From Bacteroidota bacterium (GTDB lineage Bacteria; Bacteroidota; Ignavibacteria; Kapaibacteriales; UBA961): a DNA stretch of 64,000 nucleotides. The position numbers and the translations under genes were made by a program. The stretch is taken from assembly GCA_020852855.1 (NCBI GenBank), contig JADZAA010000085.1, forward strand, positions 10,713 through 74,712, in the 5' to 3' direction. The notes under the pieces are model-generated. The model made no database searches and was not told the origin of the DNA. It was given only the letters and a program-made list of their open reading frames with translations. The first letter of the stretch is position 1; each line of letters starts with the position of its first letter. This document shows, one piece after another, positions 1-64,000 of the stretch.

Positions 1-449
1 CCCGTCATAGAACCGCTGTAATCTACCGTAAGCATAACCGAGTACGGAATGGAGTCTGCGTCGCCGAACTCTCGCACGGCAAAATTCCTTATCGGAACGG
101 TTTTTCGCCCCAATTTTTCGATAATCGAGGTGAAATAGCGTGCATCTTCGCGATACGGCGGTGCCATATTGGTAATAAAATTTCCAAGCGAATCATAAAC
201 TCGGGCAAAAAGTTTTATCGTGTCCGGATAATGAGAATAATCGGTTTTCCAAATATCGAACACTACTTTAGAAGCATCGGCCGAGTCCGCATGGCGCGTA
301 GTCGAGAGCAGAAATTGCGGCTTATCTTTGGGGTCGCGCGTTTCGCGTTGCAGTTCGAGGCCTGTTAGGCGTTTGGGTACGGATCCGCAACCGACTGCAA
401 CGGCCGCTGCAAATAAGGCAAAAATCAATCGCACGACGAAATTTTGCAT
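1..449 (-). CDS. Lipoprotein with von Willebrand A (vWA) domain; the gene runs past the window start (3' part missing), ATG at 449
   Basis: Reverse-strand reading frame has no stop from 449 down to 1. N-terminus MQNFVVRLIFALFAAAVAVGCGS is a signal peptide with a lipobox Cys. Near the window edge, TVDYSGSM matches the vWA MIDAS motif DxSxS. Confidence 0.45.
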   Translation of the reverse strand, partial: MQNFVVRLIFALFAAAVAVGCGSVPKRLTGLELQRETRDPKDKPQFLLSTTRHADSADASKVVFDIWKTDYSHYPDTIKLFARVYDSLGNFITNMAPPYREDARYFTSIIEKLGRKTVPIRNFAVREFGDADSIPYSVMLTVDYSGSMT

Positions 450-632
450 CGAAAATATAGGCTGATGAACAAACTTTTAGCAAGACGACACCCGCGCCAA
501 TGTTATTGTTTGTAGTAAAACAAAGAAGTTTTCAACAGAAAACTTCAAAAGTCGGGGTTATGCGTGATATGTTGCTATTTTTGAAACATCACTTGATTAC
601 TAACTGTAATTGTTTACTTCAAACAAAGGATT

Positions 633-1427
633 ATGAGTCGTTTACTTGTTACAGTACTTTTAATTTTTGCCGGCAGGGTTATCGGCATCGCTCAAACTTC
701 GCCCTATAATCTTACGTGGCTACGTGAATCGGTTCTACTCGGCGGAGGTGCGGCAAACGGCCTTTACTCTTTGTTGCTAAACGGTAAAGCGAAATCTGCT
801 TCGCCCGACGATATTACGGCTTTGAACAGCGATAATATAAATTTGCTTGATAGGTGGATTACGCAAAATTATTCCGAAAATTTTGATGTTGCAAGTGATT
901 ATTTGGTTGGAACGATTACTGTTGTGCCGGCCGGAATTTTGTTGCTCGACGGCGCGGGCAAAGATTGGCTGACTTTGTCGGTAATGTATGCGGAAACCAT
1001 GCTATCGGCTAATTCGGCCGCTTTCTATGCAAAGGCCGGAGTGCGGCGTTTCCGTCCCTTTGCATACAATCCTGATGCACCGTTAGAGATGAAACTTGCG
1101 CCCGACGCGCAACGCTCTTTTTTCTCGCAACATACTTGCATATCGTTTGCCTCGGCTATGTTTATTTCTACTGTTTATAGCGATTATTTCCCCGATTCCG
1201 AATATGCGCCTTATGTGTGGTGCGGGTCGTTTGCGGCTGCGGGAGCAGTAGGACTCTTTCGTATATTGGCAGGCTCGCATTTTACCACAGACGTTCTGGC
1301 GGGTGCGGCGGCCGGAAGTCTTTTCGGCTACATTGTGCCGGCGATGCACAAAGCGAACGCGGACGGTAAGCATGGCGTTCTAATGGGAATACGACCTACG
1401 GGCATTTCAGTGAGTTTTGCGTTCTGA
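633..1427 (+). CDS. PAP2-family phosphatase (phosphatidic acid phosphatase type 2 / haloperoxidase fold)
   Basis: N-terminal signal/TM segment. PAP2 signature-like motifs RRFRP, SQHT and GSHFTTDVLAG match KxxxxxxRP ... SGH ... SRxxxxxHxxxD. Confidence 0.5.
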   Translation: MSRLLVTVLLIFAGRVIGIAQTSPYNLTWLRESVLLGGGAANGLYSLLLNGKAKSASPDDITALNSDNINLLDRWITQNYSENFDVASDYLVGTITVVPAGILLLDGAGKDWLTLSVMYAETMLSANSAAFYAKAGVRRFRPFAYNPDAPLEMKLAPDAQRSFFSQHTCISFASAMFISTVYSDYFPDSEYAPYVWCGSFAAAGAVGLFRILAGSHFTTDVLAGAAAGSLFGYIVPAMHKANADGKHGVLMGIRPTGISVSFAF

Positions 1428-1453
1428 TTTTTCCTGCCACTATTACTTTTTAT

Positions 1454-2428
1454 ATGAAAAACAAAGAAGTGCAAATGCTTAACAGGCTCCGTGCGGCATA
1501 TCTCGACGGCACGGCCGGTGTCGCTGATTACTGGCAGTCCGACGATGAATTAGACGTTTACGACCGTTCTTTTGCACGGCGAATAGGCTGGAAATGGCTG
1601 TATGTTTTGCGTGAATTGGATCGTATCGGCTGGCAACCGCCGAAAGGCAACGCGATTACCGATTGGGGGTGTGGCAGCGGCGTGGCTTCGCGAACAATTA
1701 TAGAGCATTTCGGCGATAATTATTTTTCGGAACTGCGCTTGTTCGACCGCTCTTTGCGTGCGACGGCTTTCGCTGCCTCGAAAGCCGTTAAGAGTTTTCC
1801 CCAACTGCTTGTAAAAGCCGCCGACTCACCTGATTTTGACGGCGGAATTGCAGTTGTCAGCCACGTAATTACCGAACTTATGCCGCAACAAATAAAAGCG
1901 TTGGTTGAGCATCTGCGCCGTGCGGACGTAATTCTATGGACAGAGCCCGGAACTTATGCCGCAAGTCGCGCTTTAATAAGCGTCCGCGAATTGCTTCGCT
2001 CGGAATACAACGTTATAGCACCTTGCACTCATTCTGTGGTTTGCGGTATGACAAGTCCGGTTAATAAGCGGCATTGGTGCCATTTTTTTGCCAAATCACC
2101 GCCCGAAGCCTACACCGAGCGCGAATGGACGCAATTCGCAGAAAAATTAGGCATAGACCTAAGTGATTTGCCACTCTCGTACTTAGTTCTTGACAAAAAT
2201 CGCAGGGGATACAATTTCCCGCCCGATACAGCGAGAATTATAGCACGACCCCATGTTACCGCCCGCGACGCTATAGTATTAGGTTGCTCACCGTCGGGCG
2301 TAAGCGAGCGTATTGCGTATAAGAGTCGTCTGCCCGATGCATGGCGCACGTTCAAAAAAGGCGAATTTGATTCTTTGATACGTTGGGTAATCAACGGCAG
2401 AGAAATTACGGATATCGACGGACTGTAA
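1454..2428 (+). CDS. Rsm22-like class I SAM-dependent methyltransferase (small-subunit rRNA methyltransferase family)
   Basis: DWGCGSG SAM-binding motif. Downstream cysteine cluster CTHSVVCGM...HWCHF is typical of the Rsm22/COG5459 family. Confidence 0.45.
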   Translation: MKNKEVQMLNRLRAAYLDGTAGVADYWQSDDELDVYDRSFARRIGWKWLYVLRELDRIGWQPPKGNAITDWGCGSGVASRTIIEHFGDNYFSELRLFDRSLRATAFAASKAVKSFPQLLVKAADSPDFDGGIAVVSHVITELMPQQIKALVEHLRRADVILWTEPGTYAASRALISVRELLRSEYNVIAPCTHSVVCGMTSPVNKRHWCHFFAKSPPEAYTEREWTQFAEKLGIDLSDLPLSYLVLDKNRRGYNFPPDTARIIARPHVTARDAIVLGCSPSGVSERIAYKSRLPDAWRTFKKGEFDSLIRWVINGREITDIDGL

Positions 2429-2628
2429 GTGCGATTTTGCGGTATTAAAACATGCCTTTGATTTTTTATTTGTCGGCCTTCAATGTATTTTTGTTGCTTG
2501 TCATCTGATTTGTATTTGCATTTACTTGCAAATTGTAATTCGGACTATTACAGTATATTTGCAGAACATTTGCATAGAATTGCACGACTAAATAAACGAG
2601 CTGTTGCCCATATACTGCGAGCAAGCGA

Positions 2629-3177
2629 ATGATTATAGTACTTTTTGGAGCACCCGGCGTAGGCAAAGGCACGCAGGCGGCACTATTGGCGGAACGAACT
2701 GGTATGCCGCATCTTTCTACCGGCGACGCTTTTCGCCAAGCGATTAAGGCCGAAACCGCACTTGGAAAAACAGCGAAAGAATACGTGGAGTCGGGACGCT
2801 TGGTGCCGGACGACGTTGTAACAGGAATTGCACGCGAGGCAATAATGCAACCGGAATATGCAAACGGATGCATACTCGACGGCTTCCCGCGCACTTATGT
2901 TCAGGCGCGAGCTCTCGATGAAATTCTGGCAGAATTAGGCCGTACCGTAGGAAAAGTAATTAATATCGAAGTGGCGAACGAAGAAATCGTACAAAGAATG
3001 TTGAAGCGCGGGCGCAAAGACGACACAGAAGTAGTTATTCGCGACCGCTTGGCTATTTACAATGCCGAAACTGCGCCGTTACTTGATTATTATACCGTTG
3101 CCGGAAAATTACTGAGCATTGACGGCAATGCCGACGTGGAAACAGTGTACGAAAGAATTGCTGCCGCACTCGGTTGA
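2629..3177 (+). CDS. adk: Adenylate kinase (short form, no zinc lid)
   Basis: P-loop GAPGVGKGTQA. Conserved LSTGDxFR and DGFPRT motifs. 182 aa. Confidence 0.95.
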   Translation: MIIVLFGAPGVGKGTQAALLAERTGMPHLSTGDAFRQAIKAETALGKTAKEYVESGRLVPDDVVTGIAREAIMQPEYANGCILDGFPRTYVQARALDEILAELGRTVGKVINIEVANEEIVQRMLKRGRKDDTEVVIRDRLAIYNAETAPLLDYYTVAGKLLSIDGNADVETVYERIAAALG

Positions 3178-3214
3178 TACCGGCGGATTTTCTCGTTTTT
3201 TTAACGGTGATATT

Positions 3215-3928
3215 ATGCCTAAGCACTGTTGCGACAAGCCAGACTGCCAAATATGCGTAACATATCCCAGCTCTATTTTCGCAGAGCTTTATCATGACGA
3301 AAAAACGATAATTTCAGACCATAAGTCATATTTGGCTTTCAAAACAGGTGAAATCGTTTTTCACGAAGGCTCGTATCCCAACGGTTTGTATTGCGTAAAT
3401 TCCGGCAAAATCAAAGTGTCGAAATACGGGCCGGAGGGGCGCGAGCAAATAGTAAGATTCGCTAAAGCGGGCGATGTATTGGGCTATCGCGCTTTGCTGT
3501 GCGGCGAGGCGTATTCGGCTAGTGCGACAACGCTTTCCGATGCTCATATATGTTTTATTCCGCGCGAAATTTTCACTGCGGCACTTCAAAAAAGCCCCGC
3601 ATTATCATTAAAATTCATTCAATTACTTTCGCACGATTTGCAAACCGCAGAAACGCGAATGGTGAAACTTGCGCAAAAGTCAGTGCGCGAACGACTTGCG
3701 GAAACCCTGCTTATGTTGCGCAATACATTCGGAATTACCAATGACGGCTTGCTCGATGTGCAACTTTCGCGCGAAGAAATAGCCAATATTGTGGGGACGG
3801 CCACCGAAAGCGTTATTCGCCAACTCGCAGATTTCAAAAAAGCAGGTCTTGTTGATTTGCGCGGAAAGCATATAGCCATTCTTGATGAGCACCGTTTGGC
3901 AGACGAAGCAAATCTTGAAGAAATTTAG
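3215..3928 (+). CDS. Crp/Fnr-family transcriptional regulator, FNR-like with an N-terminal Cys cluster
   Basis: cNMP-binding beta-roll followed by a C-terminal HTH (REEIANIVGTATESVIRQL). N-terminal HCCDKPDCQIC plus a central Cys resemble the FNR [4Fe-4S] ligand pattern. The listed ORF start at 3119 overlaps adk; the ATG at 3215 is the plausible start. Confidence 0.75.
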   Translation: MPKHCCDKPDCQICVTYPSSIFAELYHDEKTIISDHKSYLAFKTGEIVFHEGSYPNGLYCVNSGKIKVSKYGPEGREQIVRFAKAGDVLGYRALLCGEAYSASATTLSDAHICFIPREIFTAALQKSPALSLKFIQLLSHDLQTAETRMVKLAQKSVRERLAETLLMLRNTFGITNDGLLDVQLSREEIANIVGTATESVIRQLADFKKAGLVDLRGKHIAILDEHRLADEANLEEI

Positions 3929-3980
3929 CCGTTATTGCTGCTTCAAAAATACCTCTGAAAAGTTATGCACAGTTCAATTA

Positions 3981-4637
3981 TTAAAACCTTACGGAAACAA
4001 TTTTCTTTTCGTCTTGCTCAAACCAAGCCATTCCGCGCATTGAAATTTGAGTTTCGGTAATTTCGGCATCGGGATAATGAAAGCGTGCTTCGTCGAGCTC
4101 GCCGGATAAATCGCCGCCTTTCAGGAAAACATATTGCCCGCCTTTTTTCAGCAGTTTCCGTGTCCAGCCGATAACCTCGCTCGCAGATGCTACAGCCCGC
4201 GCCGTGATAACGTCGAAATAATTTAGGTGTCGTTTATCCGTAGCAAGCATTTCTACACGTATATTCAGCGATTCGATGGTTTTTAGTCCAGTATGTTGCG
4301 CAAACATCTTCGTCATTTTGGCTTTTTTGGCGATGGAATCCGTCAGCGTTACGAATATGTCGGGGCGTGCTATCGCCAGCGGAATACCCGGAAAGCCGCC
4401 GCCTGTTCCCACATCGAGCAAGCGCGACTTTTGCGGAATATTGCAGTATTTTAATATAGTCAAAGAGTGTGCGATATGTCTTTCCCAAAGATTTTCCGCA
4501 TCGCGCCGCGAAATCATATTTACTTTTTCGTTCCAATAGGTTATTTCGTCGGCAAAACGTTCTAATCTTCGCATTTGCTCACGGTCAAGCACAATGCCTT
4601 CGGCCGACAGCATCGTCCAAGTTTCAAGAGAATCCAT
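3981..4637 (-). CDS. rsmG: 16S rRNA (guanine527-N7)-methyltransferase RsmG/GidB
   Basis: LLDVGTGGGFPGIPLAI SAM motif and overall GidB-like length (218 aa). Start trimmed to the internal ATG (MDSLETW) at 4637. Confidence 0.85.
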   Translation of the reverse strand: MDSLETWTMLSAEGIVLDREQMRRLERFADEITYWNEKVNMISRRDAENLWERHIAHSLTILKYCNIPQKSRLLDVGTGGGFPGIPLAIARPDIFVTLTDSIAKKAKMTKMFAQHTGLKTIESLNIRVEMLATDKRHLNYFDVITARAVASASEVIGWTRKLLKKGGQYVFLKGGDLSGELDEARFHYPDAEITETQISMRGMAWFEQDEKKIVSVRF

Positions 4638-4689
4638 AATTTTCTGTTTGTTAAGTTTTTGTCTGTACAATCTGTATCTGTGCGTATTT

Positions 4690-5382
4690 CTATTTGTTGC
4701 CCGGACGATTATGCTCTTTAACGACATCGAGCAAATTGCGAATATCGTCGAGTTCGTAGTCCGCACTGACGATTTGATTGCCGAAAGAGTCGCCATATCG
4801 TGCAAAAGCGGTCAACATACCCACATTTTTCGCACCCAACATATCGCGTTCTGCCCAATCGCCGACCATGATTGCCTCCTCGGGAAAAACGTTCAGGCGC
4901 GAAAGTGCAGTAAGAAAAGGCTTCGGACTCGGCTTGCGCTCTCCCGTATCGTCGTAAGTGATAACTGCATCGAAAAGATGATGATAATTGATATAGCATA
5001 GCCGAAGCCACGCTTCGCGGGCGGGCGCGTCGGACACAAGTCCGAGTTTTACGCCGGACTTGCTAAGTTCAACGAGTGTAGGCGTTACGTGCGGATATGG
5101 CTTTAGCGCGGCTTCGCGGGCACGGCGATACGCAACAATCCCTGCGGAAAGTATTCGGAAGTCTATATGGCCCAATATATTGCCAAGTAATTCATCAAAA
5201 ACACGTTGATATTCGATACCTTGTTTCTGATAAATTTTGTCTATATGCTGCTGAATTTGTTCATGCGTAATCCGCAGCCCCGCGTCCATCATTCCTGAAA
5301 TGGCCGCCTCGACGGCTTGCCGTTTCATCGCCATGAAATCTACGAGCGTATTATCGAGGTCGAACACCACGGCTTTAATCAT
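4690..5382 (-). CDS. HAD-superfamily hydrolase (phosphatase, subfamily IA-like)
   Basis: MIKAVVFDLDNTLVD motif I (DxD). Conserved K and GDxxxD motifs near the C-terminus. Confidence 0.7.
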   Translation of the reverse strand: MIKAVVFDLDNTLVDFMAMKRQAVEAAISGMMDAGLRITHEQIQQHIDKIYQKQGIEYQRVFDELLGNILGHIDFRILSAGIVAYRRAREAALKPYPHVTPTLVELSKSGVKLGLVSDAPAREAWLRLCYINYHHLFDAVITYDDTGERKPSPKPFLTALSRLNVFPEEAIMVGDWAERDMLGAKNVGMLTAFARYGDSFGNQIVSADYELDDIRNLLDVVKEHNRPGNK

Positions 5383-5698
5383 CGCACTTCCTTTTGTAAT
5401 TATTTGGCTGTAATTATGCAACTTAGTGAACCGCACCGATACGGACAAATTTAGTTCTCCGAAGATGCAATTATATTCTCACCTGTTTCTGTTTATACTC
5501 AAACCGAAAAAGATTGTAATGATGTTGAATAAAAGGCATAATTTCGCTTTATGGATTTTACGCATTTGAATAGAGAGCTGCAACAATCAAAGATATTTCA
5601 GCGTTAAAGTTGCAGGTCGGGCGGAATACATCGGTGCAACAACTTTATTGATAAAAGAATTACGGCAACTTACAATATAACAATAAATCTAAGTACAT

Positions 5699-6390
5699 CA
5701 ATACTCCGTTGTTTATTCAAGCGGCTCGTGCGCCCAAATTATAGAGTTGGGCTATTTCCGGCTTCATTTTTTCGAGTTTCGGGTTTTTACCGTAAATCAA
5801 AATAATCCGGCCAAGGATTAACTTGTTGATATTTTTACTCTTTATGCTTGCGATTGAAAATGCCTTACGTTCATGTTTGTCAAGCGGCAACCAGCCTGTT
5901 ACTTTCGCAGTATTGAGTGCTGTAAGGGCTGTATTGTAGTGAAAATACATTGCAGATTTCTGCCGACTTTGGCAATGTTGCAGACCAATATGTTGCTTTG
6001 CATCACGGAATAAGAACTCAATCTGTGTTCGCAGTCGGTAGTAGTTCAGCAGACGTTCAGCCTCCATGTTGATGCCAATTGTTCTATAAGCAGGCCGTTA
6101 AATCTTGCAAAATCAAAATTCTTTGCAAATTGTTGTCTGTATGTTTGTTCGCCGTAATTGCCGTAGCGTGCAAAATCGGTAAAATTATATCGTGAATGTA
6201 TACTTAGCCGCAATATGAGTATATGCCTAAAAAATAATGAGTGCGGTTTGGAAATCCGCGACATTTATTGTAGTATTGCATATATTAACGGCTTCGGCTG
6301 TTTGCATCGGTAAGGGCAATTTTGTTGATGTGATTATCTTGCAAGATTAACCTTACCGTTTTTTTTCGACTAAATTTTAACGGAGTATTG
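5699..6390. mobile_element. Internally deleted IS4/IS5-like insertion sequence remnant bounded by 12-bp terminal inverted repeats
   Basis: CAATACTCCGTT at 5699-5710 and its exact reverse complement AACGGAGTATTG at 6379-6390. They flank a roughly 690 bp segment that encodes only transposase fragments. Confidence 0.5.
5717..6264 (-). pseudogene. DDE transposase fragments (C-terminal catalytic segment plus an out-of-frame upstream piece)
   Basis: 116-aa ORF with YYRLRTQIEFLFRDAKQHIGL, which matches the IS4-family motif (Y-x2-R-x3-E-x6-K) containing the catalytic E. The upstream 72-aa ORF is in a different frame. The total is far shorter than an intact transposase. Confidence 0.5.
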
Positions 6391-6560
6391 TAACACCTGT
6401 CCCTACTTTTTATTTATCTAAACCGTTGCACCGGGCTGTTGAATTCAAAAAATAATTCACTTAGGAATGAGAGGGATTATTCTTTCAATACCGTATATTC
6501 AGACAAAATGCGGTAATTTCGCGGTATAAACGACGGCCACATTCACAAATAACGGAAAAT

Positions 6561-7385
6561 ATGCGCTTTGGATTTTGGCTGGTAAGTGCCGCGCTTTTTC
6601 TGACAAGCGCAATGCCTACACCGCAAGTAATCGCCATTAAAGGCTCGGATACAATGGTGATTTTATCGCAGAAATGGGCTGAAACTTACACACAAAAAAC
6701 AGGTATGCAGTTTCAGGTTACGGGCGGCGGCTCTGGAACGGGATTTGCCGCATTGATTAACGGTACTACCGATATTTGCAGTGCGAGCCGGCCGATAAAA
6801 CCGGAGGAAATAAGGCAACTCAAAGAAAAATATAAATCCAACGGCGTTGAAATACGTGTAGCAAAAGACGGTATAAGCATTTATCTGAACAAGAGAAATC
6901 CGACTTCAAAACTCACTATAAGGCAAATCGGCGATATTTATACCGGAAAAATCAAGAATTGGAAAGACGTAGGCGGACCGAATATGAAAATTGTCTTATA
7001 CGGGCGCGAAAATAATTCCGGCACTTACGATTTTTTCAAAGAGCATGTGTTACATAAGCAGGATTTTGACGCTTCCACACAACACATGCCCGGCACGGCG
7101 GCCGTTGTCAATGCCATAGCCAAAGATAAAGCCGGCATCGGTTTCGGCGGTGCGGCTTATGCCAAAGAAATTAAAGATGCGGCAGTTGCTACCGAAAATG
7201 GTGCGGAATACGTTCTGCCTACGGAAGACAATATTTTGAGCGGCAAATATCCTGTTTCACGCTTTTTATACTTCTACGTTCGCGAATGGCCGTCCGGCGA
7301 CATCAAAAAATTTGTTGATTGGATATTGGGAAAAGAAGGACAAAAAGTTGTCAAAGAAGTAGGATATTTTCCGCTGAAGAAGTGA
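6561..7385 (+). CDS. pstS: Phosphate ABC transporter substrate-binding protein PstS
   Basis: Signal peptide. TGGGSGTG phosphate-binding motif. First gene of the pstSCAB-phoU cluster. Confidence 0.85.
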   Translation: MRFGFWLVSAALFLTSAMPTPQVIAIKGSDTMVILSQKWAETYTQKTGMQFQVTGGGSGTGFAALINGTTDICSASRPIKPEEIRQLKEKYKSNGVEIRVAKDGISIYLNKRNPTSKLTIRQIGDIYTGKIKNWKDVGGPNMKIVLYGRENNSGTYDFFKEHVLHKQDFDASTQHMPGTAAVVNAIAKDKAGIGFGGAAYAKEIKDAAVATENGAEYVLPTEDNILSGKYPVSRFLYFYVREWPSGDIKKFVDWILGKEGQKVVKEVGYFPLKK

Positions 7386-7488
7386 AAATGAGATTTGGCA
7401 ATATCATCATCAATCGCAGAATACACTGATATTTCACGGAGTTACGCCTTGCAGCAATGTAATTTCTTACTTTCCGATAATTGCGCTG

Positions 7489-8721
7489 ATGCAGTTACAA
7501 GATAAGCGTTTGTTCCGTAAAAAACGCCCGCGTTACGGCGAAATTGCGATTGAATGGTCTATTCGCGTCGTTTCGTCTGTTTCCATTTTGGTTATCGTCT
7601 TAATTTTTCTATTTGTATTTCGCGAGGCCGCCGGAATTTTCAATTCGGCAACCGAAGCGGGATCAACTTTGCAGACTATCGAGGCCGAAACTGCCGGAAA
7701 ATCCGAAATACATACTTCCGACAATGATGATTTGAAGCCCGAAATATACAATCCCGATTCGGGTATAGAAACGGGAGAGGCTCCACCGGCTAATTTACTG
7801 CCTGATTTGCAGGTTGCAACGACCGAGGCATCCGGAAAATCCGAAATACATACTTCCGACGACGATGATTTGAAGCCCGAAATATACAATCCGGATTCGG
7901 GTGAAGAAGCGGTCGAGTCTTTGATATCGGATATATCCGACAAGCCTTTGCAGCCGTCCAAAAGTATTTGGCAAAACCTTGCCGGAGAAAATTGGCAACC
8001 AATATCGGAAGAGCCAAAATTCGGCGTGACACCTTTAATTATCGGTACGGTCAAGACTACTTTTACCGCAATTGCAATTGCCGCACCTCTCGGGATTCTG
8101 GCTGCAATGTACGTGGCACTTTTTGCCCACCGCCGCCTTCGGGAAATAATTAAGCCTTTTATTGAAATTTTGGCCGGATTCCCGTCGGTTGTTATAGGAT
8201 TTTTCTGTTTGATGACTGTTGCGAGTATTTTGCAAGATACTTTCGGATTTGATTATCGTCTTAATTCGATTGTAGGCGGCTTAGGGCTTGCCATTACCGT
8301 CGTTCCCATCATTTTTACGATAACCGAAGACGCTCTGTCGGCTGTGCCGAAAAGTTATCGTGAAGCCGCGCTCGCGCTCGGTGCAACCGAATGGGAAGCC
8401 GCGTTTCGGCTGATGCTGCCCGCCGCCATGCCCGGTGTGATTGCCGCCGTATTGCTGGGCATAGGCCGCGCTTTCGGCGAAACAATGATTGCATTGATGG
8501 CCACGGGAAATGCACCGCTTGCAGAGTGGAACTTAGCTGCACCCGCTCGGACACTTGCGGCCACAATCGGCGCGGAAATGGGCGAAGTAATTTGGGGCTC
8601 TACGCATTACGGGGTTTTGTTTTTTCTAGGTGCGTTGCTGTTCCTGGTTAGTTTTGCGATAAATCTGCTGACGGAAGTATTTGTGCGCCGCCGCCTTGCC
8701 AAAAAATTTCAGGGAAGTTAA
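7489..8721 (+). CDS. pstC: Phosphate ABC transporter permease PstC carrying an acidic tandem-repeat insertion in the first loop
   Basis: C-terminal two thirds is a typical PstC with the EAA-like motif region (ALGATEWEAAFRLMLP). The N-terminal 180 aa contain one TM segment followed by a duplicated acidic segment. Confidence 0.85.
   Translation: MQLQDKRLFRKKRPRYGEIAIEWSIRVVSSVSILVIVLIFLFVFREAAGIFNSATEAGSTLQTIEAETAGKSEIHTSDNDDLKPEIYNPDSGIETGEAPPANLLPDLQVATTEASGKSEIHTSDDDDLKPEIYNPDSGEEAVESLISDISDKPLQPSKSIWQNLAGENWQPISEEPKFGVTPLIIGTVKTTFTAIAIAAPLGILAAMYVALFAHRRLREIIKPFIEILAGFPSVVIGFFCLMTVASILQDTFGFDYRLNSIVGGLGLAITVVPIIFTITEDALSAVPKSYREAALALGATEWEAAFRLMLPAAMPGVIAAVLLGIGRAFGETMIALMATGNAPLAEWNLAAPARTLAATIGAEMGEVIWGSTHYGVLFFLGALLFLVSFAINLLTEVFVRRRLAKKFQGS
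7664..7925 (+). repeat. Tandem duplication (2 x about 138 nt, 46 aa) inside pstC
   Basis: A near-identical core, ggaaaatccgaaatacatacttccgac(a/g)a(t/c)gatgatttgaagcccgaaatatacaatcc(c/g)gattcgggt, begins at 7695 and again at 7833. It encodes (A/S)GKSEIHTSD(N/D)DDLKPEIYNPDSG twice. Confidence 0.8.
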
Positions 8722-8732
8722 ACAAGGCTGTA

Positions 8733-9668
8733 ATGAGAAATACTAACTCTCGAAACAATTCATGGCATACATGGAAAAAGCGCGTTAAAGGGGGGCTTGC
8801 TTTTGCAATTACGGCCGGTTCGCTTTCGCTCATAGTTGCAATTATCGCAATTATGATAGGACACTTTTTACTGCGCGGATTACCCAATATTTCGTGGGAA
8901 TTTCTTACGGAATCACCGCGCAACAACAATACCGAAGGCGGTATTTTTCCGGCTGTTTACGGCACTACATTATTGGTACTGACCATGACACTCATTGGAG
9001 TGCCCGTAGGAGTTGCCACCGCTGTTTTTCTTTCGGAATATGCACGGTACGGCTCGCGATTTGCCCGCACAGTAAGATTTGCGGTCAATACTCTGGCCGG
9101 CGTTCCAAGTATTGTGTTCGGATTATTCGGCGTAGGATTCTTTATTCAGTTTATCGGTGCCGGTATGGATACAATGCTCGGCAATGATGTACCCGTATGG
9201 GCGCATCCGTCATTGCTTTGGGCTGCCGCTACGCTTTCGGTTCTTACGTTGCCGGTTGTCATAGTTTCGGTGGAAGAGGCGTTGCGTGCTGTTCCGCACG
9301 AGTTGCGCGAAGCATCGTTGGCGCTCGGTGCCACAAAATGGCAAACAGTATGGCGCGTCGCTTTGCCCAATTCACTGACCGGCATTCTTACAGGTTCGAT
9401 TCTGGCCGTAGGACGCGGTGCAGGAGAGGTTGCCCCGATAATTTTTGTAGGTGCTGTATATTCTCTGCCAAAATTACCTGCTTCGTTAAGCGACCAATTT
9501 ATGCATCTCGGATACCATCTTTTCGTATTGACAACGCAATCGCCCGATGTAGAAAAAGCATTGCCGCAACAATATGCCACTACCGTTGTTTTGCTGGCAC
9601 TTACGTTTGCGTTGAATTTTGCGGCCGTGTATGTCCGTATTCGAATCAGGCGTAAATCGTTGGGATAG
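8733..9668 (+). CDS. pstA: Phosphate ABC transporter permease PstA
   Basis: Multi-TM protein with the EAA motif region LGATKWQTVWRVALP. Sits between pstC and pstB. Confidence 0.85.
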   Translation: MRNTNSRNNSWHTWKKRVKGGLAFAITAGSLSLIVAIIAIMIGHFLLRGLPNISWEFLTESPRNNNTEGGIFPAVYGTTLLVLTMTLIGVPVGVATAVFLSEYARYGSRFARTVRFAVNTLAGVPSIVFGLFGVGFFIQFIGAGMDTMLGNDVPVWAHPSLLWAAATLSVLTLPVVIVSVEEALRAVPHELREASLALGATKWQTVWRVALPNSLTGILTGSILAVGRGAGEVAPIIFVGAVYSLPKLPASLSDQFMHLGYHLFVLTTQSPDVEKALPQQYATTVVLLALTFALNFAAVYVRIRIRRKSLG

Positions 9669-9721
9669 AAAAGACAAAAATTCAATAACCGGAAAAATAT
9701 CGCACATTCTTCAATGAAGCT

Positions 9722-10489
9722 ATGACGCATGACGCAACGGCAAAACTTCGCGCAATAAATTTTAATGTACATTACGGCGAAAAGCATGCTCTACACGACA
9801 TTACTCTCGAAGTGCGCCCGAATAAAGTGGCGGCTCTGATAGGGCCGTCCGGTTGCGGTAAGTCTACGTTTTTACGCTCGATTAATCGTATGAACGATGT
9901 GATAGAAGGCGTGAAAACAAGCGGATCCATCGAAATTGACGGTGTAAATGTATATGATTCTTATGTTGACGTTGTGGAACTTCGCAAGCGCGTAGGCATG
10001 GTGTTTCAGAAGTCAATCCCGTTCCCGAAATCTATTTACGAAAATGTAGCCTTCGGGCTTAGGCTTGCGGGCAATACGGCAAAATCGGAACTCGACGAAA
10101 TTGTGGAGCAAAGCCTGAAACGTGCCGCTCTTTGGGGAGAAGTAAGCGACCGTTTAGATAAATCGGCTATGGGACTTTCCGGCGGACAGCAGCAACGACT
10201 GTGCATTGCGCGAGCAATAGCGGTGAACCCCGAAATACTACTTATGGACGAACCATGCTCGGCACTTGACCCTATTTCGACTGCTAAAATCGAAGAACTT
10301 ATCGAAGACCTGAAAAGCTCATATACGATTATTATCGTTACGCATAATATGCAACAAGCTGCGCGAGTAAGCGATGTTACAGGCTTCTTTTATATGGGAA
10401 GGCTTGTGGAAATGGACAGAACGCGCACTATTTTTACAAGCCCGGCGCAAAAAGAAACGGAAGATTATATAACGGGAAGATTCGGGTAA
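9722..10489 (+). CDS. pstB: Phosphate import ATP-binding protein PstB
   Basis: Walker [13 protein letters not shown] signature LSGGQQQRL and Walker B LLMDEP. Confidence 0.95.
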
Positions 10490-10592
10490 AACAATCTGCC
10501 CGAGAATTACCTGCTAACAAAACTGCGGATAATGAGCTGTTATCGATTTGCAAATCGAAAAAATAAATTCCGAGTATTAAATCATCAATTTT

Positions 10593-11285
10593 ATGCACCG
10601 TTCATTTGAATACGACCTCGAGAAACTTCGTACACGGCTTGTACGAATGGGAACTTTGGTTGAAGAACAAGTAGAATTTGCGTTCCGCTCTTTGTTTGAA
10701 GGCAATGCCGAACTTGCCCGCATCGTGGTGGAACGCGATGATAAAGTGGATAAGCTCGACTTGAAAATTGACAAGCAATGCCAACGTATCTTCGCGTTGC
10801 AACAGCCCGTTGCCAGCGATTTACGCCTGCTTTTAGCCGCCGTCAAAATCAATAACGAATTGGAGCGAATAGGCGATGTGGCGGCCGGAATAGCAAGACA
10901 ATTTCTGTTGCAACCCGATATTTCGGATATGGCTGCGGAATTCGGATTGGAACGTATAACCCAAGTTGCATTCCGCATGGTAAAGTCAAGTTTGGATTCT
11001 TTTATCAATCATGACCCGGAACTTGCGCGGCAGGTGCTACCCGCCGACGATACCGTCGACACGCTTGAACGCTCGATAATATCCGACATAATTGCTCGGA
11101 TGAAAACGGAGGTTGATTTTATCGAGTCAGGCGTGTCGCTGATAACTATTGCACGACGTATCGAGCGAATGGCCGACCATGCCACGAATATAGCCGAAAA
11201 TGTGATTTTTATGTTCGAGTCCAAACTTGTGCGCCATCACCGCTTCGATGACGAGGAGTCTGAGGGTAGCGGCGTAGACGAATAG
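10593..11285 (+). CDS. phoU: Phosphate signalling complex protein PhoU
   Basis: Two PhoU repeats with a conserved ExxxD-like organisation (ELERIGDVAA / IERMADHATNIAE). Lies immediately downstream of pstB. Confidence 0.9.
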   Translation: MHRSFEYDLEKLRTRLVRMGTLVEEQVEFAFRSLFEGNAELARIVVERDDKVDKLDLKIDKQCQRIFALQQPVASDLRLLLAAVKINNELERIGDVAAGIARQFLLQPDISDMAAEFGLERITQVAFRMVKSSLDSFINHDPELARQVLPADDTVDTLERSIISDIIARMKTEVDFIESGVSLITIARRIERMADHATNIAENVIFMFESKLVRHHRFDDEESEGSGVDE

Positions 11286-11350
11286 TTTTTTATGCGGACA
11301 GTTGCACTTGGCAGCTGAATCCAATATCTGAATGTAAGTGCAGTTTAATT

Positions 11351-14300
11351 CTAATCCGTAATAAACATCACATTTTTCCGCCCGAACAGAGCAAAAAGTT
11401 TTTCGGTTGTTTCTTGTGTCGGCGCAATTGGAACATTGCGCACCTCGAAGCCTGTTTTAGAACGTCGCGCCTCGTCGGTAATCCAAAAACGTATGCTCCC
11501 TTGTGCTTCACGCGAGGCACATTGAGCCATTATTTGCCGAATCGTTTCGGGTCGTATATTATCTTTATTTATGGTAATTACATACCCTTTTGCTTTGCGC
11601 TGTACAACGTCGGCTATCGGCCAAACCTCTTCCGCCACTATTTTTAATTGTTCGTTTTCCAATTTCGACTTTCCTTTAACTGCAATAATTGCATCTTGTT
11701 GCAAGTGATGTCCGAATTTTTTATAGGAATCACTCCAGAAAATACATTCTGCCTTACCGGAAAAATCTTCAAGAGTTACAAAGGCGATAGTCTGTTCTTT
11801 GCGGTCTAATTTTGAGCGTATGGCCGAAATTACACCGCAAACAATAATCGAATTGCCAACGGCAGGATTATTCGTTTCGCCGATCTGCATTGTGCAAAAT
11901 GCCTGAATATGGGCGGCGTAATTATGCAAAGGATGGCCGGAAAGATAAAAATTCAGTACTGCACGCTCACGTTGCAGTCGTTCGGTTTCGCTCCAAGGAT
12001 TCGCGTCTGGCAAGCGAGGTTCGGATTTTACCTGCGATTCGGGCGAATTTCCGAAAAGTGAATCCATATTGGCATCAGCCGAACCCGAAGATTTTTTGCC
12101 GAAATCGAGAGCCGTTTCTACAGCCTCGAAAAGCTGTGCGCGATGGCCGTTGCGCATTGAATCGAAAGCTCCCGCATTGATAAGAGCCTCAATCGCGCGA
12201 CGATTTACGTTCTTGGAATCTACACGCAAAACGAAATCGAAAAGCGAAGTAAACGGCTTGTCGGCACGTGCGGCGGCAACTGCTTCTACAGCGGATATGC
12301 CAACTCCTCTTACACCGGCCAAACCAAAAACAATGGTTTTGTCGTCTGCCGCCGAAAAAGTTGCGAAAGAACGATTTATATCGGGCGGCAGTACGTTGAT
12401 TTCCATAGTCTTACATTCATCAATCAATGCCGCTATCTTGTTTAGGTCGTCAAGCTCCGCGCTCATGTTGGCCGCCATAAATTCAGCCGGATAATGAACT
12501 TTTAACCACGCAGTTTGATAAGCCAAATAAGCGTATGCACAGGAATGAGATTTATTGAAACCGTAAGAAGCAAATTTAAGAACAAGGTCAAAAATCTCTT
12601 CGGCTGTTTTCTTTTCTACGCCGTTGGAGATTGCGCCCTCTACAAATTGGGCTTTTTGCTTCATCATCAATTGGTCGTCTTTTTTGCCCATGGCGCGTCG
12701 CATAATATCGGCTTGGGCCAGCGAGAATCCCGCAATGTCGCGCACAAGTTGCATTACCTGCTCCTGATACACTATAATGCCGTAGGTTTTATGAAGGGCA
12801 TTCTCCATTATCGGGTGCAGATATTCTATACTGCGCCGCCCTTGCTTCCGCGCTATAAACTCGGGGATATTATCCATCGGCCCCGGCCGATAAAGCGCGT
12901 TCATCGCAATTAAATCTTCGAGAGAACTCGGCTTTAATTGGCGTAAAGCATCCTGCATCGGCTCGGATTCAAACTGAAAAATGGCGAGCGTTTTTCCGTT
13001 ACCGAATAATTCATATACTTTGCGGTCTTCGAGGTCGATAGCGTCAAGGTCTATTTCTTTGTCGTGATTGCGTTTGATTTGCTCTAATGTATTGTCTATA
13101 ATCGAAAGCGTTCGCAATCCCAAAAAGTCCATTTTCAACAGCCCGGCATCTTCCAAATCCTTCATGGTGAACTGCGTGGCAACATCGGATTCGGGCGTTT
13201 TATACAGAGGCACATATTCCGATATATCTCCGGGTGCAATAACAACGCCCGCTGCATGAAGTGAAGAATTGCGTGCCATGCCTTCGAGGTTCGAGGCTAA
13301 CTGCATCAATTCTTTCAGCTTAGCATCAGTTGTTTCTTTCAGCCAGCGCAAATCCGGCAAATTGAATGCGTCGGCAAGCGGCGTTACTTTACCCATTACA
13401 ACGGGTATTTTCTCGGTTATTTCGTTAATTTCGGACAGTTGAATACCCAGAACACGTCCCACGTCTTTCAGTGCTGCGCGGCTTGAAAGAGTGCCGAATG
13501 TGATGATTTGCGCCACCGAATCATTACCGTATTTTTCCTTAACGTATTCTATTACCACATTGCGCTTATCGTCGCTGAAATCAACGTCAATATCGGGCAT
13601 GGAAACGCGGTCGGGATTCAAAAAACGCTCGAAAAGCAAATCGTATTTCAGCGGATCCACGTCAATAATGCGAAGTGCATAAGCCACAACACTGCCCGCG
13701 GCCGAGCCGCGCCCCGGGCCTACGCGAACTCCCTTTTTCCGTGCCGCTGCTATAAAGTCTTGGACTATAAGAAAATAGCCCGAATATCCCATTTTCTTTA
13801 TTACGTCCAATTCGTAATTTGCACGGTCTTCTATATCTTTGGTTAATTTCGGGTATCGTTCTTGCAAACCTTTCTGCGTAATTTCCGATAAATACTCGTC
13901 CAAATCTTTTGCCTTTGATTCCGGCGGAATCGGGAAAACCGGCATTTTCAGGTCGGATTTCAATTCTACATTACATTTTTCGGCAACTTCCAGCGTGGTT
14001 TCTATGGCGTTGCCGAATGACTTGAACAAGTCTTTCATTTCGTTTTGCGTTTTGAAATAAAACGCGGGCTTTTTATATCGCAGATTGTGAATATCAAGCG
14101 TTTCGCCTTTCGGCGGCGTTTCCTTAATCAGTTGCAGAACATTGTGCGCCGTGGCTTGGTCTTTGCGAATATAATGGCAATCGTTCGACACTATAAGTTT
14201 AATGCCAATTTCGGCCGCAAGTTTGGGTGCATAAGTCAGTACGGCTTCGTCTTCGGGCAGTCCGTGGTCTTGCAGTTCAATGTAAAAATCATCGCCGAAC

Positions 14301-14806
14301 AGCTCTTTGTACCATATAGCGGAACGTCGTGCTTCGTCGTAATTTCCCTTAATCAGCGGTGCATTGACAACGCCCTGCAAACACGCCGAGAGTGCTACCA
14401 ATCCTTCGTGATGGCGCATAAGCAATTCTCGGTCAATTCGGGGGCGGTAGTAATATCCTTCGGTATGCCCGAGTGTTGTTAATTTCATCAAATTGCGGTA
14501 GCCTATATCATTTTTGGCCAATAGCACCAGATGATAATAATTCATGGTACCTGCCGCCTTGTTTGTGGCTATGCGGTCGCGCCTGCCCGCGCTTGCTACG
14601 TATGCTTCGCAACCGAGTACAGGCTTTATTCCCGCTTTTTTGGCCTTCTTATAGAATTCGAAACAGCCGAACATAACGCCGTGGTCGGTCAATGCTATAG
14701 CAGATTGCCCGTCGTTTTTTGCCGCTTGTATCAATTGCTCGGGCGTACAGGCCGCGTCGAGCAGCGAATAATGCGTATGATTATGCAAATGAACGTAATC
14801 GCTCAT
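11351..14806 (-). CDS. dnaE: DNA polymerase III alpha subunit DnaE
   Basis: N-terminal PHP domain (HLHNHTHYSLLDAACTP). Conserved polymerase core. 1151 aa. Confidence 0.97.
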   Translation of the reverse strand: MSDYVHLHNHTHYSLLDAACTPEQLIQAAKNDGQSAIALTDHGVMFGCFEFYKKAKKAGIKPVLGCEAYVASAGRRDRIATNKAAGTMNYYHLVLLAKNDIGYRNLMKLTTLGHTEGYYYRPRIDRELLMRHHEGLVALSACLQGVVNAPLIKGNYDEARRSAIWYKELFGDDFYIELQDHGLPEDEAVLTYAPKLAAEIGIKLIVSNDCHYIRKDQATAHNVLQLIKETPPKGETLDIHNLRYKKPAFYFKTQNEMKDLFKSFGNAIETTLEVAEKCNVELKSDLKMPVFPIPPESKAKDLDEYLSEITQKGLQERYPKLTKDIEDRANYELDVIKKMGYSGYFLIVQDFIAAARKKGVRVGPGRGSAAGSVVAYALRIIDVDPLKYDLLFERFLNPDRVSMPDIDVDFSDDKRNVVIEYVKEKYGNDSVAQIITFGTLSSRAALKDVGRVLGIQLSEINEITEKIPVVMGKVTPLADAFNLPDLRWLKETTDAKLKELMQLASNLEGMARNSSLHAAGVVIAPGDISEYVPLYKTPESDVATQFTMKDLEDAGLLKMDFLGLRTLSIIDNTLEQIKRNHDKEIDLDAIDLEDRKVYELFGNGKTLAIFQFESEPMQDALRQLKPSSLEDLIAMNALYRPGPMDNIPEFIARKQGRRSIEYLHPIMENALHKTYGIIVYQEQVMQLVRDIAGFSLAQADIMRRAMGKKDDQLMMKQKAQFVEGAISNGVEKKTAEEIFDLVLKFASYGFNKSHSCAYAYLAYQTAWLKVHYPAEFMAANMSAELDDLNKIAALIDECKTMEINVLPPDINRSFATFSAADDKTIVFGLAGVRGVGISAVEAVAAARADKPFTSLFDFVLRVDSKNVNRRAIEALINAGAFDSMRNGHRAQLFEAVETALDFGKKSSGSADANMDSLFGNSPESQVKSEPRLPDANPWSETERLQRERAVLNFYLSGHPLHNYAAHIQAFCTMQIGETNNPAVGNSIIVCGVISAIRSKLDRKEQTIAFVTLEDFSGKAECIFWSDSYKKFGHHLQQDAIIAVKGKSKLENEQLKIVAEEVWPIADVVQRKAKGYVITINKDNIRPETIRQIMAQCASREAQGSIRFWITDEARRSKTGFEVRNVPIAPTQETTEKLFALFGRKNVMFITD

Positions 14807-15112
14807 AAATGTTCTTTCTTTTTAGGTCAAAATTGCAATTGCGGCGAGGGCGCGAGCTTTTTTCGTATTTCCGAAGAGAGTTTGGGTATAGCAGAGAAAA
14901 TACGCGGCTAAAATACGGCACAACGCCCATAAATCAAACATCTGTTGTGCCAAACACAAACAGGCCGCCGTATCTCTCTGCCTTGTACGCTGTTTTATTC
15001 CGAATGGGGCGAGAGGTTATTATATTTCGGTTTTTCTGCCGATATCCAATCTTCAAACGGAGATTTCAGCGGCAAATAAAAGTGTCGTCAACAAAAGAAT
15101 ATCGGTTGAAAA

Positions 15113-16207
15113 CTACGGCAAATAGAAAAATGCAATGCCGATAATCGCATATAAGCCGAGACAAAGCACACCTTCCATCCAGTGTGTTTCTCCGTCCTGT
15201 GCTATCAGAGTAAGCATCCACACACTTACGACCACCGAAACCACTTCGAAAGGCGTAAAAAGCAAGTCCATGGGATTGCCGAAAATATAACTGAAGAAAA
15301 CCAATACCGGTGCTACGAATAGTGCAATTTGAATACTTGAGCCAACGGCGATATTTATTGCCAAGTCCATTTTGTTTTTAACGGCCATTATAATTGCCGA
15401 ACTGTGCTCGGCGGCATTACCGATAATTGCCACTACAATCACGCCTATAAATACTTCGGTCATTCCGAACTCTTTTGCAGTATGTTCAACCGAACCTACC
15501 AATAATTCGCTGATGGCTCCAATAAAAGCTGTCGAGACAAGCAGAGTTATTACAGACCGTCCGACGCTCCATGCGGCATGCGTATGCTTTTGATTGCCGG
15601 GTGTTTTTTCATCGTCTGCCGTTACGTTGTTAAATAAATGCTTATGCGTGCGTAGCGCAAAAAACAGGTTCAGTGCGTAAATCAACGCAAGTACCACGGC
15701 AATATCGAAGCTAAGTTCGCGCTCTTGCGGGCGGCCTGTTTGCCCGGCAATAAAATCGAATACTGCAGGAATAATCAACGCTATCGCGCTGAGTGCCATA
15801 AGCGACGCACCAAGCCCGGCCGCGGTGCGGTCGAAATGCTGCCTTTCGCGTTTTATGCCGCCGGCCATAATGCTCGCACCCAGCACCAACAGCACATTGC
15901 CGATAATTGAACCGGTCAGAGAAGCCTTTACTACGTCGTGCAAGCCGTTTTTCAAGGCAATCAAAGCAATAATCAGTTCGGCTGCATTACCGAAAGTGGC
16001 ATTTAATAATCCGCCTATGCCCGGTCCCGCGCGTTCCGCAAGATGTTCGGTTGCCTCGCCCATTATTCCGGCAAGAGGAATAATCGCCAAGCATGATACA
16101 ATAAAAACCCACGTCGGGTCGGCATGAGTAAATTCGAGAATATATGCCGTCGGTACAAATACCAGCAACAGCATAAGAGGATTTATCGAGTAATTTCCTA
16201 TTTTCAT
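15113..16207 (-). CDS. Ca2+/H+ antiporter of the CaCA family (ChaA/YfkE-like)
   Basis: Two alpha-repeat GNAAE motifs ([10 protein letters not shown] and [10 protein letters not shown]). About 11 TM segments. Confidence 0.85.
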
Positions 16208-16332
16208 AAAACTCTCCTGTGCGATGAGCGATTTCTGTAAAAATTCTGATTACGGCAGTTTCGGACGCAACTGCAATGTTCCGGTAAGTCGTTGGTTCTG
16301 ATTATAATACAAGTTGTTCCCATCGTAAGTTT

Positions 16333-17406
16333 TCATCTCGGAAATATGGCAGGATTCAGATGATTCGGTGCAAAACGCTCTACGCTGACAGTCGGTTCGC
16401 ATGCTGTGTCCGATATAAGCAAATCGGCAAGTTTTCGGGCGCAATAGGGTGCAAGTAAAGTAGCCTTCGCGCCAAGTCCGTTCAAAATAAAATGATTATC
16501 CGCTTCGTAATGTCGGCCTATGACGGGTTTTATATCGCGCATGGCCGGCCGTACGCCGGAATCGTGGGACAGTATTTCAAACGGTGCTTCAATCCATTGC
16601 CTAAGACATTCCAATAATTCCTCGCGTCCTTCCACAGTGGGTTCTTCGTCGGCAAAGTTCCATTTGTACGTTGCCCCTACACGAAACACACCGCGCTCGA
16701 ATGTCGGCGCGATGAGAATCTCGCGAGTAGCCACGCCCGGTATATCCAAATCGTCGGCGCGTATGGTCAGAATCTCGCCTTTGGCGGGAACGAACGGCAA
16801 ATATGACCACAGCGGATTGATTGCGGATCGCCAACCTTCGCACCAAACAACCGATTTTGCAGAAATGCCCGCCCACGTAATCCTATTGCCTTGCAAACAT
16901 TCTTCTATAAGCGCACTGTCGTTTATGAATATCGTTCCTTCCGTCCGCAAATATTGCTCGGCGGCAGAAAGGAAAGCCGGAATATCAATAAGTCCGCCCG
17001 AAATGATGATGCCTCCGTCCGAATTGCGCAACCCCGTAAATTGCTCTTCTTTGGTAAATTCTCGCTGTACGAAGCGGTTGCCGGTGTTTTTTCTTCCATG
17101 CCAAAAATTTTGGTCGCTATTGAAAAAAAAGCGAATTACAGGCATGGTTGTGAATATATCGCGGCCGAATATCTGCCCGCATTCCGTCCAGCAGCGTGTT
17201 GTTTCATCCAATACTTCGTCCGCTTTCCACGTAGGCGCGAAACGTCGCCCGGGAACCGGATTGAGAACACCCGCCGCTACACGCGAAGCCACGCGCGGAC
17301 GCGGTCTGTCGGCTATTGCCAGCGACATTCCACCGCGTTGCAACATCATCGCCAGCGTCATTCCGGCAATTCCGCCGCCTATAATCAATACGTCTACCTG
17401 CTTCAT
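16333..17406 (-). CDS. FAD-dependent oxidoreductase (DAO family; ThiO/MnmC-C-like)
   Basis: N-terminal Rossmann motif VLIIGGGIAGMTLA. DAO-like length. Confidence 0.65.
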   Translation of the reverse strand: MKQVDVLIIGGGIAGMTLAMMLQRGGMSLAIADRPRPRVASRVAAGVLNPVPGRRFAPTWKADEVLDETTRCWTECGQIFGRDIFTTMPVIRFFFNSDQNFWHGRKNTGNRFVQREFTKEEQFTGLRNSDGGIIISGGLIDIPAFLSAAEQYLRTEGTIFINDSALIEECLQGNRITWAGISAKSVVWCEGWRSAINPLWSYLPFVPAKGEILTIRADDLDIPGVATREILIAPTFERGVFRVGATYKWNFADEEPTVEGREELLECLRQWIEAPFEILSHDSGVRPAMRDIKPVIGRHYEADNHFILNGLGAKATLLAPYCARKLADLLISDTACEPTVSVERFAPNHLNPAIFPR

Positions 17407-18912
17407 TTATGCTCTCCCAAAAAGTTCGGTAAGCGAGCGCAAATACGCCCAATCAGATGAGCGGTCGGTTGTATCCATGCGCCAAGTCCAATTTCCTTTG
17501 GCTACGCCGGGTGTATTCATTCGCGCTTCCGTGCCAAGTCCGAAAATATCTTGCACCGGTATTATCACAAGTTTTGACGGCGAGCGCAATGCCAACTGCA
17601 AAAAATATCGGTGAACGGACGAAACGTCGAGAGTATTTCCGATATAAAGTTCCAATCGTGCACGTTGTTCCGGTGATGTTTCGCGGGCAAACCAGCCACT
17701 TGTCGTATTATTGTCGTGCGTTCCGGTGTATAATGCGCAATGCTCGCCTATATTATGTGGCGCGTAGGCGTTGCGGGCTACGTCGTCGCCAAAAGCAAAT
17801 TGCAATACTTTTACGCCGGGCAAATCAAAATTCGTCAAAATTTCGCGGACATCGGCAGTTATAGTTCCTAAGTCTTCGGCTATAAAAGGCAATGACGGGA
17901 AATTTCGCGCAACGGTTCGCATAAAATTATTGGCCGGAGCTTCTGTCCATTCGCCGTTTTCGGCAGTAGATTCGGCGGCAGGAATACTCCAATAGGCAAT
18001 TAAACCTCTGAAATGGTCTATCCTTACTAAGTCGAACATAGAAAGTATGCGACGAAATCGCCGCAGCCACCAAGTGAAACCGTCGGCTTTCATAGCGTTC
18101 CAATCATAAATCGGGTTGCCCCAGCGTTGCCCCGTTTTGCTGAAATAATCCGGCGGTACGCCTGCCACTCGTAAGGGGCGTTTGTGCGAGTCCAACAAGT
18201 AATTTTCGGGTTGCGACCAAACGTCGGCACTGTCGTAATTCACATAAATCGGAATATCGCCGATAAGCCGAATATCATGTGCGTTGCAATATGATTTCAG
18301 AGAGTTCCATTGGCGAGAAAACAGAAATTGCAGAAATATTTCATATTCAATGTGTTCGCGTAGCCCGCCGCGTGCAATTTCAAGGTTTTTAGGGTTGCGG
18401 TCGCGTAAATCGGCCGGCCAATCAATCCAAGATTTACCGCCGAAATGAGATTTTAATGCGGCAAAAAAAGCGTAATCTTCCAGCCACGAACGATTCTCCT
18501 CAAAAAAGCGGTCAAATTCAGCAGCAAATTGTTTGACGTGCTTTTGAAATTGTGCGAACGCTTTATGAAAAATGGCTGTTTTCCACGAAGAAACGGCTGT
18601 AAAATCGGCTCTGCAAATTGGAAAATCGGGCGTGTCGGCTAGGTCCTTTTTCGAGAGAAGTCCTTGCTCTGCAATTAGTTCAGGGCTGATAAACAACGGC
18701 GCGCCGGCGAATGCCGAAGGACTGGAATACGGTGAAAAACCGCTGCCTGCATCGGCCGGCGTAACGGGCAACATTTGCCAAAAACGCTGGCGTGCAGAGG
18801 CAACCGTGTCGGCAAATCGGTGCGCACCCGGCCCCAAATCGCCCACGCCGAAACGCGACGGAAGCGAAGTTATATGTAGCAATACGCCTGACGAACGTTC
18901 TGGAAATCGCAT
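17407..18912 (-). CDS. malQ: 4-alpha-glucanotransferase (amylomaltase, GH77)
   Basis: N-terminal SGVLLHITSLPS, the conserved start of the MalQ family. About 500 aa. Confidence 0.9.
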   Translation of the reverse strand: MRFPERSSGVLLHITSLPSRFGVGDLGPGAHRFADTVASARQRFWQMLPVTPADAGSGFSPYSSPSAFAGAPLFISPELIAEQGLLSKKDLADTPDFPICRADFTAVSSWKTAIFHKAFAQFQKHVKQFAAEFDRFFEENRSWLEDYAFFAALKSHFGGKSWIDWPADLRDRNPKNLEIARGGLREHIEYEIFLQFLFSRQWNSLKSYCNAHDIRLIGDIPIYVNYDSADVWSQPENYLLDSHKRPLRVAGVPPDYFSKTGQRWGNPIYDWNAMKADGFTWWLRRFRRILSMFDLVRIDHFRGLIAYWSIPAAESTAENGEWTEAPANNFMRTVARNFPSLPFIAEDLGTITADVREILTNFDLPGVKVLQFAFGDDVARNAYAPHNIGEHCALYTGTHDNNTTSGWFARETSPEQRARLELYIGNTLDVSSVHRYFLQLALRSPSKLVIIPVQDIFGLGTEARMNTPGVAKGNWTWRMDTTDRSSDWAYLRSLTELFGRA

Positions 18913-18923
18913 ATAACGGTTTG

Positions 18924-19214
18924 TTATTTCAATACTTTCGGAACTTTGAAGAATACGTCGTTGTGCTTTGGAGCATTGGCTAATGCCTCGGCTGTCGAAA
19001 GCGACTTTTCCGCAACATCTTCACGAAATACGTTCTCTGAATGTACAACGTGAAGCAAAGGCTCCACGTTTTCAAGATCAAGCTGCTCGATAACACCTAC
19101 GTATTCGAGCATTTTATCGAATTGCAACGCAAAAACCTCAAGTTCTTGTGCATCGAAATTCAAACGTGCCAAATCGGCCACGTCTTTTATGGCATCAGTT
19201 TTATCTTGATTCAT
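18924..19214 (-). CDS. gatC: Asp-tRNA(Asn)/Glu-tRNA(Gln) amidotransferase subunit C
   Basis: 96 aa. Conserved LARLxxxxxE...NVxREDV...ALxNAP pattern. Confidence 0.85.
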   Translation of the reverse strand: MNQDKTDAIKDVADLARLNFDAQELEVFALQFDKMLEYVGVIEQLDLENVEPLLHVVHSENVFREDVAEKSLSTAEALANAPKHNDVFFKVPKVLK

Positions 19215-19265
19215 TTTTTTTCTGTTTCAAATTAAATGCGAAATTATTTTTCGGAAATTCGATGA

Positions 19266-19997
19266 TCAGCTTTCTGTTGCGCCACGTTTAGCCAATGCGT
19301 CGGCGTAATCGTTCCATTTATTGCCACTGTGAGCCGCCACTTTATGCCAGCGAACGGAAATTCCGCAAGAGCGAACAAAATTCGCGTAGTTTTGGGTAAG
19401 CGGCTGTAATGTTTTCCATTTTCCGGTTGCCCATGCTTCTATGCCGGCATAATCGTAAAAAATATCAATTTCCGACACATTATTTGCACCGCACCATTGC
19501 AATATTTTCCCGACCGCGAATAATTCACCGGCTACCTGCCGTGCCGTAATATATTCAGGATTATTCACACCGCCGAAAACCTCAAAAATAATCTCGTTAT
19601 TATGCTCGATTACTGCACCGAAGCCTACTTTGCCGCAAAGATAAGAACCGTCTGCGAAAGCGCGAAGCGGCGATGAAGAATATTTTTGCTTATGACTTGC
19701 CGGCTTCTCTTGCGTGCCGGATGCGCTTTGCGCAAGGAAATTATCTATTTTATTTGCGATGTCTTCCGGTAAGTTCTTAAACGGCTTTATGCTGAACGCA
19801 TTGCGTTTTGGAGAATAATACAGTGTGAATGCACCCGATTTTATTTTATTCGTACCAATTATTTCCGCTTGTGCCGAATATTCTCTGAACGATGATTCTA
19901 TTATACTTAACACCAAGCCGAATTGCAAAACAAACTTTTCTGTTTCTTCGAGTTTTTGTCGCAATATAAAATGATGTTCAGGCATATTGTTACGCAT
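19266..19997 (-). CDS. RNase H-like (RNase HI fold) protein with an uncharacterised 110-aa N-terminal extension
   Basis: C-terminal half carries the RNase HI catalytic constellation in order: FADGS (D), AGELFA (E), DIFYDYAG (D) and HKVAAHSGNKWNDYAD (H, D). The N-terminal domain has no motif I recognise. Confidence 0.55.
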   Translation of the reverse strand: MRNNMPEHHFILRQKLEETEKFVLQFGLVLSIIESSFREYSAQAEIIGTNKIKSGAFTLYYSPKRNAFSIKPFKNLPEDIANKIDNFLAQSASGTQEKPASHKQKYSSSPLRAFADGSYLCGKVGFGAVIEHNNEIIFEVFGGVNNPEYITARQVAGELFAVGKILQWCGANNVSEIDIFYDYAGIEAWATGKWKTLQPLTQNYANFVRSCGISVRWHKVAAHSGNKWNDYADALAKRGATES

Positions 19998-20073
19998 TAT
20001 GTTTCGCGCATGAAATTGTGGAAATAATTAGAAAAAACACGGGGATAATATTATTTGCCGTAAAAATATTCTT

Positions 20074-22956
20074 TTACTGTCCGAAACGGCGTAAATTATA
20101 AGTAAATGTCAGCAATGCATAGCGTTGCAATACCTTCGTTCTGCTGTCCTCTATATAAGTTCCTGTAACGTCGCGTCCGACGCTTTTATTTTGGTTCATT
20201 GCGTCGAACACCGATAGTTTTACTTCGCCGTCGCCGTCGAACAAACGATAGCCCAAACCAAGGCTTAGAAGCGGAATATTCTGGTTATAGCTGCCGCTTA
20301 AGCCACCGTTAATTATATAGCTCATATCGCCGGACAGCACCAAGCCGCCCCAAAATATCCAATTCAAACGTCCGTAAAAAGTGTGTGTGTAATAATTATC
20401 GTTTAACTCCTTGCGCAGAGAATTGGTTACGATATTGTATACACCGCGCCAGGAAAGCGAAAAATCAATATTTTCGTTGATATTGCTGGTAATTGCCAAC
20501 GAAGGAGTTATGGCAAGATTATCGGCAATATTTTCCACGCCGTTCACAAGTGAAGGCGTTCTGCTGAAAGTTGCGCCGGCATTGAAACTAAGATTGAGTT
20601 TAAGCGAATCAATCGGTTCAACGGGAAAGCTGTACGTTACGAACGAGCGCGCAGTCCAATATCCGTCAAGATTTACGGGGCGCGAAATCTGCGCACCGCC
20701 GCCGAGTCGGACGCTGTCGTCAAATTGCCCTATAGGAGCAAGTATAGTGTCGCGCTGTGCAATAAACGATGAAGTTGAGATTTTACCGGCTGTATAACCT
20801 CCCGAAAACATAATGAAAAATGCCGAAGCGGAAGCCATATCGAACATTCCGTAATTTGTAAAAATCGAGTGACTGTATTCTTGCTTCAAGTTCGGATTAC
20901 CCGTTGTCAGCCGCAGTGGGTCGGAATTATCCACTACGCTTTGCAGCTGTGAAATTAAAGGTTGATTTGTCGAGGTTCTATAGTGCAACCGTATATTGCT
21001 CGTCATAGAAGGGCGCGTCGAAAATGCAAGCGACGGCAATAAGTCCCGAAATGAATGAGCAATATCAAGCGACTGCGGAAATGTTTGACTTACCGTAAGC
21101 TCGGCAATTTGATAATCTGCGCCGATGCTGAAATTGGCAGTTGGGCTGAAATTATACTTCAATGTTGCGCCCGGACGATGCGTTATGTATTTACTTTCGG
21201 ATTTATTCGAAAGGCTCGGCTGCAGAAAATCGAAACGGCTGCTTACCGAATCCGGCCAATATGTTTTTCGGTCAGCTGCGCTGTTGCTGTAATTTTCATT
21301 GTAACTGAGTTGAATAATACTGTTTTCAAAAAGCGGCTCCGTGTAATTTATATTTGCACCAAGCGTTAAACCGTCGCCTAATGAAGGTGTATGTTGCAAA
21401 AGTGTGTCGTAATTAGCTGCGTTTTGCATCATAAACATATTTTTTGCCGTTGTGTTGGTTTCGCCGTTATTATCATTGTAAGATGTGTTGATATTAATGG
21501 AGAATGTGCGGCCTTCCGTTAAAAATCTATGCCGAAAAAGCAGGTCGTTATTAAAATTCAAACCTTTTGTTAAAGCCGATGAGCGGGAGTCGGACGTATT
21601 AAGCAGAGAACTGTCTGCGGCGAGTGTGGAATTAAGCGATGCGGATGGCTTGTCGGCAGATTGAAATGTCAGCCGCGGCGTAAGCGAGATAGAATTAAGC
21701 GAATCGACAGAATAATCGAAGCGTAAGTTAATGCGATGATTGATGTTGTCGGTATTGGTCGTATTATCCTGAATTGTGGTTTGATTGGCATTTCCCGTAA
21801 GAAAGTACAGGCGATTTATGCTTTGTTCGCTTTCATTGTCGGTTTTATTCACAAAATAACTGCCGGAAAAAGAAAGATTTTTATCCCAATTATCCGAATA
21901 ATTAAATCCGAGTGAATGAGCCGATGTAATCCCGTCGCTTTGCTGCACTAAAAAATCACTGATGCCGGCACCGCCCATTCTACCGCCTCCCCCGCCGAAC
22001 GCCGAGGTACGTCCCCCCATTCCGCTGCCGCCGCCGAATGCCCGCATCATACCGCCCATGCGTTGATACATAGGATTGCCGCCGCCGCCTATAACGCCGA
22101 GAATATCTTGTATGGAAAAATTCTGCTGATTGATATTATTGCTCATGCCGATAATGGAAATTCTTCTGTCACCGTCGAATATATTTACATTACCGCCTGC
22201 CGAGTAGCGGTTTTCTGTGCCGTAGCCGGCGTAGAGTTTGCCGAATTGTCCGCGCTTCTTGTCTTGACGCATTACGATATTGAGCGTTTTTGTTCGGTCG
22301 CCGTCGTCGAATCGAGTAAAGGCTGATTGGTCGCTCATTTGGTCATAAACTTGAATTTTATCAATAACTTCCGAAGGCAGATTTTTAAGAGCGGCCGCCG
22401 GGTCGCCGCCGAAAAAAGGTTTGCCGTCAACCAATACTTTGCGCACTTGCTCGCCTTGGGCTTTCACTTGACCGCTTTGGTCAATTTCAATGCCCGGCAT
22501 TTTACGTATCATGTCCTCGGCTGCGGCATTTTTATCCGTTTTGAATTGCATTGCATTGTATTCGGAAGTATCGCCGCGCACTTCTACCCGAATTGCGGCT
22601 CCTGTAACTTCCACGCCTTTTGTCAGCAATGCGCTTGCTTTAAGAGAAAGCGTACCGACTTTCGTTGTGTCGCCTGACTTGACCGAAACGGATTTTACCA
22701 GTGAATCGTAGCCGATATATCGCGCCACAAGCTCGTAACGCCCGGCCGCTATATTGCCAAGATGAAAACGGCCGCGCCCGTCGCTGATAGCACCGCCGAG
22801 AGATTTCCCCGTTGTGTTGCGCAATAGTATTGTAGCACCTTTAAGCGACTTACCGTCGGCAGCGTCGGCAGTAGAGCCCGAAACAGAACCTGTTTGTTGA
22901 GCAAAAATAGATATATGCATCAGCAACAAAGCAAACACTGACAGTAACAGTTTCAT
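20074..22956 (-). CDS. Outer-membrane beta-barrel protein with an N-terminal carboxypeptidase-regulatory-like domain (TonB-dependent-receptor-like)
   Basis: Signal peptide MKLLLSVFALLLMHISIFAQ. N-terminal beta-sandwich and plug-like segment. A Gly/Met-rich linker (GGGGNPMYQRMGGMMRAFGGGSGMGG...). A long C-terminal barrel ending in an aromatic residue. Start trimmed to the ATG at 22956. Confidence 0.65.
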   Translation of the reverse strand: MKLLLSVFALLLMHISIFAQQTGSVSGSTADAADGKSLKGATILLRNTTGKSLGGAISDGRGRFHLGNIAAGRYELVARYIGYDSLVKSVSVKSGDTTKVGTLSLKASALLTKGVEVTGAAIRVEVRGDTSEYNAMQFKTDKNAAAEDMIRKMPGIEIDQSGQVKAQGEQVRKVLVDGKPFFGGDPAAALKNLPSEVIDKIQVYDQMSDQSAFTRFDDGDRTKTLNIVMRQDKKRGQFGKLYAGYGTENRYSAGGNVNIFDGDRRISIIGMSNNINQQNFSIQDILGVIGGGGNPMYQRMGGMMRAFGGGSGMGGRTSAFGGGGGRMGGAGISDFLVQQSDGITSAHSLGFNYSDNWDKNLSFSGSYFVNKTDNESEQSINRLYFLTGNANQTTIQDNTTNTDNINHRINLRFDYSVDSLNSISLTPRLTFQSADKPSASLNSTLAADSSLLNTSDSRSSALTKGLNFNNDLLFRHRFLTEGRTFSININTSYNDNNGETNTTAKNMFMMQNAANYDTLLQHTPSLGDGLTLGANINYTEPLFENSIIQLSYNENYSNSAADRKTYWPDSVSSRFDFLQPSLSNKSESKYITHRPGATLKYNFSPTANFSIGADYQIAELTVSQTFPQSLDIAHSFRDLLPSLAFSTRPSMTSNIRLHYRTSTNQPLISQLQSVVDNSDPLRLTTGNPNLKQEYSHSIFTNYGMFDMASASAFFIMFSGGYTAGKISTSSFIAQRDTILAPIGQFDDSVRLGGGAQISRPVNLDGYWTARSFVTYSFPVEPIDSLKLNLSFNAGATFSRTPSLVNGVENIADNLAITPSLAITSNINENIDFSLSWRGVYNIVTNSLRKELNDNYYTHTFYGRLNWIFWGGLVLSGDMSYIINGGLSGSYNQNIPLLSLGLGYRLFDGDGEVKLSVFDAMNQNKSVGRDVTGTYIEDSRTKVLQRYALLTFTYNLRRFGQ

Positions 22957-23037
22957 AATGCAAGAATTTAATTGAAACAAGCGGCACAACAAGACACTAT
23001 GACTGATAATGCGCAAGTTTCGTTTATGCAACGTAGG

Positions 23038-23799
23038 TTAATACTTTCGCTTGCGATATATTTCCCATAGGAAAATATATTTAAGAAAAACATAAAGGAA
23101 CGCACTTGTACCGGCTATTAAACCCGGAATACCGTCAATAAACCAGCCGTGAACGATATAGTTTTTTACGAATGAAAACAGAGGGTTTGCAATAATATTA
23201 AACAGCGTGGCCGATTTGCCGAGAGCGGCATAACTTTCGGCGGTGGAACGTGCGTAGAAAATTGTTTTTTGCCAATGGTCAAGTATGTCGCGATAGGAAT
23301 AATGCAGAATTTCACCTTTTAATTTTATCGGTTTGCCTTGTGCGGATAATACGTCATGCGGATTATAGCCTGTCCATTCGGGGCGTGAATCGTTGCGCAC
23401 AAGCCGTAATTTGTAATCGGGCTGCCAGGCGCGCCGCATAATTTTCCTTAAATATACGGTTCTGCGATTGATAACGGCCGGCGCATTATTATCGGAATTT
23501 ATATATTGCGCTATTTCCGATTTTAATTCCGGCGTTATTTCCTCGTCGGAGTCAAGGCAAAGAATCCATTCACCCTTACACTTTCCGAGAGCAGAATTTT
23601 TTTGCGCGATATGCCCTTTCCATTCTTCGCTAAATATCGACGCACCGAAGCTTTTAGCGATTTCGGCCGTTGCATCTTCCGAGAAACTGTCAACTACGAT
23701 AATTTCGTCGGGCAAGCCGTCGAGTGCGGCTAGAGTTCGTGCGATATTACGCTCTTCGTTATAGGAAATAATCGCAACGGATAATTTGGGAATAAGCAT
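23038..23799 (-). CDS. Family 2 glycosyltransferase (GT-A fold)
   Basis: VAIISYNEE...DSxSxD...CLDSDEE, which are the DxD-type motifs of GT2 enzymes. Confidence 0.8.
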   Translation of the reverse strand: MLIPKLSVAIISYNEERNIARTLAALDGLPDEIIVVDSFSEDATAEIAKSFGASIFSEEWKGHIAQKNSALGKCKGEWILCLDSDEEITPELKSEIAQYINSDNNAPAVINRRTVYLRKIMRRAWQPDYKLRLVRNDSRPEWTGYNPHDVLSAQGKPIKLKGEILHYSYRDILDHWQKTIFYARSTAESYAALGKSATLFNIIANPLFSFVKNYIVHGWFIDGIPGLIAGTSAFLYVFLKYIFLWEIYRKRKY

Positions 23800-23929
23800 G
23801 ATTTAATTTGATTTTTCCGCGTCTTTTTTATAAAAACTGTAATTACAAAAGAATAAATAATTTATTTTTCAATATATTTTTTACTTTAAATATTCTTTTA
23901 TCCGATAAAGATTGCCGTAAAATAACTTT

Positions 23930-23958
23930 CGCCCGTTCCGGTTATGCGGTAACGGGCG
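23930..23958 (-). terminator. Putative intrinsic terminator hairpin downstream of the Gly-rich repeat gene
   Basis: 8-bp stem CGCCCGTT / AACGGGCG with a 13-nt loop, flanked by T/A-rich runs on both sides. Confidence 0.35.
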
Positions 23959-23981
23959 AAAATGGTTTTTTTTCGAAAAAA

Positions 23982-26279
23982 TCAGGGCTTAAATATAATA
24001 ACTTGGAATCCGCTTTGCACGGTTGCCGAGCCGAGATTAAATAATTTCACCATCAGCCGACTGTTCGATGCGGTTGAAGTAACCGGTATCAGCGGCGTAT
24101 TGGCATTTATCGGAGTTACTGCGCAAGTATATGCTGTTTCAGTGAAATTTTCGTTTTGTATGGTTATTAAATATGCGCCCAGCGAACCGTCCCAATTACA
24201 GGCAATATTCGGCGTTCCGGCCGTTATTGCTCCGTTTGCGGCAATTGTTGCGTAACCGATTGGCATGGCACGACGTTCGCCGTTTGGTACATTCGCGTAA
24301 GTTCTGGTTATATCGCCCGTTATATTTACTTTTCCTTGAAAATATCCGGCATACGACGATGCGGCTGTTTGTGTATTCGACCCGTAGATTGCAACTCCCG
24401 AATCGCTGGCTGATGTTGCCCAAACGCCGTAATTTCTTCCCGATGACGATGTTGCCTGTGCCGAAACGCCGATGCCGCTTGCACCGGCAGCCGTGCCTTG
24501 AACCCCGGACGCAGTTTCTTCGCCTTGTGCAAAACCGGCAACGCCTGTGCCTTCGGACGATATACCGTAAACGCCGTAACCTTTACCGGTATGCGAGCCA
24601 TATACGCCGCTGCCATTTGAATACAAGCCGTTATTTATGCCGCGAACGCCTGCCGAGCCTATACCGGGTACTGTATTTCTCACTACACCTTGTACGCCGC
24701 TTGCATCTTGTGCAGATGCAACTGTTTCGCCGTAAACACCTGCGAAACGCCCTGATGCGCCTGTATGATAGCCTGCAATTCCCATACTGTCGCGACTAAA
24801 ACCGCGAACACCTACGCCTGCCGCCGCACTACCCATAACGCCCGTTCCGTGTCCGTTGTGAAGTCCCCAAACTCCTGCTCCATTAGTTAAAGTATCGTTG
24901 TGTATTCCTTTTATTCCGGCTGAGTTGATACCGCCCGTTTTTGATACAATTTCTCCGACTATTCCTGCCGCCGTATCGCCTATCGATGCACTTGCTCCAT
25001 AAATCCCGGGAAAAATTCCCGTTGCCGATGAATGAATGCCCAAAATACCGATACTGTCGCGGCTAAGTCCTTTAACTCCTATACCTTGCAGTGTGCTACC
25101 CATAACTCCGACTCCGCGGCCGGCATGGCGCCCCCACACTCCGAAGCCTCTTGCACCGGTCGAATTAATTGCTCCTGAAACTCCGCTGGCAGATGCTCCG
25201 GGTAAAGTGGCAGTGGCAATTCCCGTTACGCCTGCAATTGAATCGGCAGTAGATGCAACGCGGCCGATTATGCCGTTTGATTTAGCCGTCGCACTTACCG
25301 CATTACCTTCGATTGCATAGCCTGAACCGGCCGCTTCGGCTTTTATGGCCGGTGCCGAACTATTGATGTTCGAAACGTTAAAAGTTGCTGCAATGCCCGT
25401 TCCCGTTGCGTTGGCAGCAAAAGCCGCACCGAGCCCGTTGTTTTCGGCAATCAGCGCGGGCGAATTGTTGGCGGCAAAATTAACCGCAAACTTTGCCGAA
25501 CTTCCATTGTTTACGTTTGTTATTGTAAGTGCAGGCTGTCCGCTTACATCTCCTTCGCCGGAATACGGCAGTACAAAAGGTACGGCTGTAGGTGTTTTCC
25601 ATTGCAAGCGGCCCGCCGGAGGAACTCCGATATAAGTCAGTACATCGCCGTCTTTGGGTGCGCCCTTTGCCGAAAACTGCTCGTAAGTAAGTGTTCCGGG
25701 AGCAATATATTCGCGTGTAATGGCATTTGTGGATAAGCGCACGGTTACATCGCCCGTGCCGCCGTAAGGCTCTACGAGAATAGGCCCTTCGCCGCTGATT
25801 TTTGTAACGACGCTTTTCCATTCCACACCGTTTTTGGTTGTTACCATTGCTTGATTTTCCGACTGTGCCGAGCGGCGGCTTATTTTTGCCGGAGTTACGG
25901 AGCTGTCGGCTATTGCAAGGGCATAAGGCGCAGCCGCCAACTGAATTCGCGGCGTAAATTCATCTGAACCCATAGAAACTCCCAACCAATATGGGCGGTC
26001 GAAATCCATATCAAGCGGTATTCCGCCGGATACGGTAGAGCCGAGATATACATTAAAAAGGCCTTTTTGAACTTCTGTGTTTACAGATTCTTGAAATACA
26101 AGAGTTCCTCCTGTCGGCGCGGTGTATAATCTCAACGTAAGATTAAACGAGCCGTTAACGGGTTTTGTGGGGTCGCCTTCGAGTATTCCCTGAACGGAAA
26201 TAATGCGCGGCGTTTGAGCCGAAGCGTTGTCCACGCACAACAGCACGAACAATACACATAATATTAAAAAGTATTTCAC
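23982..26279 (-). CDS. Secreted glycine-rich tandem-repeat surface protein (unclassified family)
   Basis: Probable GTG start at 26279 preceded by AGAGG. Signal peptide MKYFLILCVLFVLLCVDNASAQ. A roughly 300-aa N-terminal domain is followed by about 330 aa of G(V/I)xG-type repeats with a roughly 88-aa higher-order period, then a 110-aa C-terminal domain. Confidence 0.6.
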   Translation of the reverse strand: MKYFLILCVLFVLLCVDNASAQTPRIISVQGILEGDPTKPVNGSFNLTLRLYTAPTGGTLVFQESVNTEVQKGLFNVYLGSTVSGGIPLDMDFDRPYWLGVSMGSDEFTPRIQLAAAPYALAIADSSVTPAKISRRSAQSENQAMVTTKNGVEWKSVVTKISGEGPILVEPYGGTGDVTVRLSTNAITREYIAPGTLTYEQFSAKGAPKDGDVLTYIGVPPAGRLQWKTPTAVPFVLPYSGEGDVSGQPALTITNVNNGSSAKFAVNFAANNSPALIAENNGLGAAFAANATGTGIAATFNVSNINSSAPAIKAEAAGSGYAIEGNAVSATAKSNGIIGRVASTADSIAGVTGIATATLPGASASGVSGAINSTGARGFGVWGRHAGRGVGVMGSTLQGIGVKGLSRDSIGILGIHSSATGIFPGIYGASASIGDTAAGIVGEIVSKTGGINSAGIKGIHNDTLTNGAGVWGLHNGHGTGVMGSAAAGVGVRGFSRDSMGIAGYHTGASGRFAGVYGETVASAQDASGVQGVVRNTVPGIGSAGVRGINNGLYSNGSGVYGSHTGKGYGVYGISSEGTGVAGFAQGEETASGVQGTAAGASGIGVSAQATSSSGRNYGVWATSASDSGVAIYGSNTQTAASSYAGYFQGKVNITGDITRTYANVPNGERRAMPIGYATIAANGAITAGTPNIACNWDGSLGAYLITIQNENFTETAYTCAVTPINANTPLIPVTSTASNSRLMVKLFNLGSATVQSGFQVIIFKP

Positions 26280-26567
26280 GGTTTTGCCTCTAAAATATGG
26301 ATATCGACGAATTTTTACCGGCAAAATTACAAAATTACTGCCAAGCATTGGCGCAGGACAAACGGTTTATTGTATTCAGGCTATAAATATTAAGCATCGA
26401 AAATAGTTTGTGCCGATTTTAGTTTTCGGCATAGATACGACAATTTTCCTACATTTCCTGTATTGGCAATTAAAATTACGATTATTTGCCGCTTCGCCGA
26501 TTATTCGTATTTTGCCCGCAAAAGTCAGACAGCCCAAGTTTCCAAAACAAATCAAGGAAGTACGGTT

Positions 26568-28727
26568 ATGGATTTCTTTGAGCACTTATTGCACGAATTC
26601 GAAATACCGCTTACCAATCCTGTTCTTATATTTTCGCTGATATTATTTATAATTCTGCTTTCTCCGATTATTTTGAGAAGGCTGAATATACCCGGAATTA
26701 TCGTTTTGATAATATCGGGCGTAATAATTGGCCCGCACGGCTTGAATATACTCAGAAAAAGTTCGGCCGTAGACCTTTTTTCGACTATAGGCTTGCTTTA
26801 TATTATGTTTATAGCCGGTCTTGAGCTGGATATCAATGAATTTAAGGCTAATCGGAACAAAAGTTTAATATTCGGTTTTTTTACTTTTCTGATACCCTTA
26901 ACCATCGGTTATCCAGTTTGTTTTTATCTGCTTGGATATGATTTCAATGCAAGTTTTTTAACGGCAAGTATGTTTGCTACGCATACTCTTGTGGCATATT
27001 CCATCGTGAGCAAATTAGGCGTTTCAAAAAATCAAGCGGTAGCCGTTACGGTGGGCGGAACTATACTGACGGATACGGCGGTGCTTATTATTCTGGCTGT
27101 TATCATGGGTAACAGTCGGGGCGGTTTAGACCAATTGTTCTGGATAAGATTAGGAGGCTCGCTTGCTATATTTTCCGCAATTATGTTCCTGATTATTCCA
27201 AGAATATCGCAGTGGTTTTTTCGTAAATTGGAAAGCGAGAAACATTCGCATTACATATTTGTATTGTCGGTTGTATTTTTTGCTGCATTCTTGGCCGAAG
27301 TAGCCGGAGTTGAAGCAATTATCGGTGCATTTACAGCCGGATTGGCACTAAACAGATTGATACCCAATTCGTCGGCTTTGATGAACAGAATAGAATTTAT
27401 TGGAAATTCACTGTTCATTCCTTTCTTTTTGATCAGCGTTGGAATGTTGGTAGATGTCAGCGTAATTCTAAGCGGGCCGATGGCATTGGTTGTGGCGGGC
27501 ACCCTTTCTGCCGTTGCTTTATCGAGCAAATGGCTTGCCGCCGCACTTACGCAGCTGATATTCAAATATTCCAAAGCGCAACGTCAACTTATTTTCGGTT
27601 TAAGCGGAGCGCATGCCGCAGCAACTCTGGCTGTGATTTTAGTCGGATACGAAGCCGGAATACTCGATGATAATATATTAAACGGTACGGTTATACTTAT
27701 TCTTATTACTTGCGTGGTTGCTTCCTTTGCCACAGAAAAGGCCGCGAAACAAATTATACTTGAAACCGAAAACGATGCAACCGAGCCGGGTGAGGCAAAT
27801 AATATTCACAATGAGCATATTTTACTGCCTATTGCAAATATGGAGAATATCGACAAACTTGTCGAATTTTCAATTTTTATCAAAGATAAAAAATCGGTTA
27901 ATCCGATATCAATACTTACAGTTGTTTCTAATAACGATGAAGCCGAAACGAATATATTAAAAGCCAGAAATAAATTAGAAAAATTCGTAATGCAGGCATC
28001 GGCCTCCGAAACAAAAGTTAATGTAATCACAACGATTGACCATAATGCTGCAAGTGGAATTGTGCGAATATCGCGTGAAATAATGGCCGATATAATCGTT
28101 ATGGGCTGGCCGCGCCGTGTGGGTTTTATAGATAAATTGATAGGCGGAAAAATAGGCGTGGTTCTAAGTAATACGGATAAAAACGCTTTTATATGCCATC
28201 TTGAAAAGCCTTTGATTCTGCATAAAAGAGTAGTAATTGCCGCTCCGCCGCTTACGGAGTTTGAAAAAGGGTTCGAGCAATGGCTTGCTAAAATTGCACG
28301 CTTGGCGCAAGAATTAAGCGTTCCTATTCAGTTGTATTGCAATGAATTGACTGAAAAGGCCGTAAGAAAAATATTTGCTCAAGAAAAATTGGTGATTCCG
28401 CTTGCGGCAACGTTGTTTAACGATTGGGAAGATTTTTTGGTTCTGGCAAGATATATTTGCGAAGATGATTTGTTCGTACTGATATCCGCACGCAAAGGAG
28501 CACCGTCTTATATGGCGATATTGGATAATATGCCGAATAAATTGGAAAAATATTTCGCCATGAACAGCAGAATTTTAATTTATCCGCAACAATTTAATCA
28601 AGAGCGTATGATTGAGCAATACAATGATAATACGGCGCAACCGTTAAGCAAAGGAATCGAAACAATTCAAAAAATAGGCAAAGGAATTGGCGATATGTTT
28701 AAAAAGGAGGATAGCGATGAACATTGA
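26568..28727 (+). CDS. Monovalent cation:proton antiporter (CPA1/CPA2 Na+/H+ exchanger) with a large C-terminal cytoplasmic domain
   Basis: AAGGAAG ribosome-binding site 6 nt before the ATG at 26568. About 12 TM helices with NhaP/Kef-like motifs. The roughly 300-aa C-terminal soluble region is USP-like. Confidence 0.8.
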   Translation: MDFFEHLLHEFEIPLTNPVLIFSLILFIILLSPIILRRLNIPGIIVLIISGVIIGPHGLNILRKSSAVDLFSTIGLLYIMFIAGLELDINEFKANRNKSLIFGFFTFLIPLTIGYPVCFYLLGYDFNASFLTASMFATHTLVAYSIVSKLGVSKNQAVAVTVGGTILTDTAVLIILAVIMGNSRGGLDQLFWIRLGGSLAIFSAIMFLIIPRISQWFFRKLESEKHSHYIFVLSVVFFAAFLAEVAGVEAIIGAFTAGLALNRLIPNSSALMNRIEFIGNSLFIPFFLISVGMLVDVSVILSGPMALVVAGTLSAVALSSKWLAAALTQLIFKYSKAQRQLIFGLSGAHAAATLAVILVGYEAGILDDNILNGTVILILITCVVASFATEKAAKQIILETENDATEPGEANNIHNEHILLPIANMENIDKLVEFSIFIKDKKSVNPISILTVVSNNDEAETNILKARNKLEKFVMQASASETKVNVITTIDHNAASGIVRISREIMADIIVMGWPRRVGFIDKLIGGKIGVVLSNTDKNAFICHLEKPLILHKRVVIAAPPLTEFEKGFEQWLAKIARLAQELSVPIQLYCNELTEKAVRKIFAQEKLVIPLAATLFNDWEDFLVLARYICEDDLFVLISARKGAPSYMAILDNMPNKLEKYFAMNSRILIYPQQFNQERMIEQYNDNTAQPLSKGIETIQKIGKGIGDMFKKEDSDEH

Positions 28728-29121
28728 TTTTTTGGAAATAATTCTATATGTGGCAGACCAGCGCAGAAGCACCGACTTTTACTCGCAGCTATTTCGCAGA
28801 TTGCCTGATTTGGACGTTCCGGGAATGACAGAATTTAATATTTCCGAAAAATGTGCGTTAGGCCTGATGCCGAACAAAGGAATCGAGAAAATCCTGACAA
28901 ATAAAACACCGAGTCCCGACAGCGGCAACGGTATACCGCGATGCGAACTGTATCTCAGCGTCGACGACGTAGAACTTGAATTTCATAACGCATTAAAAAC
29001 CGGTGCGAAACTTATCAGCCCGATTGAAGATAGAAACTGGGGTGATAAAGTATGCTATTTTGCCGATTATGACGGACATATAATTGCATTCGCAGAAAGA
29101 ATTAAAACGAATAAATTTTGA
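28717..29121 (+). CDS. VOC-family protein (glyoxalase/bleomycin-resistance fold)
   Basis: AAGGAGG ribosome-binding site 6 nt upstream of the ATG at 28717. 134 aa with beta-alpha-beta-beta-beta module-like composition. Overlaps the antiporter stop by 11 nt. Confidence 0.6.
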   Translation: MNIDFLEIILYVADQRRSTDFYSQLFRRLPDLDVPGMTEFNISEKCALGLMPNKGIEKILTNKTPSPDSGNGIPRCELYLSVDDVELEFHNALKTGAKLISPIEDRNWGDKVCYFADYDGHIIAFAERIKTNKF

Positions 29122-29222
29122 GCGTAACTATATTCAGACTGAATGAGTTAAATTCGATAGACATACGGTTGCGACATTATTTTCCCGAATCATTCAATCA
29201 TTTTTACGGCAAGTAAATATTT

Positions 29223-30002
29223 ATGGCAAAAACTATGCAACGCGAGGAATTGTTAGGTAAATGCGCTTGGATAACCGGCGCAAGCTCGGGAATAGGGCTT
29301 GCAATAGCACAAAGATTATACGACCGCGTGGAAACTTTGGCTTTGAGTTCGCGAAATAAGAATAATCTTATCGAGCAAGCCCGACAATTTTCACAAAACG
29401 TTTCGTCGAAGCATCCAATTTTTACGGCACGGTGCGATTTGCGCTATAGCGAAAGTGTTACGGCCGCCCGCGAGCGAATTGCTGTTATGTATGAAAATAC
29501 TACGGGCGAGGTCAACGCCGATATTCCCGACATTTTAATAAACAATGCCGGTGCGTGCCATTTTTCTCTTGCTTGGGAATATTCCGACGACCAAATTGCG
29601 GAAATGCTCGAAACAAATCTTGCCGGCCTGATACATTGTGTTCGTGCCGTATTGCCCGGAATGATCCGCAACGAGCGCGGCATTATAGTTAATATACTTT
29701 CTGTCGCAAGCGTAAAAACTTTTACAAATTGCTCTGTATATGCTGCTTCCAAGGCCGGTGCTTTGGCCTTCAGCCGCTCATTGCGCGAAGAAGTTCGCCC
29801 TTACAATATCAAGGTGATAGACGTTCTTGCGGGTGCAACCGAAACGCCGCTATGGCCGGAGGAGTCGCGCACCGCATTCGGCGAGCGTATGCTGCGTCCC
29901 GACGATATTGCGGAAGCCGTAGCAGCAATGATTGATCTTGCACGGCGCGAGCGCGTTTCGCCGGAGGAAATTACAGTCAGGCCTCGTTTGGGCGATTTAT
30001 GA
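29223..30002 (+). CDS. SDR-family oxidoreductase
   Basis: TGASSGIGLAIA cofactor motif, NNAG, and catalytic YxxxK (YAASK). Confidence 0.8.
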   Translation: MAKTMQREELLGKCAWITGASSGIGLAIAQRLYDRVETLALSSRNKNNLIEQARQFSQNVSSKHPIFTARCDLRYSESVTAARERIAVMYENTTGEVNADIPDILINNAGACHFSLAWEYSDDQIAEMLETNLAGLIHCVRAVLPGMIRNERGIIVNILSVASVKTFTNCSVYAASKAGALAFSRSLREEVRPYNIKVIDVLAGATETPLWPEESRTAFGERMLRPDDIAEAVAAMIDLARRERVSPEEITVRPRLGDL

Positions 30003-30045
30003 ACATCTGCAAAGAAGAATGTGTAACAGATTGGTATTACAACAC

Positions 30046-31098
30046 TTAATCCAACCAACCTTTCTTACGAAAATAAAGCATCATGCTCAAACCGATAATA
30101 ATAATCAGAAGCCAAATAAATCCATAGCCGTATTTCCATTCCAATTCGGGCATAAAGTGAAAATTCATGCCGTAAATGCTTGAAATAAAGGTAAGCGGTA
30201 AAAATAATGTGGAGATAACTGTCAGTACTTTCATTACTTTATTCATTCGATTGGAATTAACCGAAAGATAAGCCTCGAGCAAGCCCGATACATTCTCGCG
30301 ATAGGATTCCACCAAATCGGTTATGCGTACCAAATGGTCGTAAACGTTGCGATAGTATATCATCTCTTCGTTTGATATCAGCGTGAATTCGCCGCGTGAA
30401 AGCCTGTTCAATATTTCACGCTGATATGTGGTTACGCGCCGTAACCTGACTATACCTTTTTTTAATTCTAAAATTTTCGACAGCGTAATAGTCTGAAAAT
30501 CTTCGAATACGCCGGCCTCGAGCTCGTCAAGCCGAGTGTCGAAATAGTCAATTACCGGTGTATAATTATCAACAATACCGTCAATAATAACGTGAAAAAT
30601 ATAGTCGGGGCCGCGTTGCAGCATCATCGGATTTTTAACGCATAATTCCTTGACATACGATATCGCCGGCGAAAGTTCATAATGATGCGTAACAAGGAAA
30701 TTTTTACCCAGAAAAGCATTTATTTGCCGTGTCGGAAACTGTACGCTGACATATCTTTCGTCCCCGTGGTCAATATCTTCCGATAGTTCTACGGGCGGCT
30801 CTACAGGATTAAAAATAACGTATAGATAATCGTAATAATCTTCAACTTTCGGATAGTGGTCGCCTGCTTTCGGCTTAATGCGCTCACGCTGGCAATCTTC
30901 GACGGCAAGATGATGAAATAAAAAAAAATTGATAAGCAGAGTTTCTTCTTCTTGCTCGCTTGGATTTTCGAGGTCTACCCAAAGAATAGTATTGTTAAAA
31001 TCAGGTTGATTGCGCAATATAAACAGATCCTGAATAGATATCTGCCGCGTTTTTCCGTCTGTTAAAGCGAATATCGTAGTCATTGGAAATAATTCCAC
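30046..31098 (-). CDS. corA: Magnesium/cobalt transporter CorA
   Basis: C-terminal YGMNF (GMN) motif followed by two TM helices. About 350 aa. Confidence 0.9.
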   Translation of the reverse strand: MELFPMTTIFALTDGKTRQISIQDLFILRNQPDFNNTILWVDLENPSEQEEETLLINFFLFHHLAVEDCQRERIKPKAGDHYPKVEDYYDYLYVIFNPVEPPVELSEDIDHGDERYVSVQFPTRQINAFLGKNFLVTHHYELSPAISYVKELCVKNPMMLQRGPDYIFHVIIDGIVDNYTPVIDYFDTRLDELEAGVFEDFQTITLSKILELKKGIVRLRRVTTYQREILNRLSRGEFTLISNEEMIYYRNVYDHLVRITDLVESYRENVSGLLEAYLSVNSNRMNKVMKVLTVISTLFLPLTFISSIYGMNFHFMPELEWKYGYGFIWLLIIIIGLSMMLYFRKKGWLD

Positions 31099-31268
31099 GT
31101 CGCAAGAATTGAATTCTGAAAATTTGGTCTACGGCAAAAATAGGAAAAAAACGTTGTTGTCTTGGGCTGCGTTCTTTGCGCAGAAATACTCACAGTGCAT
31201 AAATCTTGCCGAATAGTTTTATTTGCGGACATTACCGCCTATATTATGGTGCGTTCCTGTTATGCCGA

Positions 31269-31307
31269 TAAAAAAACGGACGCTCTCGGCGAAGAGAGTG
31301 CCCGTCG
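31269..31307 (-). terminator. Rho-independent terminator of the flagellin gene
   Basis: On the minus strand: GACGGGCACTCTC-ttcgcc-GAGAGCGTCCGT followed by TTTTTTT. Confidence 0.5.
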
Positions 31308-31355
31308 TATAGGTGCGTCATTGCACGTTGAGGCGCTACCGTGCGCTTGGAGAAA

Positions 31356-32291
31356 TTATCTCATAAGTTGCAGGAATATTTGCGGGCTTTGATTCGCTTG
31401 TGCAAGCGACGTAACCGAGGTTTGCTGCAAGAATTGTGCTTTTACAAGTTCGAGCTGTTCAAGAGCCACGTCTGCGTCCTCAAGGCGCGATATTGCGGCG
31501 CGATAATTCGTTATCTGTGATTTAAGTGCTTCTTCCTGCGAAGACAAGCGGTTTACCATACCGCCTAAGTACGATGCCACTTTATTTACATTATTAAGAG
31601 CCATGGACAGGCTGGTTAATGTAAGCGATATAGTGCTATTGCTGAAGAGCTGTAAGTTAGCAGGCGTAACCGAGTCGAGAGAATTTAGATTCAGTCCGGT
31701 TACTCCGGCAAAATTAGTGTTGCTTGTAACGTTTACATTGAACACGCCGTCGACATTGAAGTTTGCCTGGCTGGCACTTGTGGTCAGATCAACTGCTAAA
31801 GTAAGCAATGAGTTGGCCGCGTCGTAGCCTATAACGAAATCACCAGAAAACCCGCCGGCTATAAGCTGGCGACCGCCGAATACAGTCGAGTCGACCACTG
31901 TTTGGATTTGTTGGGCAAGCCGATAAGCAGCTTTGGAAAGAGCGATTTTTTCGTCAGTTCCAAGCGCACCCGACGATGCTGTGGCGGCTGCATCTTTTAT
32001 GCTTGTCAATAAATTATTTATATTGTCATAGCCGTCTTGAGCGATATTGGCAACGTTGGAAGCATCGCCCACGGCCATTAATGCCGAGCGCAAAGCTCCG
32101 TTGCGCGCACCTAAAGCGCGTGATGTAATATAGCCGGAAACGTCGTCGGCTGCCGAATTTATACGCTTACCGGTAGAAAGTCGCAATTGGCGTAAAGCAA
32201 TATTATTGCTCGAAGCCTGCAACGCATTGTAGGCGTTTTCCGCGGGCGTATTCGTCCGAATCCGCGCTCCGCCCGATACTGCACTTGGCAT
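31356..32291 (-). CDS. fliC: Flagellin
   Basis: N-terminal RIRTNT...LSTGKRINSAADDVSGYITSR (flagellin N domain). C-terminal RLEDADVALEQLELVKAQFLQQTSVTSLAQANQSPQ (flagellin C domain). 311 aa. Confidence 0.85.
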   Translation of the reverse strand: MPSAVSGGARIRTNTPAENAYNALQASSNNIALRQLRLSTGKRINSAADDVSGYITSRALGARNGALRSALMAVGDASNVANIAQDGYDNINNLLTSIKDAAATASSGALGTDEKIALSKAAYRLAQQIQTVVDSTVFGGRQLIAGGFSGDFVIGYDAANSLLTLAVDLTTSASQANFNVDGVFNVNVTSNTNFAGVTGLNLNSLDSVTPANLQLFSNSTISLTLTSLSMALNNVNKVASYLGGMVNRLSSQEEALKSQITNYRAAISRLEDADVALEQLELVKAQFLQQTSVTSLAQANQSPQIFLQLMR

Positions 32292-32780
32292 TGTTTACTC
32301 CGTCAAAAAATGAAAAACCACAAGTTCGATTTATTCTTTGCGGCAAATAAATACAAGGGTTATGCCAATAATATATTTTCGCCGTGACTTCTGTCCGTAA
32401 TTTGCAAAAAACCTGTCACATCAATCTGATCTTTCATTTTATTTTAGTGGTAAATTATTTCAACATATTGATATACAATGTTTTAGATTGATTGAAAAAT
32501 AATGTTCGGATTTTTTGTGATTGAATATTCCGCCTGCTCAATAATACGCTTTTAGTCAGAAGCGTGGCGAATAATCGCCCAAACTTTCTTTTGAATTACC
32601 GGTGGTCATCTGTTGCCTTGCGGTAATTCGATGCGGTTGGTAAAACGATAAGCCGGGCTTGCAACGTTCTTTAATTTGCATTGTTTCGCGTGTTTGTATT
32701 GTTCGTAAAATCTGTAAATCGGTGCGGAATCCGTATTTTCGCAATTAAAAAATATAATTTTTCAAGACTGCTTGACAGGT

Positions 32781-33779
32781 ATGATAAACAAAGATATACA
32801 CGTTTGCGGGCTGGGCAACGGACTTGTAGATGTTCAGGTGGAAATTTCCGAATCTGTTCTGGATATGTTCGGTGTTGCAAAAGGCTCCATGACTTTGGTA
32901 GATGCCGAAACGCAGGCTCGGTATTTGTCACATTTGCAGGAGCAAACTGTACATCGCAGCAGCGGTGGCTCGGCCGCCAACACAATGATAGCCATTGCAC
33001 AGTTCGGAGGACGCTCGGCACTGAAAACGGCATTGGGCAACGACGATATGGGCAGGTTCTATGCGGAGGAATTTCAAAATCTCGGTATTCATCTCGATGC
33101 GGATATGATTCCCGAGCAACCGACAGGCACTTGCCTTGTGCTGATAACCCCCGACGCGGAGCGCACAATGCTTACGGCTTTGGGCGTTAATCGTTCTTTC
33201 GGTGCGGAGCATATACGAGAAAAAACTGTTGAACGCTCGGAATGGCTATATATTGAAGGCTATAAATTCAGCGAACCTAATGGAACCGAGGCAATTTCGG
33301 AGTCTTTAAGATATGCCAAACGACACGGAACTAAAATTGCCGTTTCGTTTTCCGATACTTTTATTGTCAATATATTCCGCAACTTACTTGAAGAAGTGGC
33401 TGCGCAGGCTGATTTAATATTCTGCAATGAAACAGAAGCGCGTGCTTTTACCGGTGCAGATGATAACGATGACGCTTTTCGATACCTTTGCAGGTATTTT
33501 CCCGCAGTTGCGTTTACTCTTGGCGGGCGCGGCTCGCGCCTGAAATTTGACGGCGATATACATGAAATTGCTCCGTACCATGCTGTTGCAATAGATGCAA
33601 CCGGTGCAGGTGATATGTACGCAGGCGGCGTTCTGTACGGTATAACGCATGGCTATTCCCCCGAACGTGCGGGGCATTTAGGTTCGTTTGCCGCATCGAA
33701 AATCGTATCTCAATTTGGTGCGCGCTTAAAGGAACCGCCACAGACGGTACGCGACAGTGTGCTTGCAAAAATCGGATAA
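32781..33779 (+). CDS. PfkB-family carbohydrate/nucleoside kinase (adenosine kinase-like)
   Basis: N-terminal GLGNGLVDV and C-terminal DATGAGDMYAGG ATP-binding motif. The ATG at 32781 is preferred over the listed TTG at 32772. Confidence 0.8.
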   Translation: MINKDIHVCGLGNGLVDVQVEISESVLDMFGVAKGSMTLVDAETQARYLSHLQEQTVHRSSGGSAANTMIAIAQFGGRSALKTALGNDDMGRFYAEEFQNLGIHLDADMIPEQPTGTCLVLITPDAERTMLTALGVNRSFGAEHIREKTVERSEWLYIEGYKFSEPNGTEAISESLRYAKRHGTKIAVSFSDTFIVNIFRNLLEEVAAQADLIFCNETEARAFTGADDNDDAFRYLCRYFPAVAFTLGGRGSRLKFDGDIHEIAPYHAVAIDATGAGDMYAGGVLYGITHGYSPERAGHLGSFAASKIVSQFGARLKEPPQTVRDSVLAKIG

Positions 33780-33847
33780 ACGACAGACTTCCTTGCACGG
33801 CTATTGAATGTATTTCGCGGACAACTCACACTTAACCTTGATTTCTG

Positions 33848-34591
33848 ATGTACCCAATATTGTTCGAAATAGGCCCGATTGTCGTTAATTCTTTCGGGGC
33901 AATGGTGGCTATAGCATTTCTGATCGCAAATTATTTATTCACGCACGAGCTGCGCCGCAAACAATTACCGAACGCAGATGCGGTTGCCTCGACTGTAACG
34001 CTTTTGGCACTTGGCGGCGGAATATTGGGCGCAAAACTGTTTCATTTGGCCGAAAATTATCGCGATATGATGGCCGACCCGGCAGGGCAAATTTTTAGCG
34101 GTGCAGGCCTTACTTTCTACGGCGGACTTTTGGTTGCCATTGCCGCTATTGTTTACTACGCTCGGCGCAAGAATATACAGTTTCTCGTGCTTGCCGATGC
34201 CGCTGCTCCCGCTTTGATACTTGCCTACGGCATAGGGCGTATCGGCTGTCAATTAGCCGGCGACGGCGACTACGGCATACCTACAGACTTGCCATGGGGT
34301 ATGGCTTATCCGAACGGGCTTGTTCCCACAAACGAAATAGTTCATCCCGCTCCTGTATATGAAACGTTGGCTTCGGTCGTTGCGTTCCTTATGCTTTGGT
34401 TGCTTCGCAAAAAATATTCGCGTATAGGGGATATTTTCGGATTATATTTGATACTTGCCGGTATAGAGCGACTGCTCGTGGAGTTTATTCGTATAAACCC
34501 GCTGTACTTTGGGCTTTCGCAGGCACAATGGATTTCTATCGCCATGATTATTTTCGGTGCATGGTTATTTAACAGGCCGGGTCGGAAATAA
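33848..34591 (+). CDS. lgt: Prolipoprotein diacylglyceryl transferase
   Basis: Lgt signature GRIGCQLAGDGDYG. Multi-TM protein. N-terminal MYPILFEIGPI is typical of Lgt. Confidence 0.9.
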   Translation: MYPILFEIGPIVVNSFGAMVAIAFLIANYLFTHELRRKQLPNADAVASTVTLLALGGGILGAKLFHLAENYRDMMADPAGQIFSGAGLTFYGGLLVAIAAIVYYARRKNIQFLVLADAAAPALILAYGIGRIGCQLAGDGDYGIPTDLPWGMAYPNGLVPTNEIVHPAPVYETLASVVAFLMLWLLRKKYSRIGDIFGLYLILAGIERLLVEFIRINPLYFGLSQAQWISIAMIIFGAWLFNRPGRK

Positions 34592-34650
34592 TTACCGGAT
34601 AATGCGCCCCCGATAGTTGCATCTGATAGCCGAATGTCAAAATTGAAATG

Positions 34651-35748
34651 TCAGGCATAGGCCGGCGTACCGCACGGTGCGATAATTGCCACGAGCATTT
34701 TTTGAAGCGTGATTTGCGGCGATTCGCTTGTGGACTTGAGAGTTTTGTCGGCAACGGCAAGAGCAAATATGGCATTTTCAATTTCAGCGGGCGAATATCG
34801 TTGCAAAGCACCGAGATATTCGGGAATAAAAAATGCGGAAATCCCCATTGTTTGTGCCAAAGTGAAAGTGTTCTTGGTAGCTTGCGCCGCTTCTATAAGC
34901 TTGAATAAAATTAAAAAATAGCGCGTAAGCATAGTTATGATAAGAATTTCTTGACGTTCTGCCGCAAGCATATTTGCCATAATACTAAGCGAGCGTTGCA
35001 AATTCCGTTCACCTATCGCTTTTTGCAACTCGAATATATTGTAAGTCTTGGACGCTCCTACCACACTTGCCGCGTCGTCGGGCGTTATACGCCGCTTATC
35101 CTGAATAAAAATAAGAAGTTTTTCGATTTCGTTATGAGTATCGCGCAAGGACGCACCGGCCTTTGCAATAAGAAATTCTACTGCTTCGGGCATAATTTCT
35201 TTGCCGCGCTCACGCAGGCGATTAGCCGCCCAAGAAGCAATATCGCGTTCATGAATCTTGGGAAATTCTATCCACGAGCCGTTTTCTATTAAAGTTTTGA
35301 ACGGGAATTTCAATCCGGCAATCTGTTTCTTTGCTTGCTCTTGCTGCTTGGGATTACCAAGTTTGTTACGTAATCCGTTCAACTCTTTTAAGTTTGCACG
35401 TAGCAGTAAAAAAGTTGTTTCTGGAGGTTCTTGCAGAAGTTTGATAAAAGGCGATGTATTTTGTTCTTTTTTAGAGCCACGAGCGGTGAACATAGCCTCG
35501 AAATTTTTAATAGCTACAACGCGGCGCGCACTCATAAACGGAAATGCCGAAACCATAGGAACGGCGGCTTCGACCGTTGCAGTTTCGCCGTCTAGCGTGT
35601 CGAAATCAATTCTGTCTTGCTCGGTAGCAACAGCTGCGTTAATCAATGCGTGATACGCCTCATCAACAAGAAATTCTTCCTCGCCGAAAAGCAATAATAC
35701 AGGCGGAAATTTCTTGGTTTTTACAATATGGGCGATAGATTCAAGCAT
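34651..35748 (-). CDS. holA: DNA polymerase III delta subunit HolA
   Basis: Overall delta-subunit architecture (N-terminal VLLLFGEEEFL, clamp-loader AAA-like fold). Start trimmed to the ATG at 35748 (MLESIAH...). Confidence 0.65.
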   Translation of the reverse strand: MLESIAHIVKTKKFPPVLLLFGEEEFLVDEAYHALINAAVATEQDRIDFDTLDGETATVEAAVPMVSAFPFMSARRVVAIKNFEAMFTARGSKKEQNTSPFIKLLQEPPETTFLLLRANLKELNGLRNKLGNPKQQEQAKKQIAGLKFPFKTLIENGSWIEFPKIHERDIASWAANRLRERGKEIMPEAVEFLIAKAGASLRDTHNEIEKLLIFIQDKRRITPDDAASVVGASKTYNIFELQKAIGERNLQRSLSIMANMLAAERQEILIITMLTRYFLILFKLIEAAQATKNTFTLAQTMGISAFFIPEYLGALQRYSPAEIENAIFALAVADKTLKSTSESPQITLQKMLVAIIAPCGTPAYA

Positions 35749-35840
35749 TATGAAATTGATTTCAGTTGCCTTTTTGTCGTCGTATTTATTTAAATCCGAA
35801 ACAGAAAACCGGCGAAAAACCGCACACTTGCTTTTAATAT

Positions 35841-36950
35841 TCAGCGGCGCAACGATTTCGGGTCGAAAGCATCGTTCAGACCGTCGCCTAATAGATTGAA
35901 GCCATAAACTGCCAAAGCAATGGCTATACTCGGAAATACAGCCAAACCCCAATTGTCGGGATTGGAAATATAGCCGTAACCGTCAAAGATTAAAATTCCC
36001 CAGGAAGGTTGCGGTTTCTGTATGCCTAATCCAACGAAACTAAAACTTGCCTCTATAATAACTGCCGAGGCTATTCCGGCTGTGGAAAGCACTATTATAG
36101 GCCCCAAAGCATTGGGCAGTATATGCCGAAAAATTGTTCGGGTTGCACCGTAGCCGAGTGCACGGGTTGCTTCTACATATTCCATTTCGCGCAACGAGAA
36201 AAATTGTCCGCGTACCACACGCGCAATATCAACCCAGCTTGAAATTCCTATTGCGATGAAAGTTTGCCAAAAAGCGTCGAGCGAAAAGCCGAATGCATCG
36301 TTGGCGGTTTTGAGTGCTATAGAGAAAAGAATTGCCAGTAAAATTGTCGGGAAAGCCCAGACTACATTGCAAACCCACATAATAATGCCGTCGGTTTTAC
36401 CGCGAAAATAACCTGCCGTTGCGCCAAGAACGATGCCAATAAGCAAAGCCAGAGCTTGCGATAACACACCTACTACCAAGCTGATTCGCGCACCGTGCAG
36501 TACGCGGCTCAGCAAATCGCGCCCGAAAGCGTCTGTACCTAAAATATAAAGCGGCCGGCTGTGAAATTCTTGCGCACTTGTGCCGTGCATTGCAATCAGC
36601 GGCTGTGCATCCGCACGTCCCGAAAAATCAACGTAAAATACGCTGTCGCCCTGTTGGTGAAATTCTTTTATCGGAATAACAATAGGCAGCTCGGGGTTCG
36701 ACGGATTCTTGACGTGTAATGCGTTGCCGCGAAACATGGCGGGCTTTAGGGAATATTCCAAAACTTGCGATACCGGGTTGAACGGACTGATAATATCGGC
36801 GGTAATTGCGATTAATGTCAGCAGTCCGACTATAATCATTCCAATAGAGCCGGCGCGATGACGGCGCAGTTTTTTCCATGCCAATTGCCCTACGCTTTCG
36901 CCGGTTTGCATTACTTTCGCGCTCGTTTTTTTCATTGCATTTTCCGTCAT
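35841..36950 (-). CDS. ABC transporter permease, DppC/OppC family
   Basis: Binding-protein-dependent permease with the EAA motif (EATRALGYGATRTIFRHILP). A roughly 110-aa N-terminal extension. Confidence 0.8.
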   Translation of the reverse strand: MTENAMKKTSAKVMQTGESVGQLAWKKLRRHRAGSIGMIIVGLLTLIAITADIISPFNPVSQVLEYSLKPAMFRGNALHVKNPSNPELPIVIPIKEFHQQGDSVFYVDFSGRADAQPLIAMHGTSAQEFHSRPLYILGTDAFGRDLLSRVLHGARISLVVGVLSQALALLIGIVLGATAGYFRGKTDGIIMWVCNVVWAFPTILLAILFSIALKTANDAFGFSLDAFWQTFIAIGISSWVDIARVVRGQFFSLREMEYVEATRALGYGATRTIFRHILPNALGPIIVLSTAGIASAVIIEASFSFVGLGIQKPQPSWGILIFDGYGYISNPDNWGLAVFPSIAIALAVYGFNLLGDGLNDAFDPKSLRR

Positions 36951-36952
36951 TT

Positions 36953-37879
36953 TTAGGATAGTTTCACTTTCGGGTCAAGGAAAGCGTAGGTTACATCCAC
37001 AAGCAAATTAACCAAAACAAAAATTATGGCCGTGAATTGTACGGTTCCTTGTATCATCGGATAATCGAGCTTCAAAATAGCGTCGAGAGCCACCATTCCA
37101 ATACCCGGCCAATTGAAAATATATTCGATAAAAACGGTTCCTGCAAGTAATCCGGCAAGCCATGAACTTATGGTTGTAATAACGGGGTTGAGCGCGTTGC
37201 GCAATGCATGGCGCAAAAGTATTGACGGAACAGATGCGCCCTTTGCGCGGGCAGTACGAATATAATCCTGCGATAAAGCCTCCAGCATACTGCTGCGCGT
37301 AACGCGCGCTATAACCGAAAGCGGGCGCAGTGCAAGCGTTATCATAGGCAATAACAGATGATTCCAGCCGGTGTCAATATATCCCGAAATAGGAGTCCAT
37401 CTAAGCGTAACACCGAATAAAAGCAGGAACATAGTGCCGACAACAAACGATGGCAAAGAAATTCCGAGTAGTGCCGTACTCATAAGTGCGGTATCGAGCC
37501 AAGAATTGGGACGTGCGGCGGCTATAATTCCCAGAAGTATCCCGATTACAGTGGAAAGTGCCATAGCCGAAAGAGAAAGGAGGGCGGTGGCCGGAAAACG
37601 CTCCAATATAGAGCCCATAACGTCGCGGTTAGTCGAGAACGAACGTCCCATATCGCCTTTTGCAAGTTTTGCGATATAACTGCCGTATTGCTCCCAAAGC
37701 GGACGGTCAAGGCCGAGCTGCCGCTGTAGCGATGCTACCGACTCCGGGTCGGCACGTTGCCCAAGCATCAGCCGTGCCGGATCGCCCGGAAGAACGTAAG
37801 TAATTACGAAAGTTGTAGTTATCACGCCGAGTAATACCGAAGCGGCGTATAGAATCTTACGAAGTATAAAAAAAGTCAT
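36953..37879 (-). CDS. ABC transporter permease, DppB/OppB family
   Basis: EAA motif region RTARAKGASVPSILLRHALRNAL. Six TM segments. 2-nt spacing to the following DppC-like gene. Confidence 0.8.
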   Translation of the reverse strand: MTFFILRKILYAASVLLGVITTTFVITYVLPGDPARLMLGQRADPESVASLQRQLGLDRPLWEQYGSYIAKLAKGDMGRSFSTNRDVMGSILERFPATALLSLSAMALSTVIGILLGIIAAARPNSWLDTALMSTALLGISLPSFVVGTMFLLLFGVTLRWTPISGYIDTGWNHLLLPMITLALRPLSVIARVTRSSMLEALSQDYIRTARAKGASVPSILLRHALRNALNPVITTISSWLAGLLAGTVFIEYIFNWPGIGMVALDAILKLDYPMIQGTVQFTAIIFVLVNLLVDVTYAFLDPKVKLS

Positions 37880-37952
37880 GCGGTTTCGTACTTAAATATG
37901 TGAGCGGCCGCAAAAATACCGTATTCAATCGAATTTCTGTTGTGATAATCGC

Positions 37953-39035
37953 TTATTGCTCGGTCGAAAGGCGGTATCGCATTATGCGATTATTTTTTGT
38001 GTCTGCCACGTAGAGAGTTCGGTCGAACCATGCAACGGCCGACGGCGAATTGAACTGCCGAGTGCCGTTACCGCTTCCGCCAAATGAAAATTGCTCTTTT
38101 CCGGTTGCAGTAAAAGAGTAAAGGGAATCCGTGCCTGCATCAACTATAAAAATATTGCCGCGAGTATCGCAACAAGCACCTTCGGGGCGTTTAAAACGCC
38201 CGGAGGTCAGAAAATCGTTGCGCACTTCAGCCGGATTGAATTTTTGCGCCCAGCCCGTAATGTCGCCGGTGGAATATGCCAGCCATTGAGCACGATATTG
38301 CATAGCTGTGCCGGTTTGCGTAATAATCAAATCACGAGACGGGCGCGGACGTGCAAGTGCTACTCCCGATAAACCTCCAATTGAATTAAGTGCATTGCCT
38401 TCCGGCGTAAGCGAGGCTATTCGTCCTTGATACGTATCTGTTTTTGAGATAATTATCAAGGCTTCGTCAGGATCTAACCGAGAAGAATTATTAGGTCCTG
38501 TTCGTGCTACGACATAAGAATTATCATCAAGTGCAGCTATGCCCGTAAAACGACGCTCCGGGCGGTCGGGTTGCGAATATACCAATCGAACAGGGGCACG
38601 TGAAATATCGTGAAGGGTTTCGCGAATTGAGATACGATAAATTGCACCGATGGTTACCGATTTACTGTTAATTACAGTATCAAGTTCTCCGCATACAAGA
38701 AGGTCAAACATACCGTCTTGCGAAATTGCAGTAGGTCTTGCGATATAGTCGGAATAGCCTATAAGCCGTCCTGCAATATCCAGCATTGCAATACGATTTG
38801 CACCTTTTTCGGCTATGTAAATAAAAGGTTCTGCACCGATTATTATATCAGATGGTTCTGAAAATCCTGTCCATACCGGATTTTGTGGAATATACAGTGT
38901 ATCATTTATTTTTGAAGTAGTATCAGCCGGAGCGGACGGTAAAGGCGGTGTAATGTCACAGCCTATAGATAAACTCGATATAATAACAGAAGAAATAATA
39001 AGAATAAGTAATGTAATATAGTTTACAAGTGACAT
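37953..39035 (-). CDS. NHL-repeat beta-propeller lipoprotein
   Basis: Lipobox LSIGC after a signal peptide. Repeated segments of the form ...Y(V/I)AD..NNRI... resemble NHL repeats. Confidence 0.5.
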   Translation of the reverse strand: MSLVNYITLLILIISSVIISSLSIGCDITPPLPSAPADTTSKINDTLYIPQNPVWTGFSEPSDIIIGAEPFIYIAEKGANRIAMLDIAGRLIGYSDYIARPTAISQDGMFDLLVCGELDTVINSKSVTIGAIYRISIRETLHDISRAPVRLVYSQPDRPERRFTGIAALDDNSYVVARTGPNNSSRLDPDEALIIISKTDTYQGRIASLTPEGNALNSIGGLSGVALARPRPSRDLIITQTGTAMQYRAQWLAYSTGDITGWAQKFNPAEVRNDFLTSGRFKRPEGACCDTRGNIFIVDAGTDSLYSFTATGKEQFSFGGSGNGTRQFNSPSAVAWFDRTLYVADTKNNRIMRYRLSTEQ

Positions 39036-39188
39036 TTTACGTGTAATATTATACCGTGTAAGGAAAGTATTTATAAGATATTTTGTCATTTAATTACTCG
39101 CTTTTATTATCGGACTCATAAATTATTTCCTAGTACAGCCTTAAATCAGATGCTCATTTTTTAGTAATTATGTGTTAATAAAGCTTTG

Positions 39189-40955
39189 TTATTTTTCGCC
39201 TAAAGGCGACACAATAAACGGCGGTTTCGGAAAATCGCTTTCGAGCGGGCGCAATTCGCCGTCTTCGAATAAAATATCGGGAACGATGATAGTGGCACCC
39301 GTATATTGGTCGCCGCCGCTTATAAACGGAGATGTAACAGCCGGTGCCAGGTAATTGTAGCAAAATTGTTTTTTGCCGACAAGAATAATATCTTTGAAGG
39401 ATTGCGGTGTTAGTCCTGCCGCTTCCACACCGCGAATAAGCTCTTCGCGCCCGTCGGGATATAATTTTACCGTTTCAAGCACCGACATTTTGGTTTCGCC
39501 TTGCGCAAACGGATATTCTCCGGCAGTTTGCTCGTATAACAATGTGTAAAGTATGTTTTGATTCAACGCTTTGCGAATTATTATACCGAACGGCAACTCG
39601 CGATCCTTACATAGTTTCATCATTCGCTTTTTCAGGCCGGCACGGTCAGCCTGCTTTTTGGATTCGGACGATAGAATAAGGGTGCTAATCATAGCCGCCC
39701 CGCCGCGCTGATGTCCGTTAGATTGGCGTATGCGCTTGGTGGGAATGCGAGATGACAGCAAAGTTTTCAGATATCCTTGATACACAAGCGTAACGCGCTG
39801 TGCGGCAATCCCGTCATCGTCCGTGGAGTAGTTGCCCAATACATATGTTTGCCCGAACGTGGCGCGGTCCGGCTCGGCGGTTAACGATAAAAACTCCGGC
39901 AGAACTCGTCCTCCTATTTTGTTCTGAAAGGCAAAGTAACGTTCTTGGTCTTGGATCCCGCGTTCGGTAAGCGGCGGGCGTTGCGTTACGAGGTTAGGTG
40001 CGAATACTTGGGCAAATAATTCGGCGGCTGCTTGCTCTTCAAACAAAATCGGGCCTGAATATGCCTCCGGCAAAGTGGGTGCGTCAAGCAAAGCGTTGAG
40101 CGTTTTAGCTATTGCCTCAACAGCGTGGAGCAATGAATCGCGGGACGGAAAGTTTCGCGGGTCGCGTGTATAGCATGAATAAGTTTCCGCCAGCGGCATA
40201 CCGTCGGCCGCCTGCGACGAGGCCACGGCTTCTATACCGGCATAAAATTCGTTTTTGTGAAATCCACGCCCTTCGGAATTAACGAAATATACGGTTTTCG
40301 GCAAGTATTCTATACTGACTGCCGAGGCCGAAACTCGCGGATAGCGCAAGAAAACCGCCGAGAGATCATTTGATAATTGTTCGAAATGTGAAACATCGAA
40401 ATCGGGAATTGAAACGGTGTCTTCAATTTCGGCCGGCGGCAAAAGTTTGAAATCGGGTGTTGTATCGGTTCGCAGACGATTTTTTACCGCAGATTCTTTT
40501 TTCGCATAAATCTCGGCTGATTGCTTATATGCGGCATCGGAGGCCAACCATAATTCGCGGCGCAGCGAGGCGTAGTCCGGCTCGAACGTCAGGCGACGGC
40601 CGCGAAAAGTTTCTTCATCGTCGGCACTGCCGAAAAAACCAAGTCCTACATCGAAAAAATTGGTATTGTCGAATTCCGGACTGCCTACGCGAACGCCGAC
40701 GGTAAGCAAAGCCGAACGATTGTTGCGCGAGTACAGTAAACTGCCGAGTGTAGATTTTATGGAACGCGCTTTACGCAATGTAAGGCGATAGTCCATATAA
40801 TAAGGACGCTGCAACGATTCGACCGAGAGTTTGTCCATCGAACGTACCAATTCGTCTTTCATGGCGCGCTGAATATCGTTGTCGGCTGCGGCAACATAAG
40901 CAATGCTAAATGTTGCAAAAATTGAAGTAATTAGTCCGAATGAAAGAAATCTCAT
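39189..40955 (-). CDS. Secreted TldD/PmbA-family putative metallopeptidase
   Basis: Signal peptide. C-terminal segments DDDGIAAQRVTLVYQGYLK...NGHQRGGA align by eye with the TldD C-terminal core DDEGTPTQR...GILKGYL...NGRRES. Confidence 0.45.
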   Translation of the reverse strand: MRFLSFGLITSIFATFSIAYVAAADNDIQRAMKDELVRSMDKLSVESLQRPYYMDYRLTLRKARSIKSTLGSLLYSRNNRSALLTVGVRVGSPEFDNTNFFDVGLGFFGSADDEETFRGRRLTFEPDYASLRRELWLASDAAYKQSAEIYAKKESAVKNRLRTDTTPDFKLLPPAEIEDTVSIPDFDVSHFEQLSNDLSAVFLRYPRVSASAVSIEYLPKTVYFVNSEGRGFHKNEFYAGIEAVASSQAADGMPLAETYSCYTRDPRNFPSRDSLLHAVEAIAKTLNALLDAPTLPEAYSGPILFEEQAAAELFAQVFAPNLVTQRPPLTERGIQDQERYFAFQNKIGGRVLPEFLSLTAEPDRATFGQTYVLGNYSTDDDGIAAQRVTLVYQGYLKTLLSSRIPTKRIRQSNGHQRGGAAMISTLILSSESKKQADRAGLKKRMMKLCKDRELPFGIIIRKALNQNILYTLLYEQTAGEYPFAQGETKMSVLETVKLYPDGREELIRGVEAAGLTPQSFKDIILVGKKQFCYNYLAPAVTSPFISGGDQYTGATIIVPDILFEDGELRPLESDFPKPPFIVSPLGEK

Positions 40956-40994
40956 GGATATTGAAAGCGAAATTCAGAAATATATCAATGTAAT

Positions 40995-41774
40995 TTATTG
41001 CAACGCTATACGCTTGCGTGCGAATCGCTCTTTTCCTATACGAACTTCCGAAACATAGTCGCCGGGCGGCATTCGGCGGCCGGCATCGTCTCGGCCATTC
41101 CAAGTTATGCGGTATTTGCCGGGTGCTTGCCGTCCGTCGAATATTGTCGCAATAACCTTTGCCTGCGGCGAATAAACGACTATTTGCACTTCGGTTGCAT
41201 AGTCTATGACGTATTGCATAACGGGTGAAACATCTTCTTCAAGCCCAAGAAACGCCGCTATTGACGAAAGAGAGATTTGCACACCCGGATTAGGGTTTTT
41301 ATACGGTGATAAATTCGGCACATATTGCGATTGTGCGATATTATACGCGCTCATTACGCGCTCTCGTCCGCTCGGCAGAAAATATTCGGGCGGTAAGTCC
41401 AGTGATTTCATTGCTGTTTGCCAAGGCATTTTTTCTGTGTTTTTTTGCTCGGCCTCCCAATGTTGCGCAAACATTTTTGCATGAATCTGCGCAAGCGTTC
41501 CGGGCGGAATGCCCAATCTCATAATACGGGCAAACGCGCTGTCTTGTTCGGGCGTAAAAGCATATTCTTTCGAGCCGGGCGCAGAAATAATTTCTACTTT
41601 CGAGGCAGAATCAACGCCGAGAGTGTCGCCCGTAAGAATTTGCGTCGGCGTGAATTGGCGTGAACGCAACAGAAGCGAGCGCGTTGCGGCCGAATCGCCA
41701 GGGGCGGCTGACACGACCAAGCCGAAAACTGCGAGTAAAAAGACTGTAAATGTAAGAAGAAAGCGAAGCGTCAT
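40995..41774 (-). CDS. Secreted protein with a T9SS/FlgD-Ig-like C-terminal sorting domain
   Basis: Signal peptide. C-terminus NPNPGVQISL...VIATIFDGRQAPGKYRITWNGRDDAGRRMPPGDYVSEVRIGK matches the Por-secretion-tail pattern (YPNPFNP...IYDxxGRxV...WxGxDxxGxxVxSGVY). Confidence 0.55.
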   Translation of the reverse strand: MTLRFLLTFTVFLLAVFGLVVSAAPGDSAATRSLLLRSRQFTPTQILTGDTLGVDSASKVEIISAPGSKEYAFTPEQDSAFARIMRLGIPPGTLAQIHAKMFAQHWEAEQKNTEKMPWQTAMKSLDLPPEYFLPSGRERVMSAYNIAQSQYVPNLSPYKNPNPGVQISLSSIAAFLGLEEDVSPVMQYVIDYATEVQIVVYSPQAKVIATIFDGRQAPGKYRITWNGRDDAGRRMPPGDYVSEVRIGKERFARKRIALQ

Positions 41775-41929
41775 CGGCGGAGCGTACTAAATGTTGGAAG
41801 CAATGCCGGAAGTTTATCGAAAAGATTTTTGCTTTTGACGAATAAGTTGCCAAGTTATGACAAAAAACAAGGCCGGCAAACAATATGCGTCGCCGGCCTG
41901 CTCAGATTTCAGATTTATTGCGATGCAAA

Positions 41930-43606
41930 TCAGTTTCCGCCGCGCAAGCCTTTTTGTTCGTCGTCCGAAAGTAAGTCTAAGAATGTAACGGAAGCGTTGC
42001 CGTCGCTTTGAAAAGCGGAGTCGGTTCTTTCGCGTTCATTGCGGTGGGAGCGATTATCGCGCCGCTGCGGGCGGTTCTCTCGTGCAGCGGCTTCGGCTGC
42101 CAATTCAGCTTCGTCGTATTTCGGTGCTAAGATAAGCGAGAAATTCTCAGGATTGACATCAACAACCATTACCTCGAGCGTTTCTCCGGCCGCATAGTTT
42201 TTCGCTTTGCCGCCGATGTTGCGTATTTTGCTGCGCGGAATAAATCCGTCGAAATCATCATTGACGCTTACTATAAGCCCGTTTGCGGAAGTTTGGCGAA
42301 CTATTGCCTGCATCGTCGAGCCAACGGGCAGAGTTTCAGCCGCATTGTCCCAAGGATTCGGCTTGGTTTGTTTTAGTCCGAGTGCTATTCGCTTATTCTC
42401 GGCGGATGATGAAATGACCAATGCTTCTATTTCTTGGCCTACGGACAACATTTCCGAAGGATGCTGTACGCGCCGTCCCCATGAAATCTCGGAATTGCGC
42501 AACAGTCCTTCTATGCCGGGGCGCAATCCGATATACGCACCGAAATCGGCCAAACGGCGCACAACGCCTTTGGTGCGCGTTCCGGCGGGGAAATCCTGCT
42601 CAACGCGGATCCAAGGAGATTCTTCGAGTTCACGACGACTTAAAGATATTCGCTCGGAGTTTTTATCCATCGAAAGTACTTTTGCTTTTACAAGGTCACC
42701 TTTCTTTACGATTTGCGACGGGTCATCAATGCGCGCATTCGACAGCCGCGAAATATGTATCAATCCTTCTACGCCGTTCAGGTCGACAAATACGCCGAAC
42801 GATGCAATAGAAACAATCTTGCCCTCGACTATATCGCCTTCTTTGATTGAGCCGAAGAAGTCGGATGTCAGTAATTTGCGACGAGAAACAACGACAGTTT
42901 TGCGCCCTTGCTCATCTTGTTGTATTTCATTGATATGCGCGGTAACTATTTGGCCTATCGCGCTTTGCATTTCTGCTTCCGTCGGTGCGCGTTTTAGTGA
43001 AAAATGCGATGCCGGCAGGAACAGACGTAAGTCTTTGTATTGCGCCCGCAAGCCTCCCTTTATGCGCTCAAGTATCGTAACCTCAATGGTTCCGCCTTCG
43101 GAATGAATTTTTTCAAGCTCGGCGAATAAACCGTCAAGCATTTCCTTGTGCTGACGACGGCGCTCCGCTTCTGCCGCTTTTTCAGCTGCTTTTGCGGCGG
43201 CCTTTTCGGCTGCACGGCGGTCGGCTTCTGCTTGCTCCTCCGGCGTAAGAGCCGGCTTTGTTTTAGCCTCAGCCTTAGGTTCGGCAGCAGCTTCGGCGGC
43301 CGGTTCGGCAGTAGCCTCGGCGGCCGGTTCGGCAGTAGCTTCGGCGGCCGGTTCGGCAGTAGCTTCGGCGGCCGGTTCGGCAGTAGCCTCGGCGGCCGGT
43401 TCGGCAGTAGCCTCGGCGGCCGGTTCGGCAGCAGCCTCGGCGGCCGGTTCGGCAGTAGCCTCGGCGGTTACGGTTGCCACGATTTCACCCGAAGAGGTTG
43501 CTTCCGGAGATTCGGTTGTGATAATAATTTCTGCGGAAATATCCGTAGATACTACGCTTCCCTCATCGGGATTTTGAATGGATTCTTGCTCGGTCATACG
43601 ATACAA
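41930..43606 (-). CDS. S1 RNA-binding domain protein (ribosomal protein S1-like, four S1 domains) with an N-terminal AEATAEPA repeat tract
   Basis: Repeated GxV/IxGxV S1-fold motifs (EGDIVEGKIVSIASFGVFVDL; TRTKGVVRRLADFGAYIGL; etc.). N-terminus has 8-aa tandem repeats. Basic C-terminal tail. Confidence 0.7.
   Translation of the reverse strand: MYRMTEQESIQNPDEGSVVSTDISAEIIITTESPEATSSGEIVATVTAEATAEPAAEAAAEPAAEATAEPAAEATAEPAAEATAEPAAEATAEPAAEATAEPAAEAAAEPKAEAKTKPALTPEEQAEADRRAAEKAAAKAAEKAAEAERRRQHKEMLDGLFAELEKIHSEGGTIEVTILERIKGGLRAQYKDLRLFLPASHFSLKRAPTEAEMQSAIGQIVTAHINEIQQDEQGRKTVVVSRRKLLTSDFFGSIKEGDIVEGKIVSIASFGVFVDLNGVEGLIHISRLSNARIDDPSQIVKKGDLVKAKVLSMDKNSERISLSRRELEESPWIRVEQDFPAGTRTKGVVRRLADFGAYIGLRPGIEGLLRNSEISWGRRVQHPSEMLSVGQEIEALVISSSAENKRIALGLKQTKPNPWDNAAETLPVGSTMQAIVRQTSANGLIVSVNDDFDGFIPRSKIRNIGGKAKNYAAGETLEVMVVDVNPENFSLILAPKYDEAELAAEAAARENRPQRRDNRSHRNERERTDSAFQSDGNASVTFLDLLSDDEQKGLRGGN
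43283..43468 (-). repeat. 24-nt tandem repeat (about 7 copies) encoding (A)AEATAEP in the S1-domain gene
   Basis: Near-perfect iterations of ggcggccggttcggcagtagcctc are visible in the sequence. Confidence 0.85.
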
Positions 43607-43875
43607 AAGACAAAAAATTGAAGAAAGGCGCGTGCCGCCTTATGGTTAATCATCGTCGTCGGCGCGGTTAAACGCTTGACAAACGGCAAATTTAATAAAA
43701 AAAGCGTCTTGTTTGCATGAGATTTTTACGGGAAAGCATTTTTTTTTCAAAAAAACAACATAAGCCGCTGCTTTTTCTCTGATTTTTGATAAATTCTTGC
43801 CGTAGAAACATTAAATTTTCGTAAGTTTTAGGAATTTTATTCGACGAAAGTTCTTCACGGTTAAGGAGAATGGAT

Positions 43876-46800
43876 ATGCGCGGCGGGCTTATTGCGGCAA
43901 TTCTGCTGTTCTGTTGTTTTTGTATTGTTCAAGGACAATCAATATCGAATAAAGGTCGAGATTTTTTATTGACTTTTCCGCCTAATTATCATAATAATTA
44001 CAATTCGCCGACTCTTCGTTTGCGCGACAGTTTGCAAATCTATATCGTAGCCGAAGGGCAAACTTTTTGCTCGATTTTTTATCGCGACCGCAACGGAAGA
44101 TTATTCACCGATACATTTTCCATTGCAAAAGCAGGCGATATTTATACGTTTAGAGTTCCCGCCGTCGGCTTTGAGCTTGAAGGCTTTAATCAAAGCGGAG
44201 CATTGACGGATAACAATCAGAACGAGGTTACGGCACCGCAGTCTTTTCGCATTACCGCAGACGGCGACATTACGGTATTTGCCCTCAGCCAAGCCGAAAC
44301 AACCAGCGACGCGGCTATGATTCTTCCTTTACCTGCTCTCGGCTTGCGATATATTGCCGTATGCTATAACAGCGACGGAAAACTCGATTATCAATATAAC
44401 CTTACCGGACAAAGCACGCCGTCGCAATTCGCCGTAGTTGCTTCCGAAGACAATACGCATATTACGATACGGCCGTCGGCCGCCACGCAGCACTCGGGTA
44501 CTGCAACGCAAAATATTGTTTTGCAGCGCGGCGACGCATATTTGGTTCAGGCTTGGATTGCTCCCGATAATATACGCGCAGATCTTACGGGAACGGAAAT
44601 TACGGCCGATAAGCCTGTTGCGGTGTTCGGCAGTCAGCAACGCGCCACTCTTCCGATTGAAAGTGCATCGAACCTATATTCCCGGGATATGTTGTTCGAG
44701 CAAATTCCGCCTGTCGAATCATGGGGAAAACTGCATATTGTCAGCCCGTTTGCGCAGGCGACAAATCAGACTGCAATAGGTTCCGATATTTTCAGAGTAA
44801 TTGCCGCTTACGATAATACCGCAATTTTTGTTAACGGTGTAAAATCGGCCGTTCTCAATAAAGGTCAAAAATTTGATGCACCGTTAAATGCTCCGGGCGT
44901 GATCAGTACAACGCAACCAACGCTTGTGGCCGAATACAAAAAATCAGCCGGCGATGCGACAAATTCATCTCGTATGGGCGACCCGTTTATGATAATAGTT
45001 CCGCCGCGAGAGCAGTATCTTTCCGCTTATCGCTGCATAAATATTCAGGCGCATTTTCCGCTTAACGGAACAAGCAAGCCGGATACGGCGGTATATTCCG
45101 AGCATTATATTTCAATTGTAATTCCCAAGCGAGCGGTAAACTCACTGCAAATAGACGGAAAGCCAGCCGATATTTCTAAATTACAGCGTGTTCCAACCTC
45201 TTATTCGGCAGGACTTTGCACGGAGATGCTTGCCGGCTGGACGCAAGTTGACGCGGGAGCGCATACAGTAACTGCGGACGAGCCTTTTGCTCTGATGATT
45301 TACGGCTACGGACTTGCCAACAGCTATGGCTATACCGGCGGAATTTCACTTAATAAAAACGCTGATGTTAAGCCTATAAAAGCACTGGGTGCAACTCGCA
45401 TTTGCAGTGGTGACACTGCACAACTTGGCGTAACAGGCGGTATAGGTGGTTATACCTGGCAACCTTCTGCTTCGCTTTCTTGTTCGGATTGTTCCAATCC
45501 CGTAGCACGTCCGGCAAAAACAACTACTTATCGCGTTACGTCGTTCGATGCCGGCGATTGTCCGCTGGTGGACAGCGTAACTGTTGTTGTATCTTTCGTA
45601 TCGGCAAGCGTATCGCCGGATACGACAATTTGCCCGGAAGGTATGGTGCGACTGAAAGTAACGGGCGATAAATTAACTTGTAAATGGTCGCCGGCCGCTT
45701 CACTGTCATGCTCGGATTGTCCGAATCCGACTGCGAAACCCGAAGAAACAACCAAGTATTTCGTAACAATAACAAATAGCGACGGCTGCTCAACAACCGA
45801 TTCTGTTCTGGTAAATGTAAGCGTGCCGTTTGCCGATGCCGGGCGCGACACTGCAATATGCAAAGACGGCTCTGTGCGTTTAAATGCAAACAACGGCGAT
45901 ACTTACTATTGGTTTCCGGCTTCGGGGCTGTCTTGCGTGAATTGTCCGAACCCGGTTGCCACACCTGATGCACCGACCAAATACTTTGTAACTATAACAA
46001 ATAATGCAGGTTGCTCGGCTACCGATTCGGTTTTTGTTGATGTCATAGTTCCGTTAGCCGATGCGGGGCGCGACACAATAATATGCAAAGGCGATTCTGT
46101 TCGCCTGAATGCAAGCGGCGGCGGCGAATATACATGGTTCCCGCCGGTAGGTCTTTCTTGCACAGACTGTCCTAATCCAATTGCTTCTCCCTTAGAAACC
46201 ACAACTTATACGGTTATTGTAATTAGTGACTTTGGTTGCATGGCGCAAGATTCGGTAATCGTAGAGGTCAATAATACGCGCTCAAGGGCTGATTTCACTG
46301 CCCGAATATGTGCGGGAAATTCCGTGTCGCTTTCGGCAAGTGCAGGTAAATCATATAGTTGGTCGCCGCCCGAAGGACTTTCTTGCGCGGATTGTTCCAA
46401 TCCCGTAGCAACGCCGAATCATACAACAACATACACCGTAGAGATTGACAACGGTTCGGGCTGTAAGGCGATTGAGAATACTCGCGTAGTCGTGCGGGAA
46501 TGTTTATCCGAAACCGTAAATTTCGGACGGGTTTTGTCTTGCGATAATCCGGTACAAATCATATATTTTGTAAATCGTGAAGATACTGCGGTGCTGTTTT
46601 TCGGTTTGCGTCCGCTTGATACATCGTTCGTGAATTTCAGACTTGACTATTATGCGCCGCTTCCGATAAAATTAAATCCCGGCGATTCTACGGCTGTCAA
46701 AGTTGTATTTTTGGCTATAGGCGACGCAGATATTACCGCTCGCTATCGTTTTATATCGTCTTATGACACATTACGCGAATGTACTGTAAACGGAACAAGT

Positions 46801-47532
46801 TATACAGTACCGGCGGACTTTTTGCTTGAGTTGCCGAATGGTTCGGTTTCTCCCGGCGAAGAAGTTACAGTTGCCGTGCGTGGCGAGTCGCAGCATTGGA
46901 AACAGGCAGAAATTACCGAACTTCATGCGGAAATAACTTGGAAAAAAGAACATTTTATATTTAATCCAAAGAGTGTAACACTTGGCTTGCAAATGCCGCG
47001 TGATTGGATAATAACTTATGAAAGTGTTGATTTGGGCGATTCGGTAAAATTGATTTTCGATTGCAGCGGTGTTACTCCGATTTTGCTTGACGGCGATATT
47101 TTCCGCTTTCCGGTTCTGGTTATGCTTGGCGGAAAAGAGTATCCGGGAATGGATTTACGCATAAACTTGAATCGGCGCAAAAAATGTGTAATTGCTTCTG
47201 CGGCGAGCGATTCTTTGCAAATATTTTCCTGTGCTTTGCCGTTTCGCTATGTGAAAGGCTACGGAAAATCATATTTTCTGCGGGTTGCGCCTATGCCCGC
47301 TACCGACGGCGAAGCGATAAAAGTGGAATATGGAGTCGGAATTGCATCAAACTCATTGGTAGAGATTTTTTCGGTTACGGGTAAAATGGTTGCAACTCTT
47401 GCTTCCGGCAGTCATGCGGCGGGGGAATACAGCGTCGAAATTCCGCCCGAATTTCTTCCGTCGGGTACATATTATTGCCGCTTGCTATCCGGCGAATTTA
47501 TCGGTATTGCACCGATAATAATAGCCGAATAA
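43876..47532 (+). CDS. Large cell-surface protein of about 1218 aa (from the ATG at 43876): N-terminal IgGFc-binding-like domain, six Cys-containing tandem repeats, T9SS C-terminal sorting domain
   Basis: AAGGAG ribosome-binding site 7 nt before the ATG at 43876. Signal peptide. N-terminal KGRDFLLTFPPNY... resembles the IgGFc_binding N-terminal domain. Six roughly 75-aa repeats of the form ICxGDSVxLxAxGGxxYxWxPxxGLSCxDCxNPxAxPxxTTxYxV...GC...DSVxVxV. The C-terminal LVEIFSVTGKMVATL...GEYSVEIP...LPSGTYYCRL matches a Por secretion tail. Confidence 0.75.
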   Translation: MRGGLIAAILLFCCFCIVQGQSISNKGRDFLLTFPPNYHNNYNSPTLRLRDSLQIYIVAEGQTFCSIFYRDRNGRLFTDTFSIAKAGDIYTFRVPAVGFELEGFNQSGALTDNNQNEVTAPQSFRITADGDITVFALSQAETTSDAAMILPLPALGLRYIAVCYNSDGKLDYQYNLTGQSTPSQFAVVASEDNTHITIRPSAATQHSGTATQNIVLQRGDAYLVQAWIAPDNIRADLTGTEITADKPVAVFGSQQRATLPIESASNLYSRDMLFEQIPPVESWGKLHIVSPFAQATNQTAIGSDIFRVIAAYDNTAIFVNGVKSAVLNKGQKFDAPLNAPGVISTTQPTLVAEYKKSAGDATNSSRMGDPFMIIVPPREQYLSAYRCINIQAHFPLNGTSKPDTAVYSEHYISIVIPKRAVNSLQIDGKPADISKLQRVPTSYSAGLCTEMLAGWTQVDAGAHTVTADEPFALMIYGYGLANSYGYTGGISLNKNADVKPIKALGATRICSGDTAQLGVTGGIGGYTWQPSASLSCSDCSNPVARPAKTTTYRVTSFDAGDCPLVDSVTVVVSFVSASVSPDTTICPEGMVRLKVTGDKLTCKWSPAASLSCSDCPNPTAKPEETTKYFVTITNSDGCSTTDSVLVNVSVPFADAGRDTAICKDGSVRLNANNGDTYYWFPASGLSCVNCPNPVATPDAPTKYFVTITNNAGCSATDSVFVDVIVPLADAGRDTIICKGDSVRLNASGGGEYTWFPPVGLSCTDCPNPIASPLETTTYTVIVISDFGCMAQDSVIVEVNNTRSRADFTARICAGNSVSLSASAGKSYSWSPPEGLSCADCSNPVATPNHTTTYTVEIDNGSGCKAIENTRVVVRECLSETVNFGRVLSCDNPVQIIYFVNREDTAVLFFGLRPLDTSFVNFRLDYYAPLPIKLNPGDSTAVKVVFLAIGDADITARYRFISSYDTLRECTVNGTSYTVPADFLLELPNGSVSPGEEVTVAVRGESQHWKQAEITELHAEITWKKEHFIFNPKSVTLGLQMPRDWIITYESVDLGDSVKLIFDCSGVTPILLDGDIFRFPVLVMLGGKEYPGMDLRINLNRRKKCVIASAASDSLQIFSCALPFRYVKGYGKSYFLRVAPMPATDGEAIKVEYGVGIASNSLVEIFSVTGKMVATLASGSHAAGEYSVEIPPEFLPSGTYYCRLLSGEFIGIAPIIIAE

Positions 47533-47574
47533 GCGCGTACAGCAGATTTGCTTTGCTCGCCCTGCAAAAAAAAC

Positions 47575-47606
47575 TTTGGCAAAGTCGTAGGTTTAACGTA
47601 ATTTCG
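47575..47606 (+). promoter_or_regulatory. Candidate Bacteroidetes/FCB-type promoter (-33 TTTG ... -7 TAATTTCG) for the tRNA pair
   Basis: TTTG at 47575-47578 and TAATTTCG at 47599-47606 with a 20-nt spacer, about 16 nt upstream of tRNA-Ser. Matches the TTG-N(17-23)-TAnnTTTG consensus known for Bacteroidetes sigma-A (sigAB). Confidence 0.3.
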
Positions 47607-47622
47607 CAGTCCTTTTTCAACC

Positions 47623-47709
47623 GGAGAGGTGCGAGAGTGGTTGAATCGGGCGGTCTCGAAAACCGTTATAGGAGTAATCCTATCGAGGGTTCGAATCCCT
47701 CCCTCTCCG
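47623..47709 (+). tRNA. tRNA-Ser (anticodon CGA)
   Basis: Acceptor GGAGAGG/CCTCTCC with G discriminator. Anticodon stem GCGGT/ACCGT with loop CUCGAAA. Long variable arm. T-arm GAGGG-TTCGAAT-CCCTC. No encoded CCA. Confidence 0.85.
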
Positions 47710-47736
47710 CAACGGGACGTGAAAACGTCCCTTATA

Positions 47737-47819
47737 GCCCGGATGGCGGAATTGGCAGACGCGCTATATTCAGGGTGTAGTGAGGGAATCCTCGTGCAGG
47801 TTCAAGTCCTGTTCCGGGC
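47737..47819 (+). tRNA. tRNA-Leu (anticodon CAG)
   Basis: Acceptor GCCCGGA/TCCGGGC with A discriminator. Anticodon loop UUCAGGG. Long variable arm. T-loop GGTTCAAGTCC. Confidence 0.8.
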
Positions 47820-47830
47820 ACTCTAAATTA

Positions 47831-47874
47831 AAAAAGCCTATCTATTGATTAGCAATAGATAGGCTTTTTTAATT
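47831..47874. terminator. Bidirectional intrinsic terminator
   Basis: aaaaaaGCCTATCTATTG-atta-GCAATAGATAGGCtttttt: a 13-bp near-perfect stem with A-run and T-run flanks. It closes the tRNA transcript (+) and the convergent 47908-48342 gene (-). Confidence 0.75.
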
Positions 47875-47907
47875 TTCGGAATAAAATATTTTGATAATTT
47901 GGGCTAT

Positions 47908-48342
47908 CTATTTAGGCTGTGCATTTTGTCCGTCTATTTGCGAGTTAAGCTGCCGTGTTTGGTCTTCGATTTGTTTTGTCAATTCAGCCAATTGCTCGTC
48001 TAATTGCTTTTGCATTTGTCGCGTCTGTTCGTCAATATTTTTTGCCTGCTCATCTAATTGCTTACTTATTGAAGCGAGATTATCCGAGATTTGTTTCAAT
48101 TGCTCTTTATATTGCTTGACAAGATTAAGATTCTGGTCGTGAAAATTCTTAACGATTTGCCCCATTTGCTGATGGGAATTTTTCGTAAGTTTTTTGGATT
48201 GTTCTTCCAAAATTTTCACAAGCTGACGTTTTACATCATCGGATTTTCCTACTGTTGCGGTTTGTGCAGGCTTATCTTGTGCAGAAGCCGGTAAATAAGC
48301 AATAAACAGAATTATCGAGACAATTGTGATGAAGTATTTCAT
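47908..48342 (-). CDS. Secreted Gln/Lys-rich coiled-coil protein (hypothetical)
   Basis: Signal peptide MKYFITIVSIILFIAYLPASAQ followed by heptad-like repeats (KQLDEQ.., EQ..Q). No recognisable catalytic motif. Confidence 0.45.
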   Translation of the reverse strand: MKYFITIVSIILFIAYLPASAQDKPAQTATVGKSDDVKRQLVKILEEQSKKLTKNSHQQMGQIVKNFHDQNLNLVKQYKEQLKQISDNLASISKQLDEQAKNIDEQTRQMQKQLDEQLAELTKQIEDQTRQLNSQIDGQNAQPK

Positions 48343-48466
48343 AGGGTTAAGGAAAAGAGTTTAGGAACTAAATTTGTCTGTTGCTAAGTGCATATAAATC
48401 GGCATTTTATATTTTACGAAAGAATTATTACTTGCTCTGCAATGTTACTGCAAACAATACAACCGC

Positions 48467-48928
48467 TTACGCTTCGGCTTCCTGCAATTCGAATAGTCGC
48501 AGAATTTCCTCTTTTGTCGTGGCGGACTGTGCTTTCCTGCGGAAAGTGTCGTCGTTCATTATACGCGAGATTTTGCTTAGTAAGCGCAGATGCGTCCCGA
48601 CATTATTTTCGCGCCCTACCAACATAAACACGCAAGTTACCGGTTGATTATCGAGAGCCTGAAAATCCACCGGGCGCGCCAAAGTCATAAACGCTCCCGC
48701 CATATCGCTTACGGCATTGGTCTTGCCGTGTGGCAAAGCGAACCCTTTTCCTATGCCTGTTGACATAAGCCGCTCGCGCTCCATAACTACGCGCAGCACT
48801 TCGCCGGCATCGACGATTTTTCCCGAAGCCGACATAGACGCTATCATAGCGTTAAAAATCGCTTCTTTGGTTTCGCCTTCAAAATTTACGATAATTGCAT
48901 CGCCCGATAGCGCATCTGTCAGTTTCAT
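48467..48928 (-). CDS. ptsN: PTS EIIA-Ntr-type regulatory protein
   Basis: EIIA(Fru/Mtl/Ntr) fold with active-site motif GKGFALPHG (consensus GIAIPHG). 153 aa. Confidence 0.75.
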   Translation of the reverse strand: MKLTDALSGDAIIVNFEGETKEAIFNAMIASMSASGKIVDAGEVLRVVMERERLMSTGIGKGFALPHGKTNAVSDMAGAFMTLARPVDFQALDNQPVTCVFMLVGRENNVGTHLRLLSKISRIMNDDTFRRKAQSATTKEEILRLFELQEAEA

Positions 48929-48976
48929 GGCGTTTCATAAAAATTAGTTCGCAGAATTTATTGTTTATGTTTGCCA

Positions 48977-51481
48977 CTATTCCGCACTCCATCGGCGAAT
49001 AAGTTCGGCGTATTCGTCGGACAGCGATTGAGCCGCCGCTTGCGTTTCACCTTCCGTAAAGACGAAGAACGAGGCGCGTTCCTTGTCGGGAAGCAACAAT
49101 ACCGAGTCTTGACCGAGAAAAACTTTTACGCCGTCTATCAGTTGTCGCTCTTCGCGTTCGGTATGCTCCATGGCGCGTCGCATAACGCGGCCTTTGGCTT
49201 CCCACGGGCAGGCTACGGAGGTTTGCACCTTGTATCGCATGGGGATTGCCGCATGGGCATCGGCTATGCTTAGTCCCGTCAGCGACATCATTTCGAGAAT
49301 TTTACCTACAGTGAACATCGCATCGGAGGCGAATAAATAATCTGGGAAAATAAAGCGTCCGCGCGAATCGCCCACAAAGGCCACGTCTTTATTTGTAGTG
49401 GCTTCCACCATAGCCGAGTGTGAGTTTTTGATGCGAATCACGTTCACGTCGTATTCGGCCGCCAAGATATCTATTTCCGCACTTGCTATAACCGGCACGG
49501 CAATAGAAAACGGGCGGTTGTCTTTGTTTGCTTCCAGAAAAAGTTTGACTACGATTGAAAGCAGTCGTTGCGGCGGATACCATACGCCGTATTCGTCTAC
49601 AATGGCTATTCTCTCGGCGGCGGCATCTATTTTGAAACCTAAAGGATAGCCAAGAGCACGCATAACCGATGAAACTTCTTCGGCTTCGGTAGAAGTGTTT
49701 GTATCGGAATACGAGCGCGTAAGGTCAATATAACTGTTCATCGAGACTGCGCCGCATTGCAATTGTCCGAGTATTTGCGGAAAAATTCCCGATGCCAAAC
49801 CGAAAGAATAATCTATGAGAAAATGAAATTTGCGGGCTGCAATTCCGGCCGCATCTAGCGAGTTTGTGAAACGATTGATGTAATGTTCGCTGGAGCGTTC
49901 CGGGAAACTGATATTGCCGACTTTGTCGAAAGCAACGCGGCGAATATCTTCGCCGAAAAATAGCCGTTCTATGGTTTTTGCCTTTGACGAAGGCAAATCG
50001 CGTCCGTCGCCGTTAAACAGAATAATATCCGTGCGGTCATTATAGCGTACCGAGCGTCGAATATGAATCCCTGCTGCATATTTGCCGTTGCGGAGCTCTT
50101 GGCGCGTTTGCGGTATGGAGGTTAATTGTAAATCGCCTACGCTTACGCCTACCGACATAAGCCCCGCATTTATGGCGCGTGCCGTCATGCGCGAGGCTGC
50201 GTCGGCATCGCGACTAAGCGCGACCGTAACTCCGGAGCCGAGTGCGCTGCCAATAGCGGAACCGAGCTTTGCGGCAAATTCGGGATTTACTTCGATATTT
50301 GTTTGCCCGCTTATTCTTGCTTCGGTAAATAGTTCGCGGAGCCATTTTTCTTCCTGCACCAAACTGCGCGATAGAATTGCGCCCGACTCTACCTGTTTGC
50401 GTGGCCAAAGTTTTATATTCGGTGCTAATTGCGCATAACTGCCGATATTGCAACGTTCCGCAATAAATACGTTTTCCTGAATAGTTGCGTCATTTCCGAT
50501 TATAGTATCGTTGCAAATAACGTCATCGGTAAGCGACGCACTTTCGCCAATCACCACATTATCCCAGATAACGCTGCCGGTTACGCGCGCACCGGAGCCG
50601 ATGGTAACGTTATTGCCTATTACGGAATCGCGTAAAAGAGCACCTTTGCCGACGGTTGAATTTTTTCCGGCCACGACTTTGCCTAAAATACGTGCATCAT
50701 CGGCTATTTCGGTGCCTTCGCCAATAATGCCGTTGGTAATAGGTGTTCCTTTCAGTTCCACTTTGACTTTACCGGCCAAAATATCGGCGCAAGCGGTTTG
50801 ATATTCGTTCAAATTGCCTATATCGCGCCAATACCCCTCGGCTATATATCCGTAAAGCGGAATATTCTCGCGCAACATAAGCGGATAAAGATCCTTGCTG
50901 AAATCGAATTCGCGCTGGAAAGGAATCAGGTCCAAAACGTCCGGTTCAAGAATATAAATTCCGGTGTTGATTGTATCGGAAAATACTTCGCCCCACGACG
51001 GTTTTTCAAGGAATCGGGTGATACGCCCTTCCGCGTCGGTCATTACAATTCCGAATTGCAAAGGGTTGGGAACGCGCGTCAGAAGTATGGTAGCCTTGGC
51101 ATTATTCTCGATGTGAAATTTAAGAGCATCTGAAATATCGAAATCCGTCAGCACGTCGCCGCTGATAATAATAAATCGTTCTTGTAATCCGATATGTTCG
51201 GCGGCGTTTTTTACGGCACCGGCCGTACCGTAATCGGCCATTGCTTGCACATACGACATATTGATGCCAAAATTCGAGCCGTCGCCGAAATGCGATTTGA
51301 TAATCTCCGGTTGATAATACAAAACAGAAAGTACATCGCCGATATTGTGCAATTTCAATAAATTAACTATATGTTCCATCATCGGAACATTCATCAACGG
51401 TGCCATCGGCTTTGGAATACTTGTAGTCAGAGGGCGCAGGCGCGTACCAAATCCACCCGCCATAATTACTGCCTTTTTCAT
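48977..51481 (-). CDS. Bifunctional sugar-1-phosphate nucleotidyltransferase (GDP-mannose pyrophosphorylase-like) / left-handed beta-helix / phosphomannomutase-phosphoglucomutase-like fusion protein
   Basis: N-terminal MKKAVIMAGGFGTRLRPLT (NTP-transferase G-x-G-T-R motif). Central hexapeptide-repeat region (I/V-G-x-x-x-x-I). C-terminal 450 aa with alpha-D-phosphohexomutase-like domains. Start trimmed to the ATG at 51481. Confidence 0.75.
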   Translation of the reverse strand: MKKAVIMAGGFGTRLRPLTTSIPKPMAPLMNVPMMEHIVNLLKLHNIGDVLSVLYYQPEIIKSHFGDGSNFGINMSYVQAMADYGTAGAVKNAAEHIGLQERFIIISGDVLTDFDISDALKFHIENNAKATILLTRVPNPLQFGIVMTDAEGRITRFLEKPSWGEVFSDTINTGIYILEPDVLDLIPFQREFDFSKDLYPLMLRENIPLYGYIAEGYWRDIGNLNEYQTACADILAGKVKVELKGTPITNGIIGEGTEIADDARILGKVVAGKNSTVGKGALLRDSVIGNNVTIGSGARVTGSVIWDNVVIGESASLTDDVICNDTIIGNDATIQENVFIAERCNIGSYAQLAPNIKLWPRKQVESGAILSRSLVQEEKWLRELFTEARISGQTNIEVNPEFAAKLGSAIGSALGSGVTVALSRDADAASRMTARAINAGLMSVGVSVGDLQLTSIPQTRQELRNGKYAAGIHIRRSVRYNDRTDIILFNGDGRDLPSSKAKTIERLFFGEDIRRVAFDKVGNISFPERSSEHYINRFTNSLDAAGIAARKFHFLIDYSFGLASGIFPQILGQLQCGAVSMNSYIDLTRSYSDTNTSTEAEEVSSVMRALGYPLGFKIDAAAERIAIVDEYGVWYPPQRLLSIVVKLFLEANKDNRPFSIAVPVIASAEIDILAAEYDVNVIRIKNSHSAMVEATTNKDVAFVGDSRGRFIFPDYLFASDAMFTVGKILEMMSLTGLSIADAHAAIPMRYKVQTSVACPWEAKGRVMRRAMEHTEREERQLIDGVKVFLGQDSVLLLPDKERASFFVFTEGETQAAAQSLSDEYAELIRRWSAE

Positions 51482-51681
51482 ATATGTTCTCCGTATTTTG
51501 AGGCTGCCGTTAATTAGATACGGCAATTTAGGAAATTTCGGCGGTTAGGCAAAAATCTTTCTTTTTGATTTTTACCTTGCAATTCGGTAGTTGTAGGGAA
51601 CTGTGAGCAACTTTTCGTCGGTGCGGCGCATTGTGCCGCAGTTTATATTTTTTTTAAAGTGTTTATACGAATAAAGCAGGG

Positions 51682-52575
51682 CTATTTACCTAACAGCTCG
51701 GCATGAAAACGCATAAGCGTTTCGGATTCCCATAAATCTCCGTAACGACTGTGAGAATATGCCAAATTGCGCATCAATCGCAGTATTACAGATAAATTGT
51801 CGGCACGTTCAAGCATGTGCTCTTTGAACTCCACGCCGTTTTTTTCGATAAATTCTTTGCAATCATCACGACTTACGAATACACCGCCGTTGAAAATATC
51901 CAGAAATATATTCAGAACAGGGCTGTAAACCAAGAAATGTATGGGCATACTCACGCCGTAAACCTCTGCACCCGAGCGTTCGGCTATGAGCATATAGATA
52001 ATCGCCAGCGCAACGGGAATACCTTTTTTACCGTTAAGAACGGAATGTATATAAGAGCAATCGGGGTCGTAATAGTCGTCTTTTGCACCGGTAAAGCCCA
52101 AATTCTCGAAAAATACGGCGTTAATTGCAAGAATATGTCCCAATTCGTCTGCGGAACGCGAGCGTATAAATTCTTCGTGAACCGACAAAGAAATTTGATT
52201 CAGCGCGGTATGAATTGCTTTACTGTCAATTTCGGGATGCCCGAATTTTGACAACAACGTAACAGCACATTCAAGGTCAGGTTCGCGTCCGTTTATTGCC
52301 GCTTCCCCTATCATACGCCGCAGGGCTGCAAGCGGCTGTTCCTGCAATCCGCGCAACGCACGCTCGGCATTGCGTCGCGCCGCCGTACTGGAATTACTTT
52401 GCATAACTGCACGAAGTTGAGGAGCAACCGAACCTCCCGTTTCGATAAGTTTTGCCTCGACTGCTTGTGCAACATTTTCGTCAGCGTCGTCAAGTAAGGC
52501 AAAAAGTGCTTCAGTTCGGCTTTCCTGCGAGTCGGACGTAACCGACGGATTGTAGTTCACAATCGGCATTGTCAT
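51682..52575 (-). CDS. Transglutaminase-like / SirB1-family protein
   Basis: Central GIPVALAIIYMLIAERSG...EVYGVSMPIHFLV segment (a conserved Cys-less variant of the transglutaminase-like core seen in the YchA/SirB1 family). C-terminal TPR-like helices. Its start ATG overlaps the LOG gene stop (ATGA). Confidence 0.5.
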   Translation of the reverse strand: MTMPIVNYNPSVTSDSQESRTEALFALLDDADENVAQAVEAKLIETGGSVAPQLRAVMQSNSSTAARRNAERALRGLQEQPLAALRRMIGEAAINGREPDLECAVTLLSKFGHPEIDSKAIHTALNQISLSVHEEFIRSRSADELGHILAINAVFFENLGFTGAKDDYYDPDCSYIHSVLNGKKGIPVALAIIYMLIAERSGAEVYGVSMPIHFLVYSPVLNIFLDIFNGGVFVSRDDCKEFIEKNGVEFKEHMLERADNLSVILRLMRNLAYSHSRYGDLWESETLMRFHAELLGK

Positions 52576-53453
52576 TGCTCCGATTTTTGTGCGGAAAAAC
52601 CCGGCGCATCGTCCGTTTGCAAATGATGCAACTCGGTTAACTGTTCCGTTAAAAATTTGAAAGCGTCGCACGGCGTGTCGCATATACGATATAGCGAAAG
52701 GTCATGCTCTTCGATAAGCCCCATTTCCACAAGATATTCAAAATTCAGCGTTTTTTTCCAAAATTTAGAACCGTATAAAACAACAGGTAAATGGCCGGGC
52801 AATTTATTTGTTTGCCGCAGCGTGAGAATTTCCATTAATTCGTCGAGCGTGCCAAAACCGCCCGGGCAGACAATCATCGCTTTTGCCAAAGATGCAAACC
52901 AGAATTTCCGCATAAAAAAGTAGTGAAATTCAAAATGCAAGTCGGGCGTGATGTATGGATTGGGAAATTGCTCGTATGGCAACGAGATATTCATACCTAT
53001 AGAATCGCCGCCCGAAATTGTAGCGCCTCTATTGGCGGCTTCCATTATTCCTGACCCGCCGCCGGAACATATTACAAAACGCTTGTGATGCGGCAGTTTT
53101 TTCGACCAATCGGTCAACATTCCGCATAAATCCACTGTATCGTTGTAATACTGCGTCATTTCCCATTGTTTTTTCAGCTTGTTTATTCTGCGCTCCACGT
53201 CCGGCCTGTCGCCGTCGTTTGCTTGCTCAAGATGCTTTTTAAGAACGGAATATTCGTATTGAAATTGTTCGGCCGAACGTATTCTTGCCGAGCCGAATAC
53301 TATAATGGTGTTGCGAATTTGCCGCTCGCGCAGTTGCCGCTCGGGCGATAAATATTCGGCTAAAATGCGCACCGGCCGCGCCGCGTCGCTGTGCAGGAAA
53401 TCTTCATTGTTATATGCAGGTTCTACGGCATGCTGTACGTATCGTTTTTCCAT
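52572..53453 (-). CDS. LOG-family (TIGR00730) nucleotide 5'-monophosphate nucleosidase-like protein with a roughly 90-aa N-terminal extension
   Basis: SGGGSGIMEAANRGA and PGGFGTLDELMEILT, the two hallmark LOG/PpnN motifs. Confidence 0.75.
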   Translation of the reverse strand: MEKRYVQHAVEPAYNNEDFLHSDAARPVRILAEYLSPERQLRERQIRNTIIVFGSARIRSAEQFQYEYSVLKKHLEQANDGDRPDVERRINKLKKQWEMTQYYNDTVDLCGMLTDWSKKLPHHKRFVICSGGGSGIMEAANRGATISGGDSIGMNISLPYEQFPNPYITPDLHFEFHYFFMRKFWFASLAKAMIVCPGGFGTLDELMEILTLRQTNKLPGHLPVVLYGSKFWKKTLNFEYLVEMGLIEEHDLSLYRICDTPCDAFKFLTEQLTELHHLQTDDAPGFSAQKSEQ

Positions 53454-53469
53454 AATTTATGTTAGATAT

Positions 53470-54201
53470 TCAACTTGTCAGCAAAATACCGCCGTCTATC
53501 GCCAGAACTTGTCCGGTGATGTAGCGGCTGGCCGTTGCAAAAAAATAAACCGCATCGAAAACGTCGTCGGGCGTTGCGTGGCGTTTCATCGGAATGCGCT
53601 CTACTGCACGAAGCGAATTTTCCGACGGCGAAGGTTCATCTGCTATCATCACCGCTCCCGGGCAAACGCAATTTACCGAAATTTCGGGGGCTAATTCGCG
53701 AGCAAGTGCTTTGGAAAGTTGAATTGCAGCCGCTTTTGAAACATTATACGGTATTCTTTGCCGCCATACTTGCAGACCGCCCAATGAGCTGACTATGATA
53801 ATTCGTCCATCCTCAGGACTAAGATCGGCGTATGCTTTAGCCGCATTGAACCCACCCAAAACATTTACGGCAAAGGCAGCGTTTAATTGTTCGTCATTAA
53901 GATTCGGCAAGGCTTCGGGCTTTGGGAATACGCCGCTGTTAGCCACTAAAACGCAAGGTGTTCCAAGAGTTTCGGCTGCTTGGTTTATTGCCGTGCGCAT
54001 TTCGTCGGTCGAGCGTGCATCTGCTTGCAAAGCGACTGCTTTGCGCCCCATTGTATGAATTTCTTCGACTGTTTGCAAAGCACCGTTTTCCGAAGTGAAA
54101 TAATGAACTGCCACGTCGTAGCCGCGCCGCGCAAATCCCAAAGCGAAATGCCGCCCAAGCCGCCGTCCCGCGCCTGTTATGAATACTGCATTGGAAGTCA
54201 T
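53470..54201 (-). CDS. SDR-family reductase, FolM/pteridine-reductase-like
   Basis: ITGAGRRLG cofactor motif (Arg-containing TGxxxRxG, typical of the FolM/PTR1 group). NSG and YNVSKAA catalytic motifs. Confidence 0.7.
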   Translation of the reverse strand: MTSNAVFITGAGRRLGRHFALGFARRGYDVAVHYFTSENGALQTVEEIHTMGRKAVALQADARSTDEMRTAINQAAETLGTPCVLVANSGVFPKPEALPNLNDEQLNAAFAVNVLGGFNAAKAYADLSPEDGRIIIVSSLGGLQVWRQRIPYNVSKAAAIQLSKALARELAPEISVNCVCPGAVMIADEPSPSENSLRAVERIPMKRHATPDDVFDAVYFFATASRYITGQVLAIDGGILLTS

Positions 54202-54680
54202 AGAGCGAAAATATAGGAAATTCGCGAAATTACCTTCAAGATTTTACTGCTGTACAATAAAGGGAGTGTTCGGTTTGCTGTTCTATCGGTTCTCTATTTT
54301 TTGACGGAACGGTTGTGAAATGCAGGAATATAGAAAGTATCTTGAATTTAACGGACGGGCGCAACGAAACAGTTAAACAAAAAGAAAATTTCAGATACCA
54401 TAGAGCAATAAACCAAGCAAATATTGCCGCAAACCGAATCATAGATCGTTTCTGAACTGTAAATACATAATCCGGTATTTATTTGGGATAACAATCCGTT
54501 TTATTAACCTTTAACGGTTCTTGATTTTCTAAGGTGAGTATAGTGTAAATTTTAAGATGAAACCACAATTTAATATTAATAAAAATTATTATCTCATGCT
54601 GATTATTTATTTTCTTGTGTATATGACTGCGGATGCTACAATTCTTTTATCATATAAAGAACTCACGGTCTGTCCTTGCG

Positions 54681-54712
54681 AAAAAAAACAAAAAGGCGAG
54701 AAAAATCCCGCC
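54681..54712 (-). terminator. Weak putative terminator downstream of the MCP gene
   Basis: On the minus strand: GGCGGGA-ttttt-CTCGCC (6 bp including one G.U pair) followed by TTTTTTGTTTTTTTT. Confidence 0.3.
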
Positions 54713-54752
54713 CTTTGACGAAACAACCTATATTTTTCGAATATACGAAACG

Positions 54753-56186
54753 CTAATTCATGGATTTGGACATTTCGACCAACGATTCTATTTGGTCGTT
54801 AAGTGAATTGACGGATTCGGCTATGTTTTCCGTAACCTCCGCGCTTTCGCGGCCGGAAATCATCAATGCGCCGATTCTGTCGGAAATTTCGCTTGATGCA
54901 TAGGTTTGCTCTTCAGATGCGGCTGCTATATGCGTTGTTATACGTTCAACTTCTTGTACACTTTTAAAAATATTCGAGAACTCGCGCTCCGCACGTTCAG
55001 CCTGATACAAGCCTTTCTCTACAGCCTGTAAACTGTCGCGCGTAGCTTGAACGCTGTTTTGGGCATTTATATTGATTTGCTTGATAATTACGGCTATATC
55101 CGCTGTAGTTTGCTGTGTTTTTTCGGCTAATTTCCGCACCTCGTCCGCCACTACCGCAAATCCGCGCCCGTATTCGCCGGCACGTGCCGCCTCGATGGCA
55201 GCGTTCAAAGCGAGTAAATTTGTTTGGTCGGCTATTTCGTAAATCATTCGCGCCGATTCGGCTATTCTTTGTGACGCACTTTCAAATTCTCCTATGATTT
55301 TGGCTGTATTACGAGTCAATTCTACTATTTCTTGTATGGAAGCGCGTGTTTGCACAGCAATGGTGTTGCCGGCTCCGGCTGCACGTGCCGTATCCTGCAC
55401 CAAGTTTGCTATATTTTGTAAATTCTCGGAGTTGGATGCGCTTGTTTGATGCAACTCTTTGGTCGAATGGGTGATGCTCGTCAAATTATTCGACTGCTCC
55501 GCTACGGTGGACGACATTTCTTCTACGGCGGTTGCTATAGCTGCCGAAGAAGAAGCCACATTGCGTGAAGTATGTTCAATTTGATGAAGCAGGTTCTCTA
55601 TCGTAGTCGTAGAATTTATGATAGACTCTATTGCCTGATTTACATGAGTGCCGGCAACGCCAAATTCGCCCCGCAAACCGTTCGTAAGAGCATGGCGAAA
55701 ATATTTTTTCTTTTCCGCATAGGATACAGCCGTCTGAATCTCGCGCGACATCGCTTCTATTTGGTCTAAAATATCGTTAACCAACCAAGCGGTTTTATAG
55801 AACAAACCCGACTCCGGCGTATTAACCAAACGATTCTCGAACGACCCTTGCGAGGCTTCCGTCGCAAGTTCTTCAATCGAACGCAATATCCGTAATTCGC
55901 TTTCGGGAATATTTGATTGACGGCGTTTCCGAACGAAATTTGCCGTCGAATTGAATCTGCGTTGCGCAAGTGCGTAAAAAGCCTCGCTTTTTACGATAAA
56001 GTCCGCTGCAAACGAAACAACGAATATCGTGGCACAAAGTGCAATAAACAAGGCAGCGTCGTGCACCCAAAAGAACAAGGAGCACAGCCCGGCCAAAGCT
56101 AATAACAAAGGTATCTTGCGAAAAAATGATTTCGCAAAATCAGAGAGTATTGATGAATTCTTCATAGTTTGCTCCGTGCTGCGCAA
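54753..56186 (-). CDS. Methyl-accepting chemotaxis protein lacking a sensor domain (two N-terminal TM helices, then a cytoplasmic signalling domain)
   Basis: Highly conserved MCP signalling hairpin [38 protein letters not shown]. Methylation-helix repeats. N-terminal hydrophobic hairpin with no periplasmic domain. The start may instead be the second ATG at 56165. Confidence 0.9.
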
Positions 56187-56661
56187 GAAAGTTTAACAAA
56201 TAATCCATAGAGGCTTGTGCGCCTTGTTTTCGATTGGGGTATTGTCGCTCCACTTCAAGCATCGTAGCGTAAATTTTTTCGACTTCGCGCAATGCCGAGC
56301 GTTTTGGCATACGGCGTACTGAATAGTAGCCGACAATTTTACTATTAGTGTCGAACGACGGAGTTACATTAGCCAAAATCCAATAGAACGAACCGTCTTT
56401 GCTGGAGTTTTTGATGTATCCAAAGAACTCGTTACCGACGCTGATTACCGACCAAAGCAACTTAAAAACGCCGCCCGGCATATCGCTGTGCCGGATAATA
56501 TTATGATTTTTTCCGACCAATTCCTGCTCTGTATAGCCGGTTATTTCAATAAAAGGTTGATTCGCATATTTAATAATTCCCTTTAGGTCGGTCTTGGAAA
56601 CTAAAAAATCCTGCTCGCGTACCATTCGTTCGGATTGTGCCGACAGCGCGATTGCTTTCAT
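56140..56661 (-). CDS. Stand-alone Aer-type (FAD-binding) PAS domain protein, copy 1
   Basis: [50 protein letters not shown] closely parallels the E. coli Aer PAS core (TDLxGxITxANDAFVxxSGYxxxELxGQPHNxVRHPDMPxAAFADMW). Its 3' end overlaps the MCP start by 26-47 nt. Confidence 0.8.
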
Positions 56662-56820
56662 CAGTACAAGTTGTAAATTGAAAAATATGGCGACCTTAGG
56701 TGCCGCCATTTATGGCGCAAACTTTATAAAAATACGACGCAAAAACGACGTATAACACATAAAAGGAAAAAACCAAGATAAGTCTTTGCCATTATAGCTA
56801 CGTCTTCTATTTTTCAAGTG

Positions 56821-57342
56821 TTAAAGGGCAATTACAAATTCATCATAGCTTGCTCCGTGTTGCGCAAGAAAGTTTAACAAATAATCCATAGACGCTTGCG
56901 CACCTTGTTTTCTATTGGGGTATTGCCGCTCCACTTCAAGCATCGTAGCGTAAATTTTTTCGACTTCGCGCAATGCCGAGCGTTTTGGCATACGGCGCAC
57001 GGAATAGTAACCGATAATTTTACCGTTAGCGTCGAACGACGGCGTTATATTGGCAAAAACCCAGTAGAACGGACCGTCTTTGCTGGAGTTTTTGACATAA
57101 GCAAAAATTTCGTCGCCGCCGGCGACCACTTCCCAAAGCAACTTAAAAACGCCGCCCGGCATATCGCTGTGCCGGATAATATTATGATTTTTTCCGACCA
57201 ATTCCCGCTCCGTATAGCCGGTTATTTCAATAAAGGGTTGATTCGCATATTTAATAATTCCCTTTAAGTCGGTCTTGGATACTAAAAAATCTTGCTCGCG
57301 TACCATTCGCTCGGATTGCGCCGACAGCGCGATTGATTTCAT
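56821..57342 (-). CDS. Stand-alone Aer-type (FAD-binding) PAS domain protein, copy 2 (tandem paralog)
   Basis: Same length (173 aa) as copy 1. Roughly 90% identical to it at protein and nucleotide level, by manual comparison of the two listed ORFs. The listed ORF start at 57624 is trimmed to the ATG at 57342. Confidence 0.8.
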   Translation of the reverse strand: MKSIALSAQSERMVREQDFLVSKTDLKGIIKYANQPFIEITGYTERELVGKNHNIIRHSDMPGGVFKLLWEVVAGGDEIFAYVKNSSKDGPFYWVFANITPSFDANGKIIGYYSVRRMPKRSALREVEKIYATMLEVERQYPNRKQGAQASMDYLLNFLAQHGASYDEFVIAL

Positions 57343-57676
57343 CTTTAAAATGTTGAGATTTGTAAGAAATAGGACGAGCTTAAAGCCGCCCTTATTTGCG
57401 GAGAATCTGCAAAAATACAACAAAAAACGAGGTGTAACACGCTGTTTTACTCTTGCATAATGCGTTTTATGCAGGGAATGGAGGTCTTTGTAGTTCAATG
57501 CCGAGGGCGGGAAATATCGAGAGTGCAAAAATAATCGTAACGCCGTAAGTGTATCGCGTATTATGCAAGGGTTGCACCAAAAAGAGCAGATAAAATACAG
57601 CAGTGCAACAGGCACTTCATACAAGCAACGGAAGGATTTGATTTTTATGTTTTATCACGCATGGAACGATGTGTTT

Positions 57677-58624
57677 CTACCGTTTCATTTTCCATTTTAC
57701 AGTCTGCCCATGACGAGGCGTTTTTACTTGCGAGGCAACGGGAATGTTTCCTACGATAGAAAGTGTTTCTCTCTTTTTTCTCGAAAAAGACGGATTCTTC
57801 AAAAATAAAGTCAATAAAGCGGCTAAAAGAATAAAAAACATGGATACTTCGAGCCAATATTGCAAAGGATGTATCCATATTTCCTCAAATGTTCCCCAGC
57901 GGCCAAGCACTTCTATAAAATTCCAGAAAATAATAACTGTGGGTATGGCGTATCGAACTGCATAATCGAAAGTTTGGATTTTCACCAGGTGCGCGATCAG
58001 ATAAAGCGACCAAATCAATGAACCCCAAGCAACAATATGCGTAGCCGGATGATTGTCGCCTGCAATGTTATTGTCGTACACGACCAGCAACAAGATATAG
58101 AAAAACCAAATAATTACAATCGTTTCGCTAAACGAGGCCAAGGAAACAGGTTTCTTGAATCCGGTTTGATCCAATATATCTTTTCTCAGCCCGAATGCTT
58201 TTTGCAACCAAATAAAAAGCGAGCAATTAGTTCGGGTAAATAAATAGATGAGAGTTATCGTAGCCAGTAATCCTATTGACGATAACATAACTAAATATTC
58301 GGGCTTTGTGGCTATTTCTCCGTGCTCCATAAGCGGCGCCACATTATATCTTTCGGCCGCCCAAACAAATGAAAATTCAATCCAGCCTGTCCAAACCAAT
58401 ATACCGCCAAGCAAGCCCATAATGGTGGCAAATGTAGGCTGTTCGTTCTTTTTCACTCCCCAAATAAGTAAAGCTACGCCTGCAACTCCCATCAAGGCCG
58501 CACCTATAAGCTTATATTCTACCAGCAGTTTTTCGTTCAATACCATTATGGCATGGCCTATCGGCATGAGCAAAAGTACTAATAGAAAAGAGAAAAAGCC
58601 GTTCTTTAACCCGTTTATATTCAT
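57677..58624 (-). CDS. Polytopic membrane protein, function unknown
   Basis: About 8 predicted TM helices. No motif I recognise. Codon usage is consistent with its neighbours. Confidence 0.45.
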   Translation of the reverse strand: MNINGLKNGFFSFLLVLLLMPIGHAIMVLNEKLLVEYKLIGAALMGVAGVALLIWGVKKNEQPTFATIMGLLGGILVWTGWIEFSFVWAAERYNVAPLMEHGEIATKPEYLVMLSSIGLLATITLIYLFTRTNCSLFIWLQKAFGLRKDILDQTGFKKPVSLASFSETIVIIWFFYILLLVVYDNNIAGDNHPATHIVAWGSLIWSLYLIAHLVKIQTFDYAVRYAIPTVIIFWNFIEVLGRWGTFEEIWIHPLQYWLEVSMFFILLAALLTLFLKNPSFSRKKRETLSIVGNIPVASQVKTPRHGQTVKWKMKR

Positions 58625-58868
58625 TGTGTCGGAAACGCGATTAATGTCTTACAACAACTATTTGCCGCTACTAAACAATACAAATATACACTTTATTCGG
58701 AATTAGTCCAAATAAGAATTGATATACTCGCTTTTGCTTAACTCAAAGCGCGTACAACCGTAGGAACAATACGACAAAAACCGTTATATTTGAGCGGTGG
58801 TTGCTTCTCGTAAAAAGTAAATTCGAGAAAAGTAACCGGATTTAGGCACATTAAAATTTATAATTGCA

Positions 58869-59480
58869 ATGAAAGAATTCTGGAACGAGCGTTTCGGCCG
58901 CAACGACTATGTATACGGTGCATCGCCGAATGAATATTTCAAAAAGAAAATCGCCGGCTTGGCGGCGGGCAGAATATTATTTCCTTGCGAGGGAGAAGGT
59001 CGCAATTCGGTTTATGCGGCAAGTTTAGGCTGGGAAGCCGAAGCGTTCGACCAAAGCGAAGCCGGCAAAAAGAAAGCTGAGGCTCTTGCCCAAAAAAGCG
59101 GTGTGCGAATATGTTACACGGTTGCCGACGCAGAGGAAATAGAATATCCCGCAGGTCATTTCGATGCGATAGCTTTGATTTACTCGCATTTTCCCGAAGA
59201 AAAAAGAAAAGCGTATCATCGGAAATTGTGTTCTTTCTTGAAAAAAGGCGGTTACTTGATATTGGAAGGATTCGGCAAACGCCAAACTGAATATCAAAAA
59301 GCCAATCCCAATGCGGGCGGCCCGCGTGATACGGGAATGTTGCTTAATCTCGAAGAATTACGCGATGACTTTGCAGGCTTCGATATGACGGATGCCTGCG
59401 AAACGGAAGCTATTTTGAACGAAGGCGAATTTCACCAAGGGGAATCTTTTGTCGTTAGGATTTTTGGCGTAAAAAGGTAG
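58869..59480 (+). CDS. Class I SAM-dependent methyltransferase (TehB/TPMT-like)
   Basis: Motif I ILFPCEGEGRNSVYAA (E/DxGxGxG-like). Acidic motif II region. 203 aa. Confidence 0.65.
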   Translation: MKEFWNERFGRNDYVYGASPNEYFKKKIAGLAAGRILFPCEGEGRNSVYAASLGWEAEAFDQSEAGKKKAEALAQKSGVRICYTVADAEEIEYPAGHFDAIALIYSHFPEEKRKAYHRKLCSFLKKGGYLILEGFGKRQTEYQKANPNAGGPRDTGMLLNLEELRDDFAGFDMTDACETEAILNEGEFHQGESFVVRIFGVKR

Positions 59481-59562
59481 AACTACAGCCCATGCGCGAA
59501 GCCCTCGAACGTTAAATCAACCTACTTTAAACGGTTGCTTTTCTAAAATAGCGGTAAATTTA

Positions 59563-60330
59563 TTATTTTGCCGCTTGTGTTTCGAGATTTGCAAAATCGT
59601 TGCGAAAGCGGCCGGCCGGATAGCGTTTCAGGTATAATTCGGCGAAATTGTGCGCTTCGGCGAATCTTTTGCCCAAAACAAGAAGCTCCATTTTACCAAG
59701 GTAGGCCGGCTCGCAGAATTCGGTGTCCGGATAATCGTCAATCACCATTTCGTAATAGGATATTGCGGCGCGATTATACGTCATTTTGCGATAATTTTCG
59801 GCAGCATTAAAATCTCGGTGTGCTAACTTGCCGCGCAACCCCGTAATTTTCGCACCGGCTGCGTCCGCCAGCGAATCTGTAGGAAAAATCGCCTGAAATT
59901 CAGAAAATCCCGCTATTGCCTTGCGCGTATAGTCTTGGTCGCGGTCGAACGGCGGCGAAAGTTCGTAATAGCACATTGCAGTTTTATAGACCGACATTTT
60001 AACGAAATCACTGTTCGGATAGTTGCGACGAATCATACCGAAATTGAAAGCCGCAAGAATATACTCGCCTTTACGGTAATGCGACTCGCCCAAATAATAT
60101 TGCGCGTCGTCGGCATAAGGCGTAGCCGGAAATTGCAAACGAATAACGTCGAACAGACGCTGTGCCTCCGGATAATCTTCGTCGTCGAGAGCCGCCATAC
60201 CTTGCTTGAAAATCGAGGCTGCATCGGGGGTGATTTTACGTTGCGAAGACGAGCAACCGCCTGCCCAAAATCCGGCAAAGCATATAAAAAACAAGAGTAG
60301 GAGAGAGGACTTTAACGATGAATGTTCCAT
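59563..60330 (-). CDS. bamD: Outer membrane protein assembly factor BamD-like TPR lipoprotein
   Basis: Lipobox GGCSS after a signal peptide. Five TPR-like helices with the YYLGESHYRKGEY pattern characteristic of BamD/YfiO. Confidence 0.7.
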   Translation of the reverse strand: MEHSSLKSSLLLLFFICFAGFWAGGCSSSQRKITPDAASIFKQGMAALDDEDYPEAQRLFDVIRLQFPATPYADDAQYYLGESHYRKGEYILAAFNFGMIRRNYPNSDFVKMSVYKTAMCYYELSPPFDRDQDYTRKAIAGFSEFQAIFPTDSLADAAGAKITGLRGKLAHRDFNAAENYRKMTYNRAAISYYEMVIDDYPDTEFCEPAYLGKMELLVLGKRFAEAHNFAELYLKRYPAGRFRNDFANLETQAAK

Positions 60331-60556
60331 TGAAATCTGTAATGCGGAATTACGCCCGCAACGGTGAAATGCGACAAAATAAAGCGCGAAACCGGCAATT
60401 TATGTATTATGCGAATTGTCCACGAAGCAAACTATGTCCTTATTGCCCGAACAACCGAATGTTCATATCGAAAACTATTACACTCTGCTGTTGAATCAGC
60501 CGGATAAAAAAGCGGCGCCTTTTACAAAGTGCCGCCCCGGAATCCGAAAATAAACT

Positions 60557-61720
60557 CTAAGAAAAGGCCTGTATACCGGTAATGTCAGCACCTAAAATAA
60601 GAGTGTGAATGTCGTGCGTTCCTTCATAAGTACGTACAGATTCGAGGTTTGCTGCATGGCGCATCACGGGATATTCGTCCAAAATACCGTTTGCTCCGTG
60701 AATATCGCGTGCGATTCGCGCGGCTTGAATGGCTATATCCACATTATTACGCTTGGCAAGCGACACTTGATTCGGATTCATTGTACCGGCATCTTTCATT
60801 CGGCCGAGTTGATAGCACAGCAGTTGAGCTTTTGTAATTTCCGACAGCATCCACACCAATTTTTCCTGCACAAGCTGGAACGAAGCAATAGGTTTACCGA
60901 ATTGAATGCGCGATTTGGCGTAGTCCAAAGCCGAATGATAAACGCCTGTTGCGGCTCCTATTGCTCCCCAAGAAATGCCGTACCGCGCTTGCGTAAGGCA
61001 GCTTAGCGGGCCGCGCATACCTTTGATGTTAAGCATATTTTCGGCCGGGACTTCCACATCTTGAAAAATCAGTTCGCTGGTTATGGAAGCGCGAAGCGAA
61101 TGTTTGCCTTTCATTTCCGGTGCCGAAAAGCCTTTCATTCCTTTTTCGACCAGAAATCCGTGAACTATGCCGTCTAATTTTGCCCAGACTACTGCCACGT
61201 CGGCCAGTGTGCCGTTTGTAATCCACATTTTTGCACCGTTGAGCAAGTAGCCGCCGTCTGTTTTTACGGCTGTGGTAATCATTCCGGTCGGATTTGAGCC
61301 GTAATCGGGCTCCGTCAGCCCGAAGCAGCCAATTGCTTGTCCGGCCGCAAGTTTCGGCAGCCACTTACGGCGAATATCTTCCGAACCATACGTATAAATC
61401 GGATACATAACGAGCGAACTTTGCACCGAAGCAAACGAGCGTACGCCCGAATCGCCGCGCTCAAGCTCTTGCATTGCCAGACCGTAGCAAATATTGTTCA
61501 TGCCCGCACAGCCGTATTCCTGCGGAAGTGTAATGCCGAAAACGCCGAGGCCGGCTAATTTTTCAACCAAATCCATCGGGAATGTTCCGGCGCGATAATG
61601 CTGTTCAATAATCGGCAATACTTCCGCATCAACAAAGTCCGATACTGTTTCGCGTGTCAGTTTTTCCTCCGGTTCAAGCATATCGTACAGATTATAATAA
61701 TCTACGGGCTGAAATGCCAT
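60557..61720 (-). CDS. gcdH: Acyl-CoA dehydrogenase, glutaryl-CoA dehydrogenase-like
   Basis: ACAD N-terminal, middle and C-terminal domains. Active-site region RTYEGTHDIHTLILG with catalytic Glu. GCDH-like GLTEPDYGSNPTGMITTA. Confidence 0.8.
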   Translation of the reverse strand: MAFQPVDYYNLYDMLEPEEKLTRETVSDFVDAEVLPIIEQHYRAGTFPMDLVEKLAGLGVFGITLPQEYGCAGMNNICYGLAMQELERGDSGVRSFASVQSSLVMYPIYTYGSEDIRRKWLPKLAAGQAIGCFGLTEPDYGSNPTGMITTAVKTDGGYLLNGAKMWITNGTLADVAVVWAKLDGIVHGFLVEKGMKGFSAPEMKGKHSLRASITSELIFQDVEVPAENMLNIKGMRGPLSCLTQARYGISWGAIGAATGVYHSALDYAKSRIQFGKPIASFQLVQEKLVWMLSEITKAQLLCYQLGRMKDAGTMNPNQVSLAKRNNVDIAIQAARIARDIHGANGILDEYPVMRHAANLESVRTYEGTHDIHTLILGADITGIQAFS

Positions 61721-61914
61721 AATGCGTCCTTTTGATAATGAATTGCCGTGCAGAACACCTCGGCACGGTGAAAAATAGAGCGTATTTACCGCAAAATTAC
61801 GGAATTAAAGGTTAATTACGGGGTTATCTGCTGTCGGGATTTATTCGCCGCACCATATACAAGCGATTGTAAGACGGGTTAAACTACTAAAAGGAGCTTT
61901 TATAATGGTTGAAT

Positions 61915-63123
61915 TCAAAAAGGCATCAACGATTTCTTTAGGCCTACGCGAGTAATAATTGTTTGTTTTTTTGCTGCAAAAAGCAAACTGCCGTCGGGCG
62001 CAATCGCAGGATTCAGGTTTAAGTCCGGTGCATCTTCCATTGAAAAAACGTTCTGCACGACCCCCGAATCATTCACGGCATATATTCCGTAAGCAGTGCC
62101 TTGAACGCCGGTAAGAACGGCATTTTTTTTCGAAAAAATAATCGGTGAAATTATCGGAAAGCGATAGTATAATTTCCACAATTCTTTGCCGTCGAAATTG
62201 AACGTGCGCACTGCCGTAATAGGCTCGCCCGTGCCGCTGTTCCAACTTACCGAGGCTACGGATTTATCCGAGGCGGATATTCGGCGCAAAGTGGCTTCGA
62301 GTGGAATACTGTGCAAAGTTTTTCCGGTAATGCTGTCAAGGGCAATAAGCCGTGGCGCCTTCATTGATCCGGCAGTGCTTTTTTCGCCTATCCACACGCC
62401 GGTGCCGGCAAATACGGGTGCCGCCGAGAACGTTGCATTCGCGGAGAAAGATGTCCATAAGTTTCGCCCGTTTTTATCAATGGCGAATAATGTGTCGGTA
62501 CGCCCCGAAAAATCGGCTGCCGGAATATAACAGATTTCAGTTCCGGCACATGGTGCGCCGGCTATACCGCCCGTAAATACACGCTGCCAAAGAATATCTC
62601 CCGTCTTTGAAATGAATGTCGCCTCGCCCCCATAAGTAGAGCAAAGCATACCGCCGCCGAAAGGCAGTACGGCAAAAAAGGCAGTAATACCTTTTGCTGC
62701 CGTTACTTGCGTTTTCCAACGACGATTCCCGTCAATGTCGAAAGAATAAACGGCACCGTCGGTTGCGGCACAATAGATATTTCTTTCGGCATCGGCGAAC
62801 ATTCCGGCCGAAATGAATCCGGCATCGAGTTTTGTTGCCCATTTTACATTGTTTCCGGCCGTAACAGCCAAAGTTCCGCCCCATGTAGCCGCAACAATAT
62901 AGACGGCATCCAATGGAAGCAACGGTGCGGAAATACCCGAAGTATCGTCAAGCGGGGGGCGTTCATTTACGGCGGCTTGCAACGTAAAAGCATCTATTTC
63001 GCGATAAAATTCCGTATGGTTCGGCCCGCCGGCAACGGAAACTTCGCTTGTCGTTCGGCCGCAAGAAATGCACAGCAAGGCGATTGCGCATACTCCGGCC
63101 GTAAATATAATTTTTTTAGACAT
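61915..63123 (-). CDS. PQQ-like beta-propeller lipoprotein (BamB-like fold)
   Basis: Lipobox LLCISCG. Repeated beta-propeller blades (YSFDIDGNRRW, FAIDKNGRNLW, FNFDGKELW). Start trimmed to the ATG at 63123. Confidence 0.55.
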   Translation of the reverse strand: MSKKIIFTAGVCAIALLCISCGRTTSEVSVAGGPNHTEFYREIDAFTLQAAVNERPPLDDTSGISAPLLPLDAVYIVAATWGGTLAVTAGNNVKWATKLDAGFISAGMFADAERNIYCAATDGAVYSFDIDGNRRWKTQVTAAKGITAFFAVLPFGGGMLCSTYGGEATFISKTGDILWQRVFTGGIAGAPCAGTEICYIPAADFSGRTDTLFAIDKNGRNLWTSFSANATFSAAPVFAGTGVWIGEKSTAGSMKAPRLIALDSITGKTLHSIPLEATLRRISASDKSVASVSWNSGTGEPITAVRTFNFDGKELWKLYYRFPIISPIIFSKKNAVLTGVQGTAYGIYAVNDSGVVQNVFSMEDAPDLNLNPAIAPDGSLLFAAKKQTIITRVGLKKSLMPF

Positions 63124-63158
63124 ATTCTCTGGTGTTTTGCGCAACTGAGCAACTCTCG

Positions 63159-64000
63159 TCAGTCAAGCATTACTACTGTTCCGAATTGCCGTTTGCCGCC
63201 GAGATTTACCGAGACAATATACACACCGGCCGGAAGTTCGGAAAAATCAAATGTTTCCGAATTGTCGTTTGTTTCTATGCGTCTTCTGGCTACTACTGCG
63301 CCGAGCAATGACGATAAAGTAATTTCACCTGAAATTTGTAATTGTGACGCGGCCGATACGCGAAGTTTCTTATCTGCAAGCGAAGTAATTATTTCTTCGA
63401 CAGTAGTGTTTTCATTTGCCGATTGTGCCGATTCATCAAGCAGGTAAAATCCGCGCTCTGTTGCCATATAAACGAGTTCGTCGTTTTCACCTGCAAATTT
63501 TATCATCCAAGCATTACGGCGGATACTGTCAGGCCAAGGTATATTTTGGCCGGCATCTATCCATGTTGTACCTCCGTCGGTGGTATGTTTCACAATGCCG
63601 TAGCCCGGCACCCGTAACGGTGCGCCGTAGTCTTCGGTGTAGCCTCCGGCAAAAACGTCGTCCTCTCCGTTGCGGACACGTGCTGCTACAGTCCAAAAGC
63701 TGGTATCGGCAAATCCTATGCGTTCCCAAGAATATCCGCCGTCTTTCGTGCGAAATATGCCGCCGTTAGGTCTGTTAAGATAATAGAAGTAAGTTATGGC
63801 AGCGTAACCCACAAGCGGATCACGTTTGCTGAAAACTATTTGCGAAACTTCCGAATCATCGGCACTAATCGGCAACTGATTTGCGAATTTCCATGTTTTT
63901 CCCGAGTCCGCCGATATTTTAATGGCACCGCCTATCATACCGGCCACTATTATATTGGAGCTGTCGCGACGAATAGCCAATGTGCATAGATTCTCGTCGA
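63159..64000 (-). CDS. BNR/sialidase-like beta-propeller protein with a T9SS C-terminal sorting domain (5' end lies beyond the window)
   Basis: BNR-like motifs (S.DSGKTW, TKDGGYSW, TDGGTTW). C-terminal ETFDFSELPAGVYIVSVNLGGKRQFGTVVMLD matches the Por secretion tail. The reading frame continues past position 64000. Confidence 0.55.
   Translation of the reverse strand, partial: DENLCTLAIRRDSSNIIVAGMIGGAIKISADSGKTWKFANQLPISADDSEVSQIVFSKRDPLVGYAAITYFYYLNRPNGGIFRTKDGGYSWERIGFADTSFWTVAARVRNGEDDVFAGGYTEDYGAPLRVPGYGIVKHTTDGGTTWIDAGQNIPWPDSIRRNAWMIKFAGENDELVYMATERGFYLLDESAQSANENTTVEEIITSLADKKLRVSAASQLQISGEITLSSLLGAVVARRRIETNDNSETFDFSELPAGVYIVSVNLGGKRQFGTVVMLD

Follow-up and report, generated by a model that had tools for sequence, protein, structure and literature searches.

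A predicted T9SS-exported head-on-stalk protein with an FCGBP_N head and five four-cysteine Ig-like repeats in an uncultured Ignavibacteria-type bacterium

The gene examined here encodes a 1218-aa protein that appears to join an IgGFc-binding-type head to a string of Ig-like domains and a C-terminal sorting domain, which raises the question of how such a protein is built, how it leaves the cell, and what it may do outside. [quoted passage not shown] It is made of known parts, has already been deposited and labelled in public databases, and is a typical representative of a familiar kind of protein: an identical protein from an Ignavibacteria MAG is present in NCBI under the names "T9SS type A sorting domain-containing protein" and "IgGFc-binding protein", and the full architecture (head, five Ig_7 repeats, ASH-type domain, beta domain, and type-A C-terminal domain) was found in about 11 clusters of a 5.8-billion-protein search.

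The gene and the elements around it in the whole stretch of DNA that was analysed (the 64-kb window) are as follows.

43607..43875, no strand assigned: divergent, AT-rich intergenic region between the S1 gene (minus strand) and the 1218-aa gene (plus strand), containing AAGGAG
43876..47532, plus strand: coding sequence of 1218 aa (1220 aa from an alternative ATG at 43870)
47623-47710, plus strand: tRNA-Ser (CGA), starting 90 bp past the stop codon of the 1218-aa gene
47737-47821, plus strand: tRNA-Leu (CAG), downstream of tRNA-Ser
47825..47875, no strand assigned: long, perfectly paired hairpin flanked by runs of A and of T (RNAfold dG -28.4)

As the original prediction had stated, this is the largest open reading frame of the window, followed by DnaE (1151 aa). 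Judged from sequence comparison, it is a real gene under purifying selection, with a dN/dS of 0.19 against an 89% ortholog. The ATG at 43876 is the better start because the Shine-Dalgarno sequence AAGGAG at 43863-43868 lies 7 nt from it and only 1 nt from the ATG at 43870, and because the 89% ortholog (P0001) likewise begins with MRG, which agrees with the start originally proposed; amino acid positions are nevertheless given throughout in the 1220-aa frame (ATG 43870). The gene had also been described as transcribed from an AT-rich 260-bp leader. AT-richness was confirmed (GC content of 0.357 in 43607-43869 versus 0.458 for the whole window), but the term leader found no support, as neither a sigma-70-like promoter on the plus strand nor an Rfam element was found in the upstream intergenic region. 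The tRNA-Ser/Leu pair does follow the gene directly on the same strand, as had been noticed. Terminator-like sites were absent between 47532 and 47623, and the hairpin at 47825..47875 is the first intrinsic-terminator-like structure past the gene, which could end the transcripts of the gene and the tRNAs as well as of the convergent gene at 47908-48342. The neighbors of the gene are the S1 gene, a FlgD_ig-tailed protein, and the tRNAs, and flagellin and chemotaxis genes are present within the window.

The N-terminal part of the protein consists of two features.

43876..43935, plus strand: Sec signal peptide, ending in …GLIAAILLFCCFCIVQG before the predicted cleavage site and followed by QS; the sole hydrophobic stretch of the protein
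43936..45375, plus strand: head domain, FCGBP_N / IgGFc_binding (aa 23-502), a compact all-beta unit

The N-terminal Sec signal peptide of T9SS type-A cargo is present, with a hydrophobic core at aa 5-20 and with V at -3 and G at -1 ahead of Q23. Cleavage is predicted to leave Gln at +1 (see the Q-rule described in PMC5837995), and Q occupies the matching position in all 13 orthologues and homologues read. Behind it, Pfam IgGFc_binding (PF17517) matches aa 147-479 over profile positions 1-297 of 297 with 207.9 bits (gathering score 25.6; E 2.7e-61), which places the head in the FCGBP_N / IgGFc_binding family at the N-terminal position and bears out the IgGFc-binding-like domain of about 480 aa anticipated behind the signal peptide. 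In the AF2 model of aa 23-502 (pLDDT 94.6, pTM 0.94), the matched region and the 124 residues preceding it form one compact domain. No PDB structure matching the whole 480-residue head was found; among solved folds, TM1070/ASRT-type and CBM-type beta-sandwiches alone resemble it, and these only in parts. Two acidic residues of the head, D216 and D349, are invariant, and two more, D251 and E255, almost so (numbering of the aa 23-502 fragment).

These invariant acidic residues, together with a head that has no solved structural counterpart and might therefore be catalytic, are part of what favors a different reading, in which the protein is T9SS cargo released to the medium and acts as a soluble binding protein, or as an enzyme with an unrecognised catalytic head, instead of an anchored adhesin. 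We regard this as unlikely, since the head matches no enzyme family in Pfam or NCBIfam and the fold similarities point to binding-type beta-sandwiches, and since a long Ig-like stalk between a head and a membrane-proximal sorting signal is a layout typically seen in displayed proteins.

In secreted bacterial proteins, FCGBP_N has been described as occupying the N-terminal position (PMC4948705). In the bacterial FCGBP_N proteins of Lang et al. 2016 (PMC4948705), as here, the head follows the signal peptide directly and is succeeded by Ig-like or PKD-type repeats and then by a Bacteroidota-type sorting domain. In most of those proteins, however, the head occurs together with PKD, SprB, and type-B C-terminal (CHU_C) domains in gliding Bacteroidota, whereas the present one has five four-Cys Ig_7 repeats, a probable ASH-type Ig domain, a beta domain of ~145 aa, and a type-A C-terminal domain, in a flagellated Ignavibacteria-type MAG. 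The N-terminal domain of human FCGBP (FCGBP-N1) belongs to the same Pfam family and is likewise N-terminal in a secreted protein, but there 13 vWD-C8-TIL units come after it, and the protein is one of mucus. IgG binding claimed for the human domain is disputed (PMC11796319), and nothing found for the 1218-aa protein suggests that it binds immunoglobulins. FCGBP-N1 lacks a solved structure because the mouse protein studied by cryo-EM is devoid of this domain (PMC11796319).

The head is followed by tandem repeats.

45376..45603, plus strand: Ig_7 repeat 1 (aa 503-578), four Cys
45604..45831, plus strand: Ig_7 repeat 2 (aa 579-654), four Cys and one extra (C604)
45832..46056, plus strand: Ig_7 repeat 3 (aa 655-729), four Cys
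46057..46281, plus strand: Ig_7 repeat 4 (aa 730-804), four Cys; modelled
46282..46500, plus strand: Ig_7 repeat 5 (aa 805-877), four Cys; modelled

Pfam Ig_7 (PF19081, "Ig-like domain CHU_C-associated") matches five stretches with E-values of 5.6e-19 to 2.4e-21 (76.3 bits versus a gathering score of 27.3), so that at the sequence level the repeats are far above chance expectation (Ig_7 E 2.4e-21, five stretches). They are tandem copies of ~75 aa in which the first and last Cys are conserved, as in Ig_7, and a profile built from the five matches 62,799 representative proteins. The proposal that the repeats are Ig-like and of a CHU_C-associated family was hence correct, but their number had been given as six and is five, the segment at aa 878-~979 being a domain of another type. 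When considered as a sixth repeat, this segment was rejected: it shows 22-30% identity with partial overlap only and does not align to the repeat. The five copies share 37-56% amino acid and 44-63% nucleotide identity, and no DNA-level tandem array was found at the repeats by TRF, in agreement with the suggestion that they are diverged and have not expanded recently. The array cannot be called stable, as had been assumed, because orthologues have 3, 4, 5, or 7 copies.

C1 (512/588/664/739/814) and C4 (564/640/715/790/865) are present in all five copies, with a CxxCxNP motif between them (538/614/689/764/839). Among 121 repeats of homologues, 61 have all four Cys and 41 only C1 and C4, and none has C2 without C3. 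The same tendency is seen across 150 unrelated representative proteins with 3,493 repeats between them (C2 and C3 jointly in 393 repeats and singly in 13; C1 and C4 jointly in 3,194), and repeat types with and without C2/C3 are mixed in 34 of these 150 proteins. In the model, C1 and C4 are located at strand ends and C2 and C3 within a loop. Co-occurrence statistics and modelled secondary structure fit a predicted pairing in which C1 and C4 form a core disulfide and C2 and C3 (CxxC) an optional one; the disulfide-stapled character originally ascribed to the repeats is thus supported as judged by Cys co-occurrence.

Considering that FCGBP_N proteins are enriched in gliding bacteria, where they co-occur with SprB and CHU_C domains (PMC4948705), and that distant homologues bear the name "gliding motility-associated-like protein", the protein might be a gliding-motility adhesin of the SprB/RemA kind moved along the surface by the gliding machinery. 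However, the SprB-type likeness proposed for the repeats did not hold, since neither the SprB repeat (PF13573) even at E<=1 nor the type-B C-terminal domain / CHU_C (PF13585 / TIGR04131) matches the protein. In addition, no PorP/SprF-like gene adjoins it, the window has the flagellin and chemotaxis genes instead, and 1218 aa is far below the 6,497 aa of SprB, which makes a gliding role extremely unlikely.

Three further features lie between the repeats and the C-terminal domain.

46501..46806, plus strand: probable ASH/HYDIN-type ("choice-of-anchor D"-like) Ig domain (aa 878-979), the sixth repeat of the original prediction
46807..47241, plus strand: weakly cohesin-like beta-sandwich domain of ~145 aa (aa 980-1124), closing with Cys1106 and Cys1121
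47242..47268, plus strand: low-confidence linker (aa 1125-1133), pLDDT <50 at model positions 396-401

For aa 878-979, a profile of 21 homologues matched Hydin (E 3.9e-13) and CEP192 (E 0.0012), the single protein alone matching only TMEM131_like_N (E 0.036), and 7-9 of the 21 homologues match ASH, Cep192_D4, or HYDIN_VesB_CFA65-like_Ig. The beta-sandwich domain has about nine strands in the AF2 model (pLDDT ~90-96); Pfam Cohesin (PF00963) matches two of the 21 homologues (best E 0.0018) and not the 1218-aa protein itself. Cys1106 and Cys1121 are invariant (C377 and C392 of the aa 730-1220 fragment), and so is Arg1126 in the linker (R397 of the same fragment), which may be the site at which the C-terminal domain is removed. 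Neither the two domains that follow the repeats (ASH-type Ig and ~145-aa beta) nor the Cys1106/Cys1121 pair had a place in the earlier description. The model of the C-terminal 491 aa (pLDDT 88) resembles beads on a string, followed by the disordered linker and a terminal seven-strand domain. Combining sequence and model, the stalk is predicted to comprise seven Ig-like beads, namely the five four-Cys Ig_7 repeats, the ASH/HYDIN-type domain, and the beta-sandwich.

The C-terminal cassette, whole or partial, is common to 88 of the 120 homologues plus query scanned, and P0085/P0095/P0101-type proteins have it in full (ASH-type Ig domain, Cys-pair beta domain, and C-terminal domain), as is predicted here. 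Kapabacteria/Ignavibacteria proteins annotated as "T9SS type A" or "choice-of-anchor D" (e.g., P0016, P0022, and P0101) have heads 36-46% identical to the present one, but they lack the Ig_7 array, their stalk consisting of between two and five domains of the ASH type.

Among the structures that Foldseek aligned with the stalk model is GhpA, the Aureispira grappling hook (PDB 9flw, 9flv, and 9flp; bioRxiv 10.1101/2024.01.29.577165). As is predicted here, GhpA is exported by a T9SS; it has its functional module at the distal end and a stem in which Ig-like domains are linked by disulfides. GhpA fragments are among the top matches (E 1e-13 to 1e-15), with TM-scores of just 0.2-0.36, and the T6SS genes VipA, VipB, and Hcp are found on the same contig, just beyond the window. 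The protein could accordingly be imagined as a catching adhesin that holds neighbor or prey cells for the T6SS. Yet the best matches to the C-terminal model are strings of Ig-like domains in general, with Hydin, titin, and KIT scoring like GhpA, the repeats showed no sequence similarity to PDB chains, those of GhpA among them, and the T6SS genes are ~45 kb away and unlinked in the ortholog locus. GhpA also differs in its length (5,898 aa, ~5 times that of the present protein), heptameric state, 52 repeats, anchoring via adjoining PorP/PorE homologues, and lack of an FCGBP_N head. We therefore give such a catching function only a very slender chance, and the analogy that would make the protein a smaller grappling hook of Ignavibacteria, acting with the T6SS of the contig, is a long shot. 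If that analogy were true, the FCGBP_N head would grip a structure on the surface of other cells, and the CxxC Ig_7 beads would form a rigid, disulfide-locked stem.

The protein ends with a candidate export signal.

47269..47529, plus strand: type-A T9SS C-terminal sorting domain (CTD; aa 1134-1220)

TIGR04183 matches aa 1139-1209 with 24.3 bits (cutoff 23), and Pfam Por_Secre_tail (PF18962) is sub-threshold in the protein itself (17.5-18.5 bits versus 27) but matches 20 of the 21 aligned homologues (best E 7.2e-08). The modelled domain is a seven-strand sandwich (positions 407-490 of the fragment model, pLDDT ~85-93) at the extreme C-terminus, in which G1185, G1199, and Y1201 are invariant and R1204 is nearly so; for such domains, PMC11285876 describes conservation of the C-terminal strands and of a Gly in the beta3-beta4 motif. 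Profile match, position, modelled fold, conserved residues, and the NCBI name all speak for the type-A Por secretion tail that had been predicted. In favor of the main reading, the literature also places possible T9SSs in Ignavibacteriota (PMC11285876; PMC5837995). A look through the 64-kb window and the parts of the ~85-kb contig that flank it turned up none of the T9SS machinery genes PorK/L/M/N, SprA/Sov, PorV, and PorU. The lack of a T9SS core gene on the contig and a CTD just over the NCBIfam cutoff and under that of Pfam count against our main reading.

Both favor another reading, in which the CTD would be a mere Ig-like (FlgD_ig-like) fold, for which a competing FlgD_ig match exists (E 0.041), and the protein would be periplasmic or exported otherwise in an organism without a working T9SS; outside Bacteroidota, moreover, T9SS is described only as one that "may be present" (PMC11285876). 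We find this quite improbable given the Por_Secre_tail matches in nearly all homologues, the extreme C-terminal position, seven strands, and invariant G…GxY typical of CTDs, and at least three more CTD-bearing proteins on the same 85-kb contig. The absence of ~10 machinery genes from 85 kb of a multi-megabase genome carries little weight. The CTD type leaves room for release to the medium, as type-A CTD cargo is described as either anchored or released (PMC10202324).

In the favored reading of an anchored head-on-stalk protein, Sec would export the protein, which would then fold and be oxidized in the periplasm, each Ig_7 bead acquiring a core C1–C4 disulfide and a local C2–C3 (CxxC) disulfide. 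The T9SS would recognise the CTD and move the protein over the outer membrane, and the sorting domain would be cut off at or near the linker, with attachment to the surface as for Porphyromonas type-A cargo, or else release. The conserved head would be placed at the stalk tip because the C-terminus is the cell-proximal end; if each bead spans ~4 nm, the stalk might be ~25-30 nm long (a rough estimate, not computed). There, the head would bind a ligand, our best guess at which is a glycan or polymer, as only TM1070/ASRT-type and CBM-type solved folds resemble parts of the head. This guess rests on weak sub-domain fold similarity. If the FCGBP_N head is indeed a glycan- or polymer-binding module, a tractable bacterial member of the family could reveal the function of the N-terminal domain of human FCGBP.

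The target open reading frame runs on the forward strand from an ATG at 43870, or a second ATG at 43876, to 47532, and would encode 1220 or 1218 aa (residues are numbered here in the 1220-aa frame); as originally predicted, it is the longest in the window, with DnaE second (1151 aa). The start at 43876 is preferred over 43870 because AAGGAG at 43863-43868 is located 7 nt upstream of it versus only 1 nt upstream of the first ATG, and the N-terminus of an ortholog with 89% identity (P0001) is MRG, as with a start at 43876. Comparison with this ortholog indicates purifying selection on the target gene (dN/dS 0.19). Considered on its sequence, the gene is real and well formed and belongs to the FCGBP_N-headed T9SS-type cargo. 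Named homologues sharing this head come from Kapabacteria, Ignavibacteria, and Bacteroidota, and the full architecture was found in about 11 clusters in a search of 5.8 billion proteins. Identical proteins have been deposited in NCBI as GAB1429545.1 ('hypothetical protein [Ignavibacteria bacterium]'), MCC6846201.1 ('T9SS type A sorting domain-containing protein'), and MCZ2133405.1 ('IgGFc-binding protein'). In addition, dS against the 89% ortholog (window 43876-47529 versus 433-4086 of its locus, L005) drops along the gene, being highest in the head (0.49), intermediate in the Ig_7 array (0.24), and lowest in the ASH, middle, and C-terminal domains (0.09-0.14), which suggests a mosaic history or within-gene recombination.

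The IgGFc-binding-like nature of the N-terminal domain was confirmed by a Pfam IgGFc_binding match over aa 147-479 (E 2.7e-61). Based on a 97-sequence alignment, aa 23-502 were modelled as one compact all-beta domain (pLDDT 94.6, pTM 0.94), and a search of PDB by sequence with the whole target protein returned nothing at E<=1. FCGBP_N has been reported in 564 bacterial proteins, nearly always at the N-terminus and together with PKD, CHU_C, or SprB domains (PMC4948705); for the human FCGBP_N, IgG binding has been contradicted and there is no experimental structure (PMC11796319). Guided by weak fold resemblance of the model, our best guess is that the head may bind a ligand such as a glycan or polymer. 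An Asp-Pro pair encoded at about 44980-45010 of the window ('MGDPFMIIVPP'; D349 and P350 when numbered within the aa 23-502 fragment) is strictly or nearly invariant in the 97 head domains and resembles the acid-labile GDPH motif of the FCGBP vWD domains.

Six Cys-bearing repeats had been proposed to follow the head, and only five were found. Pfam Ig_7 (PF19081, 'Ig-like domain CHU_C associated') matches five stretches (E 2.4e-21). The CxxCxNP motif occurs five times (aa 538, 614, 689, 764, and 839) between upstream Cys at 512/588/664/739/814 and downstream Cys at 564/640/715/790/865, recurring every 75-76 aa, and exactly five matches in the target protein were obtained with an HMM derived from the five copies. 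The sixth module of the original prediction was probably the segment from aa 878 onward ('CLSETVNFGRVLSCDNP'), which is unalignable with the five repeats; a sixth repeat at aa 878-952 was rejected considering its 22-30% identity to them and partial overlap. The five copies share 37-56% identity in protein and 44-63% in DNA, and TRF finds no tandem array at the DNA level in 45376-46500, in agreement with the predicted divergence of the repeats in DNA. The claim that the array is stable holds insofar as there has been no recent DNA expansion, but not for copy number, which is 3, 4, 5, or 7 in orthologues; the array is old at the DNA level and has no fixed length in evolution. Neither an SprB repeat nor a type-B CTD or CHU_C domain was matched in the target protein with Pfam and NCBIfam, so the suggested SprB likeness was abandoned. 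The O-glycosylation sequon of Bacteroidota, D[ST][AILMTV], occurs 16 times in the product of window 43870-47529 versus 4.9 ± 2.2 in shuffles, and about ten of these sequons fall within the Ig_7 repeats, where most occupy either of two recurring positions ('D-T-x' before the first Cys and 'D-S-V' after the last); this excess may merely be the repeat consensus. The Ig-like domains of GhpA, the Aureispira grappling-hook protein, are reported to be O-glycosylated (bioRxiv 10.1101/2024.01.29.577165).

Pairing of the four Cys of a repeat (C1-C4) was judged by co-occurrence statistics among repeats. All four Cys are present in 61 of 121 repeats from homologues and C1 and C4 alone in 41, and C2 never occurs without C3 (0/121). 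The five-repeat profile matches 62,799 representative proteins among 1.84 billion, in some of which the number of matched repeats exceeds 60, and has no match by sequence in PDB. Within a larger sample, 3,493 repeats taken from the 150 best of these 62,799 proteins, C1 and C4 occur together in 3,194 repeats; both C2 and C3 are present in 393, versus only 13 with one of the two. The four-Cys variant is not peculiar to the target protein, and two-Cys and four-Cys repeats are mixed within 34 of the best 150 proteins, which therefore points to gain or loss many times. In the model of aa 730-1220 (see below), C2 and C3 are located in a loop, and C1 and C4 at the ends of the first and last long strands. 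Read most economically, Ig_7 repeats would have a core C1–C4 disulfide and an optional, local C2–C3 (CxxC) disulfide.

Using jackhmmer, the region between the repeats and the C-terminus (aa 878-1220) was matched whole or in part in 88 sequences among 120 homologues plus the query; 21 examples were aligned and aa 730-1220 were modelled (mean pLDDT 88, pTM 0.55, the low pTM being expected because this stretch resembles beads on a string). The model starts with the two Ig_7 beads, followed by two beta-sandwiches, one at aa 878-979 and another, with about nine strands, at aa 980-1124; a stretch with pLDDT below 50 (aa 1125-1130) comes next, and a seven-strand domain extends to the C-terminus. Searched by itself, the target protein has no more than a sub-threshold TMEM131_like_N match at aa 878-979. 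Considering that the 21-sequence profile over this domain matches Hydin (E 3.9e-13) and CEP192 (E 0.0012) and that its homologues match the Pfam ASH, Cep192_D4, and HYDIN_VesB_CFA65-like Ig models, it is probably an ASH/HYDIN-type Ig domain, and one homologue is named 'choice-of-anchor D' by NCBI. For the second sandwich, Pfam Cohesin matches in 2 of the 21 homologues (best E 0.0018) offer a weak lead that it could be 'cohesin-like'. Cys1106, Cys1121, and Arg1126 are invariant across the 21 aligned sequences.

The C-terminal domain was identified as a type-A T9SS tail, as previously proposed. NCBIfam TIGR04183 scores 24.3 versus a cutoff of 23, and Pfam Por_Secre_tail, sub-threshold in the target, is nevertheless matched by 20 of the 21 aligned homologues (best E 7.2e-08). 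Gly1185, Gly1199, and Tyr1201 are invariant, and the seven predicted strands agree with the published CTD fold (PMC11285876). At the other end, predicted signal-peptide cleavage places Gln at +1, and the corresponding Gln is present in all 13 homologues read, which agrees with the 'Q-rule' reported to be high in Ignavibacterium album (PMC5837995). A lipoprotein was rejected, as inspection by eye revealed no acceptable lipobox near Cys15, 16, or 18. The domain order and sorting signals are demonstrated at the level of sequence. The protein would be exported by Sec, oxidized in the periplasm, and carried by the T9SS via its C-terminal domain, which would be cut off near the flexible linker, followed by surface display or release. 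With the C-terminus as the cell-proximal end, the head would top seven Ig-like beads. Foldseek matches of this stalk to GhpA were observed, also a T9SS cargo with Ig-like domains joined by disulfide bonds, but such matches are generic for Ig-like strings and the likeness to the repeats has no sequence support.

The AT-rich leader of the original prediction was retained only in part. The upstream intergenic region, which is common to the target gene and a divergent S1 gene, is indeed AT-rich (GC 0.357 versus 0.458 in the window), but it contains no sigma-70-like site on the forward strand, no exact Bacteroidota-type TAnnTTTG, and no Rfam element that would support a leader. Downstream, the expected tRNA pair begins 90 bp past the stop codon:

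47623-47710, tRNA-Ser(CGA), downstream of the target gene
47737-47821, tRNA-Leu(CAG), downstream of the target gene

No terminator-like structure was detected between the stop codon and the tRNAs, and a long perfect hairpin is present at 47825-47875 (dG -28.4). The locus of an ortholog with 58% identity has the same upstream neighbours (TldD-like, FlgD_ig-tailed protein, and S1) and, downstream, a different CTD protein and no tRNAs; thus the adjacency is not conserved, and a conserved link between the gene and the tRNA pair was rejected. The S1 gene (41930-43606, reverse strand) carries a 24-bp unit repeated 7.9 times with 96% match at 43278-43467, encoding an (AEATAEPA)n low-complexity tract close to the N-terminus of ribosomal protein S1. 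Just upstream of its annotated TTG start is a GC-rich hairpin with a T-run after it (43625-43641, reverse strand), which could reflect either a 5'-UTR structure or a mis-set S1 start.

No T9SS core genes were detected among essentially all window ORFs of 120 aa or longer, nor in the precomputed Pfam labels covering some 20 kb of contig flanks (taken from BAAFUJ010000023.1, GCA_054685085.1, 85,215 bp); a PorW/SprE match (E 0.0071) on a BamD-like protein was rejected as a TPR cross-match. According to a review, T9SSs 'may also be present' in Ignavibacteriota (PMC11285876), and BLAST evidence has been cited (PMC5837995). At least three other proteins of the contig have a Por_Secre_tail or FlgD_ig-type C-terminal domain, located at:

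63159-63980, reverse strand, T9SS-type C-terminal domain
40995-41774, reverse strand, T9SS-type C-terminal domain
5827-8562 of L009 (a locus with contig flanks), T9SS-type C-terminal domain

They include a BNR/Sortilin protein of 446 aa, truncated by the end of the window (TIGR04183 27.0 versus cutoff 23), a 432-aa protein with a T9SS-type C-terminal domain just outside the window, and a 259-aa protein with a FlgD_ig-type C-terminus, encoded two genes upstream of the target and kept there in the ortholog locus. Flagellin ('lateral flagellin LafA' according to one source), a methyl-accepting chemotaxis protein, and two PAS proteins are encoded at 31356-32291, 54753-56186, and 56140-57624 (all reverse strand), and the organism looks flagellated and chemotactic besides having T9SS-type cargo. 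Directly before the window start, 4843-7438 of L007 (another locus with contig flanks) encodes VipA, VipB, and Hcp of type VI secretion, together with a PG_binding_1 protein and a BNR/Sortilin protein of 1155 aa. Two reverse-strand ORFs, of 788 aa (23982-26348, GC 0.50) and 315 aa (57677-58624), have no Pfam or NCBIfam match. A 116-aa ORF (5717-6067, reverse strand) inside a 1.1-kb gene-poor gap is probably a transposase remnant, because its L007 copy has a weak DDE_Tnp_1 label.

Overall, the first reading was correct except that it counted six repeats, suggested SprB likeness, and missed two domains. Alone, the protein is of little importance, because all of its domains are in Pfam or NCBIfam and an identical protein had been deposited with the same labels. 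The analysis provides a corrected anatomy, with five repeats and two additional Ig-like domains, a confident model of a 480-residue FCGBP_N head from a family that is common to the human mucus protein FCGBP and has no experimentally solved counterpart, and a statistical case for the disulfide topology of Ig_7, no member of which was matched in PDB by sequence. It also adds a further example of T9SS-type cargo, in what looks to be a flagellated bacterium outside the classical Bacteroidota.

Follow-up and report, generated by a model that had tools for sequence, protein, structure and literature searches.

Tandem PAS sensor genes upstream of a sensorless chemoreceptor gene in an uncultured Ignavibacteria species: a probable CetBA-type bipartite energy-taxis receptor

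CetA and CetB are bipartite energy-taxis receptors (PMC2628428), in which a small PAS sensor of the flavin type acts together with a transducer that is a separate, membrane-anchored protein; 55 CetA/CetB-type pairs had been reported by 2009 (PMC2886117). The transducer CetA is laid out around a hydrophobic region of 36-38 aa that has a His at its middle and basic residues on either side (PMC2628428), and the family is reported to be defined by nine conserved HAMP residues (Elliott et al. 2009). In Campylobacter jejuni, two PAS paralogs, CetB and CetC, are found beside the single transducer CetA; CetC, which shares 64% identity with CetB, can complement a cetB mutant, and the cetC single mutant has no phenotype (PMC3558505). 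In Magnetospirillum gryphiswaldense, cetB2 and cetA2 are overlapping genes, and experiments have established that FAD is bound, that CetA and CetB interact and that there is an aerotaxis phenotype (Herz et al. 2025, PMC12442639). The flavin pocket of the Escherichia coli receptor Aer is known in detail: FAD is contacted by H53, R57, W70, N85 and R115 (PMC9668731), and R57, H58 and D60 are regarded as Aer-type FAD-binding residues (PMC2628428).

The present locus lies in a stretch of 64,000 nucleotides, hereafter the window, from an uncultured Ignavibacteria species (assembly GCA_020852855.1, contig JADZAA010000085.1), and comprises two PAS genes followed by a gene encoding a methyl-accepting chemotaxis protein, or MCP (Table 1). 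It is very probably a CetB-CetB'-CetA type bipartite energy-taxis (redox/aerotaxis) receptor. This assignment was made by matching the gene products to the named proteins through published architecture, residue positions and gene overlap; the best 120 genome-scan matches listed include no named Campylobacter or Magnetospirillum protein. The initial annotation had predicted an in-trans PAS-to-MCP redox-sensing arrangement. The structural split stands, and such an arrangement is already known from the established CetA/CetB family (PMC2628428), which the annotation did not recognise.

Table 1. Features of the locus, in coordinates of the window
Feature	Position	Strand	Evidence
PAS2, distal cetB-like gene	56821..57342	(-)	ORF; Pfam PAS_3, 8.9e-14
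PAS1, proximal cetB-like gene	56140..56661	(-)	ORF; Pfam; 3' end overlaps MCP start
cetA-like transducer, 470-aa MCP	54753..56165	(-)	Pfam MCPsignal, hydropathy, motifs, AF2 secondary structure
26-nt dual-coded overlap PAS1/MCP	56140..56165	(-)	Sequence; ATG conserved in homologous loci
Membrane hairpin coding region, MCP aa 18-58	55992..56114	(-)	Kyte-Doolittle, AF2
Putative divergent CetA-family HAMP coding region, MCP aa ~88-140	55746..55904	(-)	Alignment to partner MCPs, AF2
PAS1 divergent central block, aa 71-113	56323..56451	(-)	Segment identity, dN/dS, Fisher tests
PAS2 divergent central block, aa 71-113	57004..57132	(-)	Segment identity, dN/dS, Fisher tests
PAS2-PAS1 spacer, 159 nt	56662..56820	(-)	Repeat comparison, hairpin and RNA folding
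Duplicated 5' leader upstream of PAS2	57343..57440	(-)	Repeat comparison, hairpin
Intrinsic-terminator-like hairpin after MCP	54691..54716	(-)	Hairpin scan

As first annotated, two intact PAS ORFs of 173 aa each, with separate stop codons, lie upstream of the MCP gene (PAS2, ATG 57342 and stop 56821; PAS1, ATG 56661 and stop 56140). The 173-aa start of PAS2 is backed by the family alignment; gene callers give 267 or 161 aa for this gene, and public gene calls give PAS1 a 189-aa start instead of 173 aa. Annotators should be aware that both PAS starts are mis-set by these programs. The MCP starts at ATG 56165 (or TTG 56186) and stops at 54753, so that its overlap with PAS1 is 26 nt (or 47 nt), the range originally reported, and the 26-nt ATG is the start conserved in relatives. 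A protein from an 'Ignavibacteria bacterium' (P0121) is identical to the window MCP. No che or flagellar genes adjoin the locus, and the motility of the organism is therefore an assumption.

Profile searches agree with the PAS-type sensor identity proposed for the two 173-aa proteins, both of which match PAS families only (PAS_3, PAS and PAS_9 in Pfam). The best solved-structure match to the PAS1 sequence is the PAS domain of E. coli Aer (8DIK, E 5e-27). The AF2 model of PAS1 (pLDDT 93.4) superimposes on 8DIK with a TM score of 0.95 and an rmsd of 0.9 Å at 38% identity (Foldseek), the FAD-PAS sensors NifL and MmoS being next-closest in structure, and consists of a PAS core with a three-helix C-terminal extension of ~55 aa (aa 121-172). 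A FAD-type pocket had been predicted in both copies, and every Aer pocket residue is indeed present in PAS1 and PAS2 (H53, R57, H58, D60, W70, N85 and R116), invariant or nearly so in an alignment of 22 family members. The predicted FAD residues of M. gryphiswaldense CetB2 (H54, N55, R58, F67, W71, N86, V100 and R117; PMC12442639) have their equivalents here in H53, N54, R57, F66, W70, N85, V/I99 and R116. Residues of the G28/V65/V99 type, which free the Aer PAS domain from the need of its HAMP for folding and which CetB has by nature (PMC2628428), are kept in the PAS copies, with I99 in PAS2. Judged by these residues, both copies would bind FAD. An Aer2-type heme-PAS fusion was considered and set aside, the PAS proteins here being unfused and of the FAD type.

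The window MCP contains, by Pfam, MCPsignal only (aa 298-431) and no sensor domain. Its N-terminus carries a single hydrophobic stretch of ~41 residues, I18-V58, which is interrupted at H35-D36 and bounded by R16/K17 and K59, a pattern that reads as a helical hairpin (Kyte-Doolittle) and agrees with the described CetA layout. AF2 places helices at 6-33 and 37-59, in a model of low global confidence (pTM 0.35) from which secondary structure alone was taken. Pfam detects no HAMP in this N-terminus at E <= 10, but the HAMP domains of eight partner MCPs (Pfam, E 2e-10 to 9e-4) align to window MCP aa 83-138 and suggest, by homology, a divergent CetA-family HAMP after the hairpin. Its parts would be AS1 at 88-105, a connector at 106-120 and AS2 from 121, a helix-loop-helix in the AF2 model. 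Residues G107, R112, N130, D134, Q135 and E142 are family-invariant, W127 and E137 are nearly so, and R157, G163 and G166 are further conserved in the HAMP-region signature of the partner MCPs. The earlier description of an MCP that begins at the hairpin and has no sensor domain was thus correct but incomplete, as it passed over this HAMP. The signalling domain comprises ~40 heptads with arms of 142+142 aa, and two methylation-type motifs occur in the protein, TAVEEMSST (aa 212) and ASEEQTYAS (aa 416). The nearest Ignavibacteria relatives have a second, canonical HAMP, which is missing from the clade of the window MCP. The N-terminal 220 aa used as a query returned no homolog in a search that was insensitive, the identical full-length protein being in the database. 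With the NCBIfam model transduc_aer2_vibrio, whose cut-off is 1200 bits, the MCP reaches 130 bits, and over the signalling region only, so that an Aer2-type (soluble, poly-HAMP) receptor was rejected on this side too.

In the overlap, one frame encodes the PAS1 C-terminus, ...YEEFINTL and a stop, and another the MCP N-terminus, MKNSSIL..., with an SD-like GGAG placed 8 nt upstream of the MCP ATG within the PAS H-G-A codons. A co-oriented and separate MCP ORF directly follows a ~172-aa PAS gene in 77 of 80 genome loci, which span Pseudomonadota, Acidobacteriota, Bacteroidota, Ignavibacteria/Chlorobiota and Actinomycetota, so that the split arrangement is conserved in relatives. The ATG is found at the exact 26-nt overlap in 66 of these 77 loci; the junction consensus is conserved, and the SD-like motif is present in 66 of 73. 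The cetB-cetA junction is thus an overlap of 26 nt, read in two frames, deeply conserved and carrying an SD-like motif within it, which suggests that sensor and transducer have to be expressed together.

These data bear directly on whether the split is real. A frameshifted or mis-sequenced Aer, or a pseudogene, has nothing in its favour except that PAS, hairpin and MCP superficially recall Aer and that an overlap of 26 nt is unusual, and such an artefact is next to impossible. Given the order of domains at the junction, a simple Aer frameshift does not account for a 173-aa protein with the family C-terminus, the junction is identical in >10 independent assemblies, and >3000 stand-alone homologs of ~172 aa are found, mostly of 172-176 aa. 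Recurrence of the same stop and the same 26-nt overlap ATG across phyla excludes a frameshift in 56140-56186, and both PAS proteins end at the normal family C-terminus, which bears out the natural split originally proposed. A single-polypeptide Aer was likewise discarded, the ORFs being separate with their own stops and the split being conserved in 66-77 of the 80 loci.

The PAS proteins might instead sense a flavin or other ligand on behalf of a partner other than the MCP, for instance a transcription factor or a kinase. PAS proteins that stand alone may have promiscuous partners, the orphan CetB5 of M. gryphiswaldense adjoins a CheY (PMC12442639) and bipartite sensors have been speculated to serve several transducers (PMC2886117). 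This is nevertheless very unlikely given the near-universal PAS-MCP adjacency, the dual-coded overlap, the conserved HAMP-region signature of the partner MCPs, and the interaction and dependence of CetB and CetA demonstrated experimentally in two species.

With the MCP as partner, a mechanism can be proposed by homology. A PAS protein would dock in trans on the membrane-proximal HAMP region, probably one per subunit of the MCP dimer. The transducer, which has no sensor of its own and would be anchored by the two-helix hairpin, would relay the signal through the HAMP to the methylatable ~40-heptad signalling domain and thereby control CheA. PAS1 would be co-translated with the MCP via the family-wide 26-nt overlap, and PAS2 arose by a recent, lineage-restricted 681-bp tandem duplication including ~100 nt of 5' leader. 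The docking, the taxis output and any difference between isoforms are what we infer from related systems.

PAS1 and PAS2 are identical at 151 of 173 positions (87%) without gaps; the two copies are therefore near-identical, as first stated, although the figure of roughly 90% was slightly high. In the DNA, a repeat with a period of 681 bp (56156-56758 against 56837-57440, 87% identity) corroborates the tandem duplication of the PAS gene. Three independent assemblies (GCA_054685085.1, GCA_963170025.1 and GCA_013328955.1) contain the two-copy arrangement at 99.9-100% identity, which is thus not an artefact of the window. A genome with one PAS gene, duplicated by the assembler, is suggested by the single copy present in two assemblies of the same species, GCA_026932225.1 (L088) and GCA_013328915.1 (L090), and by many short contigs that end inside PAS1 (L092-L095). 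We consider it highly improbable: besides the three concordant assemblies, a 28%-divergent central block cannot be assembler-made, and where one copy is present it is precisely a copy2-5'/copy1-3' chimera, the two different junctions lying at nt 33-51 and nt 137-211, as expected from collapse of, or unequal crossing-over in, a true repeat. Users of metagenome-assembled genomes (MAGs) should bear in mind that the locus collapses or recombines in short-read assemblies.

Differences between the copies had been placed after the NHNIIRH motif, where the quoted 14-aa segment contrasts with LWEVVAGGDEIFAY, and they are in fact concentrated there. The central block, aa 71-113, covers the end of the F-alpha helix and then the G, H and I strands, and is 65% identical between the copies as against 97% and 92% in the flanks. 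The contrast extends to dN (0.188 versus 0.012 and 0.008) and dS (0.68 versus 0.18 and 0.28), with 17 non-synonymous differences in 43 central-block codons and 3 in 122 flank codons (Fisher tests: Nd, p = 3e-8; Sd, p = 0.02). Across the PAS family, the least conserved part is the C-terminal flank. Whole-gene dN/dS of the pair is 0.18, and both copies are under purifying selection. Positive selection in the central block was considered but is not demonstrated, dN/dS there being 0.28 and hence <1. The flavin pocket is lined by the G, H and I strands, which also make up the signalling sheet; differences on the pocket side are mostly conservative (I/V, V/I, G/A, F/I) and could be neutral. Sister lineages possess a single PAS (P0003/P0122 in L096, P0004/P0123 in L084), and the central block of the sister species' P0003 is 81% identical to that of PAS2, its closest, and 70% to that of PAS1. 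The duplication is recent and confined to this Ignavibacteria lineage.

The spacer between the two PAS genes contains, at a distance of 26 nt before the PAS1 ATG, a terminator-like hairpin (56709-56687) whose 8-bp stem runs into AUUUUUC; it folds with an MFE of -32.5 kcal/mol (z -3.0) and shares a T-rich block with the region upstream of PAS2, whose leader has a weaker counterpart hairpin at 57392-57371. The spacer may represent an attenuator, terminator or promoter region, and because of its hairpin PAS2 may be expressed semi-independently. In the overlapping PAS1-MCP pair, the only terminator-like site follows the MCP: 11 pairs and a T-run, 37 nt downstream of the stop, which probably mark the end of the predicted transcription unit. 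No known RNA family was found in the leaders (Rfam, 54400-58000), and sigma-70 promoter sites were not enriched (7 against 6.9 expected in shuffles).

Near-identical flanks around a divergent central block make it most likely, in our analysis, that PAS1 and PAS2 are two sensor isoforms competing for one transducer, like CetB and CetC. A possible though rather unlikely alternative is that PAS2 is a redundant, transient duplicate without any isoform role, in an ordinary CetBA pair subject to gain and loss by unequal recombination. Several observations are compatible with redundancy: the single PAS of the sister lineages, the almost identical flanks, the often conservative strand differences and the silent cetC single mutant of C. 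jejuni (PMC3558505); moreover, the single chimeric copy in two same-species assemblies, with differing junctions, indicates that the second copy may be dispensable. On the other hand, both copies are intact and under purifying selection, the two-copy state is stable in three assemblies, and uniform neutral drift does not predict 17/43 against 3/122 when the C-terminal flank is the family's least conserved part.

The competing-isoform reading can be carried further, to a proposal that we regard as unlikely: PAS1 and PAS2 would provide functionally distinct inputs, selection holding the central block apart and gene conversion homogenising the rest, for a two-threshold (band-pass) redox taxis. 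If so, PAS1 would be stoichiometrically coupled to the MCP and PAS2 expressed separately behind a hairpin, the two would differ in FAD midpoint potential or signalling bias, and redox taxis would be tuned at the strain level as unequal crossing-over adds or removes the second copy.

Among known systems, E. coli Aer shares the PAS fold, the FAD contacts and a membrane hairpin without periplasmic domain (PMC9668731), and the mechanism proposed here is modelled on its PAS-to-HAMP signalling, which is lateral. However, Aer is a single PAS-F1-TM-HAMP-signalling polypeptide, whereas the present ORFs are separate with their own stops, the ~55-aa three-helix PAS extension taking the place of the F1 linker. 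The HAMP type also differs, and Aer is without adaptive methylation according to PMC13232288, while the present MCP has its two canonical methylation-type motifs.

The only other tandem PAS-PAS-MCP among the 80 loci belongs to a Chlorobiota MAG (JBDHXA010000059; L001/L003), whose MCP is 60% identical to the window MCP and likewise without a second HAMP. Its PAS copies share 68% identity, spread evenly over the segments (69/65/70%), which points to a duplication that is older or independent and has not been homogenised recently. Segment identities (72% versus 58-63%) hint weakly at an orthology of PAS1 with P0005, as a duplication common to both would have it.

The four CetBA systems of M. gryphiswaldense (CetBA1-4) resemble the locus in gene order, with the PAS gene first, in their overlapping genes and sensorless transducer, in the small cytoplasmic PAS of CetB2 with its equivalent predicted FAD residues (H, N, R, F, W, N, V, R), and in the presence of several CetB paralogs in one genome. 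Those paralogs are ~55% identical and are each paired with a CetA of their own at separate loci; here, one CetA is preceded by a tandem of two CetB genes with 87% identity. The phyla differ as well, Alphaproteobacteria there, where function is experimental, and Ignavibacteria here, where it is predicted.

With C. jejuni CetA/CetB/CetC, the locus has in common the division of the Aer domains between a PAS-only protein and a hairpin/HAMP/signalling transducer (Hendrixson 2001; Elliott & DiRita 2008, PMC2628428), a hairpin of ~36-40 hydrophobic residues with a His halfway along, native G28/V65/V99-type residues and two PAS paralogs, CetB and CetC flanking CetA and both able to signal through it (Reuter & van Vliet 2013, PMC3558505). 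Gene order is cetC-cetA-cetB in C. jejuni and PAS-PAS-MCP with a 26-nt overlap here, the Aer D60 position is Glu in C. jejuni CetB and Asp here, and, comparing by description, CetB and CetC are uniformly diverged at 64% identity, in contrast to the mosaic 87% of the present pair. The locus would extend CetBA-type receptors to bacteria of the Ignavibacteria/Chlorobiota group that come from engineered anaerobic or low-oxygen systems, and the young mosaic pair is a natural experiment on the first-diverging part of a CetB sensor that could guide chimera or redox-tuning experiments. It adds a further case to a known type of system, since Aer-like receptors made of two proteins, and even pairs of PAS paralogs for one transducer, had been documented before.

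The locus consists of three consecutive minus-strand genes encoding two stand-alone PAS proteins, the distal PAS2 and the proximal PAS1, and the adjoining transducer, designated MCP. A 159-nt spacer separates PAS2 from PAS1 and the ATG of the MCP gene lies 26 nt inside the 3' end of PAS1; the other possible start, a TTG at 56186, would bring the overlap to 47 nt, and these are the two bounds that had been put forward in the initial annotation. PAS1 and PAS2 align without gaps. Their description as two 173-aa genes stands, while their identity, given earlier as roughly 90%, amounts to 87% (151/173). At the DNA level they belong to a repeat of 681-bp period that extends from about 100 nt of 5' leader to the stop codon; with two intact reading frames, a tandem duplication is evident, as previously suggested. 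Pfam domains PAS_3/PAS/PAS_9 are found in both PAS proteins, and nothing but the signalling domain in the MCP. No further PAS or MCP gene occurs within the 64-kb window, and the G+C content of the region (44.6%) is in line with that of the window (45.8%). The neighbouring genes, which encode a 315-aa membrane protein, a methyltransferase, and YfiO-like, short-chain dehydrogenase, LOG-family and transglutaminase-like proteins, are not related to chemotaxis. The multi-pass membrane protein, without Pfam match, is encoded immediately upstream in the same orientation; because it is missing at the equivalent position in the sister species and in a Chlorobiota metagenome-assembled genome (MAG), it probably does not belong to the module. 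The PAS start codons are disputed among gene callers, which assign 189 aa to PAS1 (56661/56709) and 267 or 161 aa to PAS2 (57342/57624) in the annotations of contigs L086-L091; an exact look-up of the 173-aa protein was empty for this reason. A length of 173 aa for the two proteins is backed by the family alignment.

Coordinates of the features of the PAS2-PAS1-MCP locus and of related loci
Feature	Coordinates	Strand	Remark
Membrane protein gene	57677-58624	minus	315 aa
DNA repeat, PAS2 unit	56837-57440		87% identity between units
Hairpin before PAS2	57371-57392	minus	weaker counterpart
PAS2	ATG 57342, stop 56821	minus	173 aa
DNA repeat, PAS1 unit	56156-56758		87% identity between units
Hairpin before PAS1	56709-56687	minus	terminator-like
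PAS1	ATG 56661, stop 56140	minus	173 aa
Contig ends, L092-L095	~56209-56316		inside PAS1 3' part
MCP	ATG 56165, stop 54753	minus	470 aa
Gap at missing second HAMP	~55608-55613		MCP aa ~185/186
Hairpin after MCP	54716-54691		terminator-like
Single chimeric PAS gene, L088	3005-3526
Single chimeric PAS gene, L090/L083	1403-1924
CetB-like genes, L063	3806-4507 and 7599-8258		Austwickia sp.

The best solved-structure match by sequence is the PAS domain of Escherichia coli Aer (8DIK, E 5e-27), followed by full-length Aer, MmoS and NifL; each of these is a redox PAS domain that binds FAD. The PAS1 structure modelled with AlphaFold2 (pLDDT 93.4) superimposes on 8DIK with a TM of 0.95 and an rmsd of 0.9 Å at 38% identity, and displays a conserved three-helix extension of ~55 residues (aa 121-172) C-terminal to the PAS core. 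The numbering of both proteins coincides by chance with that of Aer up to residue ~100, Aer R115 being R116 here. The FAD contacts of the Aer crystal structure, H53 (stacking), R57 (phosphate), W70 (adenine), N85 (N3/O4) and R115 (near N5) (PMC9668731), and the genetically defined residues R57, H58 and D60 (PMC2628428) are all kept in PAS1 and PAS2 and are invariant or nearly so across the 22-member family alignment. The predicted FAD binders of Magnetospirillum gryphiswaldense CetB2, partly supported by mutation, H54, N55, R58, F67, W71, N86, V100 and R117 (PMC12442639), likewise correspond one-for-one to H53, N54, R57, F66, W70, N85, V99 (I99 in PAS2) and R116. Residues G28, V65 and V99, which enable the Aer PAS domain to fold and take up FAD when HAMP is absent and which CetB has natively (PMC2628428, PMC9668731), are native here too, again with I99 in PAS2. 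Judged by these residues, PAS1 and PAS2 are Aer-type flavin sensors with predicted FAD binding, in agreement with their first assignment.

The MCP starts with a ~41-residue hydrophobic stretch (I18-V58) broken by H35-D36, with R16/K17 and K59 on either side, modelled as helices 6-33 and 37-59. It fits the helical hairpin of CetA, with its hydrophobic region of 36-38 aa, mid-point His and flanking basic residues (PMC2628428), and upholds the view of an N-terminal hairpin without sensor domain. No Pfam HAMP is detected in this MCP even at E <= 10; the partner MCPs of homologous loci do score HAMP (E 2e-10 to 9e-4), and these matches fall on its residues 83-138 in a 36-sequence alignment, where the model shows a helix (88-105), a 15-residue connector and a second helix (121-151). 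The family signature G107..R112...W127..N130D..D134Q.E137A...E142, then R157, G163 and G166, is kept from Ignavibacteria to Proteobacteria and is presumably the surface of 'conserved HAMP residues' proposed to contact the PAS protein (PMC2628428). The MCPs of the window, the sister species (P0122), the next lineage (P0123) and the Chlorobiota MAG lack a second, canonical HAMP of ~50 aa present in the CetA-like proteins of the nearest Ignavibacteria relatives (P0124-P0129), so that in this clade the CetA-type HAMP is joined almost directly to the signalling domain. The latter has symmetric 142-aa arms about an EAARAGE tip, roughly 40 heptads, and two methylation-type motifs, TAVEEMSST and ASEEQTYAS. 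The MCP is accordingly classified as a putative CetA-like transducer. Many proteobacterial and acidobacterial CetA-like partners carry a C-terminal CZB domain (PF13682, E 1e-11 to 1e-14) at aa ~370-440, after a shortened signalling domain (L007, L012, L016, L022, L032 and L079); there, a bipartite FAD-PAS input would be paired with a chemoreceptor zinc-binding module. The window MCP has no CZB domain.

A search of 5.8 billion proteins returned 3193 PAS homologs at E <= 1e-5, nearly all of 172-176 aa among the matches listed. Scanning one genome per species yielded 80 homologous loci spanning Beta- and Gammaproteobacteria, Holophagaceae/Geothrix, Bacteroidota, Ignavibacteria/Melioribacteraceae, one Chlorobiota MAG and one actinomycete. 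An MCP reading frame directly follows the PAS gene on the same strand in 77 of them; the remaining three are cut off by a contig end or show a larger PAS-MCP gap. An in-frame ATG is located exactly 26 nt before the PAS gene end in 66/77 loci, with dual coding at the junction, where the PAS C-terminus (K)G.SYEEF..L and its stop codon lie over the MCP N-terminus MKN.S. A Shine-Dalgarno-like AAGGG/GGAG inside the PAS K-G codons, 8-12 nt upstream of the MCP ATG, is found in 66/73 loci. Such conservation rules out a frameshift from sequencing error or the decay of an Aer gene, in keeping with the natural split proposed in the initial annotation; comparison across phyla indicates that both the split and the overlap arose naturally and long ago, and the conserved junction suggests that sensor and transducer have to be expressed together. 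PAS1 would be coupled to the MCP via the overlap. In PAS2, the copy not coupled to the MCP, the relic ATG (TATGATG) persists but opens a frame of only 4 codons. The actinomycete Austwickia sp. (L063) carries a CetB-like gene with a 4-nt overlap with a short MCP and a second one ~3 kb downstream, another route to two sensors near one transducer.

The spacer after PAS2 contains a terminator-like hairpin (MFE z = -3.0) 26 nt before the PAS1 ATG, with a weaker counterpart before PAS2. Both have U-rich tails, are located 26-29 nt ahead of the respective PAS start codon and took part in the gene duplication; a role as attenuator, terminator or leader structure is conceivable. No Rfam family matches the leaders and a sigma-70 promoter scan was uninformative for the locus. 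A good terminator-like hairpin follows the MCP.

An identical MCP (P0121) is present on at least 23 public contigs and bears the label 'Ignavibacteria bacterium'; the nearest species-representative genome is the Chlorobiota MAG (70%). The sister lineage (P0003/P0122; PAS 83%, MCP 84% identical), partly syntenic, and the next lineage out (P0004/P0123) have one PAS gene each. In the more distant Chlorobiota MAG there are two, which share 68% identity and have diverged evenly along their length, and a tandem pair occurs in none of the other 79 genome loci of the scan. The pS between PAS1 and PAS2 (0.16, 0.45 and 0.23 in three segments) is in every segment below that of either copy versus the sister-species gene (0.58-0.87), which points to a duplication, or last homogenisation, later than the split from the sister species.

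The two-copy structure recurs at 99.9-100% identity in three independent assemblies (GCA_054685085.1, GCA_963170025.1 and GCA_013328955.1). Two assemblies of the same species, GCA_026932225.1 (L088) and GCA_013328915.1 (L090), 99.3-99.4% identical to the window and 99.9% to each other, have one PAS gene, an exact chimera of the PAS2 leader and 5' end on the PAS1 body, with different switch points (nt 33-51 and nt 137-211). A true tandem repeat would give rise to such single-copy assemblies either by collapse of short reads or by repeated unequal crossing-over. They lend no support to an artefactual duplication because the divergent PAS2 centre is beyond an assembler's invention. Several short-read contigs from different samples end inside PAS1, as is typical of repeat-induced assembly breaks, and indirectly support two copies in those populations.

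Divergence between the copies is mosaic: identity is 97% over aa 1-70 (dN 0.012, dS 0.18), 65% over aa 71-113 (dN 0.188, dS 0.68) and 92% over aa 114-173 (dN 0.008, dS 0.28 over aa 114-165). The central excess is significant at non-synonymous sites (17/102 versus 3/287, p = 3e-8) and marginal at synonymous ones (p = 0.02). The C-terminal segment is the family's least conserved (34-51% between phyla), yet almost identical in PAS1 and PAS2. Uniform drift cannot explain both observations; the pattern fits a centre that was kept distinct while gene conversion acted on the flanks, or one that changed faster. Positive selection on the central block is not demonstrated (dN/dS 0.28). In the PAS1 model, this block comprises the F-alpha helix end, the F-G loop and strands G, H and I. 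With strand faces assigned by alternation from N85, V99 and R116, the strand differences (79, 81, 83, 95, 99 and 110), all conservative, would face the flavin pocket, and the non-conservative S71E, V75G, N77D, S91P, T105A and S107G would sit in loops. That the mosaic pair are two tuned isoforms of the sensor, both signalling to one transducer, seems unlikely, and is the sole mildly novel possibility at the locus.

In C. jejuni, CetA/CetB form a 'bipartite energy taxis system' sharing out the Aer domains between two proteins (PMC2628428), and 55 such pairs from diverse bacteria were reported by 2009 (PMC2886117). M. gryphiswaldense has four CetBA pairs from overlapping cetB-cetA genes; FAD binding, CetB-CetA interaction, CetA-dependent polar localisation of CetB and an aerotaxis phenotype were established for CetBA2 (PMC12442639). 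Bipartite receptors count as an established class in a 2026 review (PMC13401364). Our comparison supports a CetBA-type bipartite energy-taxis receptor with a tandemly duplicated sensor gene. By strong homology and from the experiments in these two species, the FAD-PAS would sense the redox state of electron transport and dock in trans on the transducer HAMP, which would control CheA, with methylation-based adaptation. The in-trans mechanism of the initial annotation thus appears right but is not new, as CetA/CetB, CetBA and CetC were already described. The gene of CetC, 64% identical to CetB, lies directly upstream of cetA in C. jejuni; CetC can stand in for CetB in a cetB mutant, and loss of both causes severe impairment (PMC3558505). 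C. jejuni CetB/CetC are an earlier known case of paired PAS paralogs at a single transducer locus.
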